Source of the DNA: a virus
Length of the DNA stretch: 64,000 bases
Virus record (IMG/VR): IMGVR_UViG_3300000115_000007
Coordinates: 27,664-91,663 of that record
Direction: 5' to 3' (one strand)
Shown: in pieces, positions 1-64,000 of the stretch
Numbering within the stretch: position 1 is the stretch's first letter
How the letters are laid out: each line of letters begins with the position of its first letter
Notes under the pieces: generated by a model
Seen by the model: only the letters and a program-made list of their open reading frames with translations
The model's database searches: none
Told to the model about the DNA's origin: nothing
Translations under genes and position numbers: made by a program

Positions 1-1
1 A

Positions 2-133
2 AATAATACTTATGGCGAAAATACGTGGAAAGCATTGGAAATAGGATGTGTAGAAAAGGGCGGTGATCCTATGAATAGAGTTCCAATAATTAATAAAAAC
101 AAAGAGAAAAAACCAGAAGGCATAATGGTATGA
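2..133 (+). CDS. 3' end of a hypothetical protein (5'-truncated by window edge)
   Basis: Open frame NNTYGENTWKALEIGCVEKGGDPMNRVPIINKNKEKKPEGIMV*; stop overlaps next start (ATGA). Confidence 0.55.
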   Translation, partial: NNTYGENTWKALEIGCVEKGGDPMNRVPIINKNKEKKPEGIMV

Positions 134-339
134 CTGAAGAAGAAATTCAACTTGAATTAAACCGGCAAATGTCTGATTATTTTCATGAAGAAAGAATGTT
201 AAGATTTAGACAGAATATCAAAGACGCAGCATTTAGAGCTAAGATGATGGATATGAAAGTAATGCCAGTTGAAAAACAAGAAAGCTATCATGCTTATATA
301 GCTAGACGTTATAAAGAAATAGAGGAACAACTTAAATGA
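130..339 (+). CDS. hypothetical phage protein
   Basis: 69-aa ORF coupled by ATGA overlaps on both sides. Confidence 0.7.
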   Translation: MTEEEIQLELNRQMSDYFHEERMLRFRQNIKDAAFRAKMMDMKVMPVEKQESYHAYIARRYKEIEEQLK

Positions 340-596
340 GTGACATTTTTGATTTTGGATTTACAGCAGTTACAGAAGAAGAACTTGAAGCAGTTCAAGA
401 TGCTGTTCAATCTCAAGCAAGTATTGGAGAAAATTTAGAGGCATTACAGGAAAAAGTCGATAAGCTGTATAATTCAATGATTCCATTACTATCGAATCTA
501 AAGAAAAATCCACAAAAAGATTACATTCATTGGCCAAATAGACTTGAAAAAGTAGAACAATTTGAGGATCTGCTTACTAAAATCTACAAAAGTTAG
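336..596 (+). CDS. hypothetical T4-like phage protein (coiled-coil)
   Basis: 86 aa, GAGGA SD; N-terminal DFGFTAVTEEEL and C-terminal KDYIHWPNR resemble a protein I recall from marine T4-like phages. Confidence 0.7.
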   Translation: MSDIFDFGFTAVTEEELEAVQDAVQSQASIGENLEALQEKVDKLYNSMIPLLSNLKKNPQKDYIHWPNRLEKVEQFEDLLTKIYKS

Positions 597-633
597 TGTA
601 ATATTTTTATCACACTTTTATATATTAATGATT

Positions 634-658
634 AAATGTGCTTTATGCGCATTTTTTT
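634..658 (+). terminator. putative intrinsic terminator
   Basis: AAATGTGC-TTTAT-GCGCATTT stem-loop followed by T-run, downstream of 336..596. Confidence 0.55.
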
Positions 659-659
659 A

Positions 660-688
660 TGTACATTACTCTAAAAACAGTGTATTCT
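660..688 (+). promoter_or_regulatory. early sigma70-type promoter
   Basis: TGTACA-N17-TATTCT, then GGAGA SD and ATG at 713. Confidence 0.7.
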
Positions 689-712
689 ATACCTACAAAA
701 GGAGAATACAAC

Positions 713-886
713 ATGACAGAATATAGAGAAATTGCTAAGATGCTTCGCCAGATGCTCGCTAATACACAATCAGCAGAAGATGCAATTCCGGCTGGTGATA
801 TCATGGCTTTGTCAGAAGTCTTCGATAATAAGGCCGATTCTATCGAGATGGATATGATTGTAGAAATGCAAAGGGATGCAGTATGA
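713..886 (+). CDS. hypothetical early protein
   Basis: Start moved to ATG 713 (SD GGAGA at 701-705); MTEYREIAKMLRQ... Confidence 0.65.
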   Translation: MTEYREIAKMLRQMLANTQSAEDAIPAGDIMALSEVFDNKADSIEMDMIVEMQRDAV

Positions 887-1524
887 TTTTCTATCGCCCT
901 CACCAAAAGTCAGTTGTAGTTGACCTTAAAGAAAAAGGTTGGCATGGCGAAACAATTATGAAGTTTCTTGATTATGTAAATAAGAAAGAAACTTTGATTG
1001 AAACTGGTCGTAAGAATGGTAAACATTCTCGGGACTCAGCTAAATCAAAAGTTTATAGCGCTGAGTTTAAGTACGAACGTACTTATGGATATGGTAAAAA
1101 GTTTAAAAATCTTGAAGAAGCTCAAAAATATTGTGACAAAATTTTAGCTTCAAAGACTTGGAAAAAAATATCAACTGCTGGTGTAAAGAATATTGCTTTG
1201 GCTGAAATGTCTGGTAGCAGGACAATGGGCAGAGCATGGTCTCATAATATTGATCTTAATCGTAAAAGCGGTTTAAATCAATATGTTCTTCTCCATGAGA
1301 TGGCACATAGCGCAGGCAATATGCACCACGATGTACGCTTTCGTATTAATCTTCTTAAACTGGTTTCTCGTTTTATTGGCAGCGAACAAGCTGCTTATCT
1401 TAAAGCTTGCTTCAAAGAAAAGAAGTTGAAAGTTACTGAGTCATCAAATATCAAATCTCCAGAAGTCTGGAAAAAAGGATATGATCGACTCACTGCTGCT
1501 CGTAAGCTAATAGAAAGGGAATAA
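883..1524 (+). CDS. HEXXH metallohydrolase (Rv0185/TIGR04338-like)
   Basis: RDSAKSKVYSAE near the N-terminus, YVLLHEMAH zinc motif and downstream HH..F. Confidence 0.65.
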   Translation: MIFYRPHQKSVVVDLKEKGWHGETIMKFLDYVNKKETLIETGRKNGKHSRDSAKSKVYSAEFKYERTYGYGKKFKNLEEAQKYCDKILASKTWKKISTAGVKNIALAEMSGSRTMGRAWSHNIDLNRKSGLNQYVLLHEMAHSAGNMHHDVRFRINLLKLVSRFIGSEQAAYLKACFKEKKLKVTESSNIKSPEVWKKGYDRLTAARKLIERE

Positions 1525-1527
1525 AAA

Positions 1528-1737
1528 ATGAAAATATGTCAGCCAGCTTTAAAAGATTATCACGATTTAGAATTTATTTCTAAGCTGGTGTCAAAACGGT
1601 TGGCTGACAACATCGATGACAAATTGATTATTGAAGAAGTAAAGAACAAAGTAGGATCAACCTACATGGAATATACGATGAAACAAATTGAGGTACAAAA
1701 ATGTTCGAGCAATCAATCCTCGAAGGCATCTTCCTAG
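1528..1737 (+). CDS. hypothetical protein
   Basis: 69-aa ORF in co-oriented operon with AGGGA SD. Confidence 0.55.
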   Translation: MKICQPALKDYHDLEFISKLVSKRLADNIDDKLIIEEVKNKVGSTYMEYTMKQIEVQKCSSNQSSKASS

Positions 1738-1766
1738 CATGTCTTCTTATAGTAATGTTAACATAG
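1701..1766 (+). CDS. putative 21-aa hydrophobic micro-protein
   Basis: MFEQSILEGIFLACLLIVMLT*, GAGGT SD 6 nt upstream; stop overlaps the SD of the next gene. Confidence 0.4.
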   Translation: MFEQSILEGIFLACLLIVMLT

Positions 1767-1776
1767 GAGAAATATA

Positions 1777-1983
1777 ATGGCATATGATAAACGTCATGGT
1801 GGGCCATATGATAGAGGATCAGCAGATAGCTGGTATCGCCGTAATTCAGAGCCGCACTATTGGACTGGTGGATCTTATCAGGGTGAACATATCACTGAAA
1901 ATCAAATGACGAAAGAAGAAATAGAAGCTTATTGGGCTGGATTTGATGAAAATGAAGCTTCGGGTTGTCATAAAGAGTGGTAA
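1777..1983 (+). CDS. conserved phage hypothetical protein
   Basis: HGGPYDRGSADSWYRR motif, AGGAGA SD. Confidence 0.75.
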   Translation: MAYDKRHGGPYDRGSADSWYRRNSEPHYWTGGSYQGEHITENQMTKEEIEAYWAGFDENEASGCHKEW

Positions 1984-2016
1984 TAATATTGTGACAAATA
2001 TGTTACATCTATAATT

Positions 2017-2042
2017 AAATGCACCTCCGGGTGCATTTTTTG
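2017..2042 (+). terminator. intrinsic terminator / stem-loop
   Basis: AAATGCACC-TCCG-GGTGCATTT perfect 9-bp stem followed by T-run. Confidence 0.7.
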
Positions 2043-2043
2043 T

Positions 2044-2072
2044 TGTACGTTCCATTTAAAATATGGTACAAA
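2044..2072 (+). promoter_or_regulatory. probable early promoter
   Basis: TGTACG-N17-TACAAA with TGn extension; leader TCAAATGGAGA shared with the promoter at 2929. Confidence 0.5.
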
Positions 2073-2095
2073 GGTAGTATCAAATGGAGATAAAC

Positions 2096-2308
2096 ATGAC
2101 ATACACACTTTTAAATCAAAACCAAACTTCTACAACTACTTTCAACACCATTCCTCAAATCATTTCTCATATCAAATCACTAAATCTTCCATCATCTACT
2201 CAACATCTTATTTTTCCACCTCATAATCCAACAACTTCCGTATTCTTTCTCTTAACCTTAAATCAACTTATTAAAACATTCAAAAATACCCCACACGAAC
2301 TTAATTAA
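2096..2308 (+). CDS. hypothetical early protein (almost G-free coding strand)
   Basis: GGAGA SD, ATG 2096; only 3 G in 213 nt. Confidence 0.55.
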   Translation: MTYTLLNQNQTSTTTFNTIPQIISHIKSLNLPSSTQHLIFPPHNPTTSVFFLLTLNQLIKTFKNTPHELN

Positions 2309-2333
2309 AAAAATTATACAACGGAGAAACTAT

Positions 2334-2525
2334 ATGAAATCTTTTACTTTTCAACCTAACCCAACCTTTCAATTTTCACTTCTTCCGATCTTTACTGAAG
2401 GATTAGGGATTGACTACACAATCAATCCCGATAAAACTGTTACTTTCTCTTCAAATGATGAGGATGCTCTTGAAGAATGCTGGGAACAACTATACGACGA
2501 TCCCTTTGACCTCATGGCGGTATAA
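2334..2525 (+). CDS. hypothetical early protein
   Basis: GGAGA SD, 63 aa, acidic C-terminus. Confidence 0.7.
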   Translation: MKSFTFQPNPTFQFSLLPIFTEGLGIDYTINPDKTVTFSSNDEDALEECWEQLYDDPFDLMAV

Positions 2526-2529
2526 TAAT

Positions 2530-2925
2530 ATGATTCTTGATACAATCAATCTTCCAAAAAAGATTAAACCAGAAATGATTGACTCAATTGTTAATCATGC
2601 AAACGAGGTTCTTGATCTTTCAGATCTCGATGAGCTAGTAATTCGTTTTAAAGCACATAATGATGCTTGTGGTTACTTCGATGGATTTGATGATGACTCT
2701 ACTGCTGGTATTGAAGTCAACACAAAAAATACTATCGATGAGATTGTTACTACAATATTTCATGAGCTTGTACATGTACAGCAAGTTCTTCACGGAGTCT
2801 TTGATGACTTTGAAAAAACTTGGAATGGAGAGTCATTCGGACATCTTGATTACAATGATCGTCCGTGGGAGATAGATGCATTTAAAAAAGAAAAAGAGCT
2901 TTTTTCTTCCTGGAACCGCATTTAA
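2530..2925 (+). CDS. putative zinc metallopeptidase (HEXXH)
   Basis: TIFHELVHVQQ and YNDRPWEIDA motifs; start moved to ATG 2530. Confidence 0.7.
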   Translation: MILDTINLPKKIKPEMIDSIVNHANEVLDLSDLDELVIRFKAHNDACGYFDGFDDDSTAGIEVNTKNTIDEIVTTIFHELVHVQQVLHGVFDDFEKTWNGESFGHLDYNDRPWEIDAFKKEKELFSSWNRI

Positions 2926-2928
2926 CTG

Positions 2929-2957
2929 TGTACATTACCTTAAAACTGTGGTAGTAT
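2929..2957 (+). promoter_or_regulatory. early sigma70-type promoter
   Basis: TGTACA-N17-TAGTAT with extended -10 TGn. Confidence 0.7.
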
Positions 2958-2982
2958 GATCTTAAATCAAATGGAGAGTATC

Positions 2983-3273
2983 ATGATTGCAACAAATATG
3001 GCAGACCGTCTTGCATTGATTGCAGCAATTGCTGAAAAGCAAAAAAACGAAAAGGCTCGTAAAGAGCGGTTGTCAACTATTCGCAAAAACACTGCAAAAG
3101 TTCGTATCGTTGCTCGTAAAAAGCGTACAGCTGAAGATAAAAAGCTTTCGGATTTTACTGGCGGTCAGGAAAATATCAATCACTATACCGATGCATCTAA
3201 GTATGCTAAAACACACTATGGCGAGACACTCCACGAAACAACTCGTCATGATACAGATTGGGGAGACTACTAA
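2983..3273 (+). CDS. hypothetical basic early protein
   Basis: GGAGA SD, ATG 2983; Lys/Arg-rich. Confidence 0.7.
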   Translation: MIATNMADRLALIAAIAEKQKNEKARKERLSTIRKNTAKVRIVARKKRTAEDKKLSDFTGGQENINHYTDASKYAKTHYGETLHETTRHDTDWGDY

Positions 3274-3449
3274 TGATTAATCCATTATGGATCGCATTCA
3301 CTCTATTTTTCGGTGGGCTTGGTATTTGTCTTATAATACTAGACTCGCTTTCAGGATACCTAATGTGCTTCGGTGTATTGGGTTGGTTGTTTGTAGCAAA
3401 CAATACAGGTCAATTGTTTATTGAAGAAGATGATGAAGAGGATTACTAG
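3273..3449 (+). CDS. small membrane protein
   Basis: MINPLWIAF..., two hydrophobic segments, acidic tail; TAATG coupling. Confidence 0.65.
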   Translation: MINPLWIAFTLFFGGLGICLIILDSLSGYLMCFGVLGWLFVANNTGQLFIEEDDEEDY

Positions 3450-3451
3450 TA

Positions 3452-3577
3452 ATGTATGAATTGTTAGAAAGCCTCGCTTTTGTTTTCCTTGTAAGTGTAC
3501 TTATAGGAATTATGCTGATGCAAGCGGCCGCTTTAGTATGGATGTTCTGGGATATGTTTATACGTAAGGATATGTAA
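3452..3577 (+). CDS. small membrane protein (41 aa, not in ORF track)
   Basis: MYELLESLAFVFLVSVLIGIMLMQAAALVWMFWDMFIRKDM*; GAGGA SD; TAATG overlap with next gene. Confidence 0.6.
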   Translation: MYELLESLAFVFLVSVLIGIMLMQAAALVWMFWDMFIRKDM

Positions 3578-4104
3578 TGGAAGATTGTAAAACATTTGCA
3601 AAAGCATTTTCATTTGCAGAACGTGCTCACGCCAATCAAAAACGTAAGTACACCGATGAAAAATATTTTTCGCATTGTGTAGCGGTTTCTGATATGATCG
3701 AAGAGTACTTGGATACGCACGTGGTTGATGTCTCAACCACTGTGGCTATGTCTGTGGCGATTCTTCATGATGTTGTTGAAGATACATCATTTGATCACAT
3801 GGACATCAGAGAGCGGTTTTCAGACGAGATTGCAATGGGCGTATGGTTTCTAACTAACACTGAATTGTTTGTTGGTAATCGATCACTTCGAAAAGAACTT
3901 GATCGTGATCGTTTAGCAAAAGCTCCAGGTTGGGTAAAACTAATCAAGAAGTTTGATATTGAGCACAATCGTGAAAGTATCAAAAAGCATGATCCAAAAT
4001 TCTATAGAATATTCAAGCAAGAAACTGATGAATTGCTTGAAGCTATGGGTATGCACGACGACGAATACTATAATGGTCCAGCTGATATTCAGCTGGCATT
4101 TTAA
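3577..4104 (+). CDS. HD-domain phosphohydrolase, SpoT/Mesh1 (small alarmone hydrolase)-like
   Basis: AHANQKRK...YFSH...AILHDVVEDT...IKKFDIEHN motifs. Confidence 0.8.
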   Translation: MEDCKTFAKAFSFAERAHANQKRKYTDEKYFSHCVAVSDMIEEYLDTHVVDVSTTVAMSVAILHDVVEDTSFDHMDIRERFSDEIAMGVWFLTNTELFVGNRSLRKELDRDRLAKAPGWVKLIKKFDIEHNRESIKKHDPKFYRIFKQETDELLEAMGMHDDEYYNGPADIQLAF

Positions 4105-4116
4105 AGGAGGACAATA

Positions 4117-4491
4117 GTGGTATCAGAAATTCAAACGCACGGTTTTGAAAAGGAGGAAAATGAACATGATGTTGTGGACAAGGTTTATTTAGATATTAAT
4201 CCTCGTCCACAGCAATCTGAAGTCGTTCAATCACTTAAAAATCAAGCAGGTGAAGAATGGAAGGCCAGATGCACTGAGCATTATGCTTGGAAAGCAGCTG
4301 AATATATTATTGAGCTTGAAAACGCTTTGGAAAAAGAAAAAGAAATACAAGATCATATGTGGAAATCTATAAGTCGTATCGAACGGCAAAGAGATGAAGC
4401 AGACAACACTAATAAATTCTTAAGAAAACTTATTAACAAGTATCATTTAGAAAATGATGCATTTACCGGAAAGGGTAATATCAATGACTGA
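4117..4491 (+). CDS. hypothetical coiled-coil protein
   Basis: GTG start with AAGGAGG SD. Confidence 0.65.
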   Translation: MVSEIQTHGFEKEENEHDVVDKVYLDINPRPQQSEVVQSLKNQAGEEWKARCTEHYAWKAAEYIIELENALEKEKEIQDHMWKSISRIERQRDEADNTNKFLRKLINKYHLENDAFTGKGNIND

Positions 4492-4768
4492 AGATCGTGA
4501 TAACTATATGAATATGCTTACATCAGGAGTATGCGAGGTAACCTTTACAAAAGTAAATGGCGATAAGCGAGTTATGACTTGCACTTTGCTAGAAGGTATG
4601 ATTCCATCGGCTGAAAAAGATGAACCTATTACTCAAAAGAAAGTTCGTGCTGTAAATCCTGAAGTCATTCCATGCTGGGATACGAACGCAGAAGGCTGGC
4701 GGTCTTTTCGTGTTGATAGCGTACAGGAATGTAAATATGTTTATCGCCCAAAAGTTTATTCTATGTAA
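4484..4768 (+). CDS. SH3/WYL-like beta-barrel protein (DUF2693-like)
   Basis: VTFTKVNGDKRVMTCTL ... WD....GWRSFRVD motif. Confidence 0.75.
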   Translation: MTEDRDNYMNMLTSGVCEVTFTKVNGDKRVMTCTLLEGMIPSAEKDEPITQKKVRAVNPEVIPCWDTNAEGWRSFRVDSVQECKYVYRPKVYSM

Positions 4769-4781
4769 ATCAAAATAATCA

Positions 4782-4810
4782 TTTACAATTGCTTAAAAGT
4801 GTGATAGATT
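4782..4810 (+). promoter_or_regulatory. early sigma70-type promoter
   Basis: TTTACA-N17-TAGATT with TGn. Confidence 0.7.
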
Positions 4811-4852
4811 AATAGAGTAGGAAGAATCACTTGTCACTGAAAGGACAAAAAA

Positions 4853-5104
4853 ATGACTATATCTATATGGGGTGATGATAACATCGACGAGTGGTTGACA
4901 CGAGTAGAGATAGCATTAGACGAGTGGGATCAGAGCGAAGTTTGTAAGAATTGTGATGGTTCTGGTGTTGTCGAGATTTCAAAAATAGAATGTGAATTTT
5001 GTTTTGGAACTGGTTATGAAGAAAGAGATGAAGCATCAAACGAAAAAGGAATATACAATGTCTATGCACATGATTCAAGGTGTTCAAGTACACGGAAAAT
5101 CTAA
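4853..5104 (+). CDS. hypothetical protein with DnaJ-type zinc-finger repeats
   Basis: CKNCDGSG and CEFCFGTG (CxxCxGxG). Confidence 0.6.
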   Translation: MTISIWGDDNIDEWLTRVEIALDEWDQSEVCKNCDGSGVVEISKIECEFCFGTGYEERDEASNEKGIYNVYAHDSRCSSTRKI

Positions 5105-5390
5105 AATCAAAAAGAAGCCTGGTTGGAAAGAAAGAGAAGCTGAACATCAAGCTTTTCTTGATCGTATGGGTGTGAAAGGTACTAAACAAGACTATCGTCA
5201 TGAACGGCCAAAATTTAAAGTTTCAAGAGATCAATTATCAAATAGTATTGATAATGGTACACTAAAAGAAACGAATAAATATACAGGTAATGAGATTGCT
5301 GGTATTGTTGTAACACACAAAAGTAATCTTATGCCAATTCGTAAAGACAACAAACAGGCAGCAGTTGATGCAGCGAGTATGCGTAGATGA
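5058..5390 (+). CDS. conserved T4-like phage hypothetical protein
   Basis: AAGGA SD, ATG 5058; C-terminal KYTG..IAGI...HKSNLMPI...A.MRR motif. Confidence 0.7.
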   Translation: MSMHMIQGVQVHGKSKIKKKPGWKEREAEHQAFLDRMGVKGTKQDYRHERPKFKVSRDQLSNSIDNGTLKETNKYTGNEIAGIVVTHKSNLMPIRKDNKQAAVDAASMRR

Positions 5391-5674
5391 TTTTAGATAA
5401 GCACGTTACTAAAGTAATTAGTAATAATGTAAATATGACGGTGCCATATTATCTTATGGCATCGTATGCTTATTATGAGAAAGACGATCCAATATTATCT
5501 GATGATTTTTATGATAAATTAGCAAAAAATATTCTTAAGCAATGGGACAATATTGAACACTATCATAAACATCTACTAAGCAAGGATGTTTTAGAAGCAG
5601 GCAGTTACATTGGAAAATATCCAACTATCATCTCAGAGGCCCTTAAGAGCTTAAGAAAGACTACTAAGAAATGA
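5387..5674 (+). CDS. stand-alone NAD-dependent DNA ligase domain Ia-like protein
   Basis: YAYYEKDDPILSDDFYDKL matches the YY..D.P.ISD.EYD.L motif of LigA domain Ia. Confidence 0.7.
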   Translation: MILDKHVTKVISNNVNMTVPYYLMASYAYYEKDDPILSDDFYDKLAKNILKQWDNIEHYHKHLLSKDVLEAGSYIGKYPTIISEALKSLRKTTKK

Positions 5675-5790
5675 ATCAGGACGATAGAGACTTTATCATT
5701 AATGCAGTGAATCGACTTCTAAAGGTCCCTTACGCAGCTCTTACTAATGCTGAAATTGTTAAATTAAAAGGTTTACTTAGAAAATTATGA
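5671..5790 (+). CDS. hypothetical 39-aa protein (not in ORF track)
   Basis: MNQDDRDFIINAVNRLLKVPYAALTNAEIVKLKGLLRKL*, ATGA overlaps on both sides. Confidence 0.55.
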   Translation: MNQDDRDFIINAVNRLLKVPYAALTNAEIVKLKGLLRKL

Positions 5791-6014
5791 TTACAGTTGA
5801 ACATAAATATGATCATAGTATTATTACCATTTTAGATAATAATGGAAAAACTGACGACGTTGAAATTATTGTTGATGAAGAACTTTGCTATATTCGTCAA
5901 TACACTGATGACGATGATTTTAATATTGTGGTAATATCACCATATATGTTAAAAGAATTAGTAGCAGCATATGATATGGCTGAAGGCTCGTATGTTACTG
6001 CAGGTAAATCATAA
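5787..6014 (+). CDS. hypothetical acidic protein
   Basis: 75-aa coupled ORF. Confidence 0.65.
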   Translation: MITVEHKYDHSIITILDNNGKTDDVEIIVDEELCYIRQYTDDDDFNIVVISPYMLKELVAAYDMAEGSYVTAGKS

Positions 6015-6040
6015 AAAAATAAAAAAAATGCATTTAAGGG

Positions 6041-6069
6041 TTTACAATGACTCCTATTTGTGTTAGAAT
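6041..6069 (+). promoter_or_regulatory. early sigma70-type promoter
   Basis: TTTACA-N17-TAGAAT with TGn, A-tract upstream, AAGGAG SD downstream. Confidence 0.75.
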
Positions 6070-6092
6070 AACTATACGTTAAGGAGAAAACT

Positions 6093-6305
6093 ATGTTTAT
6101 GTTCGAATTTGGTTTACTGGTATTTGGCATTATTATTACTTCTTATGTTCTTGGTCGTAGAAGTGCAAAAGAAGAAAACGTTGAAGGTATAGTCGATATT
6201 GTAATTACTAGACTATGTCACGAAGGCTATATTCATTATGAAGAAATGGATGATGGCGATTATGACTTGATTAAGATAAAGGACTATGATAATGGTAGCA
6301 CGTAA
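6093..6305 (+). CDS. small membrane-anchored protein
   Basis: N-terminal TM segment, AAGGAG SD. Confidence 0.65.
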   Translation: MFMFEFGLLVFGIIITSYVLGRRSAKEENVEGIVDIVITRLCHEGYIHYEEMDDGDYDLIKIKDYDNGST

Positions 6306-7419
6306 GACAGCAAAAAGAGCTAAAGTTAAACCAACATTTTCTCGACGTGCAAGAACTGGTTTTGCGGCTGCGCCTCAAGATAACTTTCGTAATTTTAATG
6401 ATTACGTCCGAACAGAAGTTGATAAGAAAGATGTTATAAGCAAGATTAAGTCTTATATCAGAAAAGTTGTTCCTAAAACTGATGCCAAAATAGCCATGGA
6501 AGCGCCTGAGTGGTCCTTTGCGGGTCTACCTTTATTGGCATCTACTATCGTATGGAAAGAAATGGATAAAGAATTCCCAGCATGGTGGGATGCTGATAAG
6601 GTTCTGAAAAAGCATGTAAAAGAATTACTAGCGCGCGGTAGAGCTAAACAAGCTGAAAAGGCTAATAAGCCAGAAGAAACTGGTCCAGTAAAGAAAACCA
6701 TTCAAGAAATTATTCAAGAGCGTACGTCTGAATTTATCGGCGGAATTGATAATGTCGTAGATAATTGGGAAACTGCTGGCGACTATTCAGTCTATGACGA
6801 ATTAAAGAAAATCGATGCTCCATATAATATGGCTAAGACTGCTTTTGCGTATTATACACCTCAGATGAATGAAATCAATGAGCTTGTCAATGATAAGCCT
6901 GAAGATCTTCTTGAGGCATATTCAAGCTGGTCAACATCACGTCGTAAAAAATATCTAAAATTTCTTACCGAACTATGTGCTGAAATCGAAAAGTATATGG
7001 CTTCGAAAAAAGCTTTGCGTGCTACTCGTAAACCCAAAGTTAAAACTGCAGACAAACAGGTTGAAAAACTTAACTATGCAAAAGAGTCGAAAGAATATAA
7101 GCTAACATCTATTACGCCTACTTCAATTATCGGTGCAATGCGGCTTTATACTTTCAATACGAAATATAGAGAATTAACTGAATATGTGTGTCAAAAGGCA
7201 ATTGGCTTTGAAGTCAAAGGTACTACTATTCTCGGATTGGATGCTGACCTATGTCGGAGCACACGTCTCCGTAAGCCTGATGAATTTATTCCAGCAATCT
7301 TGAGTAAATCATCAACACAGATCAATAAAGAATGGTCAAAGCTTACGACTAAAACATCAAAAAATGTTAATGGTCGTATTAATAAAGATGTTATCATATT
7401 AAGAGCTTTGGCAAAGTAG
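6292..7419 (+). CDS. basic hypothetical protein upstream of gp33
   Basis: ~375-aa Lys-rich ORF with AAGGA SD; function not recognised. Confidence 0.75.
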   Translation: MVARKTAKRAKVKPTFSRRARTGFAAAPQDNFRNFNDYVRTEVDKKDVISKIKSYIRKVVPKTDAKIAMEAPEWSFAGLPLLASTIVWKEMDKEFPAWWDADKVLKKHVKELLARGRAKQAEKANKPEETGPVKKTIQEIIQERTSEFIGGIDNVVDNWETAGDYSVYDELKKIDAPYNMAKTAFAYYTPQMNEINELVNDKPEDLLEAYSSWSTSRRKKYLKFLTELCAEIEKYMASKKALRATRKPKVKTADKQVEKLNYAKESKEYKLTSITPTSIIGAMRLYTFNTKYRELTEYVCQKAIGFEVKGTTILGLDADLCRSTRLRKPDEFIPAILSKSSTQINKEWSKLTTKTSKNVNGRINKDVIILRALAK

Positions 7420-7430
7420 AAAGGAATAAA

Positions 7431-7664
7431 ATGAGCGAAGAAATACAATTTATGAATCGTGCAAAATTTAGTAAAATTATTGAATCACAGGTAATTGATA
7501 AGAAGCTATCGTATATGGACGCAGTAATTGAAACATGTGATATGACAAATATCGATCCACAAGATGTTAAAAAGTTTATCTCAAAAGTAATTAAAGAAAA
7601 AATCGAGGCTGAAGCGATGAGTCTTAATTTTTTACCAAAACAAAATGAATTGCTATTTGAATGA
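7431..7664 (+). CDS. gp33: late promoter transcription co-activator
   Basis: LSYMDAVIETC...KVIKEKIEAEAMSLNFLPK typical of gp33; near gp32. Confidence 0.88.
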   Translation: MSEEIQFMNRAKFSKIIESQVIDKKLSYMDAVIETCDMTNIDPQDVKKFISKVIKEKIEAEAMSLNFLPKQNELLFE

Positions 7665-7837
7665 TACGTTGGTACGATTATGTAGCAGTGGCCATCATGA
7701 CAGTGTTTATATTTCCAGCTGCAATAATGATATTACCGCCAATAATTAATTTAAATGCTATTATACCTCTGTATGCTTCTTGGTATATGTGGGTAATGTA
7801 CTGCGATAAAAGACAGAGTATGGAAAATGACAGATAA
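7661..7837 (+). CDS. small membrane protein (58 aa, not in ORF track)
   Basis: MIRWYDYVAVAIMTVFIFPAAIMILPP..., ATGA coupling. Confidence 0.55.
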   Translation: MIRWYDYVAVAIMTVFIFPAAIMILPPIINLNAIIPLYASWYMWVMYCDKRQSMENDR

Positions 7838-7952
7838 CGAAATACAAGAATTTATTAAAATGTTTAAAGGAGTACTACCAGACCCAGACAACTATCCGAC
7901 AACTTTTGACTATTACTATCAACTATATAAACATATAAAACAAAGGAACTAA
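7827..7952 (+). CDS. small hypothetical protein (41 aa, not in ORF track)
   Basis: MTDNEIQEFIKMFKGVLPDPDNYPTTFDYYYQLYKHIKQRN*; resembles small ORFs I recall upstream of gp32 in marine T4-like phages. Confidence 0.55.
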   Translation: MTDNEIQEFIKMFKGVLPDPDNYPTTFDYYYQLYKHIKQRN

Positions 7953-7953
7953 A

Positions 7954-8148
7954 ATGTTTGAACTAATTATGATCACGATGCTCTTTTTGAATGATAATGA
8001 AGAGTTTTTTAATGCCGGACCGGCAAATAAAGAAGCTGGCCGTACATGGCAATATACGGGAACTCAACCTGTTCCTGAAGGCCATGTTGCGATCCCATCA
8101 ATTAATCCAGACACTGGTAAAGAAACAGTTATTTTCATCAGAAAATAA
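7954..8148 (+). CDS. hypothetical protein with hydrophobic N-terminus
   Basis: AAGGA SD, 64 aa. Confidence 0.6.
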   Translation: MFELIMITMLFLNDNEEFFNAGPANKEAGRTWQYTGTQPVPEGHVAIPSINPDTGKETVIFIRK

Positions 8149-8161
8149 TGATATATAACAA

Positions 8162-8190
8162 TGTACAAAGCGTACAATATATTGTATAAT
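8162..8190 (+). promoter_or_regulatory. sigma70-type promoter of gp32
   Basis: TGTACA-N17-TATAAT. Confidence 0.8.
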
Positions 8191-8236
8191 AATTCAGTAA
8201 TATAAAACATAATTCAGCAAATATAAGGAATATAAT

Positions 8237-9136
8237 ATGTCTTTTGCAAATCTTAAACGTGACCGCGGTCAAATCAACAAACTCGTTGCAGCAGCCGAAG
8301 CTGTTGGTGGAGGGACTTCTTCAAATAAATATACAGATGATCGTATGTGGAAGCCTACTGTTGATAAACAGAATAATGGTTATGCTATTATTCGCTTTCT
8401 TCCAGCTACTGAAGGTGCCGAACTTCCATGGGTTCGTTATTGGGATCATGGTTTTAAAGGTCCAACTGGTAAATGGTATATCGAAAAATCACTTACATCT
8501 ATTGGTCAAGATGATCCAGTCGGAGAACTTAATAGTAAGCTATGGAATACCGGGCTAGAATCTGACAAAGAAACAGCACGTCGTCAAAAGCGGCGGTTGC
8601 ATCACGTGTCAAATATTCTTGTGGTATCAGATCCGGGTAATCCTGCTAATGAGGGTAAAGTATTTCTTTATCAATATGGCAAGAAAATCTTTGACAAATT
8701 GATGGATGCAATGCAACCAGAGTTTGCAGATGAAGAACCAATTAATCCATTTGATTTTTGGTCTGGTGCTAACTTCAAACTGAAAATTCGGGATGTTGAA
8801 GGCTATCGCAATTACGATAAATCAGAATTTGCTCGTCAAGAAGCATTGTCTGAGGATGATACAAAGCTTGAAGGAATTTACAATTCCATGCACGATTTAA
8901 ACAAGTATGCAGAAGAAGGATATAAATCATATGCTGAACTAAAAACTAAGCTAATGAGTGTACTAGGTGAAGCAGCTGTTGCCGGTGCGCCTACCATGGC
9001 TCAAGACCGCAGTCTTGGTGAAGAACGTCCAGCGCCTGCTATCAAAGCAGTTCCTGAGCCGGCAATAAATGCAGTATCAAGTTCAGATGATGAAGATGAT
9101 ATTATGTCTCATTTTGCTAATTTAGTTAATGATTAA
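8237..9136 (+). CDS. gp32: single-stranded DNA-binding protein
   Basis: GYAIIRFLPA, HGFKGPTGKWYIE, GKKIFDK, NPFDFWSGANFKLKIR, YRNYDKSEF, acidic tail. Confidence 0.97.
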   Translation: MSFANLKRDRGQINKLVAAAEAVGGGTSSNKYTDDRMWKPTVDKQNNGYAIIRFLPATEGAELPWVRYWDHGFKGPTGKWYIEKSLTSIGQDDPVGELNSKLWNTGLESDKETARRQKRRLHHVSNILVVSDPGNPANEGKVFLYQYGKKIFDKLMDAMQPEFADEEPINPFDFWSGANFKLKIRDVEGYRNYDKSEFARQEALSEDDTKLEGIYNSMHDLNKYAEEGYKSYAELKTKLMSVLGEAAVAGAPTMAQDRSLGEERPAPAIKAVPEPAINAVSSSDDEDDIMSHFANLVND

Positions 9137-9147
9137 ATATAACTGAG

Positions 9148-9176
9148 AAATGCCGGCTTAATGCCGGCATTTTTTT
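9148..9176 (+). terminator. intrinsic terminator between convergent genes
   Basis: AAATGCCGGC-TTAAT-GCCGGCATTT plus T-run. Confidence 0.85.
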
Positions 9177-9177
9177 A

Positions 9178-11550
9178 TTAATATGCGTAAAGCTGTTGCC
9201 TATTTGGTGGTCCCCATCCTTCAAATCTAGGATCAAATCTTGCATGAGAAGATCCAACCGGAGGATTTGGTATAACTACTGGTGCTGATGTTGAAGTTGT
9301 GCTATTGTCAATGTTTCCAATTAATACGCCCTGCCCCTGACTTCTTGAAGCTTCTAAACTAAAATAGGCATCTTTTAATTCATCAGCAGCTCTTTGCGCA
9401 GAAGGCATAAGTTTCTTTGTAACAGCATGACCGGTTAATGCATTAAACAATGCAACCCCAGCTCCCTCTAGAGATCGATCTTCTGCTTCGGTGCCAACAG
9501 CAGCAACAATACCTGTCTCTACTGCCTTCGCGACAGCTTGTACAACTTCTGCTTCAAAACTTTTAACTGTTGGAAGTGTGCCAAATGCTTCTCTTTGATA
9601 TTCTGCATCCATATCGAGGAGCGCAACAGGCTTTGCTTTTAAATTTAATGTTTCTAATATTTTATTTCCCATTGGCATATTGCCAATCGTACTTATAACA
9701 TTACTCTTTATGTCTGCAGCCGAAGGAATAAAGTCAAATATCATATCTATCAGCCCTTGTAATTTTTCTACAACTGATTCAACAATTCCACTCATCATTT
9801 GTTTACCTTCAGTAACAATATCAGAAATCATATTAGGAATAAAACTAGTAAATATATTTTTTATCCCAGTCCATATAGAACCATTTGGCTGTGGATCTCC
9901 TTCGGCCCCTTCTGTTTTAGCAAATAGGTTTGTAAATGATGTTACCATCGCCGTTATCTTTGCAGGAATAGCAACCGTAAATACATTTTTCAAATCATCC
10001 CAAAGAGCACCGGCTGACAGTGATATACCTTCTTTAAAATCTTTTACTATACTTTTTATTTTATTAGGAAGGGCTACTGTAAATATACTTGTAACACCAC
10101 TCCAAGCTTTTTGGATCGTACTAAGTTCACCAGTTTTTCTTATAGCCATTGGATCTTTATCACCAAATCCCATCAAGCTTTTTATACCTGTTAGTACGCC
10201 ACCAACAGATTCTACTATATCTTCCATCCAACTACCTTGGTATGCTTTACTCCAAGCTTCTTTAAGTGATTTACCAGAAAATATATCTTTAATGAATACT
10301 ACTACACGTTCCATGGTTCGGACTGGAGCCATTAATAAGCTTTTAAATAATTTTTCAAAGGAAAACTGTTCGGCCCAGATACCAATTTTTCCTATCATAG
10401 ATCCGTCATCCCATTTACCGTCTTCACCAACTCCCCATGGTAATAGCTTTCTAAGAATCCATAGCATTGCGTTTTTAATTAAATCAAATGGTGCTCCAAC
10501 AAAATTAGATAACGCAGTAGTAAGTCCTTCAGAAAAAGACATTGCCCAGGTCTCACCTTTTCCAGACTCTTCTTGAAATTTTTGAATTCCTGCGAATGCT
10601 GACATGAGGACACCAATAGGCCATAATACTTTATTGAATATTCCTTTGAATAATTTAAAAACGGCTGATCCCTTAATAGATGATCCAACAGAACCGAGTG
10701 ATGATAACATTTTTCCAAACGCTCCGCTCATTACTTCTGTTATAGCAGACCCGGCTGCCCGTAGTGGTTGCAGTATCTTGCTTATTCCTTGAGTTACTCT
10801 ATGAACTATGGAAACTGGTTGAGCCGTAAATCTTCCACCGGGACCACGGCCTGTAACTGGTTTTCCGTCTATACCAAGACCTACCATTGAGTAATATCTA
10901 GCCTTTAATCCGTTCATGAAGTTTGCCATTCTAGTAGATATTTGTGTAGTAAGAGGTGTTTTCAATTCACGGCTGCCAGTGTTTAACTGCCTAGGTCCTG
11001 CTCCTTTCATATCACCATCAAATCCAAACATTCTTAATGCGGACCCTCTTAACTTAGCTATTTTGTCAAAAAACCACATAGAAAAATTAGCATATGGAGC
11101 AGGAACTAATTTTCCAAGAAGTTTGTCTGCAGTTTTTAACGGTATAAGTCCTTTTAAAGTTTTTCCTATTTTTTCAGCGTTCATTATAGCTAATTTTTCC
11201 CACCCACGAAGACCAGCAAGGGCGACACCTAATGCTGCCAATCCAGCAGTAAATGCAACTATTCCTTTAATTCCAGGAATATTTGGTAAGTTAAGTCCGG
11301 ACGTAGTAGAGCCACTGGAGCTAGACGTTGGTCGGCGAGGAGCATTAGATGCTTGCTTTGCTTCTCTCTCTGCTTCTATACGTCTTCTTTCTGTCTCAGC
11401 AGCTTGGTCTTTCATAAAATCAATGAATTGTGTAAATTTAATATTTAATTCTTCAAGCGAATGACTCTGCTTCGCCTGAGATCTTATATCTTGAGCGTTA
11501 TAAGCAGCCATGTGATTTGCTAGATCGTTTAAGTCTTTTATTTGGGCCAT
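9178..11550 (-). CDS. probable tail tape-measure / baseplate hub protein (gp29-like)
   Basis: 790 aa, amphipathic helical Gly/Ala/Trp-patterned sequence, directly downstream of gp26-gp51. Confidence 0.55.
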   Translation of the reverse strand: MAQIKDLNDLANHMAAYNAQDIRSQAKQSHSLEELNIKFTQFIDFMKDQAAETERRRIEAEREAKQASNAPRRPTSSSSGSTTSGLNLPNIPGIKGIVAFTAGLAALGVALAGLRGWEKLAIMNAEKIGKTLKGLIPLKTADKLLGKLVPAPYANFSMWFFDKIAKLRGSALRMFGFDGDMKGAGPRQLNTGSRELKTPLTTQISTRMANFMNGLKARYYSMVGLGIDGKPVTGRGPGGRFTAQPVSIVHRVTQGISKILQPLRAAGSAITEVMSGAFGKMLSSLGSVGSSIKGSAVFKLFKGIFNKVLWPIGVLMSAFAGIQKFQEESGKGETWAMSFSEGLTTALSNFVGAPFDLIKNAMLWILRKLLPWGVGEDGKWDDGSMIGKIGIWAEQFSFEKLFKSLLMAPVRTMERVVVFIKDIFSGKSLKEAWSKAYQGSWMEDIVESVGGVLTGIKSLMGFGDKDPMAIRKTGELSTIQKAWSGVTSIFTVALPNKIKSIVKDFKEGISLSAGALWDDLKNVFTVAIPAKITAMVTSFTNLFAKTEGAEGDPQPNGSIWTGIKNIFTSFIPNMISDIVTEGKQMMSGIVESVVEKLQGLIDMIFDFIPSAADIKSNVISTIGNMPMGNKILETLNLKAKPVALLDMDAEYQREAFGTLPTVKSFEAEVVQAVAKAVETGIVAAVGTEAEDRSLEGAGVALFNALTGHAVTKKLMPSAQRAADELKDAYFSLEASRSQGQGVLIGNIDNSTTSTSAPVVIPNPPVGSSHARFDPRFEGWGPPNRQQLYAY

Positions 11551-11559
11551 CGTTTATTC

Positions 11560-11697
11560 CTACTGCTTTTGCTGTCGCTCTTTGTGTCTTCGCTCTTCTT
11601 CTTTCATATGATCAATTAACATCATTAAATATATTTCTCTCTCCCAGGGTATCATATTTTCTAGTTCAGTAAGTGCATAATTATGATCCTGCATCAT
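11560..11697 (-). CDS. gp51: baseplate hub assembly protein (frame open to ~11780; may be expressed by -1 frameshift from gp26)
   Basis: (LSHENLLHYYQSNFR)MMQDHNYALTELENMIPWEREIYLMML matches the gp51 motif of marine T4-like phages; absent from ORF track. Confidence 0.8.
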   Translation of the reverse strand: MMQDHNYALTELENMIPWEREIYLMMLIDHMKEEERRHKERQQKQ

Positions 11698-11747
11698 CCT
11701 AAAATTACTTTGATAGTAGTGTAGGAGATTTTCATGGGAGAGACATA

Positions 11748-12458
11748 TTAAAAAAAATCGGCCATTCCTTCTAGTTTCTTTTTATTATGATGACCACATT
11801 CTGAGCAGTCAAACTCAACATCTTTCATAACAGTTGGCATTTTATCAGTGTAATTTTTAATCTTTTCAAATTGCTCAGTGTTTAAAGATTCAATAAAATT
11901 AGTAATCGCTTTTGAATCTTCGTCTTTAACAATAATTCTATCATCTGCTGTGTTAACATATTTAATACAATAACCTAACATACGAATTGACATATCAGAA
12001 GGTGACATGTTAGTCATTGTTGGATCATTTAAACTATTAAAACTTGGCCATTGCATTTCTAAAGATATGTCGTCAGTTAATTCAATAATGTTACTAATTT
12101 CTGGAAGATCTGGTTTTGTATCAATTAAATTAATAGACAATTCATTTGATGTTTCACACTCCTCACATGCCACGCCAATTTTAGCTGTTTCACCTACAGA
12201 CTTAGATCTAATAATAATAAACATATATTCAATATCAAAAACTGCTAAGTCATTCCATTTAATATCAGCTTCCGGGTCAACACACGCTTTAATTGTATCA
12301 ACAATTGCTCCAAACATTTGTTGAGCATCTTGTGATTCAAGCGCTATCATTAAAACTTTTTCTTCTCTTACTAAGTACGGTCTAAATTTTATAATTTGAC
12401 CGGTAGTAGGAATACTCATTTCATATTTGGGTTTATCATTTAGTACTGGTAGTGCCAT
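11748..12458 (-). CDS. gp26: baseplate hub subunit/chaperone
   Basis: MALP...KFRPYLVREEKVL, FDIEYMF..IRSKSVGE, two CxxC pairs, ends GMADFF. Confidence 0.9.
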   Translation of the reverse strand: MALPVLNDKPKYEMSIPTTGQIIKFRPYLVREEKVLMIALESQDAQQMFGAIVDTIKACVDPEADIKWNDLAVFDIEYMFIIIRSKSVGETAKIGVACEECETSNELSINLIDTKPDLPEISNIIELTDDISLEMQWPSFNSLNDPTMTNMSPSDMSIRMLGYCIKYVNTADDRIIVKDEDSKAITNFIESLNTEQFEKIKNYTDKMPTVMKDVEFDCSECGHHNKKKLEGMADFF

Positions 12459-12493
12459 TATATTACCTCATTGTTTAAAATTATATTATTCAT

Positions 12494-13252
12494 TTAACCT
12501 GGATCTTTCCACGGTTTCTTTTGACCATTAGTTCTACTAGTTTTTAAAGATCCTCTTAAATCTGGATTAATCCATGTGCTTTTCTTTACTGCTGCTAACA
12601 TCGGATTAATGTTAACTATTTTTCTTTTGGATCTTTGGCTTACATAATTCTTTTCACTTCTCCAGTTTGTGTAAGTCATAGTAATTGTAATTTCAACAGT
12701 TCCATTATTATCATTTGCTAAATCTATTTGAGCAAGCGCAATTGGGAAAGCATCCTCTAAAACGACGCTATATACTACATTTCCATTCGAATCTAATTGA
12801 TGAATGACTACGTCTTTTGCATAACCACCGAACCGGCCTTTTTTAAACTCTATTTCATTAGTATCTAAATCAATTTGCCTAGACATCCATACTTCAAAAT
12901 AGTCTCGAATTTTATAATCATTTGTTTCATAAAATGAGAAATTGACATCTTGAACGCTATATCCGTATGAAACTTTTTCTGATTTCATTCCGATTCTTCG
13001 ATCGTTGGTTAGTATGCTTCTCATTGGTAATGTACAAGATTTGCATAATAAATTGACATCGCCGGTAGGATGCATTCGAGCATGATCACCGGCTTGCTGT
13101 ATCACATCATCAGGAGGCACGTCGGCGGCAACTTGTGAAACTATTGCATTCGGGCCAAGAGCAGGTAATTCAACTGCAAACTTATTAGGTCTTGCAAGAC
13201 CTTGTACCATCATGCTTTTAAATCTTTCAACTCCTAAGTCAACTTGTTTCAT
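12494..13252 (-). CDS. gp54: baseplate-tail tube initiator (tail tube fold)
   Basis: GLARPNKFAV, LLCKSCTLP, VIHQLD..G, AFP motifs; position between gp2 and gp26. Confidence 0.72.
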   Translation of the reverse strand: MKQVDLGVERFKSMMVQGLARPNKFAVELPALGPNAIVSQVAADVPPDDVIQQAGDHARMHPTGDVNLLCKSCTLPMRSILTNDRRIGMKSEKVSYGYSVQDVNFSFYETNDYKIRDYFEVWMSRQIDLDTNEIEFKKGRFGGYAKDVVIHQLDSNGNVVYSVVLEDAFPIALAQIDLANDNNGTVEITITMTYTNWRSEKNYVSQRSKRKIVNINPMLAAVKKSTWINPDLRGSLKTSRTNGQKKPWKDPG

Positions 13253-13830
13253 AGCATCCCTCTTGAGTTTCTATACACTTCTCTGCCAGATGCTTTATTC
13301 CAAGACGCAGTTGGAAGAAAGGTAGCTATCTCCCACTCAGGCGCGTGTACTTTTGCTAATCGACTTTTTAAATGTTTTTTAAGATAGTGTTTAATAGTAG
13401 GTTTGTAATATTGCATATTGCTAGCCGCTTTTACAGTAGCATACGTGACATTAAAATCATCATCTGACGCTGTTGTCATTAATGCATCTAGGAATTTAGC
13501 CCTAAGAACTGGAGGTAAGTAATGTAGATTCATCCCTAAAAAGCCTCCTTTTGCTTTACCGATAATAATAACAAGTGGAAAAGAATCATAGAATGGCAGT
13601 GTTTCTTTATGTTTAGGATCATAGAAAAACATACACATTTTACCAATATCGGTATTATTACTAAGAGTTAACTCTTCTTCTTGCATTAATGCGCCTTGAT
13701 TAATTCTGCGAAATTCTTTTCCTCGCATTGTAGTTATTTTTTTACGGAACCACTCGCGCGACTCTTTGGTGCGAGGAGTGATCCCTGCACGAAAAGCTTC
13801 TAATTCTAGTTTTTTAAATATCTCTGTCAT
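13249..13830 (-). CDS. gp2: DNA end protector protein
   Basis: FFYDPKHKETLPFYDSFPL, FLGMNLHYLPP, WEIATFLPT. Confidence 0.92.
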   Translation of the reverse strand: MTEIFKKLELEAFRAGITPRTKESREWFRKKITTMRGKEFRRINQGALMQEEELTLSNNTDIGKMCMFFYDPKHKETLPFYDSFPLVIIIGKAKGGFLGMNLHYLPPVLRAKFLDALMTTASDDDFNVTYATVKAASNMQYYKPTIKHYLKKHLKSRLAKVHAPEWEIATFLPTASWNKASGREVYRNSRGML

Positions 13831-13838
13831 GACTCTAT

Positions 13839-14333
13839 TTATACTTTTTTCTTAGGTTTCTTCATTGTCGGCAGAGGTTTTAAACTTTTGCCCTTTGGTC
13901 GTATTCCCATTTTATCAAGAGTATTTTCAGTCCATATTTGAAATTCCCAATTGCGGTCATCTGCATAATTTTTTGCGGCTTTCCATTTATTCATATTCTT
14001 TACATAAGTCAATCCTTCGGTAATATAACGTTTTGTTTTTTTACCTGGATTTTTGGGAGGTCGCGTTTCTTTATCTGGTTTGATTTCAACTAATATAGTT
14101 TTTTTATTCTTAAATGTAATTTTAAGATCAACAAAATATCTATGATATTTTTTATCAACTTCATACAAATATGGTACTACAACTTCTTCGCTTGACCATG
14201 ATATAACATCACTTTGCTCATCACACCATTTAAAACAATGACGCTCCCACATTGATCTATACACTATATTGGTATAGTCTCCTTTATATTTGTTTGGATT
14301 CTTTGGTTTGTATTTACCAGAATATGTTTTCAT
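13839..14333 (-). CDS. gp4: head completion nuclease (TnsA-like)
   Basis: YKPKNPNKYKGD, YRSMWE, WSSEE, HRYFVD, EIKP, KWKAA. Confidence 0.92.
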   Translation of the reverse strand: MKTYSGKYKPKNPNKYKGDYTNIVYRSMWERHCFKWCDEQSDVISWSSEEVVVPYLYEVDKKYHRYFVDLKITFKNKKTILVEIKPDKETRPPKNPGKKTKRYITEGLTYVKNMNKWKAAKNYADDRNWEFQIWTENTLDKMGIRPKGKSLKPLPTMKKPKKKV

Positions 14334-14342
14334 GTTTTCCCA

Positions 14343-14350
14343 TATAAATA
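14343..14350 (+). promoter_or_regulatory. T4-type late promoter
   Basis: TATAAATA upstream of gp48. Confidence 0.75.
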
Positions 14351-14388
14351 TAACTAACAGAATTTAACTATATTTATTAGGAAAACAT

Positions 14389-15480
14389 ATGTCGTTAGAT
14401 AGGGATGCCACCACCACAGCTAATTTCGCACAAGCAGCAAAACAACAGCTGCAATTTCCTAGGGAAAATGTATCTGATTTTAAAGCGTATATAAGATTTC
14501 AACCAATTATTACTACTCCACCGGCTTTAGGTGAAAATAGTAGAATAGGAGCATTAGTGCTGCGTACCGTAGATAATGCTTTAAATGGTAATTTTGGTGC
14601 TGCAGGTCAGGACGGCGCTTTTTTAGGCGGTGCCTTTGATGCGTTTAATAACGCTAATGGAAATCATCTTGAAAGATCTAAAAGAAATCCATCTAAACAA
14701 AGATGTGTGTTATATATGCCATCTTCTTTTAATATGCAAGATGGGGTTTCTTATTCAACTCCGGCGTTAGGTATATTAGGGCAGTCAATGAAAGAAGGAA
14801 TTGAAGGCGGTAGTGGCATTATAGATGGTGGTTTGTCAGCTGCTACAGATGGTTTAAAAAATCTAATTGCTGGAGTAACTGGTGGTATGGGTCAAGATGC
14901 CGCAAGACTCGCTGCAGCTAGACTTACACAGTCATTAACTAAAAATAGTTTCGCGGACGGGGCAGTACGAAGTGCGTTAAAAACGACAGCACATCCAAAT
15001 ATTGCATTATTGTTTGACAAACCAGAATTACGAACATTTAGATTTCAATTTAAAATGCAGCCGACTACTGAAGACGAAGCAATAGAAATAGAGAAGATCG
15101 TCAGATTTTTTAGAAGTGAATTATATCCTGAATCATTTGGTATATCTGGGTCGCAGGCATATTCTTCAGGTTCGGGTGCAACAGAGGAGGTCTCAGAATA
15201 TGAAGTTAAAGCTGGGTATAAATTTCCAAATGAAATACAAATTTCATTGCATTATGATCTAGATAGAAATACACGATCCGACGTTTCTAATGCAGAGGCT
15301 TATTCAAAATCAAAATGGTTTAGATTTAAGCCGTGTTATTTAAGATCAGTTAATGCAACATATAACACAAGTAATACCAATAGTTTTTATAAAGGCGGTT
15401 ATTTTCAAGAAACAACACTAGACTTAAGTTTCCAAGAAAATGAGTTAATGGATAAAAATGCTGTTGCGAAAGGATTCTAA
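14389..15480 (+). CDS. gp48: baseplate tail-tube cap
   Basis: LYMP, PNIALLF..PELRTFRFQFKMQP...EA..I..IVRFFR, FP, CYL..V..Y, L.FQE. Confidence 0.82.
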   Translation: MSLDRDATTTANFAQAAKQQLQFPRENVSDFKAYIRFQPIITTPPALGENSRIGALVLRTVDNALNGNFGAAGQDGAFLGGAFDAFNNANGNHLERSKRNPSKQRCVLYMPSSFNMQDGVSYSTPALGILGQSMKEGIEGGSGIIDGGLSAATDGLKNLIAGVTGGMGQDAARLAAARLTQSLTKNSFADGAVRSALKTTAHPNIALLFDKPELRTFRFQFKMQPTTEDEAIEIEKIVRFFRSELYPESFGISGSQAYSSGSGATEEVSEYEVKAGYKFPNEIQISLHYDLDRNTRSDVSNAEAYSKSKWFRFKPCYLRSVNATYNTSNTNSFYKGGYFQETTLDLSFQENELMDKNAVAKGF

Positions 15481-16313
15481 TGTCATATTTCCAATCATAT
15501 CCAATTGTACCATATCAATTTGGCGGAAGCGATAATGCAATCGCAGCGATTCAAAATATATCAGCATATGCTGACATAATTGATAAATTTAAAAATAGCG
15601 CTCAAAGTTATTTACTGTATGATATTATAGAAGGTGATAGGCCTGATGTTGTATCGTATAATATATACGGCAGTGATAATTACTATTGGACATTTTATTT
15701 AATGAATGATAATTTAAGAAGGCAGGGATGGCCTTTAATTTATAGTGAAATTGTAGATCAAGCAAAAGAATCTTATCCGCATACAACTCTTGTTTTTCGC
15801 ACTGATGATAATGGTGTTGGCCATGTAGGTCATTCAGATCCAGCACAAGATCTTATTAGAATATTTAAGGTAGGTTCTAAATTAGAAGGCGCGCTTAGTG
15901 GTGCAACCGGTACTGTTGTTCGTAAAGATTTAGATTTAGGACAAGTGATTATTAGTGGATCAACTGGTGTATGGCAAAATGGTGAAGCAGTGTATTTTAA
16001 TAGAATAGTTGAAAATCCAAAAGCACTTTTGGATCCAGCTTTTGCTGCGCAATATGAAGGTATTAACATTTATGAAAATGCCAAGTTAAAAACAAGCTCA
16101 TTAGAATACTTAAGTGCGCACCATTATGAAGATGCATCCGGAAATTGGATAGATATAAATCCTAACAACGAGGTTCAATCATCGCTTATTACTGAAAAAA
16201 CTCATCTAGATTTTATTGAAGACGAAAATTCTAAATTAAAAACGATAAAAATATTAAAGCCTAGTATTGTTAGACAAGTAACTCAAACATTTTCGACTGT
16301 CATAGGCGGATAA
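15480..16313 (+). CDS. gp53: baseplate wedge subunit
   Basis: MSYF, YDIIEGDRPDVVS..IYG...YYW...LMN, HHYE, ENSKLKTIKILKP. Confidence 0.88.
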   Translation: MSYFQSYPIVPYQFGGSDNAIAAIQNISAYADIIDKFKNSAQSYLLYDIIEGDRPDVVSYNIYGSDNYYWTFYLMNDNLRRQGWPLIYSEIVDQAKESYPHTTLVFRTDDNGVGHVGHSDPAQDLIRIFKVGSKLEGALSGATGTVVRKDLDLGQVIISGSTGVWQNGEAVYFNRIVENPKALLDPAFAAQYEGINIYENAKLKTSSLEYLSAHHYEDASGNWIDINPNNEVQSSLITEKTHLDFIEDENSKLKTIKILKPSIVRQVTQTFSTVIGG

Positions 16314-16319
16314 TAAGCT

Positions 16320-17798
16320 ATGTATGAACAGAATAAAATCATTAACCCAGTTTCATATGATATTCAATCGGTGATACTTACTGCAGATCGTTGGTCTGAA
16401 TGGGATGATGAAGCTGGTTATGATATTAGTCGTTTTGTTTCTGACATAATATTTTATGAAAATTTAAATTTACCATATTTAACTGCTGCAATGTCGTTTT
16501 TAGATAATCAAAGCCTTTCAGATAAATTAAATTTTACTGGCACAGAACGTGTTGAAATAAAAATTATGACAGATGAAGAGCAAATTGACAAGCGGCTTTC
16601 TATTACTAAGCGGTTCATTATAACAGAAGTAATGTCATCTGAAAAAGTTGGTGACAATAATGAAATGGTGTCTTTACATATGATAGAAGAAAGGGCCTAT
16701 CAATCTAAAGTGACTTCAATTAATAGATCATTTAAAAAAATTAATGCCCACAGAGGATCAGCAGATGCTTTTGCTGGAAATCCTATTGATATAATTCAAT
16801 CATTGCTCAGGACTTTAGATCGATCAACTGCAAACGGTGGATATTTTTTAAATAATGAGTTAATGTATAATAACAATGATGATCAACTTCCTGTACTTGA
16901 CGGTGAACTAAATGTTGTAATTCCTAACCTTCCGGCTATTGAAGCAATTAGTTGGATTTCTAAAAGATGCGTTACACCAAGCGGCATGCCATTTTACACA
17001 TTTGCATCTATGGGTGACGATAGAATACGATTTGTTAGTTTAGAGGCTATGCTTAAAATGAGTCCCATTAACGAACCACATATGCCTTATACATATTCTT
17101 ATCAGTTATTATCTGAAGCTCAAACTGTTCCTAATGGTGTTAAATCATATATAATATCTGATTTTATGAATACTGGAAGTGATAATCAATTGATCTATAC
17201 GGCTTCCGGCCTAGGGACTTCTGTACATAGTTTTATTGACACGTACTCTGGAGAAATTAGTACTGTAAACTTTGATCCTGCACGAATGTTTGATCATTTA
17301 CATGATCAAAATATCTTAAAGAAAAGAGATGTACCAGTCTATGATGGAAAATTAAAATTTGGTAGTAGAAATATTGCTGAAATAAATGGAGAAACAAAAA
17401 CTAGTATATCAACATCAAAAACATTTAGTAATACAAAAAGAGGTGTCGATGATAAAAAGAGAAGTTATAATGAAGTAGGTGATACAAATCATCACTCATT
17501 AAAAATTGAAGCTCAGGCAGCAAGAGCATTTTTAACAAAAAATGGTTTAATGATAAAAGTACCAGGTAGAAACTTTTTATCAAAAGATAATAATCTTACG
17601 ATAGGTAATAAAATTTCTGTTGAATTTAAAAAGAATATAATACAACCGACACAAAATGGCATCAATCATCAAGGTGATTTATTAGATCTTCGAAGATCAG
17701 GCGAATATATAATTTACAGCGCTGAGCATACTTTTAGTGTAGATAATGGTTATTCAGTAGGACTAAACTTAGTAAGACTAGCTTTACAAAAAAGATAA
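16320..17798 (+). CDS. putative baseplate hub protein (gp27-like)
   Basis: IFYENL..PYLT, GTERVEI, C-terminal VPG...IG...SGEYII....H.F; position between gp53 and gp5. Confidence 0.55.
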   Translation: MYEQNKIINPVSYDIQSVILTADRWSEWDDEAGYDISRFVSDIIFYENLNLPYLTAAMSFLDNQSLSDKLNFTGTERVEIKIMTDEEQIDKRLSITKRFIITEVMSSEKVGDNNEMVSLHMIEERAYQSKVTSINRSFKKINAHRGSADAFAGNPIDIIQSLLRTLDRSTANGGYFLNNELMYNNNDDQLPVLDGELNVVIPNLPAIEAISWISKRCVTPSGMPFYTFASMGDDRIRFVSLEAMLKMSPINEPHMPYTYSYQLLSEAQTVPNGVKSYIISDFMNTGSDNQLIYTASGLGTSVHSFIDTYSGEISTVNFDPARMFDHLHDQNILKKRDVPVYDGKLKFGSRNIAEINGETKTSISTSKTFSNTKRGVDDKKRSYNEVGDTNHHSLKIEAQAARAFLTKNGLMIKVPGRNFLSKDNNLTIGNKISVEFKKNIIQPTQNGINHQGDLLDLRRSGEYIIYSAEHTFSVDNGYSVGLNLVRLALQKR

Positions 17799-17808
17799 GG
17801 GTTTAAAT

Positions 17809-18933
17809 ATGGCATACTATTGGGGAGATGATCCACGATTTTTCTTAGGAAGAGTTGTCAGTAATAGTGATTTATCTCAAATGGGCAGATACCAAATTCG
17901 AATCTTTGGCATTCATGACAATGAAGTCGACATTCCTAATGAAGATTTACCTTGGGCTCAAGTGGTAATACCAACTACTGAGCAAGGTATCGGTGGAGTA
18001 GGAGCTAATCCACAAATATCACAAAACGCAATGGTTTATGGAATGTTTTTAGATGGAAAGCTTTCTCAGATACCATTAATTATAGGAACTATTACAACTA
18101 TCCAAGCGCCATCAAGTATACAAACGACAGATCCAGCTTTAACGGCAAATGGATCTGTTAATAGATACGGTGGTGTTGCAGGATCTTTTGTACGAGAATC
18201 GACTTCGACTCAGCAAAGTGAAGCTGATTTTTTAGGACCGCAAGAAGTAATGCCAGATGGCGAGACTATTATTTCCGATGCAAAAAATATGGCTGGATCA
18301 AACACTGAAGAAAAAATATATAACGCATTATTAGAAGGCGGCTTAAGTGCATCCGCGGTATGTGGTTTAATGGGAAACTTTGCATATGAATCTGGACCTG
18401 GAGCTAGTTCAAAAACAACATGGCCGCCCAATCCAACCGGTAAAAACTTTATACGAGGCGGCCCTTGGAATTTAGCGATTAATCCATCGGATAGAGGAAT
18501 GCCAGCATTTGGTCTTGCTCAGTGGAGAAATGATAGGTGGCAATCAGAAAATCATCCTGGAAAGGGAATAGTGCCATGGGCTGAATCTAACGGATTAAGT
18601 TGGCGTGCACTATCTACTCAATGCAGATGGGTGATATATGAATTAAGTGTTGGAGAAAGTGGCGCAGGGGCTAAATTAAGAGAGGCCACAAATCCAGCTG
18701 ACGCGGCGTATATTGTATGCAGATATTACGAGAGGCCACAGAACGGAAAATATAATTGGAGAGGTAAAGCACCAAGTCCTCTTATGAGATCAACAAACAC
18801 TTCGTATTGTACAGCTTTAGGTGGTACAAAGCCTTACAAAAAATCAAGAAGTTTAGAAGAAAGAATAAAAGCAGCAAATGGATATTGGAATAGATACGTT
18901 GTTGGTACTTCATCAAGTACAGGAGCCGGATAA
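17809..18933 (+). CDS. gp5: baseplate hub gp5 N-terminal (OB-fold) fused to phage-tail lysozyme domain
   Basis: GRYQIRIFGIH, LPWA, VYGMFLDG..Q.P.I.G; then GLMGNFAYESG, FGLAQWR, YYERP. Confidence 0.8.
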   Translation: MAYYWGDDPRFFLGRVVSNSDLSQMGRYQIRIFGIHDNEVDIPNEDLPWAQVVIPTTEQGIGGVGANPQISQNAMVYGMFLDGKLSQIPLIIGTITTIQAPSSIQTTDPALTANGSVNRYGGVAGSFVRESTSTQQSEADFLGPQEVMPDGETIISDAKNMAGSNTEEKIYNALLEGGLSASAVCGLMGNFAYESGPGASSKTTWPPNPTGKNFIRGGPWNLAINPSDRGMPAFGLAQWRNDRWQSENHPGKGIVPWAESNGLSWRALSTQCRWVIYELSVGESGAGAKLREATNPADAAYIVCRYYERPQNGKYNWRGKAPSPLMRSTNTSYCTALGGTKPYKKSRSLEERIKAANGYWNRYVVGTSSSTGAG

Positions 18934-21288
18934 ATGAATATCACTGATTTAAATAATAAATTAAATTCTATTAATAAAGTTGTAGACTATAAAAAATTAA
19001 AAAATACTTTAGCAGATGCTGCAGATTTATCAAAAACTTTAACATCTCATGATTTTGCTTCAATTCTTCCTGGAGCCTCTATTAACGGAATTAAGTCATT
19101 ATCAGATGCAATACCAGTCAAAGATACTATCGCAAATCTTCCATTACCACAGCTTGTTACATTAACCGCTGAGATGCCTGGACTTAGAGATAAAATGGTT
19201 AAAACATTAACCGATGCTGAGAAAGAGATTTTAGGGCAGATGGGCGGTCCAGTTTTTATTAATCCAGTCACTGGTATAACTGTTACACCAAAAACGTTAA
19301 ATGCAACATTAGTAAATGGAGTGAAAAAAGCGAATATATTGGCAGCAAATGCAGCGTCAATACAATCTAATATTAAAAGTATTACGGCTGAATTACCAGA
19401 TTTTGACGGCATTATGAAAGATTTAATTCCTTTGGATTTGCAAGGCATTGCAAAGGGAGCATTAGCATCAGTTGCAAATTTAGAATCAGTTGCTAAAGAA
19501 CTAAATACAGATTTAACAAAATCTGTCACATCATTAACTGATATCCCAAAGCAATTAAAAACCATAGCCAAAGGCGGTGTAGGAGGTTTAGCTAGTGTTT
19601 TTATTGCTGATGTAGATAAAGCATTAAGTACTGCATCAATTTCTCTTGGAGCCGCAATTGAAATTGATAATATAGCTAATCTAGGACTTTTGCAGGATGC
19701 TAAGTTATCTGTTCAAAATCATTTAAAAGAAAGTGTTAACTCAGTTACTGGTAATTTATTAAATCCTTTACAAAAAGCTAGGGTTGTAAAAAATCTAAAG
19801 TTACAAAAATTTGACACCGCTATTAATGAAATACAAAAAATAGCATCTTTAAAAACAGGAATAGTAGACGCGGCTGAGGCCACGCAAAAAGCATTAGGTA
19901 TAAGTCAAGATAGGCTTGAAACATTAATGCAATCACAAACATGCGATTTAGCTTCTAATATTTCTTTTGATGATGTAGCAGCTTCCGTATCTGCCGCAAC
20001 GTCTTATATTTCAGAAATAGGTAATCATGGAGTATCGTGGAATGGTGCTAATACTACTGTATCATTAAATTATGCTATAGATGTTACTGATGGTGATTAT
20101 CAGTTTGCAAGAGTTATTACCCTTGAAGAATTAGTTGCTGAATTTAATAGTGTCAAAAGAGAGATAACTGAAGTAGTCGTACATTGGACTGAGCATTTTT
20201 TAGACCAACCGCATGCTGGTGCCAGAGAAGTTCATGAAATAGCTAAAGATATGAATTTAGACGGATGTAATTATCACTATATTATAAAAAAGAATGGTAA
20301 TATAGAAAGAGGTCGTCCAGTTGAAATTCCTGGTCAGCATGCAGAAGATCACGACGATTTTACAATTGCTGTAGCGTTTATTGGTGGAATGAATTCGTAT
20401 TCAACACAAGATCCTACTACGTTTGAAACTGGCCCGGAAAGTATAACTCCAATTCAATATGAATCGTTAGATTATTTATTAAAAGCTTTTTATACAATCT
20501 GGCCAGGTGGACAAGCATTTGGACACAATGAGATTAGTCCGGAATGGGCGCACGATCCTGGATTTTCCGTTTCTGATTACGTTGAAAACAAATTTAATAA
20601 GGTTAATACTATAATACCATCTAATGGATCTGTTTCACCTGATGAATTGGTGACAGCAGCTCCTACAACGCAAGGTGCGAATGCATATAATGAATTTGAA
20701 GATGAAGAAGTCGCGCCACCTGCTATTCCTCCAGATACAATAGGAAAAATTCAAGAAGTGTTACCCGACCCGCCACCTCCAGTAAATGCTAATCCTAATG
20801 AGGATGCAACAATATTGCGTGGAGATCCAGCCGATGCACATACAGCTCTAAAGAACCAAGTTCAAAAAACCCTTGATATTAAAAAGCAATTGGAGATGAT
20901 GGCTGGAGATTTAGAGATTGACGACGCTGTTGAACAAGTTACGGCGGGTGTTAATAATGCCATTCAAAGTAATGACGTGCTTTCATTAGCTGATGAGGCT
21001 GTGGTCGGGCCGGCTGAGAGGCTATTAGAAAAAGTTCAAATTGAAGGTAGCGATGTGTTTGGTAGGTTTTCAAGTATAAGTTCCGAACTTAATGCAAGTG
21101 CAAAGACATTCTATCAATCCACACAAGGTGATGTATATATTGAAGAAACAAATAAAGGCCTTTTTGAGAATCTAAAGACTCTTGAACCAGATCTTACTTC
21201 GATTGAGCGAGCATTAAAAGCAACAGAGTTACGTAAATACAGTAATTCAATTGACAGTTGGATTAAAGTAAACGCGGGGGAAAAATAG
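18934..21288 (+). CDS. virion protein with N-acetylmuramoyl-L-alanine amidase domain
   Basis: VVVHWT, YHYIIKKNGNIERGRP, GQHA, IAVAFIGG, GHNE...HDPGF (amidase_2/T7 lysozyme-like). Confidence 0.78.
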   Translation: MNITDLNNKLNSINKVVDYKKLKNTLADAADLSKTLTSHDFASILPGASINGIKSLSDAIPVKDTIANLPLPQLVTLTAEMPGLRDKMVKTLTDAEKEILGQMGGPVFINPVTGITVTPKTLNATLVNGVKKANILAANAASIQSNIKSITAELPDFDGIMKDLIPLDLQGIAKGALASVANLESVAKELNTDLTKSVTSLTDIPKQLKTIAKGGVGGLASVFIADVDKALSTASISLGAAIEIDNIANLGLLQDAKLSVQNHLKESVNSVTGNLLNPLQKARVVKNLKLQKFDTAINEIQKIASLKTGIVDAAEATQKALGISQDRLETLMQSQTCDLASNISFDDVAASVSAATSYISEIGNHGVSWNGANTTVSLNYAIDVTDGDYQFARVITLEELVAEFNSVKREITEVVVHWTEHFLDQPHAGAREVHEIAKDMNLDGCNYHYIIKKNGNIERGRPVEIPGQHAEDHDDFTIAVAFIGGMNSYSTQDPTTFETGPESITPIQYESLDYLLKAFYTIWPGGQAFGHNEISPEWAHDPGFSVSDYVENKFNKVNTIIPSNGSVSPDELVTAAPTTQGANAYNEFEDEEVAPPAIPPDTIGKIQEVLPDPPPPVNANPNEDATILRGDPADAHTALKNQVQKTLDIKKQLEMMAGDLEIDDAVEQVTAGVNNAIQSNDVLSLADEAVVGPAERLLEKVQIEGSDVFGRFSSISSELNASAKTFYQSTQGDVYIEETNKGLFENLKTLEPDLTSIERALKATELRKYSNSIDSWIKVNAGEK

Positions 21289-24200
21289 ATGAGTGTTGTA
21301 CCTGGAGAAATTCGTCAGCGATATGATCAAAACCGAGGTAATGCTGAAGCTGGTAAGGTTTCAGGTGGATTTAATTCTCCGGGAGGTGATATACCAAGGC
21401 AAGATTATTGGTATCAACCAGGCACGAGTAAGGCTGCCCGGGGATCGGAGGAAATTAATTTAAATTATGAAGGTCTATCGTTAGATAAACAAAGTTTAGA
21501 CTTAATGCATAAGACCTCTACACAATATCCTCAAGGATATGTTCGTGTAAGCGGAACTGGTGACCCTACTACTAGTCATGCCGTGGTATACGATGATACT
21601 AGAGGTGGTGAAAGAATATGTTATAGGCACTCGTCTGGGTCCGGTGTTGATATGAAACCAGACGGATCTATTGTTATTGTATCAAGAAATAATAAAGTAG
21701 ATCTTACAACCGGTAATCACCACGTAATTGTTGAGGCGAATGGCACTATGATATACCGTGGTGATGTAAACATGAAAATTGAAGGTGACTATAATCTTGA
21801 GGTTGGAGGTAATTATAATATAAAGGTAGGTGGCAACTGGAATCTAAATGTATTAGGCGCATATTCAAAAAGAGTTATAGGGGCATTTATAGAATCTATT
21901 GGTAAAGGTAAATTCGTAACAGTTCTTGGAGATCTAACACAAACATTATTAGGTAAAGTATCTGAATCAATTAAGGGAAATCATAGCTTAATTGTAAAAG
22001 GCGAAGGTGATTATAACTATGGTCAAGATGTAGTTGTAACATCTGAAGTAGAAATAAGCTTGTCTGCACCAAGCATTAATGCAGTTGCTCAAGACGTGAC
22101 AGTTACTGGTAATACTGGAACTATTGGCGGTGAAAATATTGTAATGTATAACTATAATATGTACACTGGCCATTCAATAAACGCACTTGATACTGTTACT
22201 ACAAAAAGTATGTATGCAACTGATACATTAGATACTCAAACCATCAATTCAACTCGAGTAAATTCAACATCTATGCATGCAACAACATTTCATGGTGATT
22301 TAACTGGAATAGCCGATCAAGCAATTGCATCAGATACAGCAGTATTTGCTTCTCGTGGAGGTGGACCGGGCGCACCAGATGGTTGGACAAATGTTAATAC
22401 TACAGCAGATGCCGTAGATGCAACTGCAGCAAATACTACAAAGGGACCAAAGAAATGGCCAACTGATGCTGCAAGTGATTGGGGGCCTACTGGAAGAGAT
22501 GATCAAAAGCCGGTTCCAACCGAAGTTACTACTAAACTATGGTTAGAAAATGGCGTTGCGATGATTCAGCCAGTAACAGTCGATGATGATGACGGAATTA
22601 AAAATGATCAAAATTTAACTAACTCAACTGCCGGAGTAACAGATAGACCATTAACAGTTGATGAAGTGAGAACAAAATTAAGAGTAAAAGCCAACAGAAA
22701 TAATACTGCATTTACACAGAAAATGATTGAGCAAGAGTGTCTAGATCCTTCATATACTCAGACAACTCCAGATCATGTAGGTAGAATAATAAGTGATAAG
22801 CCACAGGCTAGATTAGGTCAAACTATTATAGGTCAAAAAGATGTAGCACTTACGAATATTAGATATAAACCTGCAGATACTCGTCAGAAAACCCAAGTAA
22901 AAATAGTTCTACCTGAGAGTCAATATAATCCAAATAGTTTCTCTAAGGTTACGATGGGTACGCTCATTGGAAAAGGATGGCCAATATCTAAATTTATGGA
23001 TGAAGGACAAAATTTAAATCATTTAGATTTAGTACAACGTAAACAATTAGCAAGAAATTTAACTGCTATGGTTAAAATCTTGCAAATCGCAAAAATACCT
23101 GCATTCATGAAAGGCTATAATACGGTTGTTAAATTCGGTGTAGCAAAAATAAATGATAACGAGCATCCTCCAGTTAATAGCTTTTCTGACTTTGCTTCTA
23201 CAGGTAGAGCAATAGGTTTTGAAGTAGTCAACTCAGCAACTGGAGAAATGTCTCTAGATGCCACATATGATTTAGTATGTTACTTAAAAGATAATTGTGA
23301 ATACAGAAAACTGGTATTGGCATATGATACAATGGGACCGAGTGGTAATGAAAAGGGAAAAAATGCAGCACTTCATGCTTTGATATTAGTATCAATTCCT
23401 GAAATTCCAGAAGATTTTAAAGCATCGTTTAAAATGAAAATTGCAACTTCACATAATTATGAAGTTCAATCTAATTCAGATTTTGTAGAATCACTAGAAG
23501 AGGAAGCCATTACACTACCAGGGTCTAACCCAGATGAACCAGAAATTACAGTAGAGGGTTTAGTAGACGTTAAGACTAAAAAAGGATATACAGCAAAAGT
23601 TGCACAGCCAGTATATGATAAGTTTCAGAATTTTGTTAATGATTTAGAAGCAACTGGGTATACAATTGAAAATATTAGTGGATATAGCCGAACTAAGCAA
23701 TCCTATGGAAAAGATTATAAAGGTACAGATATATGGTCTGCTCAAGCTTCGGGATTAGCTATAATAATAGATCCACACAAAAATACTAGTGGAAGTGGTA
23801 AAAAACCGCCTAAAAATATTTTATCAGGCGGAGTAGCAAAAATAGCTAAAAAATATGGAATAGTTTGGGGAGGCGCCGGATCGGTTGGATTTAAAAACAC
23901 CGCACATTTTAGTGCATTGTATGCTGATGGGGGAAGTATAAAACATCCTCGATCGAATAAGGTTTACAAAACTACAGAGTCAAAACAAAAAGTTAAAGAG
24001 GCCGTTAAAAAGAAAACTTCGCCTCCAGTTTCAACTGGATATGAATTTATTTCTATGAAAGAAGACATAGAATATTTTAAAGCATATGAATACTCCCACC
24101 TTCCTGAATGGGATTATTTAGGTGTTCTAGATCGTGTACAAAATAATCAATTTCCGGCTGGGACAGAATTCAAAGTAATAGATTTACACCAAACCCCTAA

Positions 24201-24351
24201 TTTTAGGATATATCAGGTATGGCAAGGTTTTTATAGCGGAGAAAAACAAAATATATGGGGTTTAGTAGATATAAATGATCCTGAAGATGTTAGGCGTCGT
24301 GAACAAATGGCAAAAGACATGGCTATCGCATTCAGATGGTTAAAAAGTTGA
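21289..24351 (+). CDS. gp5 C-terminal beta-helix spike protein with C-terminal M15-peptidase-like domain
   Basis: YDDTRGGERI..RH.SG...KPDG, then VxGxxxxx beta-helix repeats; later FVNDLEATGY...GLAI...KYGIVWGG...HFS. Confidence 0.72.
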   Translation: MSVVPGEIRQRYDQNRGNAEAGKVSGGFNSPGGDIPRQDYWYQPGTSKAARGSEEINLNYEGLSLDKQSLDLMHKTSTQYPQGYVRVSGTGDPTTSHAVVYDDTRGGERICYRHSSGSGVDMKPDGSIVIVSRNNKVDLTTGNHHVIVEANGTMIYRGDVNMKIEGDYNLEVGGNYNIKVGGNWNLNVLGAYSKRVIGAFIESIGKGKFVTVLGDLTQTLLGKVSESIKGNHSLIVKGEGDYNYGQDVVVTSEVEISLSAPSINAVAQDVTVTGNTGTIGGENIVMYNYNMYTGHSINALDTVTTKSMYATDTLDTQTINSTRVNSTSMHATTFHGDLTGIADQAIASDTAVFASRGGGPGAPDGWTNVNTTADAVDATAANTTKGPKKWPTDAASDWGPTGRDDQKPVPTEVTTKLWLENGVAMIQPVTVDDDDGIKNDQNLTNSTAGVTDRPLTVDEVRTKLRVKANRNNTAFTQKMIEQECLDPSYTQTTPDHVGRIISDKPQARLGQTIIGQKDVALTNIRYKPADTRQKTQVKIVLPESQYNPNSFSKVTMGTLIGKGWPISKFMDEGQNLNHLDLVQRKQLARNLTAMVKILQIAKIPAFMKGYNTVVKFGVAKINDNEHPPVNSFSDFASTGRAIGFEVVNSATGEMSLDATYDLVCYLKDNCEYRKLVLAYDTMGPSGNEKGKNAALHALILVSIPEIPEDFKASFKMKIATSHNYEVQSNSDFVESLEEEAITLPGSNPDEPEITVEGLVDVKTKKGYTAKVAQPVYDKFQNFVNDLEATGYTIENISGYSRTKQSYGKDYKGTDIWSAQASGLAIIIDPHKNTSGSGKKPPKNILSGGVAKIAKKYGIVWGGAGSVGFKNTAHFSALYADGGSIKHPRSNKVYKTTESKQKVKEAVKKKTSPPVSTGYEFISMKEDIEYFKAYEYSHLPEWDYLGVLDRVQNNQFPAGTEFKVIDLHQTPNFRIYQVWQGFYSGEKQNIWGLVDINDPEDVRRREQMAKDMAIAFRWLKS

Positions 24352-24361
24352 TAATAAAGAT

Positions 24362-24369
24362 TATAAATA
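24362..24369 (+). promoter_or_regulatory. T4-type late promoter
   Basis: TATAAATA upstream of gp25. Confidence 0.75.
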
Positions 24370-24395
24370 GATAAAACAATCGAGAAGATATTAAT

Positions 24396-24839
24396 ATGGT
24401 AACAAGAGCTTTTTCAGCGGAAGACGGCAATTTACAAACTCCTAGTATTATTACTTCGGGGACACGTATTAGTAAAGATATTAATCTATTGTTTACAAAG
24501 AAAACGAACGGCGATATTTTTAAAAAAGAAGATTTGGCATCAGTTAAACAAGCAATTAAAAATTTATTACAAACCAATCATCACGAGAAACCTTTTAAAC
24601 AAAACTTTGGTGCAAATTTAAGAGGTTTATTATTTGAGCTATCTGATGATTTTTTAGAATACGAAATTAATGAAGCGGTTGTCAATGCAGTAAATAATTG
24701 GGAACCTCGTGCAGTGATTTTAAATATGCAGACAAAAGTTACACCTGATAAAAATACTATATCATGTAGAATTGAATTTCAGGTAATTTCAACCGGCGCC
24801 GTAGACGTCATTGAAACATCAATAGCAAGGTTAAGATAA
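24396..24839 (+). CDS. gp25: baseplate wedge subunit
   Basis: SVKQAIKNLLQTN..EKPF...FG..L..LLFE, WEPR. Confidence 0.92.
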   Translation: MVTRAFSAEDGNLQTPSIITSGTRISKDINLLFTKKTNGDIFKKEDLASVKQAIKNLLQTNHHEKPFKQNFGANLRGLLFELSDDFLEYEINEAVVNAVNNWEPRAVILNMQTKVTPDKNTISCRIEFQVISTGAVDVIETSIARLR

Positions 24840-26684
24840 ATGGCCACAAATATTACATCAACTCAATTAGATTTTAATGCAATTAAAACGTCATTGAAAA
24901 CATATTTTAAAAGTAAATCAGAATTTACTGATTATGACTTTGAAGCATCAGGACTTAACAATATATTAGATGTGCTAGCATATAATACTCACTTTAACGG
25001 GCTAATTGCAAACTTTGCATTAAACGAATCATTTCTTGATACTGCACAATTAAGAGCTTCGGTTGTATCACATGCAGAAATGCTGGGCTTCGATATTGCG
25101 TCAAAAACTGCTTCAAAGGTTACTTTGAAATTAAGTGTTAATTTAGCTGGAGTATCAGGTCGGCCTACAGCCATCACTATTCCTAGTGGATACACATTTA
25201 CTGGTACAATAGATGGCGCTAATTTTAGATTTCAAACTCGACAAATTTATAGTGCTGCAGACGATGGAACAGGATTATATGTTTTTACTGATGCACTTAG
25301 TCAAAGAGAAATAATAGCGTACGAAGGAACTTCTACAGATAAAACATTTTATGTTGGAGAATCATCTGATAGACAAGTATATGTAATTCCTGATTCAAAT
25401 ATTGACACTAAAACTGCAATAGTAAAAGTATTTAATTCTGCTACATCTACTGATCATACTGTATATACACCTCTTAATCAAGCTGTGACAGTAAGCTCTG
25501 CATCAGAATATTATACTATAAGAGAAACACCAAATGGATTTTATGAATTAAATTTTGGTGATGGTGTAACCTTTGGTAAAGCTCCAGATGCTGGAAATAA
25601 AATAGTAGTTAATTATTTGTCGACTTCTGGAAGTTCAGCAAATGGTGCAACTACATTTAGTGCCAATTCTGCTATAGTAGTAAATGGAGTTTCTTATTCA
25701 CCTACTGTTGTTGCTCTTACAAAATCAATTAGCGGAGCAGATTTACAGTCAATAGATACTATTAAACAATTAGCTCCAGCAGCTTTTGCGACACAACAAA
25801 GATTAGTTACGGCTCTTGATTATGAATCCATGATTAAAGCCAACTTTCCAACTATTACTGCTGTCGCCGCATGGGGAAGCCAGGATAATGTTCCGGTAGA
25901 TTATGGTAAAGTTTATATTAGTTTAGAATTTGCTAACACTGTAACTCCAGCAGAGCAAGTAATTATTAAGACTAATATAGAAAATACATATATCAACAAT
26001 TTAAGTGTGATGGCAATAGGAACAAAATTTGTAGATCCAATTAATATTAAATTCAATATAGAAGCTGAAATTCAATGGGATCCAAATCTTACTGGATTAA
26101 AATCCGGCAATGTAGAAAATAGAATAAAAGATCTTATTCAAACACATTTTAATACTACTTTAAGAGGCTTTGGTAAAGTCTTTAGAAGATCAATTCTATT
26201 AACAGAAATCGATGCATTTGATCCTTCAATTTTATCTTCAAAGATAAATGTAAAGCTAATTACTGATTTAATTCCAACACTTAATAAGCAAGCATCTTAT
26301 AAAATATTTTATCCGGTTGAATTAGAGTTTCCAGATGACGTGTTTTATAGCGTTGAATCAACTACATTTACTTATGGTGAATCTAATGTTGTTGCAAGAA
26401 TTAGAAATAAGTTAGGTACCTCATTGCTTCAAATCTTAGATTCAAATAATACTGTTATAGTCGACAATATTGGATCATATCAACCGAATACTGGTCTAGT
26501 TGAACTAAATGCATTCACTCCAAGAGGAATTGTGGATGGGACGACATCTATTAAATTTACTGTAACACCTAGTGATCAAAGTGTAGTAAAACCATTAAGA
26601 AATTATTTATTAAAAGTTGATACGGGCAGTCTTCAAGTTGGTGTTAAGATTGACTATCAAAATACAAATGTTGTATTAGGCTAA
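24840..26684 (+). CDS. gp6: baseplate wedge subunit
   Basis: LDFNAIK, FTDYDFEASGL..LDVLAYNTH, NESFLDTAQLR, FGDG..GK, QQRLVT..DYE. Confidence 0.94.
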   Translation: MATNITSTQLDFNAIKTSLKTYFKSKSEFTDYDFEASGLNNILDVLAYNTHFNGLIANFALNESFLDTAQLRASVVSHAEMLGFDIASKTASKVTLKLSVNLAGVSGRPTAITIPSGYTFTGTIDGANFRFQTRQIYSAADDGTGLYVFTDALSQREIIAYEGTSTDKTFYVGESSDRQVYVIPDSNIDTKTAIVKVFNSATSTDHTVYTPLNQAVTVSSASEYYTIRETPNGFYELNFGDGVTFGKAPDAGNKIVVNYLSTSGSSANGATTFSANSAIVVNGVSYSPTVVALTKSISGADLQSIDTIKQLAPAAFATQQRLVTALDYESMIKANFPTITAVAAWGSQDNVPVDYGKVYISLEFANTVTPAEQVIIKTNIENTYINNLSVMAIGTKFVDPINIKFNIEAEIQWDPNLTGLKSGNVENRIKDLIQTHFNTTLRGFGKVFRRSILLTEIDAFDPSILSSKINVKLITDLIPTLNKQASYKIFYPVELEFPDDVFYSVESTTFTYGESNVVARIRNKLGTSLLQILDSNNTVIVDNIGSYQPNTGLVELNAFTPRGIVDGTTSIKFTVTPSDQSVVKPLRNYLLKVDTGSLQVGVKIDYQNTNVVLG

Positions 26685-26688
26685 CAAT

Positions 26689-27846
26689 ATGTCAATAAAA
26701 ACCTTAAAAGATTTTAATAGACTACCAATTAATCTACATCGCTCATCTGTTAAAGAGGTGCTTCCGGAATATTTTGTGGAAGAATATCCTACACTTATAT
26801 CATTTTTAGAAACTTATTATGAGAGTCTAAATAATAATGGAGAGTTTGGCGACTTAATACAAGATCTTTACACTATTCGTGATGTTGAAGATAATTCACT
26901 TGCACAACTTGAAAAGTTACTCATTGAATTTGCGCTGGGTGTTGGCGTAAGATACTTTAATAATCCACGAGAAATAATTAGAAACTTTGCTAAATTTTAC
27001 AGAGTAAAAGGTTCAAAATATTCAGCTGAAGGTTTTTTTAGATCTTTCTTTTTAACAGATGCACAAATTCATTATCCTAAAAATGATTTGTTCTTTCTCA
27101 ACGACAGCGCTTCAGAAATTGGCGTTGACGGTCAAAAAGTTATGCAAGATGGTGGGTTATACCAGTTGTTATCACATCTTGTTCGGACTGATGTTGGTTT
27201 GCCTGAATGGAGAGAGTTGTATAAAAAGTTTGTTCACCCGGCAGGATTTCATTTAGCGTGTGAAGTCGTAATTCAATCTCCGGGTAAATTGTTTGAAACA
27301 CCAGCGGTTCCGGTTGCCTTTGATTTACCAGAATATATTCTACAAAGTGCTGCATCGATATCTAGTAATTTTTTATATGATTCTCTCGGCGATCGACCTG
27401 TTGCTGATACATTACAGTTAGTAGATATTACAGCATTAAGTCCAATGAATTATAATGGAGTAAATTATAACATAAGAATGCACGTAAGACCTTTGAAAGA
27501 AGATGCTTATCTGAATCAAACCTTAGCTGTACTAAATACACAAAGGTCTAGCATATATGATTGGGCATCTCAAACGAGGCAAATTTGGGATACTACTACA
27601 GATAGTGCAACACTAATTCGCGTTGATGACGCACCTACGCATATCGGTGCAGATTCTTATGGATATTACGGAACATATCCATCATTCTATGTGGGAACTG
27701 GCGATAATCCAGATTATTTGAAAAAACCATATCCTTCTATCATTACTACATCTCTTGCATATGCAGAACTTGGAGCAGCACACTTTGAAGCTGATTCAGA
27801 TATGACGCAACTATATCCACTTTATGATTCTGACATCATAGTATAA
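26689..27846 (+). CDS. gp7: baseplate wedge initiator (short gp7-like)
   Basis: LPEYF..EYP....FLETYY, FYRVKGS, KKFVHPAGF; between gp6 and gp8. Confidence 0.68.
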   Translation: MSIKTLKDFNRLPINLHRSSVKEVLPEYFVEEYPTLISFLETYYESLNNNGEFGDLIQDLYTIRDVEDNSLAQLEKLLIEFALGVGVRYFNNPREIIRNFAKFYRVKGSKYSAEGFFRSFFLTDAQIHYPKNDLFFLNDSASEIGVDGQKVMQDGGLYQLLSHLVRTDVGLPEWRELYKKFVHPAGFHLACEVVIQSPGKLFETPAVPVAFDLPEYILQSAASISSNFLYDSLGDRPVADTLQLVDITALSPMNYNGVNYNIRMHVRPLKEDAYLNQTLAVLNTQRSSIYDWASQTRQIWDTTTDSATLIRVDDAPTHIGADSYGYYGTYPSFYVGTGDNPDYLKKPYPSIITTSLAYAELGAAHFEADSDMTQLYPLYDSDIIV

Positions 27847-27858
27847 TGAAAAAAAGTA

Positions 27859-27866
27859 TATAAATA
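27859..27866 (+). promoter_or_regulatory. T4-type late promoter
   Basis: TATAAATA upstream of gp8. Confidence 0.7.
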
Positions 27867-27926
27867 TAACTAACACAAATTAATATTTTTAGTATTGCAA
27901 TTTGAACATATTAAGAGGAAATAAAT

Positions 27927-29339
27927 ATGACAGCTGTCGTTACCGATAATTTAAAACATAGTATTCTAAAAACTTTACTAGCAGATTACAATAGTCCTAG
28001 TAGTGAGTTTTATATTGGTTTGTCTCGATCTGAATATTGGGATAGTAATGACGTTGCTATTAATCCAGTAAATTCAAAACATGACATTGTAGATTTTAAG
28101 TCTCGATTGCAAGCAGTAAAACAGGTTGAAGCCGCCAGTTTTGTCGTGCCTCGACAGGACTGGACATATGGTGTAATTTATCCTCAGTGGGATGATAGAA
28201 GATCTGGAACCTTAAGTTTAAGTAGACGATACTACGTATTAACTGATAACTATGGAGTATATATTTGTTTAAGAACTGGTAAAAATAAAGCAGGTGTTAC
28301 ACAACCATCTCTTGTAAAACCATCATTAGCTAATATTGATCCGTTTGAAACATCTGATGGATATGTATGGAAATTTTTATACACTGTTAGCGCATTAAAA
28401 GCTAATTACTTTTTATCATCACAATATATGCCTGTTCATAGACAAGAAACTGCGCCAGATTCTAACTCGACCGGCATTGAAATTAAACAATGGGAAATTC
28501 AAAGTAACGCGGTTCCAGGTAGGATTACCTCATTTGCTATGACAAACGAAGGCTCTGGTTACGGTACAGCTGGTCAATTTCCTACTATTAGTGTTGTAGG
28601 CAACGGCGCACTTCGTTTTCCAGGGGCAGGAGATTCTGCAAATTTAGTTTTAAGTTCAGTTATAGATTCAGACACTGGTAGAATTACGGCTATTAAGACA
28701 GATCCTATCGGAACTACATTAAATTATTTAGATAGCTACACTGTAGCAACTGTAACGTTAGCCGGTGGTGGCGGTGATAGCGCGCAGGCTCGACCAATAA
28801 TTGGCCCCACTCCTGGATTTGGATTTGATCCAGTAGTTGACTTAAAAGCAGATGCGTTAATGTTTAGGAGCAAAATTTTAGAAACTGATAATGATTTTAT
28901 TTTATCACAAGACTTTAGGCAAATAGGTCTTATCAAAGATCCACTGGCTGGCGATTCAACCGGGCAATATCGTGCTTTAACTGGAATTGCAACACATCAT
29001 ATGAAATTATCTCAAAAAACTGTTCCATTTAGTAAAGATAAAGTTATTGAAGGAGTTAGCTCCGGAGCTAAAGGATACATTGACAATTTTGATTCAAGTA
29101 TTGCCCTTGGAGCTAGAATATTTTATCACCAATCGCCCGAAACTGGATTTAGAGACTTTTTAGCAAACGAAACAATTCAGGAAATTGACGGTAATGGTGA
29201 AGGAACAATCGGAGATTCTGCAAATGTGCCTGGCGAAGTAGATAAATTTAGTGGTGATGTGCTGTATTTAGATAATAGAACTGCTGTTCAACGCACTAGT
29301 AATCAATCTGAAGATATTAAAGTAATAATCCAATTATAA
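27927..29339 (+). CDS. gp8: baseplate wedge subunit
   Basis: VVPRQDW, YYVLTD...VYICL, DGYVWKFLY, DFRQIGLIKDP, SGDVLYLDNR...R...QSEDIKVIIQL. Confidence 0.9.
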   Translation: MTAVVTDNLKHSILKTLLADYNSPSSEFYIGLSRSEYWDSNDVAINPVNSKHDIVDFKSRLQAVKQVEAASFVVPRQDWTYGVIYPQWDDRRSGTLSLSRRYYVLTDNYGVYICLRTGKNKAGVTQPSLVKPSLANIDPFETSDGYVWKFLYTVSALKANYFLSSQYMPVHRQETAPDSNSTGIEIKQWEIQSNAVPGRITSFAMTNEGSGYGTAGQFPTISVVGNGALRFPGAGDSANLVLSSVIDSDTGRITAIKTDPIGTTLNYLDSYTVATVTLAGGGGDSAQARPIIGPTPGFGFDPVVDLKADALMFRSKILETDNDFILSQDFRQIGLIKDPLAGDSTGQYRALTGIATHHMKLSQKTVPFSKDKVIEGVSSGAKGYIDNFDSSIALGARIFYHQSPETGFRDFLANETIQEIDGNGEGTIGDSANVPGEVDKFSGDVLYLDNRTAVQRTSNQSEDIKVIIQL

Positions 29340-29354
29340 GAGTAGAGTAATAAT

Positions 29355-32300
29355 ATGACAACAACATTCTCAGAAAACTTAATGAGTTCTACCTATAAGG
29401 ATGATTTTTCCGATAGTGCGGGTTTTAAAAGAATTCTTTTTAATCCGCGACGAGCTCTGCAAGCCCGGGAATTAACTCAATCTCAAACTATTATTCAAAA
29501 AGATATCGAGCGATTTGGTAGAAATATCTTTAAAGATGGCGCTATGGTTAATCCCGGCGGAGTTACCATTAATTCTGGTATTGAATTTATTAAACTAGAT
29601 CCTACAGATAATAATACTCCAGACTCCTTCCCTAATGCTTCGGAATTAGAAGGTTTAACTTTTACCGGATCAACTTCCGGAGTAACAGCACGAATTATTC
29701 AAGTAGTAGATGGAGTAGCCGGCGATTTAACAAACAATCCGCCTACTCTTTATATAATATATACCGGATCAGGTAGTATTACTCCAACAACTAGTGCGAT
29801 AAAATTTACTCCAGGTGAAACTATCACTAGCGGTACAATATCATATGTAACTCAAACAACTAATACTACTGGTAATCCAGCTATTGGCACTGGTATCCGA
29901 GTATCTATTGCAAGCGGTGATTATTTTACTCAAGGATTTTTCTGCAACTCAAAATCTCAATCATTAATGGTTTCAAAATACTCCAGTGACTATACCGGTG
30001 TTATTGGTTTTAAAGTTGTACAAGAAATAGTTTCTGCTAGCGATGATGATGCATTATTTGATAATCAAGGAGCGTTTCCAAATGTAGCGGCTCCAGGAGC
30101 CGATAGATTTAGAATAACTTTATCTATTATTGATCAAGCAAATATAACTTCCCTTGATACTTTTATATTTGTAGCTAATATCGTAAAGTCTCAAATAGTT
30201 GAACAGGCTACAGGTTTTAATCAATATAATAAAATTAATGATATGGTGGCTCAAAGAACTGCTGAAGAATCCGGTGATTATTTAGTAAATCCATATTTTA
30301 TGACATACGATTCAGCTAGTTCACTTACTTTAAATGCAGTATTAAGTCCAGGAAAAGCATATGTAAATGGTCACAGAATAAATCATCCAGTACAAACTGA
30401 ATTAACTGTTAATAAAGCATTAACAACGAATCTAGACGTGTTGCCGGCAGGATCGGTTTTACCTAATTCATCTATTGCGGTTGAATACGGTAGCTATGTA
30501 ATAGTATCAGCCATTGAAGGGGCTTTGCCACTGGATGGCAATGGCACAAAAACAACATATCCTTTGGTAGAAATTCATAATAACACAACACCAAGTGGTG
30601 CTGGAACTACAATCGGAACGTGTAGAATTAGACACATAGATCAACTAGGATCAAATTATCGTCTATTTATTTTTGATGTTAACGTGACTTCATCATTTAG
30701 AAATGCTAAAACCCTAGTATTTGGCTCAGATGATACACACTTTGCAACTCTTGTATTAGAAAGTTCAGTCGCGGTTCTGAAAGAAGCAAGTGAAAACAAT
30801 TTATTATTCCCGCTTCCAGTAAATCGGCCTAAAGCTATTACGAATATGTCCTTTTCAGCCCAAAGAAAATATACTGGAACAGCTTCTGGTGCGGGTTCAA
30901 TAGTCTTTACTTCTCCGGCAGCAGGTGAAACATTTTCAAACGCAAACGACTGGGTGGTAATGTCAAATGGTGTTAAACTTGCAGATTCAGCATGGGGAAT
31001 ATCAGCTGGTGGCGTAGCCACGCAATCGGTTACTATATCTGGATCAGGCATTAGCGCTGGTCATGCAGTTGAAGCTATTGTTTATATACAACAAAGTGCG
31101 GTTATTAGAACTAAAACTATTACACCAGTTACATCTACAATTGCAATTGATGGATCAACCTTTATTGCTCCTCTTGGCAAAAATGACATAATAGAAATGG
31201 TTACTATTAGAGAAGGAACATCGGGCGGAGATGATGTTTCAGATCAATTTACTTTTGATAATGGTCAAAGAGATGCATTTTACGGCCAAGGGCAATTAAT
31301 TAGAAAATCTACTAGTAGTTTAACAGGTAACCTCTATGTAGAATTTACTCATTATTCACATTCATCTGGAAATTGCTTTGCTGTCAATTCATACCCCGCA
31401 CCATATGGTTCTATTCCATCGCATAGACTAAGAGATGGAAGCATAATTGAATTAAGAGATGTCCTTGATTTTAGATCGGCCAAAAAAGCTGATGGAACAT
31501 TTGATGATGCAGGTGGGGCAGCTGGAGGTGTACTAAGTGAATTACCTCAAAATGATACAATCATTATAGCAAAAGTTGAACACTTTCTTCCAAGGCAAGA
31601 TAGGATTGTTGTTGGAGAAGATGGTGTAATTAAAAATTTAGAAGGCGTGTCAAGTATTTTACCTAAACTTCCGTACTTACCACCAAAACATTTAGAACTA
31701 TATAGAGCATCATTAAATGGTGGAACAACTTCGATAAGTGATATGACCGTCCAGTATATGGAAAATAAAGGTTATACCATGAAAGATATTGGTAAAATTG
31801 ATAAGCGGGTCGATCTTCTTGAAGAAACTGTTGCACTAAGCTTGCTTGAATTAGATACTAATCAACTAGAAGTACTTGATGACAACGGTAATAATAGAAC
31901 TAAATCTGGTTTCTTAGTTGATAACTTTAAAGATCAGTTTCATTCTGATACATCAAATGATGAATATAAAGCATCTATTAATCCTAAAACTATGACATTA
32001 CATCCTGCATTTACTGAAGCCAATGTAGGTATGATTTATGATGATGCTGCTTCAACAAATACAGTTCTTAAAGGCGATAATGTGTATCTTGCACATACGC
32101 ATTCAGCATATATAAGTCAAAGTAAAGTATCAAGAACTGAAAATGTTAACCCATTTATGATTTCTTCATATACGGGCTCTATAACGCTTTCTCCTCAGTC
32201 AGATGAATGGAAAGTAGATAGACAAGCCGCAGCAAAAATTATTGATGGCGGTACTAGATTAAATACTAATCAAGCACAATTGCACGATCAATCTGAATGG

Positions 32301-34592
32301 GGTTGGTTAGGAACTGATATTAATGGTCTACAAATTGGTGATCAAACCTCGGCAATTGCTGGCACACAACAAACTAGTACATCGTTTTTCTCTCAAAATA
32401 CAAACGACTGGATAACTTCTGGATTTGATAGAACAACATCAGCCATTGTAAATAGAGTCGTAGCGTCTGAAACAATAAGAACGAGCTTAGGATCTAAAAT
32501 AATTGATATTGCTCTTATTCCCTTTATGAGAAGCCGCCGTGTTTTCTTTGAAGCTGTTGGTATAAGACCAAATGCTCAAATGTTTGCTTACTTAAATGGT
32601 AGAAAAATTAATGACTTTGTAAGATCTGAAAACTTTTCTCGGATTAATAGCGGAAGAGTTGAGTATGAAAGTCCAAACTTATTGACAGCACATCCAGCTG
32701 GTGCAAGTTCCCTTATTTCTTCCGGGGCCGGAACCTTATCTGGGTCATTTTTTATCCCTCATAATAGTACTACTAAGTTTAGATCTGGAAATGCTGAATT
32801 TAAATTGCTTGACGTAACTGAGACCGTCGAAAACGGAGGGGTGCCAGGATCTTCTGCTGTCGCTACATATCAATCCGCCGGCCATATTCAAACATGGCAA
32901 GAAGAAATATTATCGACTAGACACCTTACAGTTGTAGGAACCCGCGTTACCACAGGATCGAGCCGAGTAATAACTAGGAGAGAAGCGAGCGATAGCCGCG
33001 AGTCTCAAAGAAATGATCCATTAGCACAATCATTTTTTATAACTAACCCAGATGGCGTTTACACAACAAAGGTAGATCTCTTCTTTAAAACTAAAGATTC
33101 TACTTTACCAGTATGGATTGAGTTACGGCCGTTAGTGAATGGTTATCCAGCGTCAAATACTATTGTTCCAGGCTCAAGAAAATATTTAACTCCTTCAGCT
33201 GTTAGCATTTCAGATGATGCTAGTATACCAACAACATTTGAATTTGATGAACCAATTTTTCTAAGTGGTAATACTGAATATGCGGTTGTATGTATAACTG
33301 ATAACACTAGTTATAATTTATGGACTTCATTTATGGGTGATTTTGAATTAGGATCGACATCGGCAAGAATTACAAAACAACCTTTCCTAGGATCTTTCTT
33401 TAAATCTCAGAATGGTACAACATGGGAAGCGTCTCAAGAACAAGATATGAAATTTGTTTTGTACAGAGCAGTGTTTTCTTCGTTAACGGGTGAAGTTTAT
33501 CTTAAAAATGCAGATCTGCCTTTAGCTCATTTATCGGCTAATCCTATTGTTACAACTGCCGGATCAGCATCCGTAAGAGTTATGCATAAAAATCATAACT
33601 TATTTGTCGGTGATAAAGTTACTCTTGCTGGAGCTGGCACATCAGCAATTGGGACAATCACACAGTCGCAAATTAATACAACACATACTATTACGCATAT
33701 TGATCCAACTGGGTATAAATTTACATGTGCTGGAGTAACAGCCGGTAATGTTACTGCCGCTAAAGGCGGTGATGGAGCAATGACTGCAACTAAAAACATT
33801 CAGGGTAATACTGTTCATCCTATTGTTCAAACATTAGCTCCTTCAAATACTTCAATAACGGCATCTGGGAAATTCTATAGCGGATATTCGTCTGTCGCAC
33901 TCGAAACTCCTTATCAAGCTCCGGTTGATCCACAAGGTAACGCATTAGGATATAGCTCAATAGCGCTTAATCAAAAGAATTTCTTTGATAATCCTATTAT
34001 GGTTGCTTCAGCAACAAAAGAAGATGATACTTTAGCAAATGGTGGCTTAGCTGGTATCGATACTGCATCAATAAAAGTAGCCTATACAACTGCAAGCGAT
34101 TTTGTGTCGCCTGTTATTGATTTACAAAGATGTTCTATTGTATTGACAAAAAATGAAATTGATAGACCAATTGGATCGACTACTGCTGGTTATAATGTCG
34201 TATTTGATTATGCAGCAGAAACTACGCCGTTTAGTGGTAGTGCATTATCTAAACATATCACAAAGCCAATAACATTAGTTAATACTGCTGTTGGTTTAAA
34301 ACTACTTCTTGCTGCTAATAGGCCTGCTGGTTCACTTATTGATATTTACTATAAAACCGGAACTGAAGATACTGAATTATCTTCAACAAACTGGACCTTA
34401 GCTTCAATTGATACCCCGGTGTCTATTTCAGATAATCCATCAGTTTATAAAGAGTACAGTTATTTAATTGGTGGGGATACTGGTACTATTGAAGCATTTA
34501 CTACTTTTCAAATAAAAATTGTATTTTATGCAAATAACTCTTCAAAGGTTCCAACAGTTAAAGATTTGAGAGTCATTGCATTAGGTGTATAA
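29355..34592 (+). CDS. large virion structural protein (VrlC/DUF4815-like)
   Basis: RILF.P...LQARELTQ.Q, APGADRF, YTMKDIGKIDKRV, KSGFLVDNF, DPLAQSF, GSFFKSQNGTTW...Q.QDMKF, VKDLRVIAL. Confidence 0.85.
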   Translation: MTTTFSENLMSSTYKDDFSDSAGFKRILFNPRRALQARELTQSQTIIQKDIERFGRNIFKDGAMVNPGGVTINSGIEFIKLDPTDNNTPDSFPNASELEGLTFTGSTSGVTARIIQVVDGVAGDLTNNPPTLYIIYTGSGSITPTTSAIKFTPGETITSGTISYVTQTTNTTGNPAIGTGIRVSIASGDYFTQGFFCNSKSQSLMVSKYSSDYTGVIGFKVVQEIVSASDDDALFDNQGAFPNVAAPGADRFRITLSIIDQANITSLDTFIFVANIVKSQIVEQATGFNQYNKINDMVAQRTAEESGDYLVNPYFMTYDSASSLTLNAVLSPGKAYVNGHRINHPVQTELTVNKALTTNLDVLPAGSVLPNSSIAVEYGSYVIVSAIEGALPLDGNGTKTTYPLVEIHNNTTPSGAGTTIGTCRIRHIDQLGSNYRLFIFDVNVTSSFRNAKTLVFGSDDTHFATLVLESSVAVLKEASENNLLFPLPVNRPKAITNMSFSAQRKYTGTASGAGSIVFTSPAAGETFSNANDWVVMSNGVKLADSAWGISAGGVATQSVTISGSGISAGHAVEAIVYIQQSAVIRTKTITPVTSTIAIDGSTFIAPLGKNDIIEMVTIREGTSGGDDVSDQFTFDNGQRDAFYGQGQLIRKSTSSLTGNLYVEFTHYSHSSGNCFAVNSYPAPYGSIPSHRLRDGSIIELRDVLDFRSAKKADGTFDDAGGAAGGVLSELPQNDTIIIAKVEHFLPRQDRIVVGEDGVIKNLEGVSSILPKLPYLPPKHLELYRASLNGGTTSISDMTVQYMENKGYTMKDIGKIDKRVDLLEETVALSLLELDTNQLEVLDDNGNNRTKSGFLVDNFKDQFHSDTSNDEYKASINPKTMTLHPAFTEANVGMIYDDAASTNTVLKGDNVYLAHTHSAYISQSKVSRTENVNPFMISSYTGSITLSPQSDEWKVDRQAAAKIIDGGTRLNTNQAQLHDQSEWGWLGTDINGLQIGDQTSAIAGTQQTSTSFFSQNTNDWITSGFDRTTSAIVNRVVASETIRTSLGSKIIDIALIPFMRSRRVFFEAVGIRPNAQMFAYLNGRKINDFVRSENFSRINSGRVEYESPNLLTAHPAGASSLISSGAGTLSGSFFIPHNSTTKFRSGNAEFKLLDVTETVENGGVPGSSAVATYQSAGHIQTWQEEILSTRHLTVVGTRVTTGSSRVITRREASDSRESQRNDPLAQSFFITNPDGVYTTKVDLFFKTKDSTLPVWIELRPLVNGYPASNTIVPGSRKYLTPSAVSISDDASIPTTFEFDEPIFLSGNTEYAVVCITDNTSYNLWTSFMGDFELGSTSARITKQPFLGSFFKSQNGTTWEASQEQDMKFVLYRAVFSSLTGEVYLKNADLPLAHLSANPIVTTAGSASVRVMHKNHNLFVGDKVTLAGAGTSAIGTITQSQINTTHTITHIDPTGYKFTCAGVTAGNVTAAKGGDGAMTATKNIQGNTVHPIVQTLAPSNTSITASGKFYSGYSSVALETPYQAPVDPQGNALGYSSIALNQKNFFDNPIMVASATKEDDTLANGGLAGIDTASIKVAYTTASDFVSPVIDLQRCSIVLTKNEIDRPIGSTTAGYNVVFDYAAETTPFSGSALSKHITKPITLVNTAVGLKLLLAANRPAGSLIDIYYKTGTEDTELSSTNWTLASIDTPVSISDNPSVYKEYSYLIGGDTGTIEAFTTFQIKIVFYANNSSKVPTVKDLRVIALGV

Positions 34593-34593
34593 C

Positions 34594-34818
34594 ATGAAAA
34601 GACAATATATACAAATCGAAGGTCAATCGGCATTAGTAAAAGACATTAGTTCGGGGGCTATTTTAAACGTCAACAACGAGTCTATAAATAAGGCTAGAAA
34701 TAGAAAAATTAGAGAAGCTGAAAAAGAAAAAGAACTTGTTGAATTAAAAAATGACGTAAGCGAGATAAAAAAAATGTTATCAGCATTAACAAAGAAAATG
34801 GTAGATCAAAATGGCTAG
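34594..34818 (+). CDS. conserved small protein following VrlC-like gene
   Basis: LVKD..SGAILN ... LKNDVSEIK.ML coiled-coil; contains TATAAATA at 34683-34690. Confidence 0.72.
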   Translation: MKRQYIQIEGQSALVKDISSGAILNVNNESINKARNRKIREAEKEKELVELKNDVSEIKKMLSALTKKMVDQNG

Positions 34819-36256
34819 ACAAGTATACGTAGGTTTAAGTGACACGATTAATACTTTTAGAGTGAAAACTAATAATATTGCTGCTCAAATTGGAGATTTA
34901 GATAATCTTAGCACTGAATATGCTGGTCACGATTCAGACATAGTACAAGCTTTAAATTTTAGTAAAGATGTACGTCGTGCTTACACCGCATCAAACGGTA
35001 TTAAAAAAGTCAGCCTTAGCGGAATTATTACTGGTGACTCAAGCGGGACATTTTCGGTATCGGCAGGACACGGTCTTACTCAACTTGATAGTGGACTTGA
35101 GTTAACAGATATGGCAGGAAACACTGTTAAAGTACGAGATGCTGCCACTACCGGTAGATCAACGGATAAAGTAGTTACTAACGAGCAAATTTTAATCGGT
35201 GATGGAACTGGTTTCACATCTGCTCCTTTATCTCAAGATGTTCTTATGACAAATGCTGGTGTTGTAACAATTCAACCTGACGTTGTGACTAATACTAAGC
35301 TAGCTAATATGCCAGCAGTAACGATGAAAGTAAATGCAACAGGTTCAGTCGCTGATCCACAAGATTTGGCACTTGGAAATCATACTATTGTTGGTAGATT
35401 AGGTACAGGTGATATTAGTACGTTAACAGTTGGTACAAGCACAGTAATTGGTCGTACAACATCTGGTGATATCATAGCAGCTCAGGCCGCAACAGATCAA
35501 ATAGCTGATGATGCTGTGACTAATGCTAAGCTTGCTAATATGCCAGCAAATTCAGTAAAAGTTGGAAATAGTTCTTCAGCAGCAGATCCTTCAGATATCA
35601 CAGTAGCAGACACTCAAATTCTAATTGGTGATGGTGATGGATTTACCGCTGCAGCATTATCTGGTCATGTTACTATGACAAATGCTGGTGCGTGTACGGT
35701 TTCTGGAGGCGAAGCCGATTTTGTAAAAGTTGATGAAAAAAATGACGATGTAAATTACCAAGTATTATTTAGCGATAATAATGGCTCAGGTTATCAAAGA
35801 CCTTATATTGATACTGATGATGGACATATGATGTACAATCCATCATCACAAACATTATCTGCCGGTACACTTGCTGGTAATGCTGCAACTGCAAACTTTG
35901 CGGATTTAGCTGAGAAATATACTACAAGTGAAGAGCATCCGGTTGGAACAGTGATGATGGCATCATATAATAAAACTGAAGAAACTACTCCTTGCACATC
36001 AAGCGGAATTCCAGTAGGCGTAGTTTCAGCTCAACCTGCTTATTTAATGAATGCAGATGCGCCAGGCCAAGCTTTAGGTCTTAAGGGAAGAGTTCCAGTA
36101 AGGGTTGTTGGCGGGGTTCATAAAGGTGATCCAGTGTATACGCATCATAATGGCTGTGCAAGTAAAGAATTTAATGGAGCTATGATGGTAGGTGTAGCTT
36201 TAGAATCGTCTACTGTAGATGAAGAAAAATTGATAGAATGTGTCCTTAAAGTGTAA
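34811..36256 (+). CDS. tail fibre-like protein with C-terminal autocleaving chaperone (peptidase G2-like) domain
   Basis: SDTINTFRVKTN N-terminus, VTNxKLANMPA repeats, ADLAEKY...GVVS.QPAYLMN...LKGRVPVRV.G...KGD. Confidence 0.75.
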   Translation: MARQVYVGLSDTINTFRVKTNNIAAQIGDLDNLSTEYAGHDSDIVQALNFSKDVRRAYTASNGIKKVSLSGIITGDSSGTFSVSAGHGLTQLDSGLELTDMAGNTVKVRDAATTGRSTDKVVTNEQILIGDGTGFTSAPLSQDVLMTNAGVVTIQPDVVTNTKLANMPAVTMKVNATGSVADPQDLALGNHTIVGRLGTGDISTLTVGTSTVIGRTTSGDIIAAQAATDQIADDAVTNAKLANMPANSVKVGNSSSAADPSDITVADTQILIGDGDGFTAAALSGHVTMTNAGACTVSGGEADFVKVDEKNDDVNYQVLFSDNNGSGYQRPYIDTDDGHMMYNPSSQTLSAGTLAGNAATANFADLAEKYTTSEEHPVGTVMMASYNKTEETTPCTSSGIPVGVVSAQPAYLMNADAPGQALGLKGRVPVRVVGGVHKGDPVYTHHNGCASKEFNGAMMVGVALESSTVDEEKLIECVLKV

Positions 36257-36263
36257 ATAACTG

Positions 36264-36292
36264 TTTACATTTAATTAAAAATAGTATATAAT
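36264..36292 (+). promoter_or_regulatory. sigma70-type promoter of the radical SAM/oxygenase cluster (predicted leaderless)
   Basis: TTTACA-N17-TATAAT; ATG at 36299 coincides with expected +1. Confidence 0.72.
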
Positions 36293-36298
36293 TAAATT

Positions 36299-36826
36299 AT
36301 GATTAATAAATCTCAACTCATATCTGCACTTACTGCAAACCATATGTATGAACAAAATATGGTTTATGCTATAGATGAACATGGTCGTGAACAGCTAATT
36401 ACTAGCTTTAGCGATTTTTGTAAAGTGCAAAAACAAAACCATTCTATAAAAATCGAACGTATGGAAAACTTTAATTCAACAATATATGAATATTGTTGGA
36501 AAATAAAAACTGATTGGAAACATGAACAACATGTAACATGTCATTTATTTTTTGCGGGTGCTGGTTCTTATTCTTTTGATATGCATACCGATCCAGATGA
36601 TGTAGTTATATATTGCTGTGAAGGATCTAAGTCTTTAATAATTGATGATAAGCCAGTGACTATTATTCAAGGAGAATATATACATATACCAGCTTATACA
36701 CCTCATCAAGCATTAAATAAAGATGAAGCATTAACTTTAAGCTTTGGTTTAGAAAATTATACAGAGGATAAAATTAATAATGAACTGGCTGATGTATCTC
36801 AAAACAACAGAAACATGTCAGCTTAA
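36299..36826 (+). CDS. JmjC/cupin Fe(II)/2OG oxygenase (ribosomal oxygenase-like)
   Basis: SFDMHTDPDDV...EGSK...IHIPAYTPHQA (HxD...H). Confidence 0.78.
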   Translation: MINKSQLISALTANHMYEQNMVYAIDEHGREQLITSFSDFCKVQKQNHSIKIERMENFNSTIYEYCWKIKTDWKHEQHVTCHLFFAGAGSYSFDMHTDPDDVVIYCCEGSKSLIIDDKPVTIIQGEYIHIPAYTPHQALNKDEALTLSFGLENYTEDKINNELADVSQNNRNMSA

Positions 36827-37799
36827 TTGTGCGCATTGTTTTACAAGCGGAAGAAGCGGTCAAAAGATTTATTGGAATACTGATAAGCTAGTTGACTGGA
36901 TTCATAGATTTAGAAAAGAAAAACCTGCAGCACAAGATTCTATACATATGGAATTTCATGGCGGTGAACCGTTTCTTGTGCCGGTTGGCCAAATGCGAAA
37001 GGTATATGATGCATGTGATGGTTTATGGGATCAAATGTCGTGGGGTGCCACAACTAATTTAGTTTTTAAATTAAAAGATCAGCATATGGATTTTATTAAA
37101 GGTCCTCTTGGAAATAGACTTGGCACATCGTGGGATCGTAAGATTCGATTTGAAAATAAAAACCAATATAATCTTTGGCATAAAAATGTTAAAACACTTT
37201 TGGCAGATGGTGTTACTATTCGTTTGTTTATTAGTCTTACAAAAGATACACTTGCAAAAGATCCTATAGTATTATTAAGATGGTGCCGCCGACTTGGTGT
37301 ACAAGAAGTTTCACTGGAAAGACTAACTAATAATGGTAGTGCCCGAGAAGCATCAGAAATATTTCCAAGCAATAAAGAACTTGATGAATATTTTTTAAAA
37401 ATGCACATGCAAAGTGAAGAGCACGGAGCACGAGATTGGTTTGAAAACGACTTTCTAGAAAATGTATATGCTAAGTTTGAAAAGACTATGACTACGTGTG
37501 GAACATTTTGTAGAGATTGTGAACAAAAACTATTTACTATAAATGGTGATGGAACTATTGCAGGATGTCCAAACAGCGCGCCAGAACAAGCCTTTGGAAG
37601 TTTAGACGATTCAATTGATACATTGTTAAAAAGTCCAAAAAGAATTCGTACTATATTAGAAGAAAAAATGCGTAATCCTAATTGTTTATCTTGCCCTGTA
37701 TCTAGATTTTGTGGCGGTGATTGTCATCAATTAGGATGGGATGGAGATATTTGTGGCGCGCCAAAAAGTTTAATGATGGAACTCGCAAAACATGTATAA
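36780..37799 (+). CDS. radical SAM / SPASM-domain protein
   Basis: CQLNCAHC, FHGGEPFL, C-terminal C..C...GCPN...CLSC....FCGGDC....C. Confidence 0.92.
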   Translation: MNWLMYLKTTETCQLNCAHCFTSGRSGQKIYWNTDKLVDWIHRFRKEKPAAQDSIHMEFHGGEPFLVPVGQMRKVYDACDGLWDQMSWGATTNLVFKLKDQHMDFIKGPLGNRLGTSWDRKIRFENKNQYNLWHKNVKTLLADGVTIRLFISLTKDTLAKDPIVLLRWCRRLGVQEVSLERLTNNGSAREASEIFPSNKELDEYFLKMHMQSEEHGARDWFENDFLENVYAKFEKTMTTCGTFCRDCEQKLFTINGDGTIAGCPNSAPEQAFGSLDDSIDTLLKSPKRIRTILEEKMRNPNCLSCPVSRFCGGDCHQLGWDGDICGAPKSLMMELAKHV

Positions 37800-37802
37800 A
37801 TA
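37795..37802 (+). promoter_or_regulatory. T4-type late promoter inside the cluster
   Basis: TATAAATA ending 26 nt upstream of ATG 37829. Confidence 0.7.
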
Positions 37803-37828
37803 CACCTATATAACGAAAGAGAAATGAA

Positions 37829-38392
37829 ATGGCCACATTAACAAATCCAATCACTGCACAGAATATAATAGATAGATTTGCGGATTTTGCACCGGCGGCT
37901 GCTAATTCTGGTATTGTTTGGGGTACCAACTCAGTTCCGTTTAGTGGATTTTCTACATCATATTTTGGTGGAACGACTGCTGGTCGAAGTATTGGAATTA
38001 CTGGAGCTGATATAAATCAAAATCCAATCACTGCTTCTGTTATTAATACAGCAATTGAAAATGAAACCGCTGCATATAGTCAAATTAGAAATTTAAATGC
38101 AACCCGAACAGTAACAGGTCCTGGTGGTAATACAGGATCATATCCTAATCCTGGACAAATTTTTAATCAAACAGCAAAAGCATATTTAAGTAGTAGTTAT
38201 GCACAAACGCTATCTGCGGCCGGAGTCACTTTAACTGCTGGTACTCAAATTAGTGCATCTGGGCTTGAAGCTAAATTCGCAGACTTACAAACTCGTTTTA
38301 ATAGTCTAGTTTCTAATACTGTTACTGTAAATGTTAATATTTGTCATGCTAGTTGTCATAGCAGTTGCCACGCCGCGAGAGGAAGAAGATGA
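37829..38392 (+). CDS. probable virion protein with C-terminal Cys/His repeat (candidate radical SAM substrate)
   Basis: Ala/Thr/Ser/Gly/Asn-rich; all 3 Cys and 3 His are in terminal CHASCHSSCHAARGRR; own late promoter. Confidence 0.75.
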   Translation: MATLTNPITAQNIIDRFADFAPAAANSGIVWGTNSVPFSGFSTSYFGGTTAGRSIGITGADINQNPITASVINTAIENETAAYSQIRNLNATRTVTGPGGNTGSYPNPGQIFNQTAKAYLSSSYAQTLSAAGVTLTAGTQISASGLEAKFADLQTRFNSLVSNTVTVNVNICHASCHSSCHAARGRR

Positions 38393-39036
38393 AAGTTATT
38401 GATGTTACTGCACCATTTAGTATTGAAGATTTGAAATTGTATTTTGAAGATGATCAAACTTTTTATATGGTTGATTATGAAAATTCGCAATTGCAGGGAA
38501 CAAAACTATTAACATATCTTAGTAATCTGGAATTGCCATGTAATATTGGTTTTACTGATCAGAAAGATTTTGATGATCTTACTAGAGAATATCTTTTAGC
38601 TAATTTTATTATAAGTGTTCCTATTCTTGAAGAAAGAGTAATTAGTTTATTATTGCAGATGAAAGGTATTAGTGAATTAATAGAAAAAGATTTTATTGAT
38701 GATAACGTTGAAATACTTACTACTTGGGCAAAGAAATTAGATTCACTTTCGCTTTACAATCTGTACACTGTTGAATGTGATGAATTAAAAGACTACGTTA
38801 AATCATTTCCAGAAGATGACACGAAAGATTTAACTGGAATAAATTTTGTAAATTTGCTTAAATACGAAAGCTTTTATTTATTTTATGTCAATGTAATTGA
38901 ACATCATAAAACATATTATAAATCATATTTTAATGAGTATATGTTTAAAGGAAATAATTTATTTAGCTATTGGGCAAATGTTAATAACCCAATGTTTTTA
39001 CTAACAAGTTCAATCGCCACAGGAGAACAGTTATGA
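38389..39036 (+). CDS. hypothetical protein of the radical SAM cluster
   Basis: ATGA-coupled start at 38389 (MKVIDVTAPF); acidic, no recognised motif. Confidence 0.75.
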   Translation: MKVIDVTAPFSIEDLKLYFEDDQTFYMVDYENSQLQGTKLLTYLSNLELPCNIGFTDQKDFDDLTREYLLANFIISVPILEERVISLLLQMKGISELIEKDFIDDNVEILTTWAKKLDSLSLYNLYTVECDELKDYVKSFPEDDTKDLTGINFVNLLKYESFYLFYVNVIEHHKTYYKSYFNEYMFKGNNLFSYWANVNNPMFLLTSSIATGEQL

Positions 39037-40181
39037 TACATCTGTTTAAGAAGATTTATGTAACAACAGATAATATCATCGATCTGGGATATGATCGGAT
39101 TGTAGTATCACAAAATCATGGATTAGATGTTTTAGAAGATTTACAAAAAATATCTTCAGGCAAACTTATCTCATATTCATTAGAATGGAGTGGAATACTA
39201 GGATCAAAAGATGTAACATATCCAACCGCAATAGATTTATTTACTAAATTAGCAGATCACTGTGATGCTACAGATAAAAGAGTTATTATATATTGTGATG
39301 ATGATTCATTGCAATTCATAATGTCAACATGGTATAAACATATTCTAAAAACACCAACTAAAGAGTCTGTTAAATCGCTTCTACAAGCTCATGCATTTAA
39401 ATTTAATGTATTCTTTAGAGGTCGTTTTTCTGGTAATGGTGGAAATGTTGGTACTGAAGAAATTTTAAAATTAACAAATTTCGATACTATTTACGATAGC
39501 GTAAAAGCAGGTTCATCTGCCAAACGAAAAACTTTTGTTAAAAAATATATTAACACTATTGGTGTAGAACATTTATTTGCAAATTATTTACATAATAAAT
39601 CTACAAAAGAAGAACTAAAAAGTGTAATAAAAATACTACTAAAAAAAGATCTAGAAAAGTATTTGTATGAGTTAAAAGAAATATTTTTCCAGCATTTCTT
39701 AACTAAAAAAGTCGCGGACAAATTTAATTTAAATGCATCATATAATTTTGATAATATTAGTAATATTTTAGATGATACTAGCGATATTGCTCAAGTTTTT
39801 ATTAAAGATGATATGTGGGTATCAAAATATATGAGTACAGCTTCAAGCAACAATAACGTTTTGTTTGATAATATTTCAGCTTCAGATTTAGTAACAATTA
39901 GAAAATTTACACAAATTATTGCTGATGGTTGGTCTCAATTTAAAGTATATGATGCCGGAAAAAGTGATGTAAATAAATTAGATTTCATCGAATGTATAAC
40001 TGGAGAATTTACTGATACTTTATTAGATAGTCTCATTGAAATGGAATCTACATATGATAATGAATCTGGTTCATTTTTCTCTTTAGAACTGGAAACGGTT
40101 AATCATTATTTGATACATTCTTTATTAGATGCAAATTCTAATGCAGATGCAGCCTTTTTGAGTAGGTATATCACAGTGTAA
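39033..40181 (+). CDS. hypothetical protein of the radical SAM cluster
   Basis: 382-aa coupled ORF, AGGAG SD; VIIYCD motif. Confidence 0.78.
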   Translation: MIHLFKKIYVTTDNIIDLGYDRIVVSQNHGLDVLEDLQKISSGKLISYSLEWSGILGSKDVTYPTAIDLFTKLADHCDATDKRVIIYCDDDSLQFIMSTWYKHILKTPTKESVKSLLQAHAFKFNVFFRGRFSGNGGNVGTEEILKLTNFDTIYDSVKAGSSAKRKTFVKKYINTIGVEHLFANYLHNKSTKEELKSVIKILLKKDLEKYLYELKEIFFQHFLTKKVADKFNLNASYNFDNISNILDDTSDIAQVFIKDDMWVSKYMSTASSNNNVLFDNISASDLVTIRKFTQIIADGWSQFKVYDAGKSDVNKLDFIECITGEFTDTLLDSLIEMESTYDNESGSFFSLELETVNHYLIHSLLDANSNADAAFLSRYITV

Positions 40182-40182
40182 T

Positions 40183-41202
40183 ATGTCTATATATGATATA
40201 TTAGAAAACAAAATAACAACTTATGGTGAGATTGTATGTTGTTTATTTGAGCACTGTAATCTTCAGTGTGTTTTCTGTCCTCAAGATCATAATTCAATAG
40301 AAGGTGCTAACCGTGATTCTATCATGGCAAAAGTTCCTCAAATTGTAGAATGGATTAATAACAATAGAAGAACACAATCCTATAAATTACATTTAATGGG
40401 TGGCGAACTCTTTCAAGATGAATGGATAGATAAAGGTTTCCTAGAAATATATCAGGACTTTATTGATTCTATCATAGTACAAACAGAAGCTGATGTACAT
40501 ATTAATTTTATAACTAATTTATGCTTTACAAAGTCCGATATGGTAATGGATTTTTTAGAACATAATAATTTAACTATTTCTGTAAGTTACGATCCTGCTG
40601 GCAGATTTACTCCAAAAGCACATGATATTTTTGTTTCAAATATTGAAACATATAAAAATAAGATTGAAATGATTTCATTAGTTGCCACAAAACAAAACAT
40701 TGCAAAAATTACAAGAGGTGATAACTTATTCACGTACCTTTATAATACATATCCATGCGACTTTGATTCATTTTTGCCATCAGTAAAAAATTCAAAAAAA
40801 TTAATGCCAAGTGAAAGAACTCTTTTTGAGTTTAATAAACTACTTGTATCTAAATATCCTAAATGTTTAAACGTAGATCATTTCGTTAATCAAAAAATGC
40901 AAAATAAAATGATTTGCACAAGAGGTAATTCTCTTACTGTCATGCCAGATGGATCTATTCCTACTGGATGTTCTGGTGCAGTATTTTTAAAAGAAGCTCA
41001 AACTGAAGAACTTGGTGGACCAAAAATAGTTGAAAACTTTATGACTAAATATAATTGCTTTGAGTGTGAGTATTTTGCTCGATGCCCATTTAGTTGTTTT
41101 ATTAAACAAGATTATAAACACATTGAACAAGACATGGATGAATGTGTCTTTAAAGAGACTTTTAAATATGCAGATAGCCTTTATCAACCCACCGCATGCT
41201 GA
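40183..41202 (+). CDS. radical SAM protein with SPASM/twitch-like C-terminus
   Basis: CNLQCVFC, LMGGELF, ICTRG...TGC...CFECEYFARCPFSC...C. Confidence 0.9.
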   Translation: MSIYDILENKITTYGEIVCCLFEHCNLQCVFCPQDHNSIEGANRDSIMAKVPQIVEWINNNRRTQSYKLHLMGGELFQDEWIDKGFLEIYQDFIDSIIVQTEADVHINFITNLCFTKSDMVMDFLEHNNLTISVSYDPAGRFTPKAHDIFVSNIETYKNKIEMISLVATKQNIAKITRGDNLFTYLYNTYPCDFDSFLPSVKNSKKLMPSERTLFEFNKLLVSKYPKCLNVDHFVNQKMQNKMICTRGNSLTVMPDGSIPTGCSGAVFLKEAQTEELGGPKIVENFMTKYNCFECEYFARCPFSCFIKQDYKHIEQDMDECVFKETFKYADSLYQPTAC

Positions 41203-42838
41203 TTGGTCATTAGCCAATAATATGACTTATTTAATAGCTCAAAGCTATTATAAGCATTTTGGAAAATACAGTGATCAAATAGAATGGTTAGAATCTTCTT
41301 ATAAATGGAATACTTATCAATCGTTTGATGAAGCAATTGAGCAGGTGATATCTGCTGATATAATAATGTTTTCTTCATATGCTTGGAACTATGTCATTTG
41401 TGATGGAATAGCTTCTAAGATAAAACAAAAACATCCTGAAAAATTATTAGTATTGGGTGGGCCGCATATAGGAACTAATGATCCTGAACTATTAGCAAAT
41501 AGAACTCAATATGATTATATATGTCAGCCAACTAAACCAGGTGAAATATTTATGAGAGATCTGATCGATCAATACATTGAAAACAAGCTTGATCCCAAAA
41601 CTATTTCTTGGGAGTTAAGATCCAGTATTGGTGATATTCATAATATTAGTAAAGAAGATTATTCTGTATATGAAGAGCATTCTGAGTATTTAACTAGAGC
41701 CCTCTCATATGCTCAAGAAAATAATATGGAGCCATTTATTATTCTTGAAACAACTCGAGGATGTCCTTATAAATGTGTGTTTTGTGAATGGGGTGGAGGT
41801 ATTAATACTAAAATTTATAAAAAGGATTTGAGTATTGTAAAACGAGACATTGATGCTATGATCAAAGCTGGATATCGAGATGCATATTTAACTGATGCAA
41901 ACTTTGGCGCGTTTGAAGATAGAGACATAGAAATATTTGCATATGCTTGGAATAAAGGATTTAATCTAACTGATATATCGACTATGAAATCAAAAGATTT
42001 AAATAGAAGAAAAAGATTAATTGATAGATGGTTTGAAGTAGTCGGTACAGATCAAAGATCACCTAACTCAAAAGATGGTAACGATATGTGGAAAGAGACT
42101 TCAATGATGTCTATTGTTCCAACTGTATCAATTCAAAGTAGCTCTGATATTGCTATGAAATTAGCAGAAAGAGTTGATTTGAATTCAGAAGATAAGTTAG
42201 AATTAAGTAAATACATTAACAAAAGATGCAGTGAAAATGGTTTTCCTATTCCATCATTAGAATTAATTTTAGCAATGCCAGGATCTACAATAGATGATTT
42301 CTATAAAGAAATGGATTACATATGGAACTTTCAAGCTTTTGGATCGTATCGGCATGACTATATGTTTTTACCTGATTCTAGACTTAATTCTCAAGAATAT
42401 AAAATTAAACATGATATCAGAACAGTAGAAGTATTTACTGATATTGTGGATGAACAAGGGACTGATAGTTGGAGTGAACTATATAAAGATAAAAGATCAT
42501 ATTTTAGAACTATGGCATCATGCTTTTCATTTACAACTGAGGAAATGCATGAGATGTGGTTTATGAATAATGCAGGTAATTACTTACTACAACATTTTTA
42601 TCCAGCGTTTGAAGATGATTTAACACCTCCAGTTTTTGCTAAAGAAGCATATAAAATTATAATAGAGTTAGATAACTGGGATAATATATACTATGAGATC
42701 AGAGATATTTTTAATCCAAATTCACCACCAAAAAGCATAAGACAATTAGGAGATAAATTTAGAACTGAAACTATACATGAATTTTTAGAAAAAAATAAAA
42801 TTATAATTATGTCGGAGGTAAGCAAAATATGTGCATAA
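41168..42838 (+). CDS. cobalamin-binding radical SAM enzyme (class B methyltransferase-like)
   Basis: Start MQIAFINPP at 41168; FSSYAWN...LVLGGPH B12-binding-type domain; ETTRGCPYKCVFCEWG; TDANFG. Confidence 0.85.
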   Translation: MQIAFINPPHADWSLANNMTYLIAQSYYKHFGKYSDQIEWLESSYKWNTYQSFDEAIEQVISADIIMFSSYAWNYVICDGIASKIKQKHPEKLLVLGGPHIGTNDPELLANRTQYDYICQPTKPGEIFMRDLIDQYIENKLDPKTISWELRSSIGDIHNISKEDYSVYEEHSEYLTRALSYAQENNMEPFIILETTRGCPYKCVFCEWGGGINTKIYKKDLSIVKRDIDAMIKAGYRDAYLTDANFGAFEDRDIEIFAYAWNKGFNLTDISTMKSKDLNRRKRLIDRWFEVVGTDQRSPNSKDGNDMWKETSMMSIVPTVSIQSSSDIAMKLAERVDLNSEDKLELSKYINKRCSENGFPIPSLELILAMPGSTIDDFYKEMDYIWNFQAFGSYRHDYMFLPDSRLNSQEYKIKHDIRTVEVFTDIVDEQGTDSWSELYKDKRSYFRTMASCFSFTTEEMHEMWFMNNAGNYLLQHFYPAFEDDLTPPVFAKEAYKIIIELDNWDNIYYEIRDIFNPNSPPKSIRQLGDKFRTETIHEFLEKNKIIIMSEVSKICA

Positions 42839-43335
42839 AAGATATTTACACAAAAGGATATGTTAAATTGCGAGAAGCCGAAGGTCTGACATTAATTGGA
42901 GCAGATAATTTTAAGCTTTTAAACACAGAAGAAAGAGCAAGAGATAATGGTGAACAAGACGTTGAGCCATTACTTGCTACTAAACTTGATATGTTCGGTC
43001 AATACCTATACAATAAATACATTTTACCAGAATGGCCAAAAGCCGTTTTTAATAAGTATTTAATATGGGATGGTGTTGATAAAGATAACCAGGGTTGGCA
43101 TACTGATATGTTTGAAAAATATGATGTGTTTTTCTTATATTATTTAGATGATACATTTGCCGAAACTGGTGGGAATATAGATTTTAAATGGAATAAATCA
43201 GAAACAATTTCATTTCAACCAAAAGCGGGTGATTTATTTATGGTATCTAATATACGTGGATTTTGGCATAAAGCAGGTCAATCTTCAATACAACGAAGGG
43301 TATGTTCATTTGACTTTAATACAAACAATAGTTGA
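42829..43335 (+). CDS. Fe(II)/2OG-dependent oxygenase
   Basis: WHTD, FLYYLDD, GG, PKAGD, FWHK, RRV. Confidence 0.82.
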   Translation: MCIKDIYTKGYVKLREAEGLTLIGADNFKLLNTEERARDNGEQDVEPLLATKLDMFGQYLYNKYILPEWPKAVFNKYLIWDGVDKDNQGWHTDMFEKYDVFFLYYLDDTFAETGGNIDFKWNKSETISFQPKAGDLFMVSNIRGFWHKAGQSSIQRRVCSFDFNTNNS

Positions 43336-43609
43336 TAAAAAAGAAACTCTTTGCAAAGAAAGAGATTTGACAGCAGAACTATATAATCTTTGGATTACTA
43401 AATTGCATGATTTTGAGGATGATGAAAATAAATATGAGCAATATATGAAAATGATTGATAATCTTGAACCATATGCAAATATGTTAAAAGAAGAAATTAG
43501 ACAATGTAATAGAGAAATAATAGAACACTATGGTGTTAAATCAATAAATGAAACACCTTATGCAGTTGAGTGTGTTAATAAACACGGCTATGATAGGCCA
43601 AACGGATGA
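43310..43609 (+). CDS. hypothetical helical protein
   Basis: Probable TTG start at 43310 after GAAGGG; ATGA coupling to next gene. Confidence 0.6.
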   Translation: MTLIQTIVDKKETLCKERDLTAELYNLWITKLHDFEDDENKYEQYMKMIDNLEPYANMLKEEIRQCNREIIEHYGVKSINETPYAVECVNKHGYDRPNG

Positions 43610-44100
43610 ATGTTGGTATTTTAGTTCCAGAGCTATTAATGTCTGGATATAAGATTTTTAATGATAAAGAGATCTTATATTTAATAGGCAATATTCCTCC
43701 TGTTAATTCATGGACTATTAAATCAGACACAAGTGGAACATATACTCCAGATGAAAAAATAAATTTAGAACCAGCCCATGACTATATAAAAGATAATTAC
43801 GTTGATAAGTATTTTAATAATTCGACTAAAGGTTATAATAATATATGGAGTTCAACTGATGTAAATTCTATGTCATGGCATAATGATTTAGTCGAAGGAC
43901 CAAATTTATTTTTTATGTATTATTTAAATGATGTAATAAATGATGGTGAAATATGTTTTAGAATTAATGGTGAAGAAACTGGAAAAATAAAACCTAAAAA
44001 GGGATTACTCTTAATGGGATCTCAAGAATTATACGTTGAACATAAAGTCAATCACACAGATGAAACTCGTGCGGTTTGTAATTTTGGGTTCTATGTGTAA
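43606..44100 (+). CDS. Fe(II)/2OG-dependent oxygenase
   Basis: WHND, FMYYLND, IKPKKG, VEHKV, TRAV. Confidence 0.82.
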   Translation: MNVGILVPELLMSGYKIFNDKEILYLIGNIPPVNSWTIKSDTSGTYTPDEKINLEPAHDYIKDNYVDKYFNNSTKGYNNIWSSTDVNSMSWHNDLVEGPNLFFMYYLNDVINDGEICFRINGEETGKIKPKKGLLLMGSQELYVEHKVNHTDETRAVCNFGFYV

Positions 44101-45134
44101 TGGATCTAATTGTCAAACCAACAGAATTATGTAATTTTAAATGTTCATTTTGTTCATCATCTAAAATTACGTTTGAGGATAATACTGCTACTCTTGATCT
44201 AAATAAGATATTTAAGTTTTTAAAACGTTTTCCAGACACTCAAACAATTATTGTTAATGGTGGTGATCCATTAATGATGAAACCAAATTACTATTGGAAA
44301 ATTATAGAGTATCTTGATAAATATGATCTGCCTGCAACAATATCGCTTACAACAAATTTATATCCATTTCTTATGAAACCAATGAAATGGAAAGAACTTT
44401 TTAACCATCCTCGAATTGGTGTAGCTACATCATTTCAATATGGAGGAGGGAGATTAAAAGGTGATTATAGTGAATTTACAGAAGAAGATTTTTGGAAGTG
44501 TTCAGATGCGATGCTAGAACATGTTGGATACAGACCAGCATTCATAGCCGTAATCGTTGAAGAAAACGAAGATACTCATATTAAGACAGTTGAACTTGCA
44601 AAGAAAATGAATGTAGTCTGTAAAGTAAATTATGCCATGGCATCAGGTTCACAGTCTGCGCCATATCAGTTATCAAAAATATATGAACGTTATATTGAAA
44701 TATGGAAAGCTGGATTAAGCGATTGGGAACATAACACTCAACAGATGATGGTACGACTAAGAGGAGAATCCACTATATGTCCTCAAACAAGAACATGTGA
44801 TTCTGGCATTCGAACACTTCAACCTGAAGGTGACTACTATTCGTGTGGTGCATTTGGCGATGATTTAGATAAGGCTATTGATTTTAATTACGAAATGAGT
44901 GGTGGATTTTCAACACCTCTTGCAACAGATTTAAGTTTAATGAGTTTGAAAAATGCATGTTATACTTGTCCTATGTTTGAAATTTGCAATGGTTGTAAAA
45001 AAACTATTAAAGATTTAAAACAACATAACATGGTAGAAGATCATTGTAAACATATGAAGACATTGGCTTTAGACATTATTAAAGCAAACGATATAAAACT
45101 AGAACCTACGCCTTATATAAGAGAATATGCATGA
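44100..45134 (+). CDS. radical SAM / SPASM-domain protein
   Basis: KPTELCNFKCSFC, NGGDPL, ICP....C...YSC...CYTC....ICNGC....HC. Confidence 0.92.
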   Translation: MDLIVKPTELCNFKCSFCSSSKITFEDNTATLDLNKIFKFLKRFPDTQTIIVNGGDPLMMKPNYYWKIIEYLDKYDLPATISLTTNLYPFLMKPMKWKELFNHPRIGVATSFQYGGGRLKGDYSEFTEEDFWKCSDAMLEHVGYRPAFIAVIVEENEDTHIKTVELAKKMNVVCKVNYAMASGSQSAPYQLSKIYERYIEIWKAGLSDWEHNTQQMMVRLRGESTICPQTRTCDSGIRTLQPEGDYYSCGAFGDDLDKAIDFNYEMSGGFSTPLATDLSLMSLKNACYTCPMFEICNGCKKTIKDLKQHNMVEDHCKHMKTLALDIIKANDIKLEPTPYIREYA

Positions 45135-45664
45135 ATTTAAAAGATGATTTTCATACAGTTGTTAGTAATAAAGATATTATTAAGTTAATGAGCAATATAG
45201 AAACTAATATATTTGCCGATGAAAGGCTTATAGATGATTTTGTACAAACAAAGAAATTTCTATCGCAGAATTATCCGTTTGAGTATGCAATTTTAATTAA
45301 TGTTGCAACTATAATTTCTAATACGCTGCTCGAGCCTGAATTTGGACCAGTTGAGTTAATTGAACATAAATTAAATAAAGGTCGGCACGATGGAAATACT
45401 GTATACCACTATGACAAAACAGGCGGGGATCATCCCGATGGCATATATAAAGACATAGATTTTATTTGTTTATATTATTTTAATACACTACAAACTGGCC
45501 CTCTTTGTATAAAAAATAAATATAACGAATACTTTTACTATCCAAAGAAGGGAAATTTAGCAATTATTAATGAATTGAATCCGACTGTTGAACATAAAAT
45601 AGAGCCTTATGATTGGAAAAATATAGAAAGATATACAGCTAGATTTGGTTTTAAACTTTTATGA
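45131..45664 (+). CDS. Fe(II)/2OG-dependent oxygenase
   Basis: YHYD, CLYYFN, YPKKG, VEHKI, RYT. Confidence 0.72.
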   Translation: MNLKDDFHTVVSNKDIIKLMSNIETNIFADERLIDDFVQTKKFLSQNYPFEYAILINVATIISNTLLEPEFGPVELIEHKLNKGRHDGNTVYHYDKTGGDHPDGIYKDIDFICLYYFNTLQTGPLCIKNKYNEYFYYPKKGNLAIINELNPTVEHKIEPYDWKNIERYTARFGFKLL

Positions 45665-46365
45665 AACTAGATTTCTTAGCCCCATATTATCAGAATATTG
45701 AAAATCCTTCAGAAGAAATTAAAATTAAAATTTCAGAAGAAAGTCCTAAAAGCTATGCTTTGACTCGTGCGCCAAATAGAATGAATTCAGATGGAAGAAT
45801 TAACTGTGAAGGATTATATGAGGATGGTGTTGTTGCTGTATCTGTTAGTCCTATAAATCCTAAATTTAGATCACAGATAGAAGATGGTGTATGGCCTTTT
45901 ATAGAGTGTTTAATTAATAAAAATTATTTTACTATGAGTTGTTGTGAAGGACACGACGATAGAATGGGCGATCATTTTTATATTACATTAGCCTCTCCTT
46001 GTAAGAATGAATTAAAAGTTATAGAAAATGAAGTCGAGCATATTATAGGTTGTAAAGTCACAAAGAAAGATTCAATCGCTAATAATACTATAGTTTGGCA
46101 TGAGGATGGTAATCAATTAAAAACTATAGAGACTAGGATTGTTGTAGATGCTGATGCCGAAGCTGAAGACATAAATAATATGTATTTAAGAAAGTATCCT
46201 CGTTATTATTTTTTAAAAATCGATATGTTTACTAATAAAGATGATATCTATTTTGAATTTAATTTAACCAATCTAAAAAATAGAATAATATATTTAATAT
46301 TCAATAAAAAAAGTTTAGCGGAGTTACTAAATAAATTTAAAAAATTACCTAGGTCTACAAAATGA
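45661..46365 (+). CDS. hypothetical protein (T.SC.GH motif)
   Basis: IEDGVWPFIECLINKNYFTMSCCEGH; weak resemblance to the Tyw3 N-terminus. Confidence 0.65.
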   Translation: MKLDFLAPYYQNIENPSEEIKIKISEESPKSYALTRAPNRMNSDGRINCEGLYEDGVVAVSVSPINPKFRSQIEDGVWPFIECLINKNYFTMSCCEGHDDRMGDHFYITLASPCKNELKVIENEVEHIIGCKVTKKDSIANNTIVWHEDGNQLKTIETRIVVDADAEAEDINNMYLRKYPRYYFLKIDMFTNKDDIYFEFNLTNLKNRIIYLIFNKKSLAELLNKFKKLPRSTK

Positions 46366-47270
46366 TCGTATCGATTAACCCCTCATATTTTTGTAATTTT
46401 AGATGTGATTTTTGTTATCTATCTACTAAACAACTTGGAGATCAAAAACAAATTTCATTTGATAAACTAGATGAGTTGTTATCTCAAGTGCCAGATATAG
46501 AACATGTTGACTTATATGGTGGTGAAGTTGGTGCAATGAAAAAGTCGTATTTTTATGGCATTAAAGATGTTATAAGAAAATATTATTCGGGTGAAATTAG
46601 CATCAATACTAATTATTCTATGATGCATCCAGGATTCTTTGATGATGATGTATATCTTGCTGTCTCATATGATTTTGAAGCAAGAGAAAAGTCTGAACTT
46701 GTATTTCAAAATATGTTAATGAGTACAGTACCTATTGCAGTTTTAGTTTTAGCATCTCCAAAGGTGCTAGAAAAAGATGTATCTGAAATGATTAATATGT
46801 TGAATATGTGTTCGTCAATTATGTCTGTTGAGATTAAACCATATTCAATTAATCAAGCAAATGCTCATAATGTTACACACAAAGACTTTGAAGATTTTGT
46901 TATAAAGTGGCTCAAGTTAAAAGACACTATGAAGTTTGAATTTGTAAATGAAAACAGAATTATAGAATCAATGAAAGGAAGATATAATGCATTTTCGGAT
47001 GATCATATATACATCACTCCTTCTGGCAAATTTGGTGTCTTGGAATTTGATGAAGAGGATAAAGAATTCTTTCTTGAATTGGATTCTTGGGAACAATACA
47101 TTGATTGGACAAACAAAGAAAAAGAAGAAATGATAAGTCCTATATGTGCCTCATGTAAGTATTTTGGAAACTGCTTAACAGAGCATTATCGATATGTCAA
47201 AGATTTAAATAATAGCTGTAACGGATATAGAGGATTATTGGATTGGTATCATGAAAGAATGGCAAGTTAA
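46362..47270 (+). CDS. radical SAM protein with short SPASM-like C-terminus
   Basis: NPSYFCNFRCDFC, LYGGEV, CASCKYFGNCLTEH...SCNG. Confidence 0.9.
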   Translation: MIVSINPSYFCNFRCDFCYLSTKQLGDQKQISFDKLDELLSQVPDIEHVDLYGGEVGAMKKSYFYGIKDVIRKYYSGEISINTNYSMMHPGFFDDDVYLAVSYDFEAREKSELVFQNMLMSTVPIAVLVLASPKVLEKDVSEMINMLNMCSSIMSVEIKPYSINQANAHNVTHKDFEDFVIKWLKLKDTMKFEFVNENRIIESMKGRYNAFSDDHIYITPSGKFGVLEFDEEDKEFFLELDSWEQYIDWTNKEKEEMISPICASCKYFGNCLTEHYRYVKDLNNSCNGYRGLLDWYHERMAS

Positions 47271-47655
47271 ACAAGAAGTTTATCATAGATTAAATAAAAA
47301 TCATACAGATGATTTGAATAAAGTAGAAATAGTTTTTGATGATAATCAAGAGGTTATTATTAAAAATGCTATTCGACACTTTAATGAGAAAGTAGATGAA
47401 TGGTTATATCCAGCCAAGAGTTATGTTGTAGCAATATGTTATGCTTATTGGATTAGTAGAGATTTTAACGAAGATTTTTATGATTTGTTAAATGAACCAA
47501 TGCTTTTAGCTGGTAATGATCCATATTTTAAAACATACGAAAATAGTAAGGAAATATACGATAGTATACTTAACAATATAGATTGGCCATTGATGGTAAT
47601 TCACGGTATGGTTCGGGATATAAAAGGATATTATGATGTTGAAATCGGGTATTAA
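47251..47655 (+). CDS. hypothetical protein of the radical SAM cluster
   Basis: 134 aa, YPAKSYVVAICYA...GNDPYF; overlaps neighbours. Confidence 0.72.
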   Translation: MKEWQVKQEVYHRLNKNHTDDLNKVEIVFDDNQEVIIKNAIRHFNEKVDEWLYPAKSYVVAICYAYWISRDFNEDFYDLLNEPMLLAGNDPYFKTYENSKEIYDSILNNIDWPLMVIHGMVRDIKGYYDVEIGY

Positions 47656-48196
47656 TCAGTGTTGGTCAACACCAATATATAAAACTCAAATTACTTCAGA
47701 CCAATGTGAAGAATTAGTTCAAGAAATTTTACTTAGTACTAATATTATGAAACCACAGGCTGAATACGACAGCGGTACACTTACAGATAAAATTCCATTG
47801 TTAAAAGATTTAGCTATAGAAAAATATACAGAATTTTTTAAAGAAGTATTTAGCATCGACCTAAATGATATGTCTTACGAATTTAGTTCTTGGTTAACAG
47901 GATCTCAAAAAGGATATTCAATGAATATTCATAATCATTCTGGAGCTCAATTTGCTGCAGTATTTTATGTTCTTTCTGACGATATTGATAAAGGTGGAGA
48001 ACTAGTGGCGTACGATCCAAGAGCAAATGCCAACAGAGGTTATTTTGGTAAAACCGCTGAAATGTTTAAACCTATTGAGTACGCACCTAAAACTGGTGAT
48101 GTAATAATTATGCCAGGATATGTTTATCATCTAGTAAAAACATATCACTCTAATCTTAGACTAGCTGTTCCAGTCGATATTTTTTTAAAATCATGA
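47633..48196 (+). CDS. Fe(II)/2OG-dependent oxygenase (TIGR02466-like)
   Basis: HNHSG..FAAVFYV, GGEL..YDPR, PKTGD.IIMPGYVYHLV, RLAV. Confidence 0.85.
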   Translation: MMLKSGINQCWSTPIYKTQITSDQCEELVQEILLSTNIMKPQAEYDSGTLTDKIPLLKDLAIEKYTEFFKEVFSIDLNDMSYEFSSWLTGSQKGYSMNIHNHSGAQFAAVFYVLSDDIDKGGELVAYDPRANANRGYFGKTAEMFKPIEYAPKTGDVIIMPGYVYHLVKTYHSNLRLAVPVDIFLKS

Positions 48197-48233
48197 ATTA
48201 GTTGCTATCCCACCCCACTAAAGAATACTCTTT

Positions 48234-48262
48234 ATTATATCACACTTTTCTATAATTGTAAA
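48234..48262 (-). promoter_or_regulatory. sigma70-type promoter on minus strand, antisense to the cluster
   Basis: Reverse complement reads TTTACA-N17-TATAAT with TGn extension. Confidence 0.6.
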
Positions 48263-48265
48263 TAG

Positions 48266-48300
48266 TATAAATAGCAATACTATGTTTTTATTTATAAATA
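48266..48300 (+). promoter_or_regulatory. two tandem T4-type late promoters
   Basis: TATAAATA at 48266-48273 and 48293-48300 upstream of 48334. Confidence 0.7.
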
Positions 48301-48333
48301 TAGCTAACAAGATATGGTTTAAGGGATTGGGAA

Positions 48334-48723
48334 ATGGCTCATTACGAAGATATAGAAATTGATCAAGGAACTGATGTTGTAATTCAATTGGAACTATATA
48401 ATCCAGACGGATCAAGAAAAACTTTACTTAACTGGGATTCAGATTTAGGAAGCTTTCACAATAATTATGACATGAGAGGTTATATTAAAAAAAGCTATAA
48501 CTCAACAGACTCAGCAGTTCAGTTTGGATGTACCGCATACAATCCACAAAATAAAGAAAATATTTTAGAGCTATCTTTAACTAATGTACAAACCGATGCA
48601 ATGCGCGCCGGCCGGTTTGTGTATGATGTTGAGATAGCGTCTACCGATAGTGACACTGGCATTGTAACAGTAGAACGCATTTTACAAGGGAATTTGACAT
48701 TAGTACCTTCAGTTACTAGATAG
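48334..48723 (+). CDS. virion structural protein (BppU-like adaptor fold)
   Basis: IEIDQGTD, LSLT..QT....AGRFVYDVEI, RILQG.....PSVTR. Confidence 0.75.
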   Translation: MAHYEDIEIDQGTDVVIQLELYNPDGSRKTLLNWDSDLGSFHNNYDMRGYIKKSYNSTDSAVQFGCTAYNPQNKENILELSLTNVQTDAMRAGRFVYDVEIASTDSDTGIVTVERILQGNLTLVPSVTR

Positions 48724-48731
48724 GAAAAACC

Positions 48732-48974
48732 ATGACATACCAAAATATAAAAGTTACCACTGACCGTACGATAGTCAAAAACATTAAAATTGGAACTCCT
48801 CTTCCTTCAATTAAAAAAATTAAAATTAGAAACACTCTAAGAGATACAACCGATATTGCTCTTGTTGAAAATATAGGTGATGGTGCTGTTTTATATTTTG
48901 ATCAAGTCGCTCAAAAATGGAAAAACACAAATAGATTAGAATACGTGAATATAGATGCTGGAGAAGGCTTCTAA
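48732..48974 (+). CDS. small structural/fibre-associated protein
   Basis: AGGA SD; DGAVLYFD....KW...IDAG.F motif. Confidence 0.65.
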   Translation: MTYQNIKVTTDRTIVKNIKIGTPLPSIKKIKIRNTLRDTTDIALVENIGDGAVLYFDQVAQKWKNTNRLEYVNIDAGEGF

Positions 48975-48978
48975 TCAT

Positions 48979-48986
48979 TATAAATA
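48979..48986 (+). promoter_or_regulatory. T4-type late promoter
   Basis: TATAAATA upstream of the giant fibre gene. Confidence 0.72.
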
Positions 48987-49028
48987 GATTTAACATTAAA
49001 GTATAGAATAAGATAGGTTGTTTATTTC

Positions 49029-52000
49029 ATGGCATCTATAATCCAGATTAAAAGATCAGCTACACAGACCATACCGACAAGTTTAGCGATAGGTGAAATG
49101 GCGTATTCATACGCTGATAGTGCAAATTCTCCAGGTACTGCTAAACTTTATATCGGAATAGGTCCTCCAGTCGACAGTGCCCATATTGTGCCCAACATGG
49201 CCACACAAATTGTGACAATTGGTGGTGAATATTATACTAATTTACTTGGAAGTGGTATGCCTGGTATTTCAGTAGCAAATCAATATGTATTATTAGATTC
49301 AAATAGAAAAATAGACTATCAAGCATTTGGTAATTTAGTAGCCGACTCCGGTACAATTAGTAAATTTATGTCTGATAGTGCAGCAATTGCATATGCCAAT
49401 ATTGACTCAGCCCATATCCTAACTCTTTCTGGAAGAAGTATTACTTTTGACTCTGGCGTAATAAGTCAATTTTCAGCTGACAGCGCAAGACTTACATACG
49501 CTCATATCGATACATCTTATCAACCTCTTATCACTGGACCGGATCAGATTATTATTGATCCTACGGCTGTAGGCGACAATACTGGCCGTGTTTTAATTAA
49601 AGGTGATTTACAGGTTGATGGTACACAAACTATTGTTAATTCAACAACTGTATCGACAAACGATATTAATATTACAGTTGCTGATGAAGCTGTTGATAGT
49701 GCTGCAGCAGATGGTGCCGGCTTATCGGTATTTGGTGACAGTTTTTACGACCGTGCCCATCTTAAATGGAATGCTACAACAAATAAATGGAATGTTAATC
49801 CTGGTATAGTAACATCGACTATCGATGCCACTGATAGCGGAGATATTCAAAATCTCACTGGTGACTATGTAGGTTATGCTAGAGGCATTATTAGTCAGTT
49901 CATGTCTGATAGCGCAAGAATTGAACATCTAGTTACTAACACTCAACATAATCAAAATACAGAAACTGTTGGTACTGCATCAACTCAAAATCTTGTACTA
50001 CGATCGTCGTTACCGCAAAGAGTATTATTTTCTGATAGTATTGATGTTGTAAGAGGCGTTGATAATTTCTTATATGTTGAATCCGATTTAGCCAATGATA
50101 ATGATAATAATAAGTACTTCAGAGATGATAAAAAAGAAGGTCTTTTTATTGGTCGTCAGAGATTAAGAGATTCTGGTTATTATAATACATTTATTGGCGC
50201 TGATGGTACTGTAAGAGGAACTACTTTTAAATTTGGTGAAGATGGTAAACCAACTGCTGTACCTGGAGGCTTTGACGGCTACACTGGATTTACGTATCCT
50301 GATATGCCATCGATGGGACAAAGAGAATTAGATTTTTATGGTTTAGAAATTAGAGACAGCGGCCTCTTTTCTACATTACAGCAAAACGTATTTAAAACAG
50401 ATATGAGTGTTGAATCTGCAGCGACATTAAGCCTAACTGGTGACTCGCTTGGCATGATTAGAATTCTAGGATCATTGGATAGTTCATTAATCGAACTTAG
50501 AAAAGATGGATCGATTAACTTTGTTGGAGGTTTATTTCAAGATAATTCAGAATATATCGGTGGTGGTTTATTTAAACCAGTTCCAGGAAATAATATTGGT
50601 GATGTGGCTTATCGTCCTGACCCTACTGTTGCGGCTCAAACTGGGGCAAATCCTTTAGGATTAGGAAACAGACTTGCATATGGCATAGCAGAGCCTAAAC
50701 TTGGTTTTGATATTACTAGTAAATCGTTTCAAGTATCTGCTAAATTTGATCCTACTACAGTTGCTTCTAGAAAGCTTTTTCCATCTAATCTTCAAGCTAC
50801 TGCAACTATGGCTGCTTTTGGACAAGATATTGATGATAGTAATAAAGCTCGCTTACTATTTGATGGTAATGCAGCAAGATTTAGAGCTGGATATTTTGAC
50901 TATGAAGATATCCATGTTAATAATATGGGATTGTATTCAAACGCGTTTGGATTCTCATCTAGAGCGTTTGGTGACTATTCCTTTGCTGCAGGTGATTCAG
51001 CTAAAGCACTATCTAATTATTCTATTGCTATGGGTCAAAAACCTCTTGTGTCTTCCGGAGCGGCGAATGGTATTGTTTTAGGTGGTCTCAGCTCAGTTAA
51101 TACTAATGGTATAAGTACGCCTGAAACACAATTTGCTGGAGCAGCGATTGGATTTAATAATAATATAACAGGCGATTTAGAAAATGCTATAGCAATCGGT
51201 CGCTCAAATACTCTTGCTACTACTGCTTCATGGTCATCTAGTCAATCACATTATCAGAATGTAGCTATCGGCATTGATAATAGCGTATCTAGTATAGTAG
51301 GCGCAAATGTTATATTAGGTGCAAATAATAAAATATTTGGTGATGGTAATGTTACAATCGGCGGATCATTCGATAATGGAGTGGCTGGAAGTAATAAGAT
51401 TGGTGTTGTTGGAACAAATGCTACTGCAAATTATACATTTGGAGAAAACAATACTGTTGCGGGTAGCTTTAACTTTACAATTGGTGAAGGCAATACGGTT
51501 GTAGATGCCTTAACTAATAGAACACTAACATTTGGTCATACCAATACAGTTTCAGCTGATGATGCTATGGCATTTGGCAGACAGAATACAGTTGCAGGTG
51601 AAGGCTCTATGGCATTTGGCCGTGGTGTTACTATTACAGCTGCTGCTGATTATTCAGTGGGCATGAACTTAAATGGTAATCCAGCAGAATTTGCTGAAAT
51701 TAAAGATGCTAACTTCTTCTCTATTCAAAATGGTAACGTAAGTATTGGTTCTGAATCAGATATGTCAGCTATCGGTTTTGCATCAGGTATAGGCAACCTT
51801 TATGTCGATGGAGACATAATTTATACCGGGGCGGTGTTAAAAAGAGCCGGCGCCGGTGTTGCTGCTGATAACCCATGGACAGATGATGGTTTTTCAGTAA
51901 CATTTACTCAAGTGCCAGCTGACGGATCAAAAGAATTAGGTATTAATGTACCGGTACCATACTCATCTACTGAAATTGTAACCGATTATGGTAATAGTCA

Positions 52001-55000
52001 TAAAGGTGGATTTATGATCCACGGCGGATGGGATGGCGCATGGAGAGATCCATCCACTAATAGAAATACTGAAGCTGGTCCTGCAACTATAGAGATGTTT
52101 GATTCAGCTGGTGGCGCATCGACTTTTGCAAGTATTGCATCAAATAATCCAAGCGTATTTGCATATTATCCTCCAGCAGGAATCTTAAGAGCTGGTAGAG
52201 TTAAAGTTACAGATCAGGATCAAGACTCAATTGGTGAAGGATCTATTTCTATTGGCTATTATCATAAAGTACACTCAAATTATGGTGTTGCTTTAGGTGG
52301 TAAAGAAGCAAGTATCATAGCCACTAGTATGACTGCTGACCATTTCGGTACAATTATTTCTTCAACATCAAGTAAAGTAGGTGGTGTAGGTGGTAAACCA
52401 GGCACTAATTCTGGTTTGCGGTCATTTATTATTGGTGGTTCTGGCGCTGAAATTGGCGGATCAAAGTCTGCTATTTTAAACTCAGAAACATCAAAAATTG
52501 ATAGCGATGCTGAAAAATCTATAATTATAAATGCTAATAGTGCAAATATTTATGGCGATAAATCTGTAATTCTTGGTGGCCAAGGTTCTACAATTGGCGG
52601 ATCTAAATCTTCAGGTACCTCATCTACGCCTACATACTCTATGATTTTAAACTCAGTATCTTCAACAATAGATAGTGCGTCAGATTATTCAACAATTATA
52701 AACGGTAATTCATCTACTAAAATATCAGGACAGTCTTCTGCAATAATTGGTCATGGTATTGTAGAAGGCAATAATGCTGCTATAATTGGTAAGGGTAGAA
52801 TCGATGGTAATAGTTCGTTTATACTTGGGTACGGCGGTACTACTACTGCTGTTGTAAAAGGCAACAGCAGTTTACTAATTGGTAAAGGCACTATTCGTGG
52901 AAACAATTCTACGATGGTTGGTACTACTGGCGGTGAAGCAAACGGTAATAACTCACTGGCAATTGGCGGCTCAGGTTCGAAAGTACATGGTATTAATAGT
53001 ATTTCAATAGCAAATGGTACTGGTGATAACTATATAAGAGGCAGTAGGTCAGTGTTTATTGGCCATGGTAACACTGATTCTTCTGCGGCTACGAGCGCGT
53101 TGTTTGGTACTCCTACTAGTGGTACAAGAACTAGAAACTTCTTTATAGGTCGCAATAATGTCGTAGACTCAGTTGGCCATGCTGTATCAGATAACTACAT
53201 CTTTGGTCACGGTAACATCGTATCAACTACTAACGCACAATCAGTATTTCTTATTGGTAAAAACACTAAACTTGATACTAATACCACTAATACTATTATC
53301 TTATCTGCGCCATCTAGCTCGGCTAACGTTGGCAAAAATAATAATACAAAACTTGCTGTCGGTAAAAACACTGCCCGCGGTACAATGGACGTAGCAGGTG
53401 GAAATATTTATTTTGGACATAAGTCTGGTTTGCGTGTTGAAGACGTAGATGGAGACGGAAATCCTATTACCCGCGCGGCTGACAGTTTTGATGCTCAAAT
53501 CTATATTAACGATCAGCCTATCCGTGATTACATAATGAACATTGACCCGGATGGGGAAGATGTCGTATTAATCCCTCAACCTGTTGTACTGCCACTAAGT
53601 ACTGTTACAGAAATTGAGCAAACTAATCCAGCAATTTTAGTCGTAAAGAATACAAATGGATTACTAACAGACGGTACAACAATTAGATTTTCACTACCTT
53701 CAGTTACTGGAATAGGTCAATTCTTAAACGATTCAGTTTATACTGTTACAAATGTTGTTGGCGGTCTGGGTGATAGCTTCTCGCTGACAAACTTCGATAA
53801 TACTTTAAATGTAAGCACATTGAGTGGAGCTTCAAGACAGAAAAATACAGAAATCAAAACATTAAGTAGCACGATTGGTGATCCTAATTATTATGACGTA
53901 TCTCAATGGGGTCTGCCCGATGCATCACCAACTCCGGCGCTACCGTTTGGCCCTTATATTTCTTTACAGCCAGCACCTGTTACAACAACAGCTCCTACAC
54001 ATTTTTTAAATTCAGTAATTATTGATAGCGATTTAATTGTAAAAGGAACTGTATCTTTCCAAGATTCCCTTAGTGTTGCAAAAGATGCTATCATCAATGG
54101 CAATCTAGATGTTCAAACCGGATATATTGATGGTGGTGGCCATTTAAACATAGCATCTTTTGCCACATTTGGTGACAGTGTTAATGTCAGTGGTCGTCTT
54201 ACAGTTGATGGACCATTTACTGGTGGAACATTTGCGCTATTTACTGATAGTATTACTATGGCCGGCGACCTCTCTGGAGTTGAAAATCTAACAGCGTCCG
54301 GAACCGGCACATTTGGTGATAGTGTTAACATTACTGGTAAATTGACTGTATCTGATAGTATATCTGTAGGAGGAAGCGTTAACATTGTTAACAATCTTAC
54401 AATCGGAGGATCAGTCCGTTGGTTAGATAATTCTTATGACGATAGTTTTTACATTGGTAACATGTCATTTGATAGTTATGTTCTTAGACCTGGAAGTAAA
54501 ATTTTTACTGCTGTCACAGGTATGTTCGATACTGATTATGTTCAGATGCGTGTTGACTCTGAAAATAACTGGGTAGTAATGCCTGATGCATTAGTTTATA
54601 ATCCAAATGATAAACCGAAAGCTGTTGCCATAGGCTTATCAAACGATGCGACTTGGACTGGTCAATATAAAACGATGCAAGATGGAAATATTTATCCAGG
54701 TACTTTCCAAACTACAGAATATCAGCTGTCAAGTGCATTTAACAAAGGTGATATTCACAACGGCGGAACAAGTGGAGATTCTATTGGCCTAGACATGCAA
54801 GGACGTCTTAACGTTCGTACAAATGCATTTTATATGGCTAATAACACTAAGCCACCAATTATGGCAAATGGTGTTGGATGGCCTACTAAAGGCTGGATGA
54901 CTCAAGATAATTATATTGACAGACCATACATTTTAAGTATTGTAGATTCTGGTCACATTAAAGGTATTGCAGATTCTGACCACATTAAAAGCGCTGCTAA

Positions 55001-58000
55001 TAGAGGATGGATTCGGTCTCATATCGATTCAGCCTTTGTCATTAGTATTTGGGATTCTGATTATTATTGGAAGCACGATAGCTTTAACGCCATTTATATT
55101 GGCGTACCACACAATGGTGGATATGGAGCAAAAGGCTCTCGTTATGATGGAAATGTAAAACTCGCTCTTAACCAAACTGGCCAAACCGCTACTCATAATT
55201 TAGACATCGTGGGCGATGGTAAACTTTCTAAATCTTTAGAAGCACACGGTGATTTTATTTGGGCAAAGAACAACTTAAAAGTTGGTAATTTCACTGGTAT
55301 TCGTGATTCTAGTGTAAACGAAAGCAAACTTATTGGCACTAGAGGCCTTTATGTTGGTGACAGTGCCCATCTGCGTCAAGGTGTGTTAGTCCTTGGTCAC
55401 GATAACATTCCAAATGGTTCATACACATATACTATGGATAGCCAATATTGGAATGTTAAGCAAACAGTATCTTTAAATAATGCTAATATTGCTGATGGAT
55501 TTAATTTAGATGGATCGCCTAGTGACAGTCATGTAGTAATGTCATTTAGTGATTCTATTAATTTTGGCAGAACTATTGTTAGAAGAACAATTGCTGATGG
55601 AACAAGTTCAAATCTAGTTCGCGGAGTAGATTACGATTCTCTTGGAAATAGAGCATTATTTGATTCGGCGATATATGGTTACGGACAAGCTAAATACGAT
55701 CCATTTATGATCGATCCAAATAGATTGAAAAAAATCTATGTTAAAGAAGCTTCATTATTACCAACTGATTTAAGTCTAGTTGCAAGAGAAATGCATACTG
55801 GACTTGATGAAAATTCTAAAAATTCTCTCATTATAGGTAAATTTATCACTGCCCCAGGCGGCGGATCAATAATATCAAAAGATTCAAATTACTTTGATGA
55901 CAATGGTGGTAGCTTAAGTGTTCAAGCCGGCCTTGCTGTTCATGGTGTTACTGATCCAATTATAAAAGTATATAAGGAAGACGGCGCAACACTTAAAGGT
56001 CAGTTAAGAAAAGGTATTGACTTTGAGATTACGGATTCTTATCAAGTAAGAGTTTTCACTGATACGATTTTGCATCCTGGAATTTTCCCAGGCGGTGTAG
56101 GTGTAGGCGAATCTATTGATGATGCAATTATCAAGTTAGATGATGTAATTGTTATTGAAGATCGTAGAAACGAACTCACAAGTCAAACTGAATTATTTGG
56201 TGTAACTAATATTTACGGAAACATTACACTTGGTAATAAAGCCATGGCCATGGCTGCACGTCCGGGCTACCCACACACGGGAGCTAAGTTTACTACGCAT
56301 GACAGCTTTATTGTTAAAGGCGGAATGACATTTGAGCAAGGTCAAAGACTTCAATACAATGCTGATGTTCATGTTGATTCAACAAAAACATTCTTCTTTG
56401 GTCCAAAAACACCAGGGGATGTTACAACAACTACACTATTTGAGCCTCTTCTCGAATCCGATGGTGCCGGCAATTTAATATCTGGCAGCTTGGTTCATGC
56501 CAGATATAACGGTAAATCACAAGCGACTGATGCTTCAGGCAATCTGCTTTATACTACAGTTGCAGAATCTGATAACTTTGGTCATATTTTACATACTCAT
56601 GAAGCGACCCTACGTGAAACAAGTATGGACTCCCATATCGTTAATCAAATAGCAAGTCGTTCTTTAACTATTGGCGAAAATAATACAATTTTCATCGGTC
56701 CGTCTGTTAACAGCGCACCGTACTTTAAAGCTGAGAGTGATGGTATTGGAAACTTGCTGGGATGGGATGAATCAGCTGGTAGTTACAATGGGACATTTAC
56801 TCCTAAAAATGCTGCTGGTGGTTATGATATTGATGCAACGAATGGTAATGGACCTGATCCCAGAATATATACTACTGACGTATATAGAAGTTCTATAGAT
56901 TCTCATATCATTAATACGATAGCTACTGTTCCAACCGGAATGTCATTATCTACAGATACTGATTTTACAGTTCATGGCGATGTAATAGTAAAAGAAGATT
57001 TAAAAATAAGTCAAAATCTCTACCTTGACTCAGCTCATAGAATGTTCACTAGCACTCCTATTTACTACTACAAATATGATTCTGATGGAAATTATACAAC
57101 TCCAAAATCAATAACTGGAGTTGTTAGAACAAGAGATACTGGTGTTTTTAACAATTATCCAGCCAATCAAAAATTTACCAGATATCAAAAATTATACATT
57201 GACAGAGTCGATGGGGTAATTCAACAAATTGAGTCTGATGGACTTGGCAATCTTATTAAATTAAAAAATGCTGATGGTACTGACAAGATTGCTCAAATTG
57301 GTCTAGATTCACACATTGAGCGAATTATTGATTCTGACTATATTGGTGTACGACTAGAAACTCCATGGAATATTTTGAATGTTGATGACGGTGTTGGTGG
57401 AGTTCAAAAGAAAATATATTATGATGAATACGGTGCGGTAATCGTTGGTCAAAAAGATGCACTTCTTATTGGTGATTTAGCTACTAAATTCATTGTTGAT
57501 TCAGGTAATGCAGTATTCTTATCTTCTGGTATAGATGCTTCGGCAAGTGAAGTACACCGGACAAAGGGTCAAGTTCCAAACTTTGGTACAAAACCACGTA
57601 TGATGTGGATCCCAAAACGTGGAGCATTTAGAGTTGGTGGTTTAAATGTCGGTTCAATTACTGGAAGGCAAAACGATTGGGAAGATAGTAATGTTGGTTA
57701 CGCATCTATCGGTATTGGTAATAATACTAAAGCGTCAGCTTTCTCAACCGCAGTTGGTTATGATGTTGTTGCTGGTGTCACCGCTGGTGATCCACTAGCA
57801 ACTCCAGTTGAATATGAAACAGCAGAAGCTGTCGCATTTGGACATACTATTAAATCACCACATAGTGCAAGTATTGCATTAGGTAGTCATATTACTCACC
57901 ACGAAGATACTCAATATACTGATATTGGTATGCTATCAATTGGTACTCAGTTACAGTCAAGAAATGCTGGGAATATTTCAATTGGTAAAGGAATTAGTTT

Positions 58001-61000
58001 ACCTCAACTTACCGATACTTCTGGTAGCTATGAAAATATATTAGCTATTGGTGAAGCTATTCAAATATATGGCAAAAACAAAGAAACTGTTGCTATTGGA
58101 CGTGGATTAGAAACGTCAGGAGACAATGCTAATAATACAGTGCTAATTGGGCGTGGTGTTAATAGTACGGGTTCAAATAATGGCCTTGCAATTGGTTATA
58201 ACACTTCGTCAAATGCAAGTCTTTCAGGAGCACCTTCGGCAACTCATGCTGTATCGATTGGTAAAAATACTGTAGCGGCTTCAGCCAAGGCCCTTTCTAT
58301 TGGTTATGGTGCTAGTGTTACTGGAACTAAGGGAATAGAAGCAGTATCAATTGGTAGAAATACTTCTGTAACTGCTAATTATGGATTTGCCCTTGGAACA
58401 TCTACTTCAGTCGGTGGCAATGCAACCAGTACTATCGTAATTGGTATTAGCTCTACAGCCTCAAGCAACGCCAGCAACGCCTTAGTAATTGGTAAAAGCT
58501 CTTCAGTTAGCAGTAACGCGACAGGAAGTGTGGTTGTTGGTCAGAGCTCAAGTATTGGTTCAAATATGAAAAGCAGCGTTGCGCTTGGTGTAAGTAACAC
58601 TATGTCTGGTAACGGTACTGGTGCGGTAGCAATGGGCCGCCTTGTCAATGTTTCTGGAAGCTCGGGTATACGAGTTGGAATTGGTAGCAACGTTACGGCA
58701 AGAACTGGTGTTGCAATTGGTTTAAATTCATCAGCAAGCGGTAGCGGGTCTAATTCAGTAGCTATTGGTAGCGGTAACTATGCTTCTTATGGCGGCGTTG
58801 CAATTGGTAAAAACGTTTCACAATCCGGAAGCGGTAGCGGATTTGCTATTGGTAGAGATATTACAACATCTAGTAAAGGTATGGTAATTGGTATTAATTC
58901 CTCTGCTACTAGATCGAGCTTAGCAATAGGTAGTGGTGCAACAGCTAGCGGAACTAATTCAGTATCACTTGGTACCGGAACCGTAGCTGGCTCTCCTGGT
59001 TCGACTAAATCAAACATTGTGGCGGTTGGCTTTAGGACAACCGTAACAGGTAATAGTACAAACTCAATAAACATCGGTTCGAAAAATTTAATATCAGGTA
59101 ATAAAGAATCTGTTGCTGTTGGATCTTCTAATATTATTTCTGGTAACGGCACCCGCGGTATTGCTATTGGTATTCAGAACGTTGTAAGTAAAGAAGGTAT
59201 TGCAATTGGTAGATCAAACCGTTCTACTAAATCTCAATTGGTTATGGGAGTTGGTAATGTTTCAGCTCCAGCCTCTGGCAACGGCGATTGGGAAATAACT
59301 ATTGGCTCATATAACACTGGTAATTTCTCATCTAATATAATAGGTAAATTAAATACTAATAATACGCGAGTTAATATCTTTGGTAATAATAACACTAATA
59401 GTAACTCTGGCGCTCAATCAAATCTTGCTAAATCATATATCTTCGGTATAACTAGTACGATTTCCACTGGCGGTGGTATGGTTTATGGTAAAACTAGTAA
59501 TGTTAGTCATGAAGGTCAGTCATATGGTATTCAAAATACTGTAACTCGCGAAGGTATTGCGTTTGGTTATAATAATAACATAAACAACGTAATGTCTAGT
59601 GCTACAATGTCTATAGCATATGGTAGAGATAATACTGCAAATTCAGAAGGTATTGCGTTTGGTTATAATAATACCGTAACAAACTCTGGTATTGCTTTTG
59701 GACGCGATGCTACAGCTGATGAAAATGGTATTGCTCTTGGTAGATCGCTTACAGCATACGGCACTAATAATTTAGCACTTGGTTCAAATATTACAATCGG
59801 ATCGGTTGGAAATGTTAATTTAAATAGTGTCGCAATTGGTCTTGGTACGACTGCAAATACAGCTACCGAAACAGGTGTGTTCAGTGTTCAAGGTGGTCAA
59901 ACAACATTAAGTGTTACTGCTTTTGATGAGAAAAATAATGTGCCTGCAACTAATAGCGGTGGTTTTGGACATCAGCATAAAAACTTATTAAAACCTAATC
60001 TACAGGTTGGTACTCCATTTGCGTTAGAAGTTAATGGTCCGGTGAATATTACTGGAACTGGTGTTAATGGAAATAAGAACGAGTTATATATCCAAGGGGA
60101 GAGAATAATTGATTATGTTCAATTATTTGCTGCTGATTCAACCTGGATTAAACATATTGCTAATGCGCCTTATGTAAAAAATATAATTAATAAAGAATAT
60201 CTAAGGACAACACAGACTTCAGATCAATTCTTCCACCATAATAATACTCATCTGAATTTTAATGGTCAAGGTAATGTTGGTATTCAAATTGCTAATAACG
60301 CACCTCAATATAATTTAGATGTTAATGGTTCTATTAACTTTGGTAGTTTGTATTGGAATGGCGATGTAGTTATTCCATCTGGCGGATACGATAGTACGAT
60401 ATATTTAAATCATTATACTAATGAAATACAATATATCATCGATCCGGATTCCGCTGAGATTTATTTTGATTCTGCATATGTACAACAGCGTCAAAAATTT
60501 GGGGGCAAAGGCGATGGATATGATTCAATTGCTGTACAAAATTTAATTGATGAAGTTTACATTAATGATCTTGTATATCATGTATGGCCAGATAGTGATT
60601 ATATTGATGGTAAATTAGATAGTGCTGTTAGTGAAGCTTATATTGCGTTCAGAGTTGAAAATCCTGTAGGAATAGGTCAAAGCAGATATTCATTTGGAAC
60701 AAGAGCTGGTAATGCACAATTTAATAATCCAGTAGCTGTAAATCAACAATTCTATGGCACAAGAACTGGTATTGGTAAAGCCATTAATAACGTGAATGGT
60801 AGCACTGTAGCTATGACTGCTGGCGAAGACATGCTAGATATTATGAATAAAAATCTCACAACATCAGGTGCTGGTCTTGGTGTTGCTGGTAGAGTAGTTA
60901 TTGCCGGACCTTCAGCCACATCAACTGAGCCTGCGCTGCAAATATTCAACGGTTATATTGAAGTTGATGGTGAAAGACTCACGACAGACAAACTATTTAA

Positions 61001-64000
61001 CGAGAAAATTTCCTATGTAACATACGAGAAAACTAAAAATATTGCTATTAAGAAAGCTACAGCTGATTATGACTTTGATGTTTTAGGTAAAATCAATGCT
61101 GATAGCGGACTATATATTGGTGGTGTTGATATTGCAGATATATACGATTCAGATTGGGTCGAAAGTATTGTTGATCTTGAATTCTTAAAATCTGTTGTAG
61201 ATAGCGATTATATTCATAGTGCTGCCGATTCTACTTGGATTAAATCTGATGTTGGTGGTGGTGTAACCCAATCATATGTTCAAGGCTTTATCGATAGCGC
61301 ACATATTCATAATATTCTCGCTGGTGGTATGAATGATCTTCTTGTTAAAAATATTACTCCTGACAATGATCTTGTATACGATTTAGGTAGTCCAACAAGA
61401 AGATTTAAAGATCTTTATTTAAGTAACAGCACTATAAATCTAGGTACTATATCATTAAGTGCTACTGCAACTGATGGTCTTTCCGTGAAAGATAGTGGAG
61501 GTAATACACTAAAATTCAAAGGTATTGACTCTGATGCTGCTAGCGGTATGATTGACTCAGCATATGTTCAGTCGAGAGCCAATTCTGAATATATTAGAGG
61601 TGTTGCTGATAGTGCGTATATTCTTTCTGCCGCCGATAGTGAATATGTTGAACATATAATTCATAGTAGATTTAATAATCTTAATACAAGCATCGTTCCA
61701 TTAAATGATGTTGTATACGATTTAGGTAGTCCAACAAAAAGATTTAGAGATCTTTATTTAAGTGGTAATAGTCTTAATCTTGGTGGTACAACTCTGTCGG
61801 CTGGCCCTAATGGAATGGAAGTTAAAGATGCTAACGGTATCGCATCAAAAGTAGTAGGTATTGACTCAAATGTTGCTGTACCTCTTATTATATCAAATGT
61901 GTTAAGCACTGCTAACGAAGCATATATTAAAGGATTCGCTAACGAAACTTATATTAAAGGCATTGCGGATGAAACTTACATTAAAGGATTCGCTAACGAA
62001 ACTTATATTAAAGGCATTGCGGATGAAACTTATATTAAAGGCATTGCGGATGAAACTTATATTACGTCATTTATTGATAGCGCATATGTCGCATTACGCA
62101 ACCATGTTGATAGCGCGTTTGTCTCTGGGCTAATAAGTAATATTGGCGTGACTGATACACGTATTGGTTCGCAGAATATTAATTTTGGTCCACATACTAT
62201 TACTGCTGATAAATTAGTTTATAATAATGCTTATCCAAATCTTGCAGCATTACCGAATGCAAATAATTATCAAGGTAATTTTGTTCTCGAGAATGGTGTT
62301 CCAAAGTATTCATATGCTGGAAACTGGATTACAATTCCTGATGTTGCGTTGGTCAAACTTTATGCTGACAGCGCAGCGGCTGCTCTTGTTGATGCGGCTC
62401 CTGATACACTAAATACATTGAATGAGCTAGCTGCAGCATTAGGAGATGATGCTAATTTCTCAACTACTCTAACAACTAGTATTGCTGCTAAACTTCCATT
62501 GGCTGGTGGCACCATGACCGGTGCATTAGACATGGGCAGTAATAACATTACCACAACTGGTAAAATGTTATTTGCTAATGTTTATAGTGCTGAAGGAGAT
62601 CTCCCAAGCGCTTCTACATATCATGGTATGTTTGCTCACGTGCACGGAACTGGGGCTGCCTACTATGCTCATGCCGGTGCATGGGTTAAATTAGCAAATA
62701 ACGCTACAACAATTGCTGGTTATGGTATTACTGATGCTGTGGATTCATTTGCTTCAATTTCTAATATTCCAACAACAATTGCTGGTTACGGTATTACTGA
62801 TGCTGTGGATTCATTTGGTTCATTAACAAATAAACCAACTACGCTTGCTGGTTATGGTATTACTGATGCTGTGGATTCATTTGCTTCATTAACAAATAAA
62901 CCAACTACGCTTGCTGGTTACGGTATTACTGATGCTGGTTCTGGAAGTTTAGATTCATCATTGGCAGTACAGCTTATCGATAGCGCATATGTATCAGCTA
63001 GATCTTCAACTACTCTTAATGCTCTAACTGATGTTAATGCTCCGTCACCGACAGATGGTCAAGCATTAGTATATAATACAGCGACAAGTAAATGGATTCC
63101 CGGCGCAGGCGGTGGCGGCGGTGGTGGCGGAGCGCCCAGTGTTGATTCAGCCTTTGTTCAAAGCATTATAACACAAAACGGAGTTGTTGGACAATATTTA
63201 CCATCGTATGTTAACTATAAATTTAATGCTGATTCTGGTCAAACTGTGTTTACTGGTACAGATGCTAATGGCGAAATATTTAAATTAGGTGATAGTAATT
63301 ATCAAGTATTTAATAACGGTATTCGCTTAGTTAACTTAAATGATTATACTGTAAATTCTGCTACAAATACTTTAACAACAACATATGGCTTAGATTCTGG
63401 CGATGAAATTATTGTTAACACTATTGAAAATGTTTTGGTTGGTGATGCACTATTAGCTAATGCCGATGCTACAACTATTATTGATAGTTCATATGTCTTA
63501 GCTAGATCCTCAGCCGGAGTTACTACTCTTGGTGCTTTAACTGATGTTAACGATGCTGGAAAAGCACTAAATAGTATTTTACTATATGATGGTTCAGGTA
63601 GTTGGGTTTCAGGAGCTCTTCCTGCTTCTACTGATTCGAATGCTGTTGTTCAGCTAATTGATAGCGCATATGTTAATGCACGAGCTCAGCTAACAAATGT
63701 ATCAAATAATTATTATATCAATAAAACAACTTTCCAAAATTATCAGTATACCGCTGATTCTGGTCAAACAGTGTTTACTGGTGCTGATAATAATGGAAAA
63801 ACTCTAACAGTTGAAGATAGTAATTTCCAAGTATTTAACAATGGTATTAGATTGCTGAGTGGTAATGACTATACTATGAATACTGCAACTAATACATTAA
63901 CACTTGCTGCCGGATTTGAAGCAGACTCTGGTGATGATTTTGTTATTAATGTGCTAAATCAAGGAACTGCTCAACCTCCTAATTTAGTTGTAAGAGACGC
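49029..64000 (+). CDS. giant tail fibre / adhesin, >4,990 aa, 3'-truncated by window edge
   Basis: Starts MASIIQIKRS...LAIGEMAYSY; same frame open at every point I translated and at 64000; ORF track lists nothing in this frame (no stop); YadA-like xIG repeats, TLNELAAALGDDANF, PTTLAGYGITDA fibre motifs. Confidence 0.88.
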   Translation, partial: MASIIQIKRSATQTIPTSLAIGEMAYSYADSANSPGTAKLYIGIGPPVDSAHIVPNMATQIVTIGGEYYTNLLGSGMPGISVANQYVLLDSNRKIDYQAFGNLVADSGTISKFMSDSAAIAYANIDSAHILTLSGRSITFDSGVISQFSADSARLTYAHIDTSYQPLITGPDQIIIDPTAVGDNTGRVLIKGDLQVDGTQTIVNSTTVSTNDINITVADEAVDSAAADGAGLSVFGDSFYDRAHLKWNATTNKWNVNPGIVTSTIDATDSGDIQNLTGDYVGYARGIISQFMSDSARIEHLVTNTQHNQNTETVGTASTQNLVLRSSLPQRVLFSDSIDVVRGVDNFLYVESDLANDNDNNKYFRDDKKEGLFIGRQRLRDSGYYNTFIGADGTVRGTTFKFGEDGKPTAVPGGFDGYTGFTYPDMPSMGQRELDFYGLEIRDSGLFSTLQQNVFKTDMSVESAATLSLTGDSLGMIRILGSLDSSLIELRKDGSINFVGGLFQDNSEYIGGGLFKPVPGNNIGDVAYRPDPTVAAQTGANPLGLGNRLAYGIAEPKLGFDITSKSFQVSAKFDPTTVASRKLFPSNLQATATMAAFGQDIDDSNKARLLFDGNAARFRAGYFDYEDIHVNNMGLYSNAFGFSSRAFGDYSFAAGDSAKALSNYSIAMGQKPLVSSGAANGIVLGGLSSVNTNGISTPETQFAGAAIGFNNNITGDLENAIAIGRSNTLATTASWSSSQSHYQNVAIGIDNSVSSIVGANVILGANNKIFGDGNVTIGGSFDNGVAGSNKIGVVGTNATANYTFGENNTVAGSFNFTIGEGNTVVDALTNRTLTFGHTNTVSADDAMAFGRQNTVAGEGSMAFGRGVTITAAADYSVGMNLNGNPAEFAEIKDANFFSIQNGNVSIGSESDMSAIGFASGIGNLYVDGDIIYTGAVLKRAGAGVAADNPWTDDGFSVTFTQVPADGSKELGINVPVPYSSTEIVTDYGNSHKGGFMIHGGWDGAWRDPSTNRNTEAGPATIEMFDSAGGASTFASIASNNPSVFAYYPPAGILRAGRVKVTDQDQDSIGEGSISIGYYHKVHSNYGVALGGKEASIIATSMTADHFGTIISSTSSKVGGVGGKPGTNSGLRSFIIGGSGAEIGGSKSAILNSETSKIDSDAEKSIIINANSANIYGDKSVILGGQGSTIGGSKSSGTSSTPTYSMILNSVSSTIDSASDYSTIINGNSSTKISGQSSAIIGHGIVEGNNAAIIGKGRIDGNSSFILGYGGTTTAVVKGNSSLLIGKGTIRGNNSTMVGTTGGEANGNNSLAIGGSGSKVHGINSISIANGTGDNYIRGSRSVFIGHGNTDSSAATSALFGTPTSGTRTRNFFIGRNNVVDSVGHAVSDNYIFGHGNIVSTTNAQSVFLIGKNTKLDTNTTNTIILSAPSSSANVGKNNNTKLAVGKNTARGTMDVAGGNIYFGHKSGLRVEDVDGDGNPITRAADSFDAQIYINDQPIRDYIMNIDPDGEDVVLIPQPVVLPLSTVTEIEQTNPAILVVKNTNGLLTDGTTIRFSLPSVTGIGQFLNDSVYTVTNVVGGLGDSFSLTNFDNTLNVSTLSGASRQKNTEIKTLSSTIGDPNYYDVSQWGLPDASPTPALPFGPYISLQPAPVTTTAPTHFLNSVIIDSDLIVKGTVSFQDSLSVAKDAIINGNLDVQTGYIDGGGHLNIASFATFGDSVNVSGRLTVDGPFTGGTFALFTDSITMAGDLSGVENLTASGTGTFGDSVNITGKLTVSDSISVGGSVNIVNNLTIGGSVRWLDNSYDDSFYIGNMSFDSYVLRPGSKIFTAVTGMFDTDYVQMRVDSENNWVVMPDALVYNPNDKPKAVAIGLSNDATWTGQYKTMQDGNIYPGTFQTTEYQLSSAFNKGDIHNGGTSGDSIGLDMQGRLNVRTNAFYMANNTKPPIMANGVGWPTKGWMTQDNYIDRPYILSIVDSGHIKGIADSDHIKSAANRGWIRSHIDSAFVISIWDSDYYWKHDSFNAIYIGVPHNGGYGAKGSRYDGNVKLALNQTGQTATHNLDIVGDGKLSKSLEAHGDFIWAKNNLKVGNFTGIRDSSVNESKLIGTRGLYVGDSAHLRQGVLVLGHDNIPNGSYTYTMDSQYWNVKQTVSLNNANIADGFNLDGSPSDSHVVMSFSDSINFGRTIVRRTIADGTSSNLVRGVDYDSLGNRALFDSAIYGYGQAKYDPFMIDPNRLKKIYVKEASLLPTDLSLVAREMHTGLDENSKNSLIIGKFITAPGGGSIISKDSNYFDDNGGSLSVQAGLAVHGVTDPIIKVYKEDGATLKGQLRKGIDFEITDSYQVRVFTDTILHPGIFPGGVGVGESIDDAIIKLDDVIVIEDRRNELTSQTELFGVTNIYGNITLGNKAMAMAARPGYPHTGAKFTTHDSFIVKGGMTFEQGQRLQYNADVHVDSTKTFFFGPKTPGDVTTTTLFEPLLESDGAGNLISGSLVHARYNGKSQATDASGNLLYTTVAESDNFGHILHTHEATLRETSMDSHIVNQIASRSLTIGENNTIFIGPSVNSAPYFKAESDGIGNLLGWDESAGSYNGTFTPKNAAGGYDIDATNGNGPDPRIYTTDVYRSSIDSHIINTIATVPTGMSLSTDTDFTVHGDVIVKEDLKISQNLYLDSAHRMFTSTPIYYYKYDSDGNYTTPKSITGVVRTRDTGVFNNYPANQKFTRYQKLYIDRVDGVIQQIESDGLGNLIKLKNADGTDKIAQIGLDSHIERIIDSDYIGVRLETPWNILNVDDGVGGVQKKIYYDEYGAVIVGQKDALLIGDLATKFIVDSGNAVFLSSGIDASASEVHRTKGQVPNFGTKPRMMWIPKRGAFRVGGLNVGSITGRQNDWEDSNVGYASIGIGNNTKASAFSTAVGYDVVAGVTAGDPLATPVEYETAEAVAFGHTIKSPHSASIALGSHITHHEDTQYTDIGMLSIGTQLQSRNAGNISIGKGISLPQLTDTSGSYENILAIGEAIQIYGKNKETVAIGRGLETSGDNANNTVLIGRGVNSTGSNNGLAIGYNTSSNASLSGAPSATHAVSIGKNTVAASAKALSIGYGASVTGTKGIEAVSIGRNTSVTANYGFALGTSTSVGGNATSTIVIGISSTASSNASNALVIGKSSSVSSNATGSVVVGQSSSIGSNMKSSVALGVSNTMSGNGTGAVAMGRLVNVSGSSGIRVGIGSNVTARTGVAIGLNSSASGSGSNSVAIGSGNYASYGGVAIGKNVSQSGSGSGFAIGRDITTSSKGMVIGINSSATRSSLAIGSGATASGTNSVSLGTGTVAGSPGSTKSNIVAVGFRTTVTGNSTNSINIGSKNLISGNKESVAVGSSNIISGNGTRGIAIGIQNVVSKEGIAIGRSNRSTKSQLVMGVGNVSAPASGNGDWEITIGSYNTGNFSSNIIGKLNTNNTRVNIFGNNNTNSNSGAQSNLAKSYIFGITSTISTGGGMVYGKTSNVSHEGQSYGIQNTVTREGIAFGYNNNINNVMSSATMSIAYGRDNTANSEGIAFGYNNTVTNSGIAFGRDATADENGIALGRSLTAYGTNNLALGSNITIGSVGNVNLNSVAIGLGTTANTATETGVFSVQGGQTTLSVTAFDEKNNVPATNSGGFGHQHKNLLKPNLQVGTPFALEVNGPVNITGTGVNGNKNELYIQGERIIDYVQLFAADSTWIKHIANAPYVKNIINKEYLRTTQTSDQFFHHNNTHLNFNGQGNVGIQIANNAPQYNLDVNGSINFGSLYWNGDVVIPSGGYDSTIYLNHYTNEIQYIIDPDSAEIYFDSAYVQQRQKFGGKGDGYDSIAVQNLIDEVYINDLVYHVWPDSDYIDGKLDSAVSEAYIAFRVENPVGIGQSRYSFGTRAGNAQFNNPVAVNQQFYGTRTGIGKAINNVNGSTVAMTAGEDMLDIMNKNLTTSGAGLGVAGRVVIAGPSATSTEPALQIFNGYIEVDGERLTTDKLFNEKISYVTYEKTKNIAIKKATADYDFDVLGKINADSGLYIGGVDIADIYDSDWVESIVDLEFLKSVVDSDYIHSAADSTWIKSDVGGGVTQSYVQGFIDSAHIHNILAGGMNDLLVKNITPDNDLVYDLGSPTRRFKDLYLSNSTINLGTISLSATATDGLSVKDSGGNTLKFKGIDSDAASGMIDSAYVQSRANSEYIRGVADSAYILSAADSEYVEHIIHSRFNNLNTSIVPLNDVVYDLGSPTKRFRDLYLSGNSLNLGGTTLSAGPNGMEVKDANGIASKVVGIDSNVAVPLIISNVLSTANEAYIKGFANETYIKGIADETYIKGFANETYIKGIADETYIKGIADETYITSFIDSAYVALRNHVDSAFVSGLISNIGVTDTRIGSQNINFGPHTITADKLVYNNAYPNLAALPNANNYQGNFVLENGVPKYSYAGNWITIPDVALVKLYADSAAAALVDAAPDTLNTLNELAAALGDDANFSTTLTTSIAAKLPLAGGTMTGALDMGSNNITTTGKMLFANVYSAEGDLPSASTYHGMFAHVHGTGAAYYAHAGAWVKLANNATTIAGYGITDAVDSFASISNIPTTIAGYGITDAVDSFGSLTNKPTTLAGYGITDAVDSFASLTNKPTTLAGYGITDAGSGSLDSSLAVQLIDSAYVSARSSTTLNALTDVNAPSPTDGQALVYNTATSKWIPGAGGGGGGGGAPSVDSAFVQSIITQNGVVGQYLPSYVNYKFNADSGQTVFTGTDANGEIFKLGDSNYQVFNNGIRLVNLNDYTVNSATNTLTTTYGLDSGDEIIVNTIENVLVGDALLANADATTIIDSSYVLARSSAGVTTLGALTDVNDAGKALNSILLYDGSGSWVSGALPASTDSNAVVQLIDSAYVNARAQLTNVSNNYYINKTTFQNYQYTADSGQTVFTGADNNGKTLTVEDSNFQVFNNGIRLLSGNDYTMNTATNTLTLAAGFEADSGDDFVINVLNQGTAQPPNLVVRD
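61365..61763 (+). repeat. dispersed 60-bp direct repeat (61365-61424 and 61704-61763)
   Basis: 57/60 identical; encodes VYDLGSPT(R/K)RF(K/R)DLYLS. Confidence 0.85.
61911..62072 (+). repeat. six tandem 27-bp coding repeats
   Basis: ANEAYIKGF ANETYIKGI ADETYIKGF ANETYIKGI ADETYIKGI ADETYITSF. Confidence 0.92.
62703..62936 (+). repeat. 3.5 tandem 66-bp coding repeats
   Basis: (P/A)TT(I/L)AGYGITDAVDSF(A/G)S(I/L)(S/T)N(I/K) tail-fibre repeat. Confidence 0.92.

Follow-up and report, generated by a model that had tools for sequence, protein, structure and literature searches.

A conserved phage gene module of radical SAM enzymes and oxygenases beside tail-fibre genes, proposed to mature a small virion protein

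Gene content of the cluster

The window examined here is a stretch of 64,000 nt from IMG/VR record IMGVR_UViG_3300000115_000007 (positions 27,664 to 91,663), from a T4-like marine phage in which a set of enzyme genes adjoins a tail-fibre gene. ORF calls between 36299 and 48196 bear out the 16 co-oriented, mostly overlapping or abutting plus-strand genes described in an earlier sequence-only reading. That reading had also placed the set among fibre genes, and a tail-fibre gene (34811) indeed lies upstream and a gene with a fibre-assembly PHROG match (48334) downstream. Genes are named below by their start positions.

34811..36256, +, tail-fibre protein, 481 aa, with a C-terminal intramolecular-chaperone region (DUF5907 27.9 bits; Peptidase_G2 IMC region)
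36299..36826, +, cupin/JmjC-type Fe(II) oxygenase, 175 aa (Cupin_2 32.6 bits and JmjC_2 29.1 bits, both above cut-off)
36780..37799, +, radical SAM/SPASM enzyme 1, 339 aa (CX3CX2C at 13-20; phrog_1802 E 2e-58)
37795..37802, +, T4 late-promoter-like motif TATAAATA, 27 nt before the 37829 start
37829..38392, +, candidate substrate, here SUB, 187 aa (compact alpha/beta domain 1-171, then a disordered C-terminal tail)
38342..38389, +, SUB tail C-H-A-S-C-H-S-S-C-H-A-A-R-G-R-R, residues 172-187, proposed modification site
38389..39036, +, conserved protein of about 215 aa (phrog_20767 E 5e-54)
39033..40181, +, conserved protein, 382 aa (residues 1-175 with a PTP/dual-specificity-phosphatase-like fold, then a helical domain)
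40183..41202, +, radical SAM/SPASM enzyme 2, 339 aa (CX3CX2C at 25-32; SPASM core 292-305)
41168..42838, +, B12-binding radical SAM enzyme, class B type (B12-binding and radical SAM domains; CX3CX2C)
42829..43335, +, small 2OG-Fe(II) oxygenase, 168 aa (PF13640, 2OG-FeII_Oxy_3, 24 bits, below cut-off; HTD...H)
43229..43609, +, small protein without a family match (homologues of 98-105 aa in 4 loci)
43606..44100, +, small 2OG-Fe(II) oxygenase, 164 aa (PF13640, 2OG-FeII_Oxy_3, 19.7 bits, below cut-off; HND...H)
44100..45134, +, radical SAM/SPASM enzyme 3, 344 aa (PF04055 35.9 bits, above cut-off; SPASM core 287-299)
45131..45664, +, possible 2OG oxygenase-like protein, 177 aa, weakly supported (HYD...H)
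45661..46365, +, protein of 234 aa (sub-threshold HNH_4 match only; homologues in 4 loci)
46362..47270, +, radical SAM enzyme 4, 302 aa, with partial SPASM and a twitch-like C-terminus (PF04055 30.0 bits, above cut-off)
47251..47655, +, conserved protein, 134 aa (phrog_20737 E 5e-37; in 21 loci)
47633..48196, +, 2OG-Fe(II) oxygenase, 187 aa (PF13759, 2OG-FeII_Oxy_5, 41.2 bits, above cut-off; phrog_81 E 7.5e-21)
48334..48723, +, small fibre-assembly-like protein (phrog_1084 and phrog_3304, "L-shaped tail fiber protein assembly")

Five of these proteins are radical SAM enzymes (three with full SPASM, one partial, and one B12-type); all have CX3CX2C, and these five, each matched in a record-wide search, are the only PF04055 matches in the whole 91.6-kb record. 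The SPASM core CX2CX5CX2-3C and an upstream C...G...C are present in 36780, 40183 (PF04055 21.1 bits) and 44100, and the eight SPASM cysteines of 36780 (244, 247, 263, 302, 305, 311, 315 and 325) are invariant in 25 homologues, with a TIGR04085 score of 35.6 bits (cut-off 27). These three enzymes belong to phrog_1802 together with 46362 (E 1.9e-30 for 40183, 4.5e-56 for 44100, and 9e-30 for 46362), the last having C-terminal cysteines only at 262, 265, 271 and 286. The B12-type enzyme, 41168, matches both of its domains just below gathering score (PF02310 27.2 bits, PF04055 27.4 bits), has a KedN5-type methyltransferase as its best NCBIfam match (E 3.7e-28), and is an accessory gene found in 15 loci, a minority of the related ones.

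In NCBIfam the SPASM enzymes come closest to DynA (E 7.6e-12, and 3.4e-14 as the top match of 44100), anaerobic sulfatase maturase, PapB (E 1.9e-10), CXXX-repeat maturase, HxsB/HxsC and QhpD, all of them peptide- or protein-modifying maturases; since every one of these matches is far below its trusted cut-off, their chemistry cannot be transferred to the phage enzymes. No RRE (substrate-recognition) domain is recognizable in the radical SAM enzymes.

The oxygenases comprise one cupin/JmjC protein, three 2OG enzymes with HMM support, and a fourth 2OG candidate identified by motif and weak similarity. The cupin/JmjC protein has HTD at 96-98, and its homologue lies immediately upstream of the radical SAM gene in 64 loci. 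Whereas 42829 and 43606 are clear paralogues (pairwise E 6e-18), 45131 has zero HMM matches in Pfam and PHROG, and a weak BLASTP match to 43606 (E 0.004 over 63 residues) plus an HxD...H pattern makes a fifth oxygenase only plausible. Taken as a whole, Pfam, NCBIfam, PHROG and motif assignments uphold the enzyme families that had been read from the letters, including the JmjC oxygenase, the cobalamin-binding radical SAM enzyme, and the four SPASM/twitch-like radical SAM enzymes (46362 with only four cysteines of the motif); of the four small 2OG oxygenases, 42829, 43606 and 47633 stand and 45131 does not reach that level.

The remaining proteins are of other kinds. The 38389 product, always directly after SUB and found in 82 loci, shows no conserved catalytic-type residues in an alignment of its homologues, and a protein atlas search with it yielded nothing. 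For 39033, the AF2 model (pLDDT 85) gave VIA-align results in which nearly all of the top 30 rows were PTP-fold proteins (best Z 7.8, rmsd 5.2, 146 aligned); the CX5R signature is absent and Cys is not invariant among homologues. Comparison of 39033 with the radical SAM enzymes found no relationship, and we rejected it as a relative of theirs. The 43229 ORF probably starts later than annotated and matched no family in Pfam and PHROG searches, and the 47251 homologue comes after radical SAM enzyme 4 in both phages and Bdellovibrionota. At the borders, 34811 (phrog_19602 tail fibre, and phrog_22593) is a conserved upstream neighbour whose homologues precede the module in 57 related loci, and 48334 is the downstream border, its homologues closing the module in 8 loci; an open frame of >4990 aa lies 3' of it. 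Profile searches of the cluster (Pfam and NCBIfam) detected no transporter, protease or immunity families, in agreement with the reported absence of a transporter, leader protease and immunity gene.

SUB, its tail, and linkage to radical SAM enzyme 1

The Cys/His repeat noticed at the end of 37829 is present: all three Cys and all three His of SUB fall within residues 172-181, with none elsewhere in the protein, in the pattern CHxS-CHxS-CHxx-RxRR-stop. In the AF2 model (pLDDT 85; tail 50-60) the globular domain is confident, and all of these residues are predicted to lie on the tail attached to it, which is disordered and accessible. Searches of Pfam, NCBIfam and PDB folds returned no match to SUB, and its relatives make up at least 464 unnamed clusters in metagenomes. 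SUB is preceded by a late-type motif of its own, as are baseplate and fibre genes; six of the nine further copies of TATAAATA in the window precede the start of a baseplate or fibre gene (14389, 24396, 27927, 34811, 48334 and 49029) by no more than ~130 nt.

To assess linkage we collected IMG/VR loci by homology to radical SAM enzyme 36780 alone, which gave 369 loci encoding relatives, and examined the best 80. In all 73 of these with enough downstream DNA, the next gene ends in three C-H-x-[S/N/A] units followed by R-x-R-R-stop. This co-occurrence check had been put forward as a refuting test, and homologues of enzyme 1 lacking a 37829-like gene numbered 0 of 73; the linkage between SUB and enzyme 1 is strict and non-circular. 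A separate search of IMG/VR with the tail motif found at least 119 contigs, as compared to ~0.01 chance matches expected by our own estimate. Because that search required the motif, the "invariant" columns of the resulting alignment (A1) are partly circular, and independent evidence for the motif consists only of the 73 radical SAM-selected loci and the cultured jumbo phages RSL2 and Atu_ph07, which were likewise picked by radical SAM homology only.

Synteny extends over >100 loci in the order fibre, cupin, radical SAM enzyme 1, SUB, the conserved protein after it (u38365), 39033, radical SAM enzymes 2, 3 and 4, and 47251. RSL2 and Atu_ph07 keep this order (fibre, cupin, radical SAM, tail protein, two unknowns, three radical SAM paralogues), and their SUB homologues (RSL2 ORF068 and Atu_ph07 gp170) have the tail motif; their N-terminal domains can barely be aligned with that of the window SUB, yet the tail is retained. 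A further SUB homologue is S13 gp72. The gene order recurs on chromosomes of predatory Bdellovibrionota, beside proteins with fibre-chaperone domains, and in two Halobacteriovoraceae chromosomes the module adjoins an endosialidase-chaperone (Peptidase_S74) fibre-domain protein, as in phages. Judged from sequence homology, the module is present in hundreds of phages and in predatory bacteria. Our literature search found no functional study of it, the genes appearing only in annotation lists, which accords with the earlier statement that no characterized phage system resembles it.

Published proteomics place a SUB homologue in virions: gp170 of Atu_ph07, listed with a mass of 31.89 kDa, was detected with 8 peptides and 35% coverage (PMC6102473), and our computed mass agrees with the listed one. 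Fibre homologue gp176 is also in these virions, while the homologues of the radical SAM enzymes, cupin and u38365 (gp165-169 and gp171-172) are absent from the virion list (PMC6102473). Within the gel, gp170 is most abundant in the top band, band 1, where proteins of 87-127 kDa peak, and other 30-kDa Atu_ph07 proteins peak in bands 7-8 (PMC6102473). These positions are taken from a single supplementary table, where many proteins are smeared over several bands; an SDS-stable oligomer instead of a covalent link could account for the anomalous position of gp170. The presence of gp170 and absence of the enzymes in virions, and the late-promoter motif before SUB, favour the original proposal of a virion component over a secreted peptide.

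Relation to known systems

The nearest known analogue is the bacterial HXS anti-phage system, in which the effector HxsA with His-Xaa-Ser repeats is accompanied by radical SAM enzymes HxsB and HxsC and the small HxsD (Li et al. 2026, PMC13128918), the modification being reported on an S-H-x-S-S motif with +8 Da (PMC13128918). In HXS, and by our proposal in the phage too, a whole protein with basic repeats instead of a short peptide is matured by several radical SAM enzymes together with a small partner, and HMM similarity to HxsB (E 1.6e-8) and HxsC (E 1e-6) is weak. Scores are, however, 10-fold under the family cut-offs (HxsB 33.8 compared to 370, HxsC 27.7 compared to 267.9), and we rejected membership of the cluster in HXS. 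The phage repeat is C-H-x-[S/N/A], with Cys invariant and Ser replaceable, SUB lacks a peptidoglycan-binding domain and signal sequence, and the phage module has oxygenases and a B12 enzyme in addition; moreover, SUB is a virion protein of the attacker, whereas the HXS effector belongs to periplasmic defence.

The RiPP maturases (DynA/DarE, PapB ranthipeptides, HaaB/HtkB triceptide cyclophane synthases, and TIGR04115), which make three-residue or thioether crosslinks, share CX3CX2C and full SPASM with the phage enzymes and act on substrates with short periodic Cys- or His-containing C-terminal motifs; HtkB is reported to form a His-C2 to Lys-C-beta link. All scores are nonetheless far under trusted cut-offs, the phage module has no leader peptide, RRE domain, protease or exporter, and its "precursor" is a folded structural protein of 170-300 aa, intact in virions. 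QhpD, likewise of the radical SAM/SPASM type, introduces intraprotein Cys thioethers into a quinohemoprotein amine dehydrogenase subunit (QhpC), and offers a case of Cys crosslinking in a small protein that stays in a larger assembly; TIGR03906 matches of 36780 and 40183 are weak (25 and 19 bits, as compared to a cut-off of 453), and the QhpC substrate is unrelated and part of a dehydrogenase, not a viral structure. SUB also recalls T4-type fibre accessories (gp38-type adhesins/chaperones) in its small size and its position after a fibre gene, and its Cys/His residues could bind metal, T4 fibres having His-bound metal sites; Pfam, PHROG and PDB-fold searches nevertheless found no sequence or fold similarity to such accessories, and we know of no fibre accessory protein that needs radical SAM enzymes.

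A proposed maturation route and its alternatives

With moderate confidence, we propose that SUB, a small virion protein of the tail-fibre apparatus, is matured post-translationally by the products of this conserved module. The Cys/His-rich C-terminal tail of SUB is most likely the target of the enzymes. Gene content, the strict linkage of SUB to enzyme 1, motif conservation and the location of a homologue in virions are observed, whereas the tail as target, the kind of reaction and the function in the particle are inferred. Enzyme 36780, and probably its paralogues 40183, 44100 and 46362, would abstract hydrogen atoms in the tail and install carbon-sulfur or carbon-carbon crosslinks, whether thioethers from Cys or three-residue rings joining His to a beta-carbon. 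The cupin/JmjC and 2OG oxygenases would hydroxylate His, Arg or Asn-type side chains, and the B12 radical SAM enzyme, where present, would add a C-methyl group, while 38389 and 39033 probably have no catalytic role and assist by presenting the substrate. The enzymes would remain in the cell, and matured SUB would enter the particle with the fibre encoded just upstream, its rigid, basic, Cys/His-derived tail then serving as a crosslinking, metal-binding or receptor-contacting element. Against this proposal speak the lack of a recognizable RRE domain and the unusually large enzyme load that O2-dependent oxygenases together with O2-sensitive radical SAM enzymes would constitute for one 16-residue tail; some of the enzymes may have other targets, e.g. 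the giant 49029 product or the fibre itself.

It is unlikely that the enzymes act altogether elsewhere, e.g. on a small molecule, on fibre proteins or on the giant 49029 product, leaving SUB as a Cys/His metal- or Fe-S-binding accessory, for example a metal-stabilized fibre cap (compare the His-bound iron of the T4 fibre) or a protein that supplies the radical SAM enzymes with clusters or electrons. Three regularly spaced Cys-His pairs could plausibly form a metal site, a single 16-residue tail is a small target for as many as five radical SAM enzymes and five oxygenases, and large fibre genes are always beside the module. Yet across very divergent SUB domains only the tail and the position directly after the radical SAM gene are kept, as in the enzyme-substrate pairs of radical SAM peptide systems; peptides bearing Cys or His motifs are the substrates of all the nearest enzyme families; and an enzyme donor is not expected in virions that lack the enzymes.

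We regard as quite improbable a true RiPP or cofactor pathway, in which the SUB domain would be a large leader and cleavage would release the modified tail as a free small molecule that might serve as a metallophore, redox cofactor or host-manipulating peptide. The architecture (radical SAM/SPASM enzyme, C-terminal core, small partners, and tailoring oxygenases) fits such a pathway, PQQ and mycofactocin being made from the C-terminus of a carrier peptide, and free-living predators carry the module on their chromosomes as well. Against this, the conserved core has no peptidase or exporter, the Atu_ph07 homologue of SUB resides in the virion, SUB is preceded by a promoter motif of the late structural type, and fibre genes accompany the module in phages and Bdellovibrionota alike. 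Extremely improbable is a DNA, nucleotide, sugar or lipid hypermodification or auxiliary-metabolism cluster only incidentally near SUB: phage DNA-modification and metabolic clusters do include radical SAM and 2OG enzymes, PF13759 oxygenases are common, uncharacterized cyanophage genes, and 43606 weakly matches a PHROG labelled endonuclease V, but profile searches of the module show no kinase, transferase, glycosyltransferase or nucleotide-binding family, SUB is linked in 73 of 73 loci (from the best 80 of 369), and the module lies within the late structural block, apart from the replication genes.

Enzymes and genomic setting of the cluster

The 16 ORFs between 36299 and 48196, all on the + strand and mostly overlapping, include five radical SAM enzymes, a count that the sequence-only reading had given and that stands: 36780, 40183, 44100 and 46362 (here rSAM 1 to 4) and the B12-binding enzyme 41168 all carry CX3CX2C near the N-terminus, and these five are the only PF04055 matches in the whole record. 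One phage family, phrog_1802, is common to rSAM 1 to 4. The seven-Cys SPASM motif (C..G..C, CX2CX5CX3C, C; two auxiliary clusters) is complete in 36780, 40183 and 44100; 36780 passes the SPASM domain model TIGR04085 (35.6 bits, cut-off 27), with the SPASM cysteines invariant in the homologue alignment, and 46362 keeps only four of these cysteines, a partial or twitch-like motif. In 41168 an N-terminal B12-binding domain precedes the radical SAM core, each scoring slightly below its Pfam cut-off (27.2 against 32.1 and 27.4 against 29.5), an arrangement like that of class B (cobalamin-dependent) radical SAM methyltransferases, to which 41168 may belong; the match to the KedN5 subfamily scores 98 bits against a cut-off of 700. 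As to the five Fe/2OG oxygenases proposed earlier, the cupin/JmjC protein 36299 and the 2OG oxygenase 47633 exceed their family HMM cut-offs and have the HxD/E...H iron triad, and the paralogous small 2OG oxygenases 42829 and 43606 have the triad with HMM scores below cut-off; the fifth, 45131, is not firmly established, a triad pattern and a weak pairwise match being all that speaks for it. Five cluster proteins have no family assignment.

The nearest named SPASM relatives are DynA, PapB, the CXXX-repeat maturase, HxsB/HxsC, QhpD and the anaerobic sulfatase maturase, all of them enzymes that mature peptides or proteins at motifs with Cys or His. All scores fall far below the family cut-offs, so that the phage SPASM enzymes form a separate subfamily whose reaction cannot be read from these relatives.

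The source contig (91.6 kb, linear, viral, about 44% complete) belongs to a divergent T4-like myovirus; the closest cultured relatives of its gp6 homologue (Phage C48C1, Pelagibacter phage HTVC008M and Methylophilales phages) are 33–40% identical. Downstream of the baseplate genes follow, in order, a 1745-aa protein, the fibre protein 34811, the cluster, a fibre-assembly-like protein and a giant open frame.

Features of the window
14389 to 29339, homologues of T4 gp48, gp53, gp5, gp25, gp6, gp7 and gp8
29355–34592, 1745-aa protein matching phrog_358 (1191 bits) and phrog_877, neither of known function
34811, fibre protein of 481 aa with an intramolecular-chaperone region
49029–63998, + strand, single open frame of >4990 aa, directly 3' of the module and exceeding the window end

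Related contigs have large homologues of the 1745-aa protein (about 1750–2030 aa), likewise two genes ahead of the module. The giant frame has no PHROG match at E ≤ 1e-5; near the module of Agrobacterium phage Atu_ph07 lies gp180, a 4450-aa "T4-like structural protein" absent from the virion proteome list of that phage. GC content is 0.29–0.31 in the enzyme part (38000–48000), lower than the 0.35–0.39 of the flanking structural genes.

A tail-motif protein linked to the radical SAM enzyme

The candidate substrate is the 187-aa product of gene 37829 (hereafter SUB), which has exactly three Cys and three His, all within residues 172–181, and ends C-H-A-S-C-H-S-S-C-H-A-A-R-G-R-R; we call these 16 residues the tail. 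AlphaFold2 (39 homologues) predicts residues 1–171 as a confident compact alpha/beta domain (mean pLDDT 85) and the tail as disordered (pLDDT 50–60). A Foldseek search of the PDB with this model gave nothing at E ≤ 0.001, and the best VIA-align match (Z 4.3) was at noise level, so no similar solved structure was found; by its model, then, SUB is predicted to be a globular protein with an exposed tail rather than a fibre itself. No Pfam domain was found in SUB, and its relatives in metagenomes (at least 464 protein clusters) are all unnamed and likewise without Pfam domains. Proteins of the family are folded and 124–309 aa long. The number of C-H-x-S units varies among homologues, with six in two loci (L117, L240) and four in two others (L241, L247), and one variant has two sets of three, four residues apart.

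A DNA pattern for the tail retrieves at least 119 IMG/VR contigs, where we estimate a chance expectation of about 0.01. Because such a search selects for the motif itself, we instead gathered loci by homology to the radical SAM enzyme 36780, which has relatives at no fewer than 369 viral loci in IMG/VR. The best 80 of these were examined, and seven were too short downstream; in all of the remaining 73 the gene after the radical SAM gene ends in three C-H-x-[S/N/A] units followed by R-x-R-R-stop. Cys is invariant, and the third position is strictly Ser in 57 of the 73, with Asn or Ala instead in 16, so that the Ser position may vary, but Cys, His, the basic end and the spacing of four residues do not. 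Homologous enzymes lacking a 37829-like gene, which the sequence-only reading had named beforehand as counting against it, did not occur among these 73 loci.

Cultured phages show the same arrangement. A search with the radical SAM neighbour of SUB returned 15 records at 41–51% identity, all jumbo phages of Agrobacterium, Sinorhizobium, Ralstonia, Burkholderia and Pseudomonas. Ralstonia phage RSL2 and Atu_ph07 share the order small cupin, radical SAM enzyme, tail-motif protein, and their tail proteins end C-H-x-S-C-H-x-S-C-H-x-S-R-x-R-R-stop. These homologues were reached only through synteny and the motif: neither megablast of the cluster nor tblastn of SUB against cultured phages gave a match, the SUB bodies being too divergent, and BLASTP of SUB against its RSL2 and Atu_ph07 counterparts aligned little beyond the C-terminal 26–50 residues.

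Gene maps of about 120 loci give one recurrent order, which opens with a 34811-like fibre gene, cupin, rSAM 1, SUB, the 38389 and 39033 families and rSAM 2, continues with an optional B12 enzyme and small oxygenases, then rSAM 3 and rSAM 4, and closes with the 47251 family, a 2OG oxygenase and a fibre-assembly-like protein. All four radical SAM paralogue groups are represented once per locus, which suggests four distinct, old roles for them. A second layout (L003, L014, L020, L035, L047, L048, L055, L063–L065, L113 and others) places two tandem short SUB genes (124–140 aa), with a conserved "QLRTFDK" stretch in the N-terminus, directly 3' of the fibre gene; seven ORFs of about 250–420 aa follow, only two of which give weak radical SAM or Fe-S hits, and the cupin and radical SAM set lies farther along or is inverted. 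Among the conserved proteins without an assigned role, the 38389 family shows, in its alignment, no conservation of catalytic-type residues, whether His, Cys or acidic, and the protein atlas returned nothing for its window member (38365). The 39033 family (39033–40181) is unrelated to the radical SAM family in profile–profile comparison. It gives a confident model whose first 175 residues resemble the PTP/dual-specificity phosphatase fold, which fills nearly all of the top 30 rows of a fold search (best Z 7.8, rmsd 5.2 Å, 146 residues aligned). The family lacks the CX5R signature and its Cys is not invariant; as a weak lead from this model, 39033 might be a non-catalytic binding module, possibly a pseudo-phosphatase.

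The module also extends to bacteria. In species-representative prokaryote genomes the tail motif stands at an ORF end in 26 loci, roughly 19 of them in Bdellovibrionota, where the radical SAM, cupin, 38389-family and 47251-family genes are always alongside; the other five of the 31 genome matches lie elsewhere than at the end of an ORF and are due to chance (one Pseudobdellovibrionaceae MAG contig, Thauera, Pseudoclavibacter and two Streptomyces). The complete module on chromosomes of predatory Bdellovibrionota (GTDB loci L226–L249; G001:C1 at about 300–315 kb; G002:C7 at about 254–267 kb, L255–L258) comprises SUB, 4–6 radical SAM genes, cupin/2OG oxygenases, the 38389 and 47251 families and sometimes the B12 enzyme. 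Mis-binned phage contigs can be rejected as its source for at least two genomes, both Halobacteriovoraceae, in which the contigs that carry it are 1.29 Mb and 382 kb long, the former with flanking housekeeping genes (serine dehydratase, Mrp/NUBPL ATPase, lytic transglycosylase and penicillin-binding protein). Both of these modules adjoin a protein with the endosialidase-chaperone domain (Peptidase_S74) that is typical of trimeric fibres. In viruses and bacterial predators alike, then, the module is associated with a fibre that bears a chaperone. A transglutaminase-elicitor-like protein and a clostripain-family peptidase also lie near the module in G002.

Virion residence of a homologue and late-promoter motifs

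The sequence-only reading had placed the product in the virion rather than among secreted peptides, and this is supported by a homologue, the phage of the window itself being uncultured. In the proteome of purified Atu_ph07 particles (PMC6102473, Supplementary Table S5), gp170 is listed at 31.89 kDa, the mass that we compute for the Atu_ph07 SUB homologue, with 8 unique peptides and 35% coverage. It occurs in gel bands 1–9 and peaks in band 1, as do proteins of 87–127 kDa, whereas other proteins of ~30 kDa peak in bands 7–8 (PMC6102473). The fibre homologue gp176 and also gp177 were detected in these virions; gp165–169 and gp171–172, which correspond to three radical SAM enzymes, the cupin and the 38389 homologue, are absent from the virion list (PMC6102473). 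With gp170 present in particles mainly in band 1 and the enzymes unlisted, this SUB homologue is a structural protein, its band position being read as a much larger species that resists boiling in SDS, with the enzymes left behind. No SUB homologue could be mapped in the PhiRP31 virion proteome, and the S13 paper contains no proteomics.

The T4 late-promoter consensus, TATAAATA, stands 27 nt before the SUB start, and no other cluster gene has a copy ahead of it. The window has 10 copies (13836, 14343, 24362, 27859, 34683, 37795, 48266, 48289, 48293 and 48979) where 13 are expected, so the total is at chance level and placement alone is informative. Seven copies (14343, 24362, 27859, 34683, 37795, 48293 and 48979) lie no more than ~130 nt upstream of the start of a structural gene; apart from the copy of SUB, this holds for six of nine, each before a baseplate or fibre gene. 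Such placement is as expected of T4-type late promoters.

Relation to known systems and a proposed maturation

In logic, the closest known system is the bacterial HXS defence, in which HxsA, which carries five basic His-x-Ser repeats, is matured by a pair of radical SAM enzymes together with a small protein; an S-H-x-S-S motif becomes heavier by 8 Da, and the matured HxsA keeps phage DNA from entering (PMC13128918). The phage tail likewise holds H-x-S units, but its Cys is essential and its Ser replaceable (16 of 73 loci). The phage enzymes score 33.8 bits with HxsB (TIGR03978) and 27.7 with HxsC (TIGR03977), about one-tenth of the trusted cut-offs of 370 and 267.9, and SUB has neither a peptidoglycan-binding domain nor an export signal, whereas an HXS effector binds peptidoglycan and is exported to the periplasm; the module is therefore not a member of HXS. 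Thioethers made by a SPASM enzyme inside a small protein subunit have a precedent in QhpD/QhpC. With the CXXX-repeat maturase system (TIGR04115) SUB shares three C-x-x-x units, and the phage enzyme matches that maturase over the N-terminal 60 residues only (37.9 against 350 bits). Formylglycine formation of the anaerobic-sulfatase type on the last unit, C-H-x-x-R, is just a possibility, given an enzyme score far below cut-off (TIGR03942, 41.3 against 349 bits) and a poor fit to the sulfatase motif C/S-x-P/A-x-R, which the unit resembles only loosely; no sulfatase gene is present. Nor is the module a classical secreted RiPP cluster, which would have a short precursor with a leader, a peptidase to remove it, and a gene for export or immunity; SUB is a folded protein, and the module has no leader, protease or exporter: as the sequence-only reading had noted for transporter, leader protease and immunity genes, profile searches found no peptidase, transporter or immunity family in the cluster, nor do the gene maps place any in the conserved core.

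In the phage literature we found the module genes only as annotation entries of FLC6, S13, RSF1/RSL2 and PhiRP12/31, and literature on radical SAM enzymes of phages, Bdellovibrio and Atu_ph07 and on phage RiPPs gave annotation lists and one remark on Fe-S genes, in a study that counted up to 12 radical SAM genes plus Fe-S assembly genes in marine T4-like genomes (PMC5332604, Nishimura 2017).

Within the tail, Cys and His are invariant and the free third position always has a beta-carbon, a pattern that fits either a thioether from Cys or a three-residue ring from His to the beta-carbon. Known members of the JmjC-type cupin family (PF08007 ribosomal oxygenases) hydroxylate protein His or Arg, and both residue types occur in the tail. 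We propose that the tail would be crosslinked, in one of these two ways, and hydroxylated stepwise in the cytoplasm, with C-methylation optional, and that matured SUB would then be incorporated together with the upstream fibre. A complex prediction of 36780 with SUB, SAM and three 4Fe-4S clusters (score 0.03, mark 0.32) speaks neither for nor against binding. We think it probable that at least one of these enzymes acts on SUB, and somewhat less surely that the modified product stays in the virion; for the two combined, SUB modified by module enzymes and kept in the particle, our confidence is slightly lower again, though still favourable. A post-translational assembly line for a virion component, as first put forward from the sequence, has thus gained independent support from the 73/73 linkage and from gp170 in virions, and the phage module is probably a case in which a conserved virion protein is matured by radical SAM/SPASM enzymes.

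Radical SAM/SPASM chemistry has so far been known from secreted peptides, a few enzyme subunits and, since 2026, one bacterial anti-phage effector; viruses apparently use the same logic on a component of their own particle. If the tail really is modified, this would be a new type of virion maturation, would account for the many Fe-S enzymes and assembly genes observed in marine T4-like phages in 2017, and would provide new crosslinking enzymes with a defined 16-residue substrate. A further reading, which we regard as doubtful, is that an ancient dedicated line of four radical SAM/SPASM paralogues and Fe oxygenases, common to T4-like phages, jumbo phages and predatory Bdellovibrionota, makes the Cys/His tail of a fibre-associated protein into a polycyclic "warhead", perhaps one that binds metal or forms covalent crosslinks, with which the envelope of Gram-negative prey is recognized or breached; it might then be the offensive counterpart of HXS, in which radical SAM-matured HxS repeats block DNA entry, and would constitute a new class of RiPP-style chemistry on the structural proteins of invaders. 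The module is widespread: relatives of its first enzyme occur in at least 369 viral contigs, SUB forms at least 464 unnamed protein clusters, and the module itself is present in cultivable jumbo phages and in predatory bacteria. Since cultured phages carry it, mass spectrometry and genetics can be brought to bear on the question directly.

Follow-up and report, generated by a model that had tools for sequence, protein, structure and literature searches.

The window, that is, the whole 64-kb stretch of DNA from a marine T4-like phage that was analysed, contains at positions 37829-38392 (+) an open reading frame whose 187-aa product ends in ...NVNICHASCHSSCHAARGRR followed by the stop codon, and the C-terminal tail of this product is probably the substrate of the phage's own maturation enzymes, carried on a protein of the virion. 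Translation gave NICHASCHSSCHAARGRR as the C-terminus. The last 16 residues of the protein, CHASCHSSCHAARGRR, hold every Cys and His: three Cys and three His occur at 38342-38389 with a period of four residues, as the original prediction from this DNA had described, and residues 1-171 (the body) contain neither of them (Cys = 0, His = 0). The description of these first 171 residues as small and polar also agreed with the translation (A/G/S/T/N/Q 61%, charged 8%). The tail, C-HAS-C-HSS-C-HAA-RGRR plus stop (38342-38392, +), is treated here as the candidate modified core by virtue of its invariant columns, and its pLDDT in the structural model was about 55. CH..CH occurred a single time across the six frames of the whole window, and the structural proteins encoded elsewhere in it were very Cys-poor.

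Relatives of the tail protein numbered 292 in a word-indexed search and 247 cluster representatives in an exhaustive profile scan. The ending CHxxCHxxCHxxRxRR-COOH was present in all but three of 120 listed relatives (48-98% identity), the three exceptions being singletons with one His substituted in each. At 29-53% identity the same ending was exact in 136 of 150 cluster representatives; the remaining 14 were mostly fragments or near forms, in which there was one additional residue before the Arg, the middle Cys was lost or the third unit was lost. In an alignment of 92 sequences reaching down to 28% identity, the sole invariant columns were C172, H173, C176, H177, C180, H181, R184, R186, and R187, and the only near-invariant positions of the body were I29, P37, G48, G52, and R87. 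Position 4 of each tail unit was mostly Ser across the family, and the Ser of the first unit was conserved at 90% or more. Among 195 distinct tail DNAs, synonymous codons varied freely (TGT/TGC, CAT/CAC, and all six Arg codons), thus reflecting selection on the peptide. The number of units also varied, with two in rare phage variants and four in two Bacteriovoracia loci, and this variation would fit unit-wise reaction sites. Loss of the motif in homologues had been set beforehand as a check that could speak against the prediction, and the motif proved conserved among the 120 relatives, the 150 representatives and the 92 aligned sequences alike. As judged from these sequence comparisons, conservation of the tail is far above chance and the tail is very likely functional.

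The gene lies within a cassette encoded on the + strand. Its start is placed 29 nt past the stop of the gene for rSAM1 (36780-37799, +; 339 aa), a radical SAM/SPASM protein with a CxxxCxxC motif and a SPASM domain (TIGR04085) that is the candidate tail maturase; the position directly after the first SPASM enzyme was therefore correctly predicted. The rSAM1 gene is preceded by that of a cupin/JmjC-type oxygenase of 175 aa (36299-36826, +; Cupin_2 6.5e-8, JmjC_2 7.8e-7) with an HxD...H metal triad, which is also kept, as H-T-D...H, in RSL2 and Atu_ph07. The cupin was always paired with rSAM1, and the pair recurred across loci, intact even when unlinked from the tail gene. Farther upstream, a fibre-like protein of 481 aa (34811-36256, +), identified by Pfam and PHROG matches, shows a DUF5907 repeat (2.6e-6), a C-terminal intramolecular-chaperone-type domain (Peptidase_G2 IMC, 6e-4, sub-threshold) and a match to the tail fibre family phrog_19602; a homologue of this fibre gene precedes the cassette in most related loci.

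On the other side of the tail gene, the start of a gene for a 215-aa protein of phrog_20767 (38389-39036, +; 5e-54) overlaps the tail-gene stop (ATGA). This conserved downstream partner was the next gene in 67 of 94 tail loci and its AlphaFold2 model reached a pLDDT of 92; fold searches returned no usable relative for it (best Z 4.7 on 57 residues) and a protein atlas search no match. It is followed by a conserved protein of 382 aa, here unk382 (39033-40181, +), which recurs after phrog_20767 in many loci and had no Pfam, NCBIfam or PHROG match. Next come rSAM2 (40183-41202, +; radical SAM, 339 aa; phrog_1802 1.9e-30), which recurs in the cassette, RSL2 and Atu_ph07 included, and a B12-binding radical SAM protein of class B type (41060-42838, +) that is optional in related loci and was recognised by matches that were all sub-threshold (NCBIfam KedN5 family, 3.7e-28; Pfam B12-binding and Radical_SAM). 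Two small 2OG-Fe(II)-oxygenase-like proteins, encoded at 42829-43335 and 43606-44100 (+) with a 126-aa ORF between them, matched Pfam 2OG-FeII_Oxy_3 at 7.9e-5 and 1.7e-3, both under the cut-off. Downstream of these lie rSAM3 (44100-45134, +; radical SAM/SPASM, 344 aa; Radical_SAM 35.9 bits vs. a cut-off of 29.5; phrog_1802 4.5e-56) and rSAM4 (46362-47270, +; Radical_SAM 30.0 bits vs. 29.5), the latter with a constant 134-aa follower (47251-47655, +) in an order common to phage and Bdellovibrionota loci. A 2OG-Fe(II) oxygenase of 187 aa closes the cluster (47633-48196, +; 2OG-FeII_Oxy_5 2.3e-10, 41.2 bits vs. a cut-off of 27). Domain searches and inspection of related loci found no conserved peptidase in the cassette.

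The tail protein had also been called late-expressed. A T4-type late-promoter-like sequence, TATAAATA, lies at 37795-37802 (+), 27 nt 5' of the ATG, where it was found as a motif match. The 64-kb window contains 10 such sites against 13 expected by chance, so the sequence is not enriched; nine of the 10 stood directly 5' of gene starts on the coding strand, and only this placement is suggestive. A scan of 34500-39200 gave as best sigma-70-like site TTTACA-17-TATAAT (36264-36292, +), directly 5' of the oxygenase gene and with 11 of 12 positions in agreement, by consensus match only. Because the evidence consists of these TATAAATA and sigma-70-like matches, late expression is a reading of promoter-like motifs. 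RNA-library contigs from two studies span the tail gene into the phrog_20767 gene; such contigs give no expression level, and the libraries can hold DNA, so they are given no weight as a sign of late or high expression.

Linkage between tail and enzymes was followed in both directions. A DNA-pattern scan of IMG/VR for the tail yielded at least 119 loci. For tail genes of the long form (170 aa or more, counted only when enough upstream sequence was available; n = 67), rSAM1 was directly upstream in 63. The reverse scan, starting from the 80 best rSAM1 loci, found a tail ORF just downstream in 74, and the other six end less than 300 nt past the enzyme gene, so that 74 of 74 informative loci carried the tail. 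A short form of 124-142 aa was usually present as a tandem pair right after the fibre gene and without adjacent enzymes; a module of cupin, rSAM1, rSAM3 and rSAM4 was located elsewhere on four of five contigs with this form, the fifth being a 22%-complete fragment. One contig of 151 kb contained two enzyme pairs and both tail classes. Occurrence of the tail in phages lacking radical SAM genes had been named as a finding that would count against the prediction, and no informative case of it was found.

Homologues of rSAM1 with 41-51% identity were present in Atu_ph07, Phosso, RSL2, RSF1, FLC-type phages, SURPRISE13 and pPa_SNUABM_DT01. The five records examined (RSL2, Atu_ph07, Phosso, SURPRISE13 and pPa_SNUABM_DT01) all displayed the order cupin, rSAM1, CHxSCHxSCHxxRxRR protein, and the same order of cupin/JmjC oxygenase, rSAM1 and tail protein was found in marine T4-like contigs. 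Hundreds of contigs from marine phages carry the cassette, as do several cultured jumbo phages that infect plant-associated bacteria; its order is shared by unrelated myovirus lineages whose bodies tblastn fails to align. The tail protein itself gave no tblastn match in 50,697 phage records, and its homologues in cultured phages were reached only via the rSAM1 enzyme.

The tail pattern was also present in cellular genomes. With one genome taken per prokaryotic species, 47 loci were obtained; a genuine tail ORF, in frame, was present at 40, whereas the other seven were chance matches without one, and a match in Actinokineospora was likewise due to chance, corresponding to a low-complexity CH repeat. 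Matches in Marinovum, Rickettsiales, Rhodobacteraceae and Methanobacteriota bins look like wrongly binned phage contigs. Around 28 loci came from Bdellovibrionota, some of them on contigs of 1.3-2.8 Mb, with the same enzymes beside the tail; a homologue of rSAM1 was found in five of five genomes tested (38-42% identity). In a sample of 401 Bdellovibrionota genomes the pattern occurred in 12 and a reversed control pattern in none. The flanks of the Bdellovibrionota islands were cellular (LspA, a DinG-like helicase, an FGE-sulfatase family protein, Mrp/NUBPL and SLT), and one island was adjoined by a protein with a Peptidase_S74 fibre chaperone.

Published proteomic data on Atu_ph07 place the tail-protein family in the virion particle through its homologue gp170, which was detected in purified virions with eight unique peptides and 35% coverage (Attai et al., 2018; PMC6102473, Table S5). 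These data do not list the C-terminal peptide of gp170 (PMC6102473), and the listed mass of 31.89 kDa equals that computed from the translated gene. The neighbouring gene products gp165-169 and gp171-175, among them the enzymes and the phrog_20767 homologue gp169, are missing from the virion list (PMC6102473). In the gel, gp170 appeared in bands 1-9 and was most abundant in band 1, the top slice; the proteins peaking in this band were of 75-139 kDa, with the exception of gp170, gp321 (36 kDa) and gp616 (32 kDa), the latter represented by a single peptide (PMC6102473). The published table therefore hints at a heat- and SDS-stable species of high mass formed by gp170. Enrichment in band 1 can also be explained by an SDS-stable oligomer, and gp321 behaved alike, which weakens the reading of a covalent link.

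AlphaFold2 with the family alignment folded the body (residues 1-171; 37829-38341, +), in which there is no Cys or His, into a compact alpha/beta domain (pLDDT 88, pTM 0.81); the tail, in accordance with its low pLDDT, was modelled as flexible and exposed in the monomer. The first part of the protein had been compared to a fibre protein, a likeness not borne out by this globular fold, and had been proposed to act as leader, a role that the data did not support either, rSAM1 being devoid of an RRE. No usable relative of the body was found among solved structures (Foldseek against PDB, E > 0.8; VIA wide, best Z 3.9). Predicted viral structures in BFVD that matched the body were a phage protein of 178 aa (TM 0.80) and A0A2L0UZF9 of Atu_ph07; on this ground the cultured-phage proteins are regarded as true homologues despite the tblastn miss. 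A profile built from the body without the tail recognised 81 of 93 viral long forms and five of 49 short forms, which indicated two or more types of body bearing the tail.

rSAM1 contains the CxxxCxxC motif at residues 13-20 (C13, C17 and C20) and eight invariant C-terminal Cys (37 homologues). Its SPASM domain scored 35.6 bits against TIGR04085 (cut-off 27), placing it in the superfamily, and it has no N-terminal RRE domain. The only full-length solved relative was anSME (4K36-39, E 4e-8). Scores against the curated families were considerably lower than their cut-offs: 44.9 bits for DynA (cut-off 450), 41.3 for anSME TIGR03942 (349.45), 40.5 for PapB NF047865 (340), 37.9 for TIGR04115 (350, and over residues 8-66 only), 33.8 for HxsB (370), and 19-28 for the 3-CyFE families YhhB, AmcB, FxsB and GrrM (310-445, in the N-terminal rSAM core only). 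rSAM2 and rSAM3 gave 19 and 27.7 bits against HxsC (267.9). No membership in the Hxs families (TIGR03979, TIGR03978, TIGR03977 and TIGR03976) was found; phrog_20767 and unk382 did not match them, and the tail protein had no NCBIfam match. The enzymes being this far under the curated cut-offs, no chemistry can be transferred from the characterised families. The prediction that the tail is a radical SAM target hence stood with regard to co-occurrence (63 of 67, 74 of 74, and the unlinked modules), and not with regard to chemistry, for which the enzymes fell below the family cut-offs.

On the side of the target, the tail displays three H-x-S/A units, as in the His-x-Ser targets of HXS, and a C-x3-C-x3-C spacing, which was compared with the regular Cys of sacti/ranthipeptide-type targets. 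The anSME target motif (C/S)-x-(P/A)-x-R was not conserved in the tails: in the last unit C and the +4 R are invariant, and position +2 was G in 39, S in 24, N in eight, C in five, A in three and Pro in none of 83 distinct tails. Pfam, including the CXXX-repeat target family, gave no match to the tail protein even at E 10; a feature search of the protein atlas placed this same family closest among the named clusters (score 0.79), which amounts to no more than a lead. The protein departs from a strictly defined RiPP precursor in its 187 aa, its folded 171-aa body, the presence of a homologue in virions and the lack of a conserved peptidase. HxH or His clusters in a trimeric beta fibre shaft were not found, there being no HxH, a globular body and a tail unstructured in the model. 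The possibility of a haem motif of the cytochrome-c type (CxxxCH) was set aside, there being no export signal or haem lyase and a His following every Cys, the first included. Complex prediction of rSAM1 (with three 4Fe-4S and SAM) and the full tail protein scored 0.01 vs. a mark of 0.32, a result uninformative on binding.

The invariance of the tail, its linkage to rSAM1 in both directions and their co-occurrence at the genome level are best accounted for if the tail is the substrate of these enzymes, and the following sequence of events is proposed. A late, virion-associated protein, made of the compact body (1-171) and the flexible tail (Cys-His-x-Ser)x3-Arg-Gly-Arg-Arg, would be matured chiefly by the RRE-less rSAM1 encoded directly upstream and its inseparable cupin/JmjC partner, with contributions from the further rSAMs downstream. 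As with other SPASM enzymes, the reaction would begin when a 5'-deoxyadenosyl radical takes a hydrogen from a tail residue. The side chains of Cys, His and Ser would then enter covalent links, most likely thioethers and/or His-centred C-C/C-N rings, with a change of -2 Da each, and the oxygenase might hydroxylate His or Arg. The product would be a rigid end piece resisting redox change and proteases. The finished protein would be assembled into the particle, probably together with the fibre encoded just upstream, and would help to grip the prey envelope. Analogy with known systems suggests as candidate chemistries thioethers of Cys, triceptide-like His rings, an HXS-like change, or formylglycine formation in the style of anSME. 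The occurrence of rSAM precedents acting on whole proteins (HxsA, PMC13128918; CrpA, PMC13692751; sulfatases) counts in favour of a tail substrate, as does the fact that anSME, the sole full-length solved relative, acts on a Cys inside a protein. Other considerations weigh against it: metals are classically bound by Cys and His, and a site without modification would be conserved too; an invariant core on a variable scaffold inverts the usual RiPP pattern, where conservation falls on the recognition part; and the cluster contains about 10 enzymes and several other possible targets, fibres for example.

The original prediction had itself offered an unmodified metal-binding tip as alternative. 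According to this explanation, the foremost rival but one that we judge rather unlikely, Zn, Fe or Fe-S is bound by the Cys and His, either of the protein by itself or of several chains in an oligomer, the enzymes act elsewhere, and the bound metal staples the protein or a partner as His-bound ions do in the fibres of T4, whose metal-stapled tips comprise the HxH-Fe of gp37 and the Zn of gp12. Invariance of three Cys and three His is what such a site would require, the other structural proteins of the window are Cys-poor, the flexibility of the tail in the monomer model resembles an unliganded site, and a stable oligomer would explain the high-mass species of gp170. A metal tip leaves unexplained, however, the near-obligate pairing with cupin and rSAM1, which extends to unlinked genes and to Bdellovibrionota and weakens this alternative, as well as the conserved Ser at position 4 and the invariant RxRR end; moreover, the body lacks the trimeric beta-helix form of a fibre, and no HxH motif is present.

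Two further explanations assign the enzymes another product. The tail could be a docking tag, that is, a follower peptide recruiting the enzymes to residues of the body or to a bound partner such as the fibre. The recognition part of RiPPs is usually the conserved segment, rSAM1 lacks an RRE and needs another handle, and the tail occurs on at least two body types, all of which agree with a tag; on the other hand, the body is nearly devoid of conserved residues that could be common modification sites (I29, P37, G48, G52 and R87 only), SPASM enzymes typically react with Cys, His and Ser, which are not the residues usual in docking, and two to four repeat units are as expected for repeated reaction sites, so that we consider docking improbable. 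It is harder still to believe that the tail is modified and then cleaved into a small molecule or peptide, as in the mycofactocin/PQQ-type pathways, in which the core that a SPASM enzyme modifies is C-terminal. The strictly C-terminal position of the invariant core and the presence of a SPASM enzyme, oxygenases and a B12-rSAM in one cluster would suit a cleaved precursor, but the cassette contains no conserved peptidase, the protein has a folded body of 170 aa and a homologue that is part of the virion, and the gene follows a fibre gene and has a late-promoter-like site.

With the tail taken as substrate of the maturation enzymes, the tail protein probably belongs to the apparatus that grips the prey cell, as a hitherto undescribed component finished by enzymes. 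A more far-reaching and rather speculative idea, which we put forward only tentatively, is that large myoviruses and Bdellovibrionota display an rSAM-cross-linked peptide on their attachment apparatus, as a rigid warhead or covalent staple acting on the Gram-negative envelope in a manner that may be likened to the SPASM-made darobactin and dynobactin gripping an outer-membrane protein; this would be the first RiPP-type chemistry in a virion. A literature search found no description of the tail or of the cassette, and in phage genome papers the enzymes figure only as accessory genes with no role assigned. A marine study had counted as many as 12 radical SAM genes in T4-like genomes, left unexplained (PMC5332604), and modification of the tail would account for up to a dozen such genes in some of these phages. 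Phage particles are generally viewed as consisting of unmodified or simply processed proteins; if a virion protein is finished by dedicated rSAM enzymes and oxygenases, phage assembly and host recognition would gain a further level. That phages and predatory bacteria share the cassette suggests that both attack Gram-negative cells by a common means. For enzymology, the tail offers a compact, invariant candidate substrate of 16 residues for an uncharacterised RRE-less SPASM family, with RSL2, SURPRISE13 and Atu_ph07 as cultivable sources.

The cassette shares features with several known systems and differs from each of them. The proposed action of a SPASM enzyme on a neighbouring Cys-bearing protein has a counterpart in QhpD, which cross-links the gamma subunit of amine dehydrogenase. 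With CXXX-repeat systems (TIGR04115 maturase; PF27846 target) the tail shares a Cys at every fourth residue, but it comprises three to four units only and each Cys is paired with an invariant His. The likeness to anSME/AtsB lies in an rSAM core plus SPASM without RRE, in a size of about 340-370 aa and in the action of anSME on a Cys inside a protein, and the last unit of the window's tail, C-H-A-A-R, fits (C/S)-x-(P/A)-x-R; in the family, however, position +2 is mostly Gly or Ser and not Pro or Ala, and the phage cassette has three Cys units, a partner oxygenase and more rSAMs, and no sulfatase domain. The 3-CyFE rSAMs of triceptides make three-residue cyclophanes by joining an aromatic ring to the C-beta of the third residue in aromatic-x-x, His motifs HAA and HTK included (PMC11499958); every unit of the tail contains His-x-Ser/Ala and the third unit in the window is H-A-A, whereas triceptide precursors are short leader-core peptides. 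CrpC, a SPASM enzyme of Methanococcus, installs thioether (ranthionine) cross-links in CrpA (PMC13692751) and thus, as proposed for rSAM1, targets the Cys of a neighbouring protein that is not a small RiPP; unlike rSAM1, CrpC possesses an RRE, and Cys abound over the whole of CrpA, whereas the three Cys of the candidate target of rSAM1 lie in one short invariant tail with no Asp/Glu acceptor. The HXS antiphage system, finally, has an effector with His-Xaa-Ser repeats, HxsA, which is matured by the rSAMs HxsB and HxsC with HxsD, and the modification of HxsA maps to the S-H-x-S-S unit (PMC13128918). Both systems have H-x-S repeats on a whole protein, and in HXS maturation depends on two rSAMs, one of SPASM type, and a small partner. 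HxsA is a periplasmic, peptidoglycan-binding effector of bacterial defence without the Cys, in contrast with the phage tail, where an invariant Cys opens each unit and the units stand at the extreme C-terminus of a virion protein, closed by RxRR.

In chromosomes of the predatory Bdellovibrionota, the same tail and enzyme set was found in islands of 8-12 kb flanked by housekeeping genes (L177, genome region G007:C2:2204000-2223999; L178, genome region G008:C1:300000-319999; and loci of the prokaryote-genome series L130-L176), and a Peptidase_S74 fibre-chaperone protein was encoded at the border of one of them. The tail pattern was present in 12 of the 401 genomes sampled from this phylum. A phage fibre gene together with the entire cassette also appeared on contigs in bins named Marinovum, Rickettsiales, Rhodobacteraceae, and Methanobacteriota (loci L138, L139, L147, L157, L174, and L176); these are probably misbinned phage contigs.

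The number of repeat units in the tail was not constant among loci. Two cellular loci of Bacteriovoracia (L159 and L167) displayed four CHxS units, and in rare phage variants (homologue cluster representatives P0142, P0172, and P0244) either the middle Cys was absent (CHSNHSNTCH) or there was no third unit. The tail protein also has a short form of 124-142 aa, with a body that the long-form profile mostly missed; it occurred in IMG/VR loci as tandem pairs immediately 3' of the fibre gene (L003, L028, L041, L056, L074, L078, L079, and others), and the contig then encoded the enzyme module cupin-rSAM1-rSAM3-rSAM4-p134 at a distance of 10-30 kb.

In virions of Atu_ph07, gp321 (36 kDa) peaked in the top gel slice, as did the tail-protein homologue gp170 (PMC6102473, Table S5), thus indicating that anomalous high-mass migration is not confined to the tail protein.

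In the window, the tail gene (37829-38392, plus strand) ends in a stop codon that overlaps the start of phrog_20767 in an ATGA at 38389-38392, which suggests coupled translation of both genes; their junction was spanned by RNA-library contigs from two studies. One uninterrupted reading frame, longer than 4,990 codons, occupies 49029-63998 and continues past the window end, its product presumably being a giant fibre or structural protein. This frame is preceded by a TATAAATA site, as are the genes starting at 13830 (minus strand), 14389, 24396, 27927, 34811, 37829, and 48334. The total of TATAAATA in the window (10 sites) was no higher than chance; nine of the ten, between 13836 and 48986, were on the coding strand directly 5' of the start of a gene, a placement compatible with late promoters of the T4 type.
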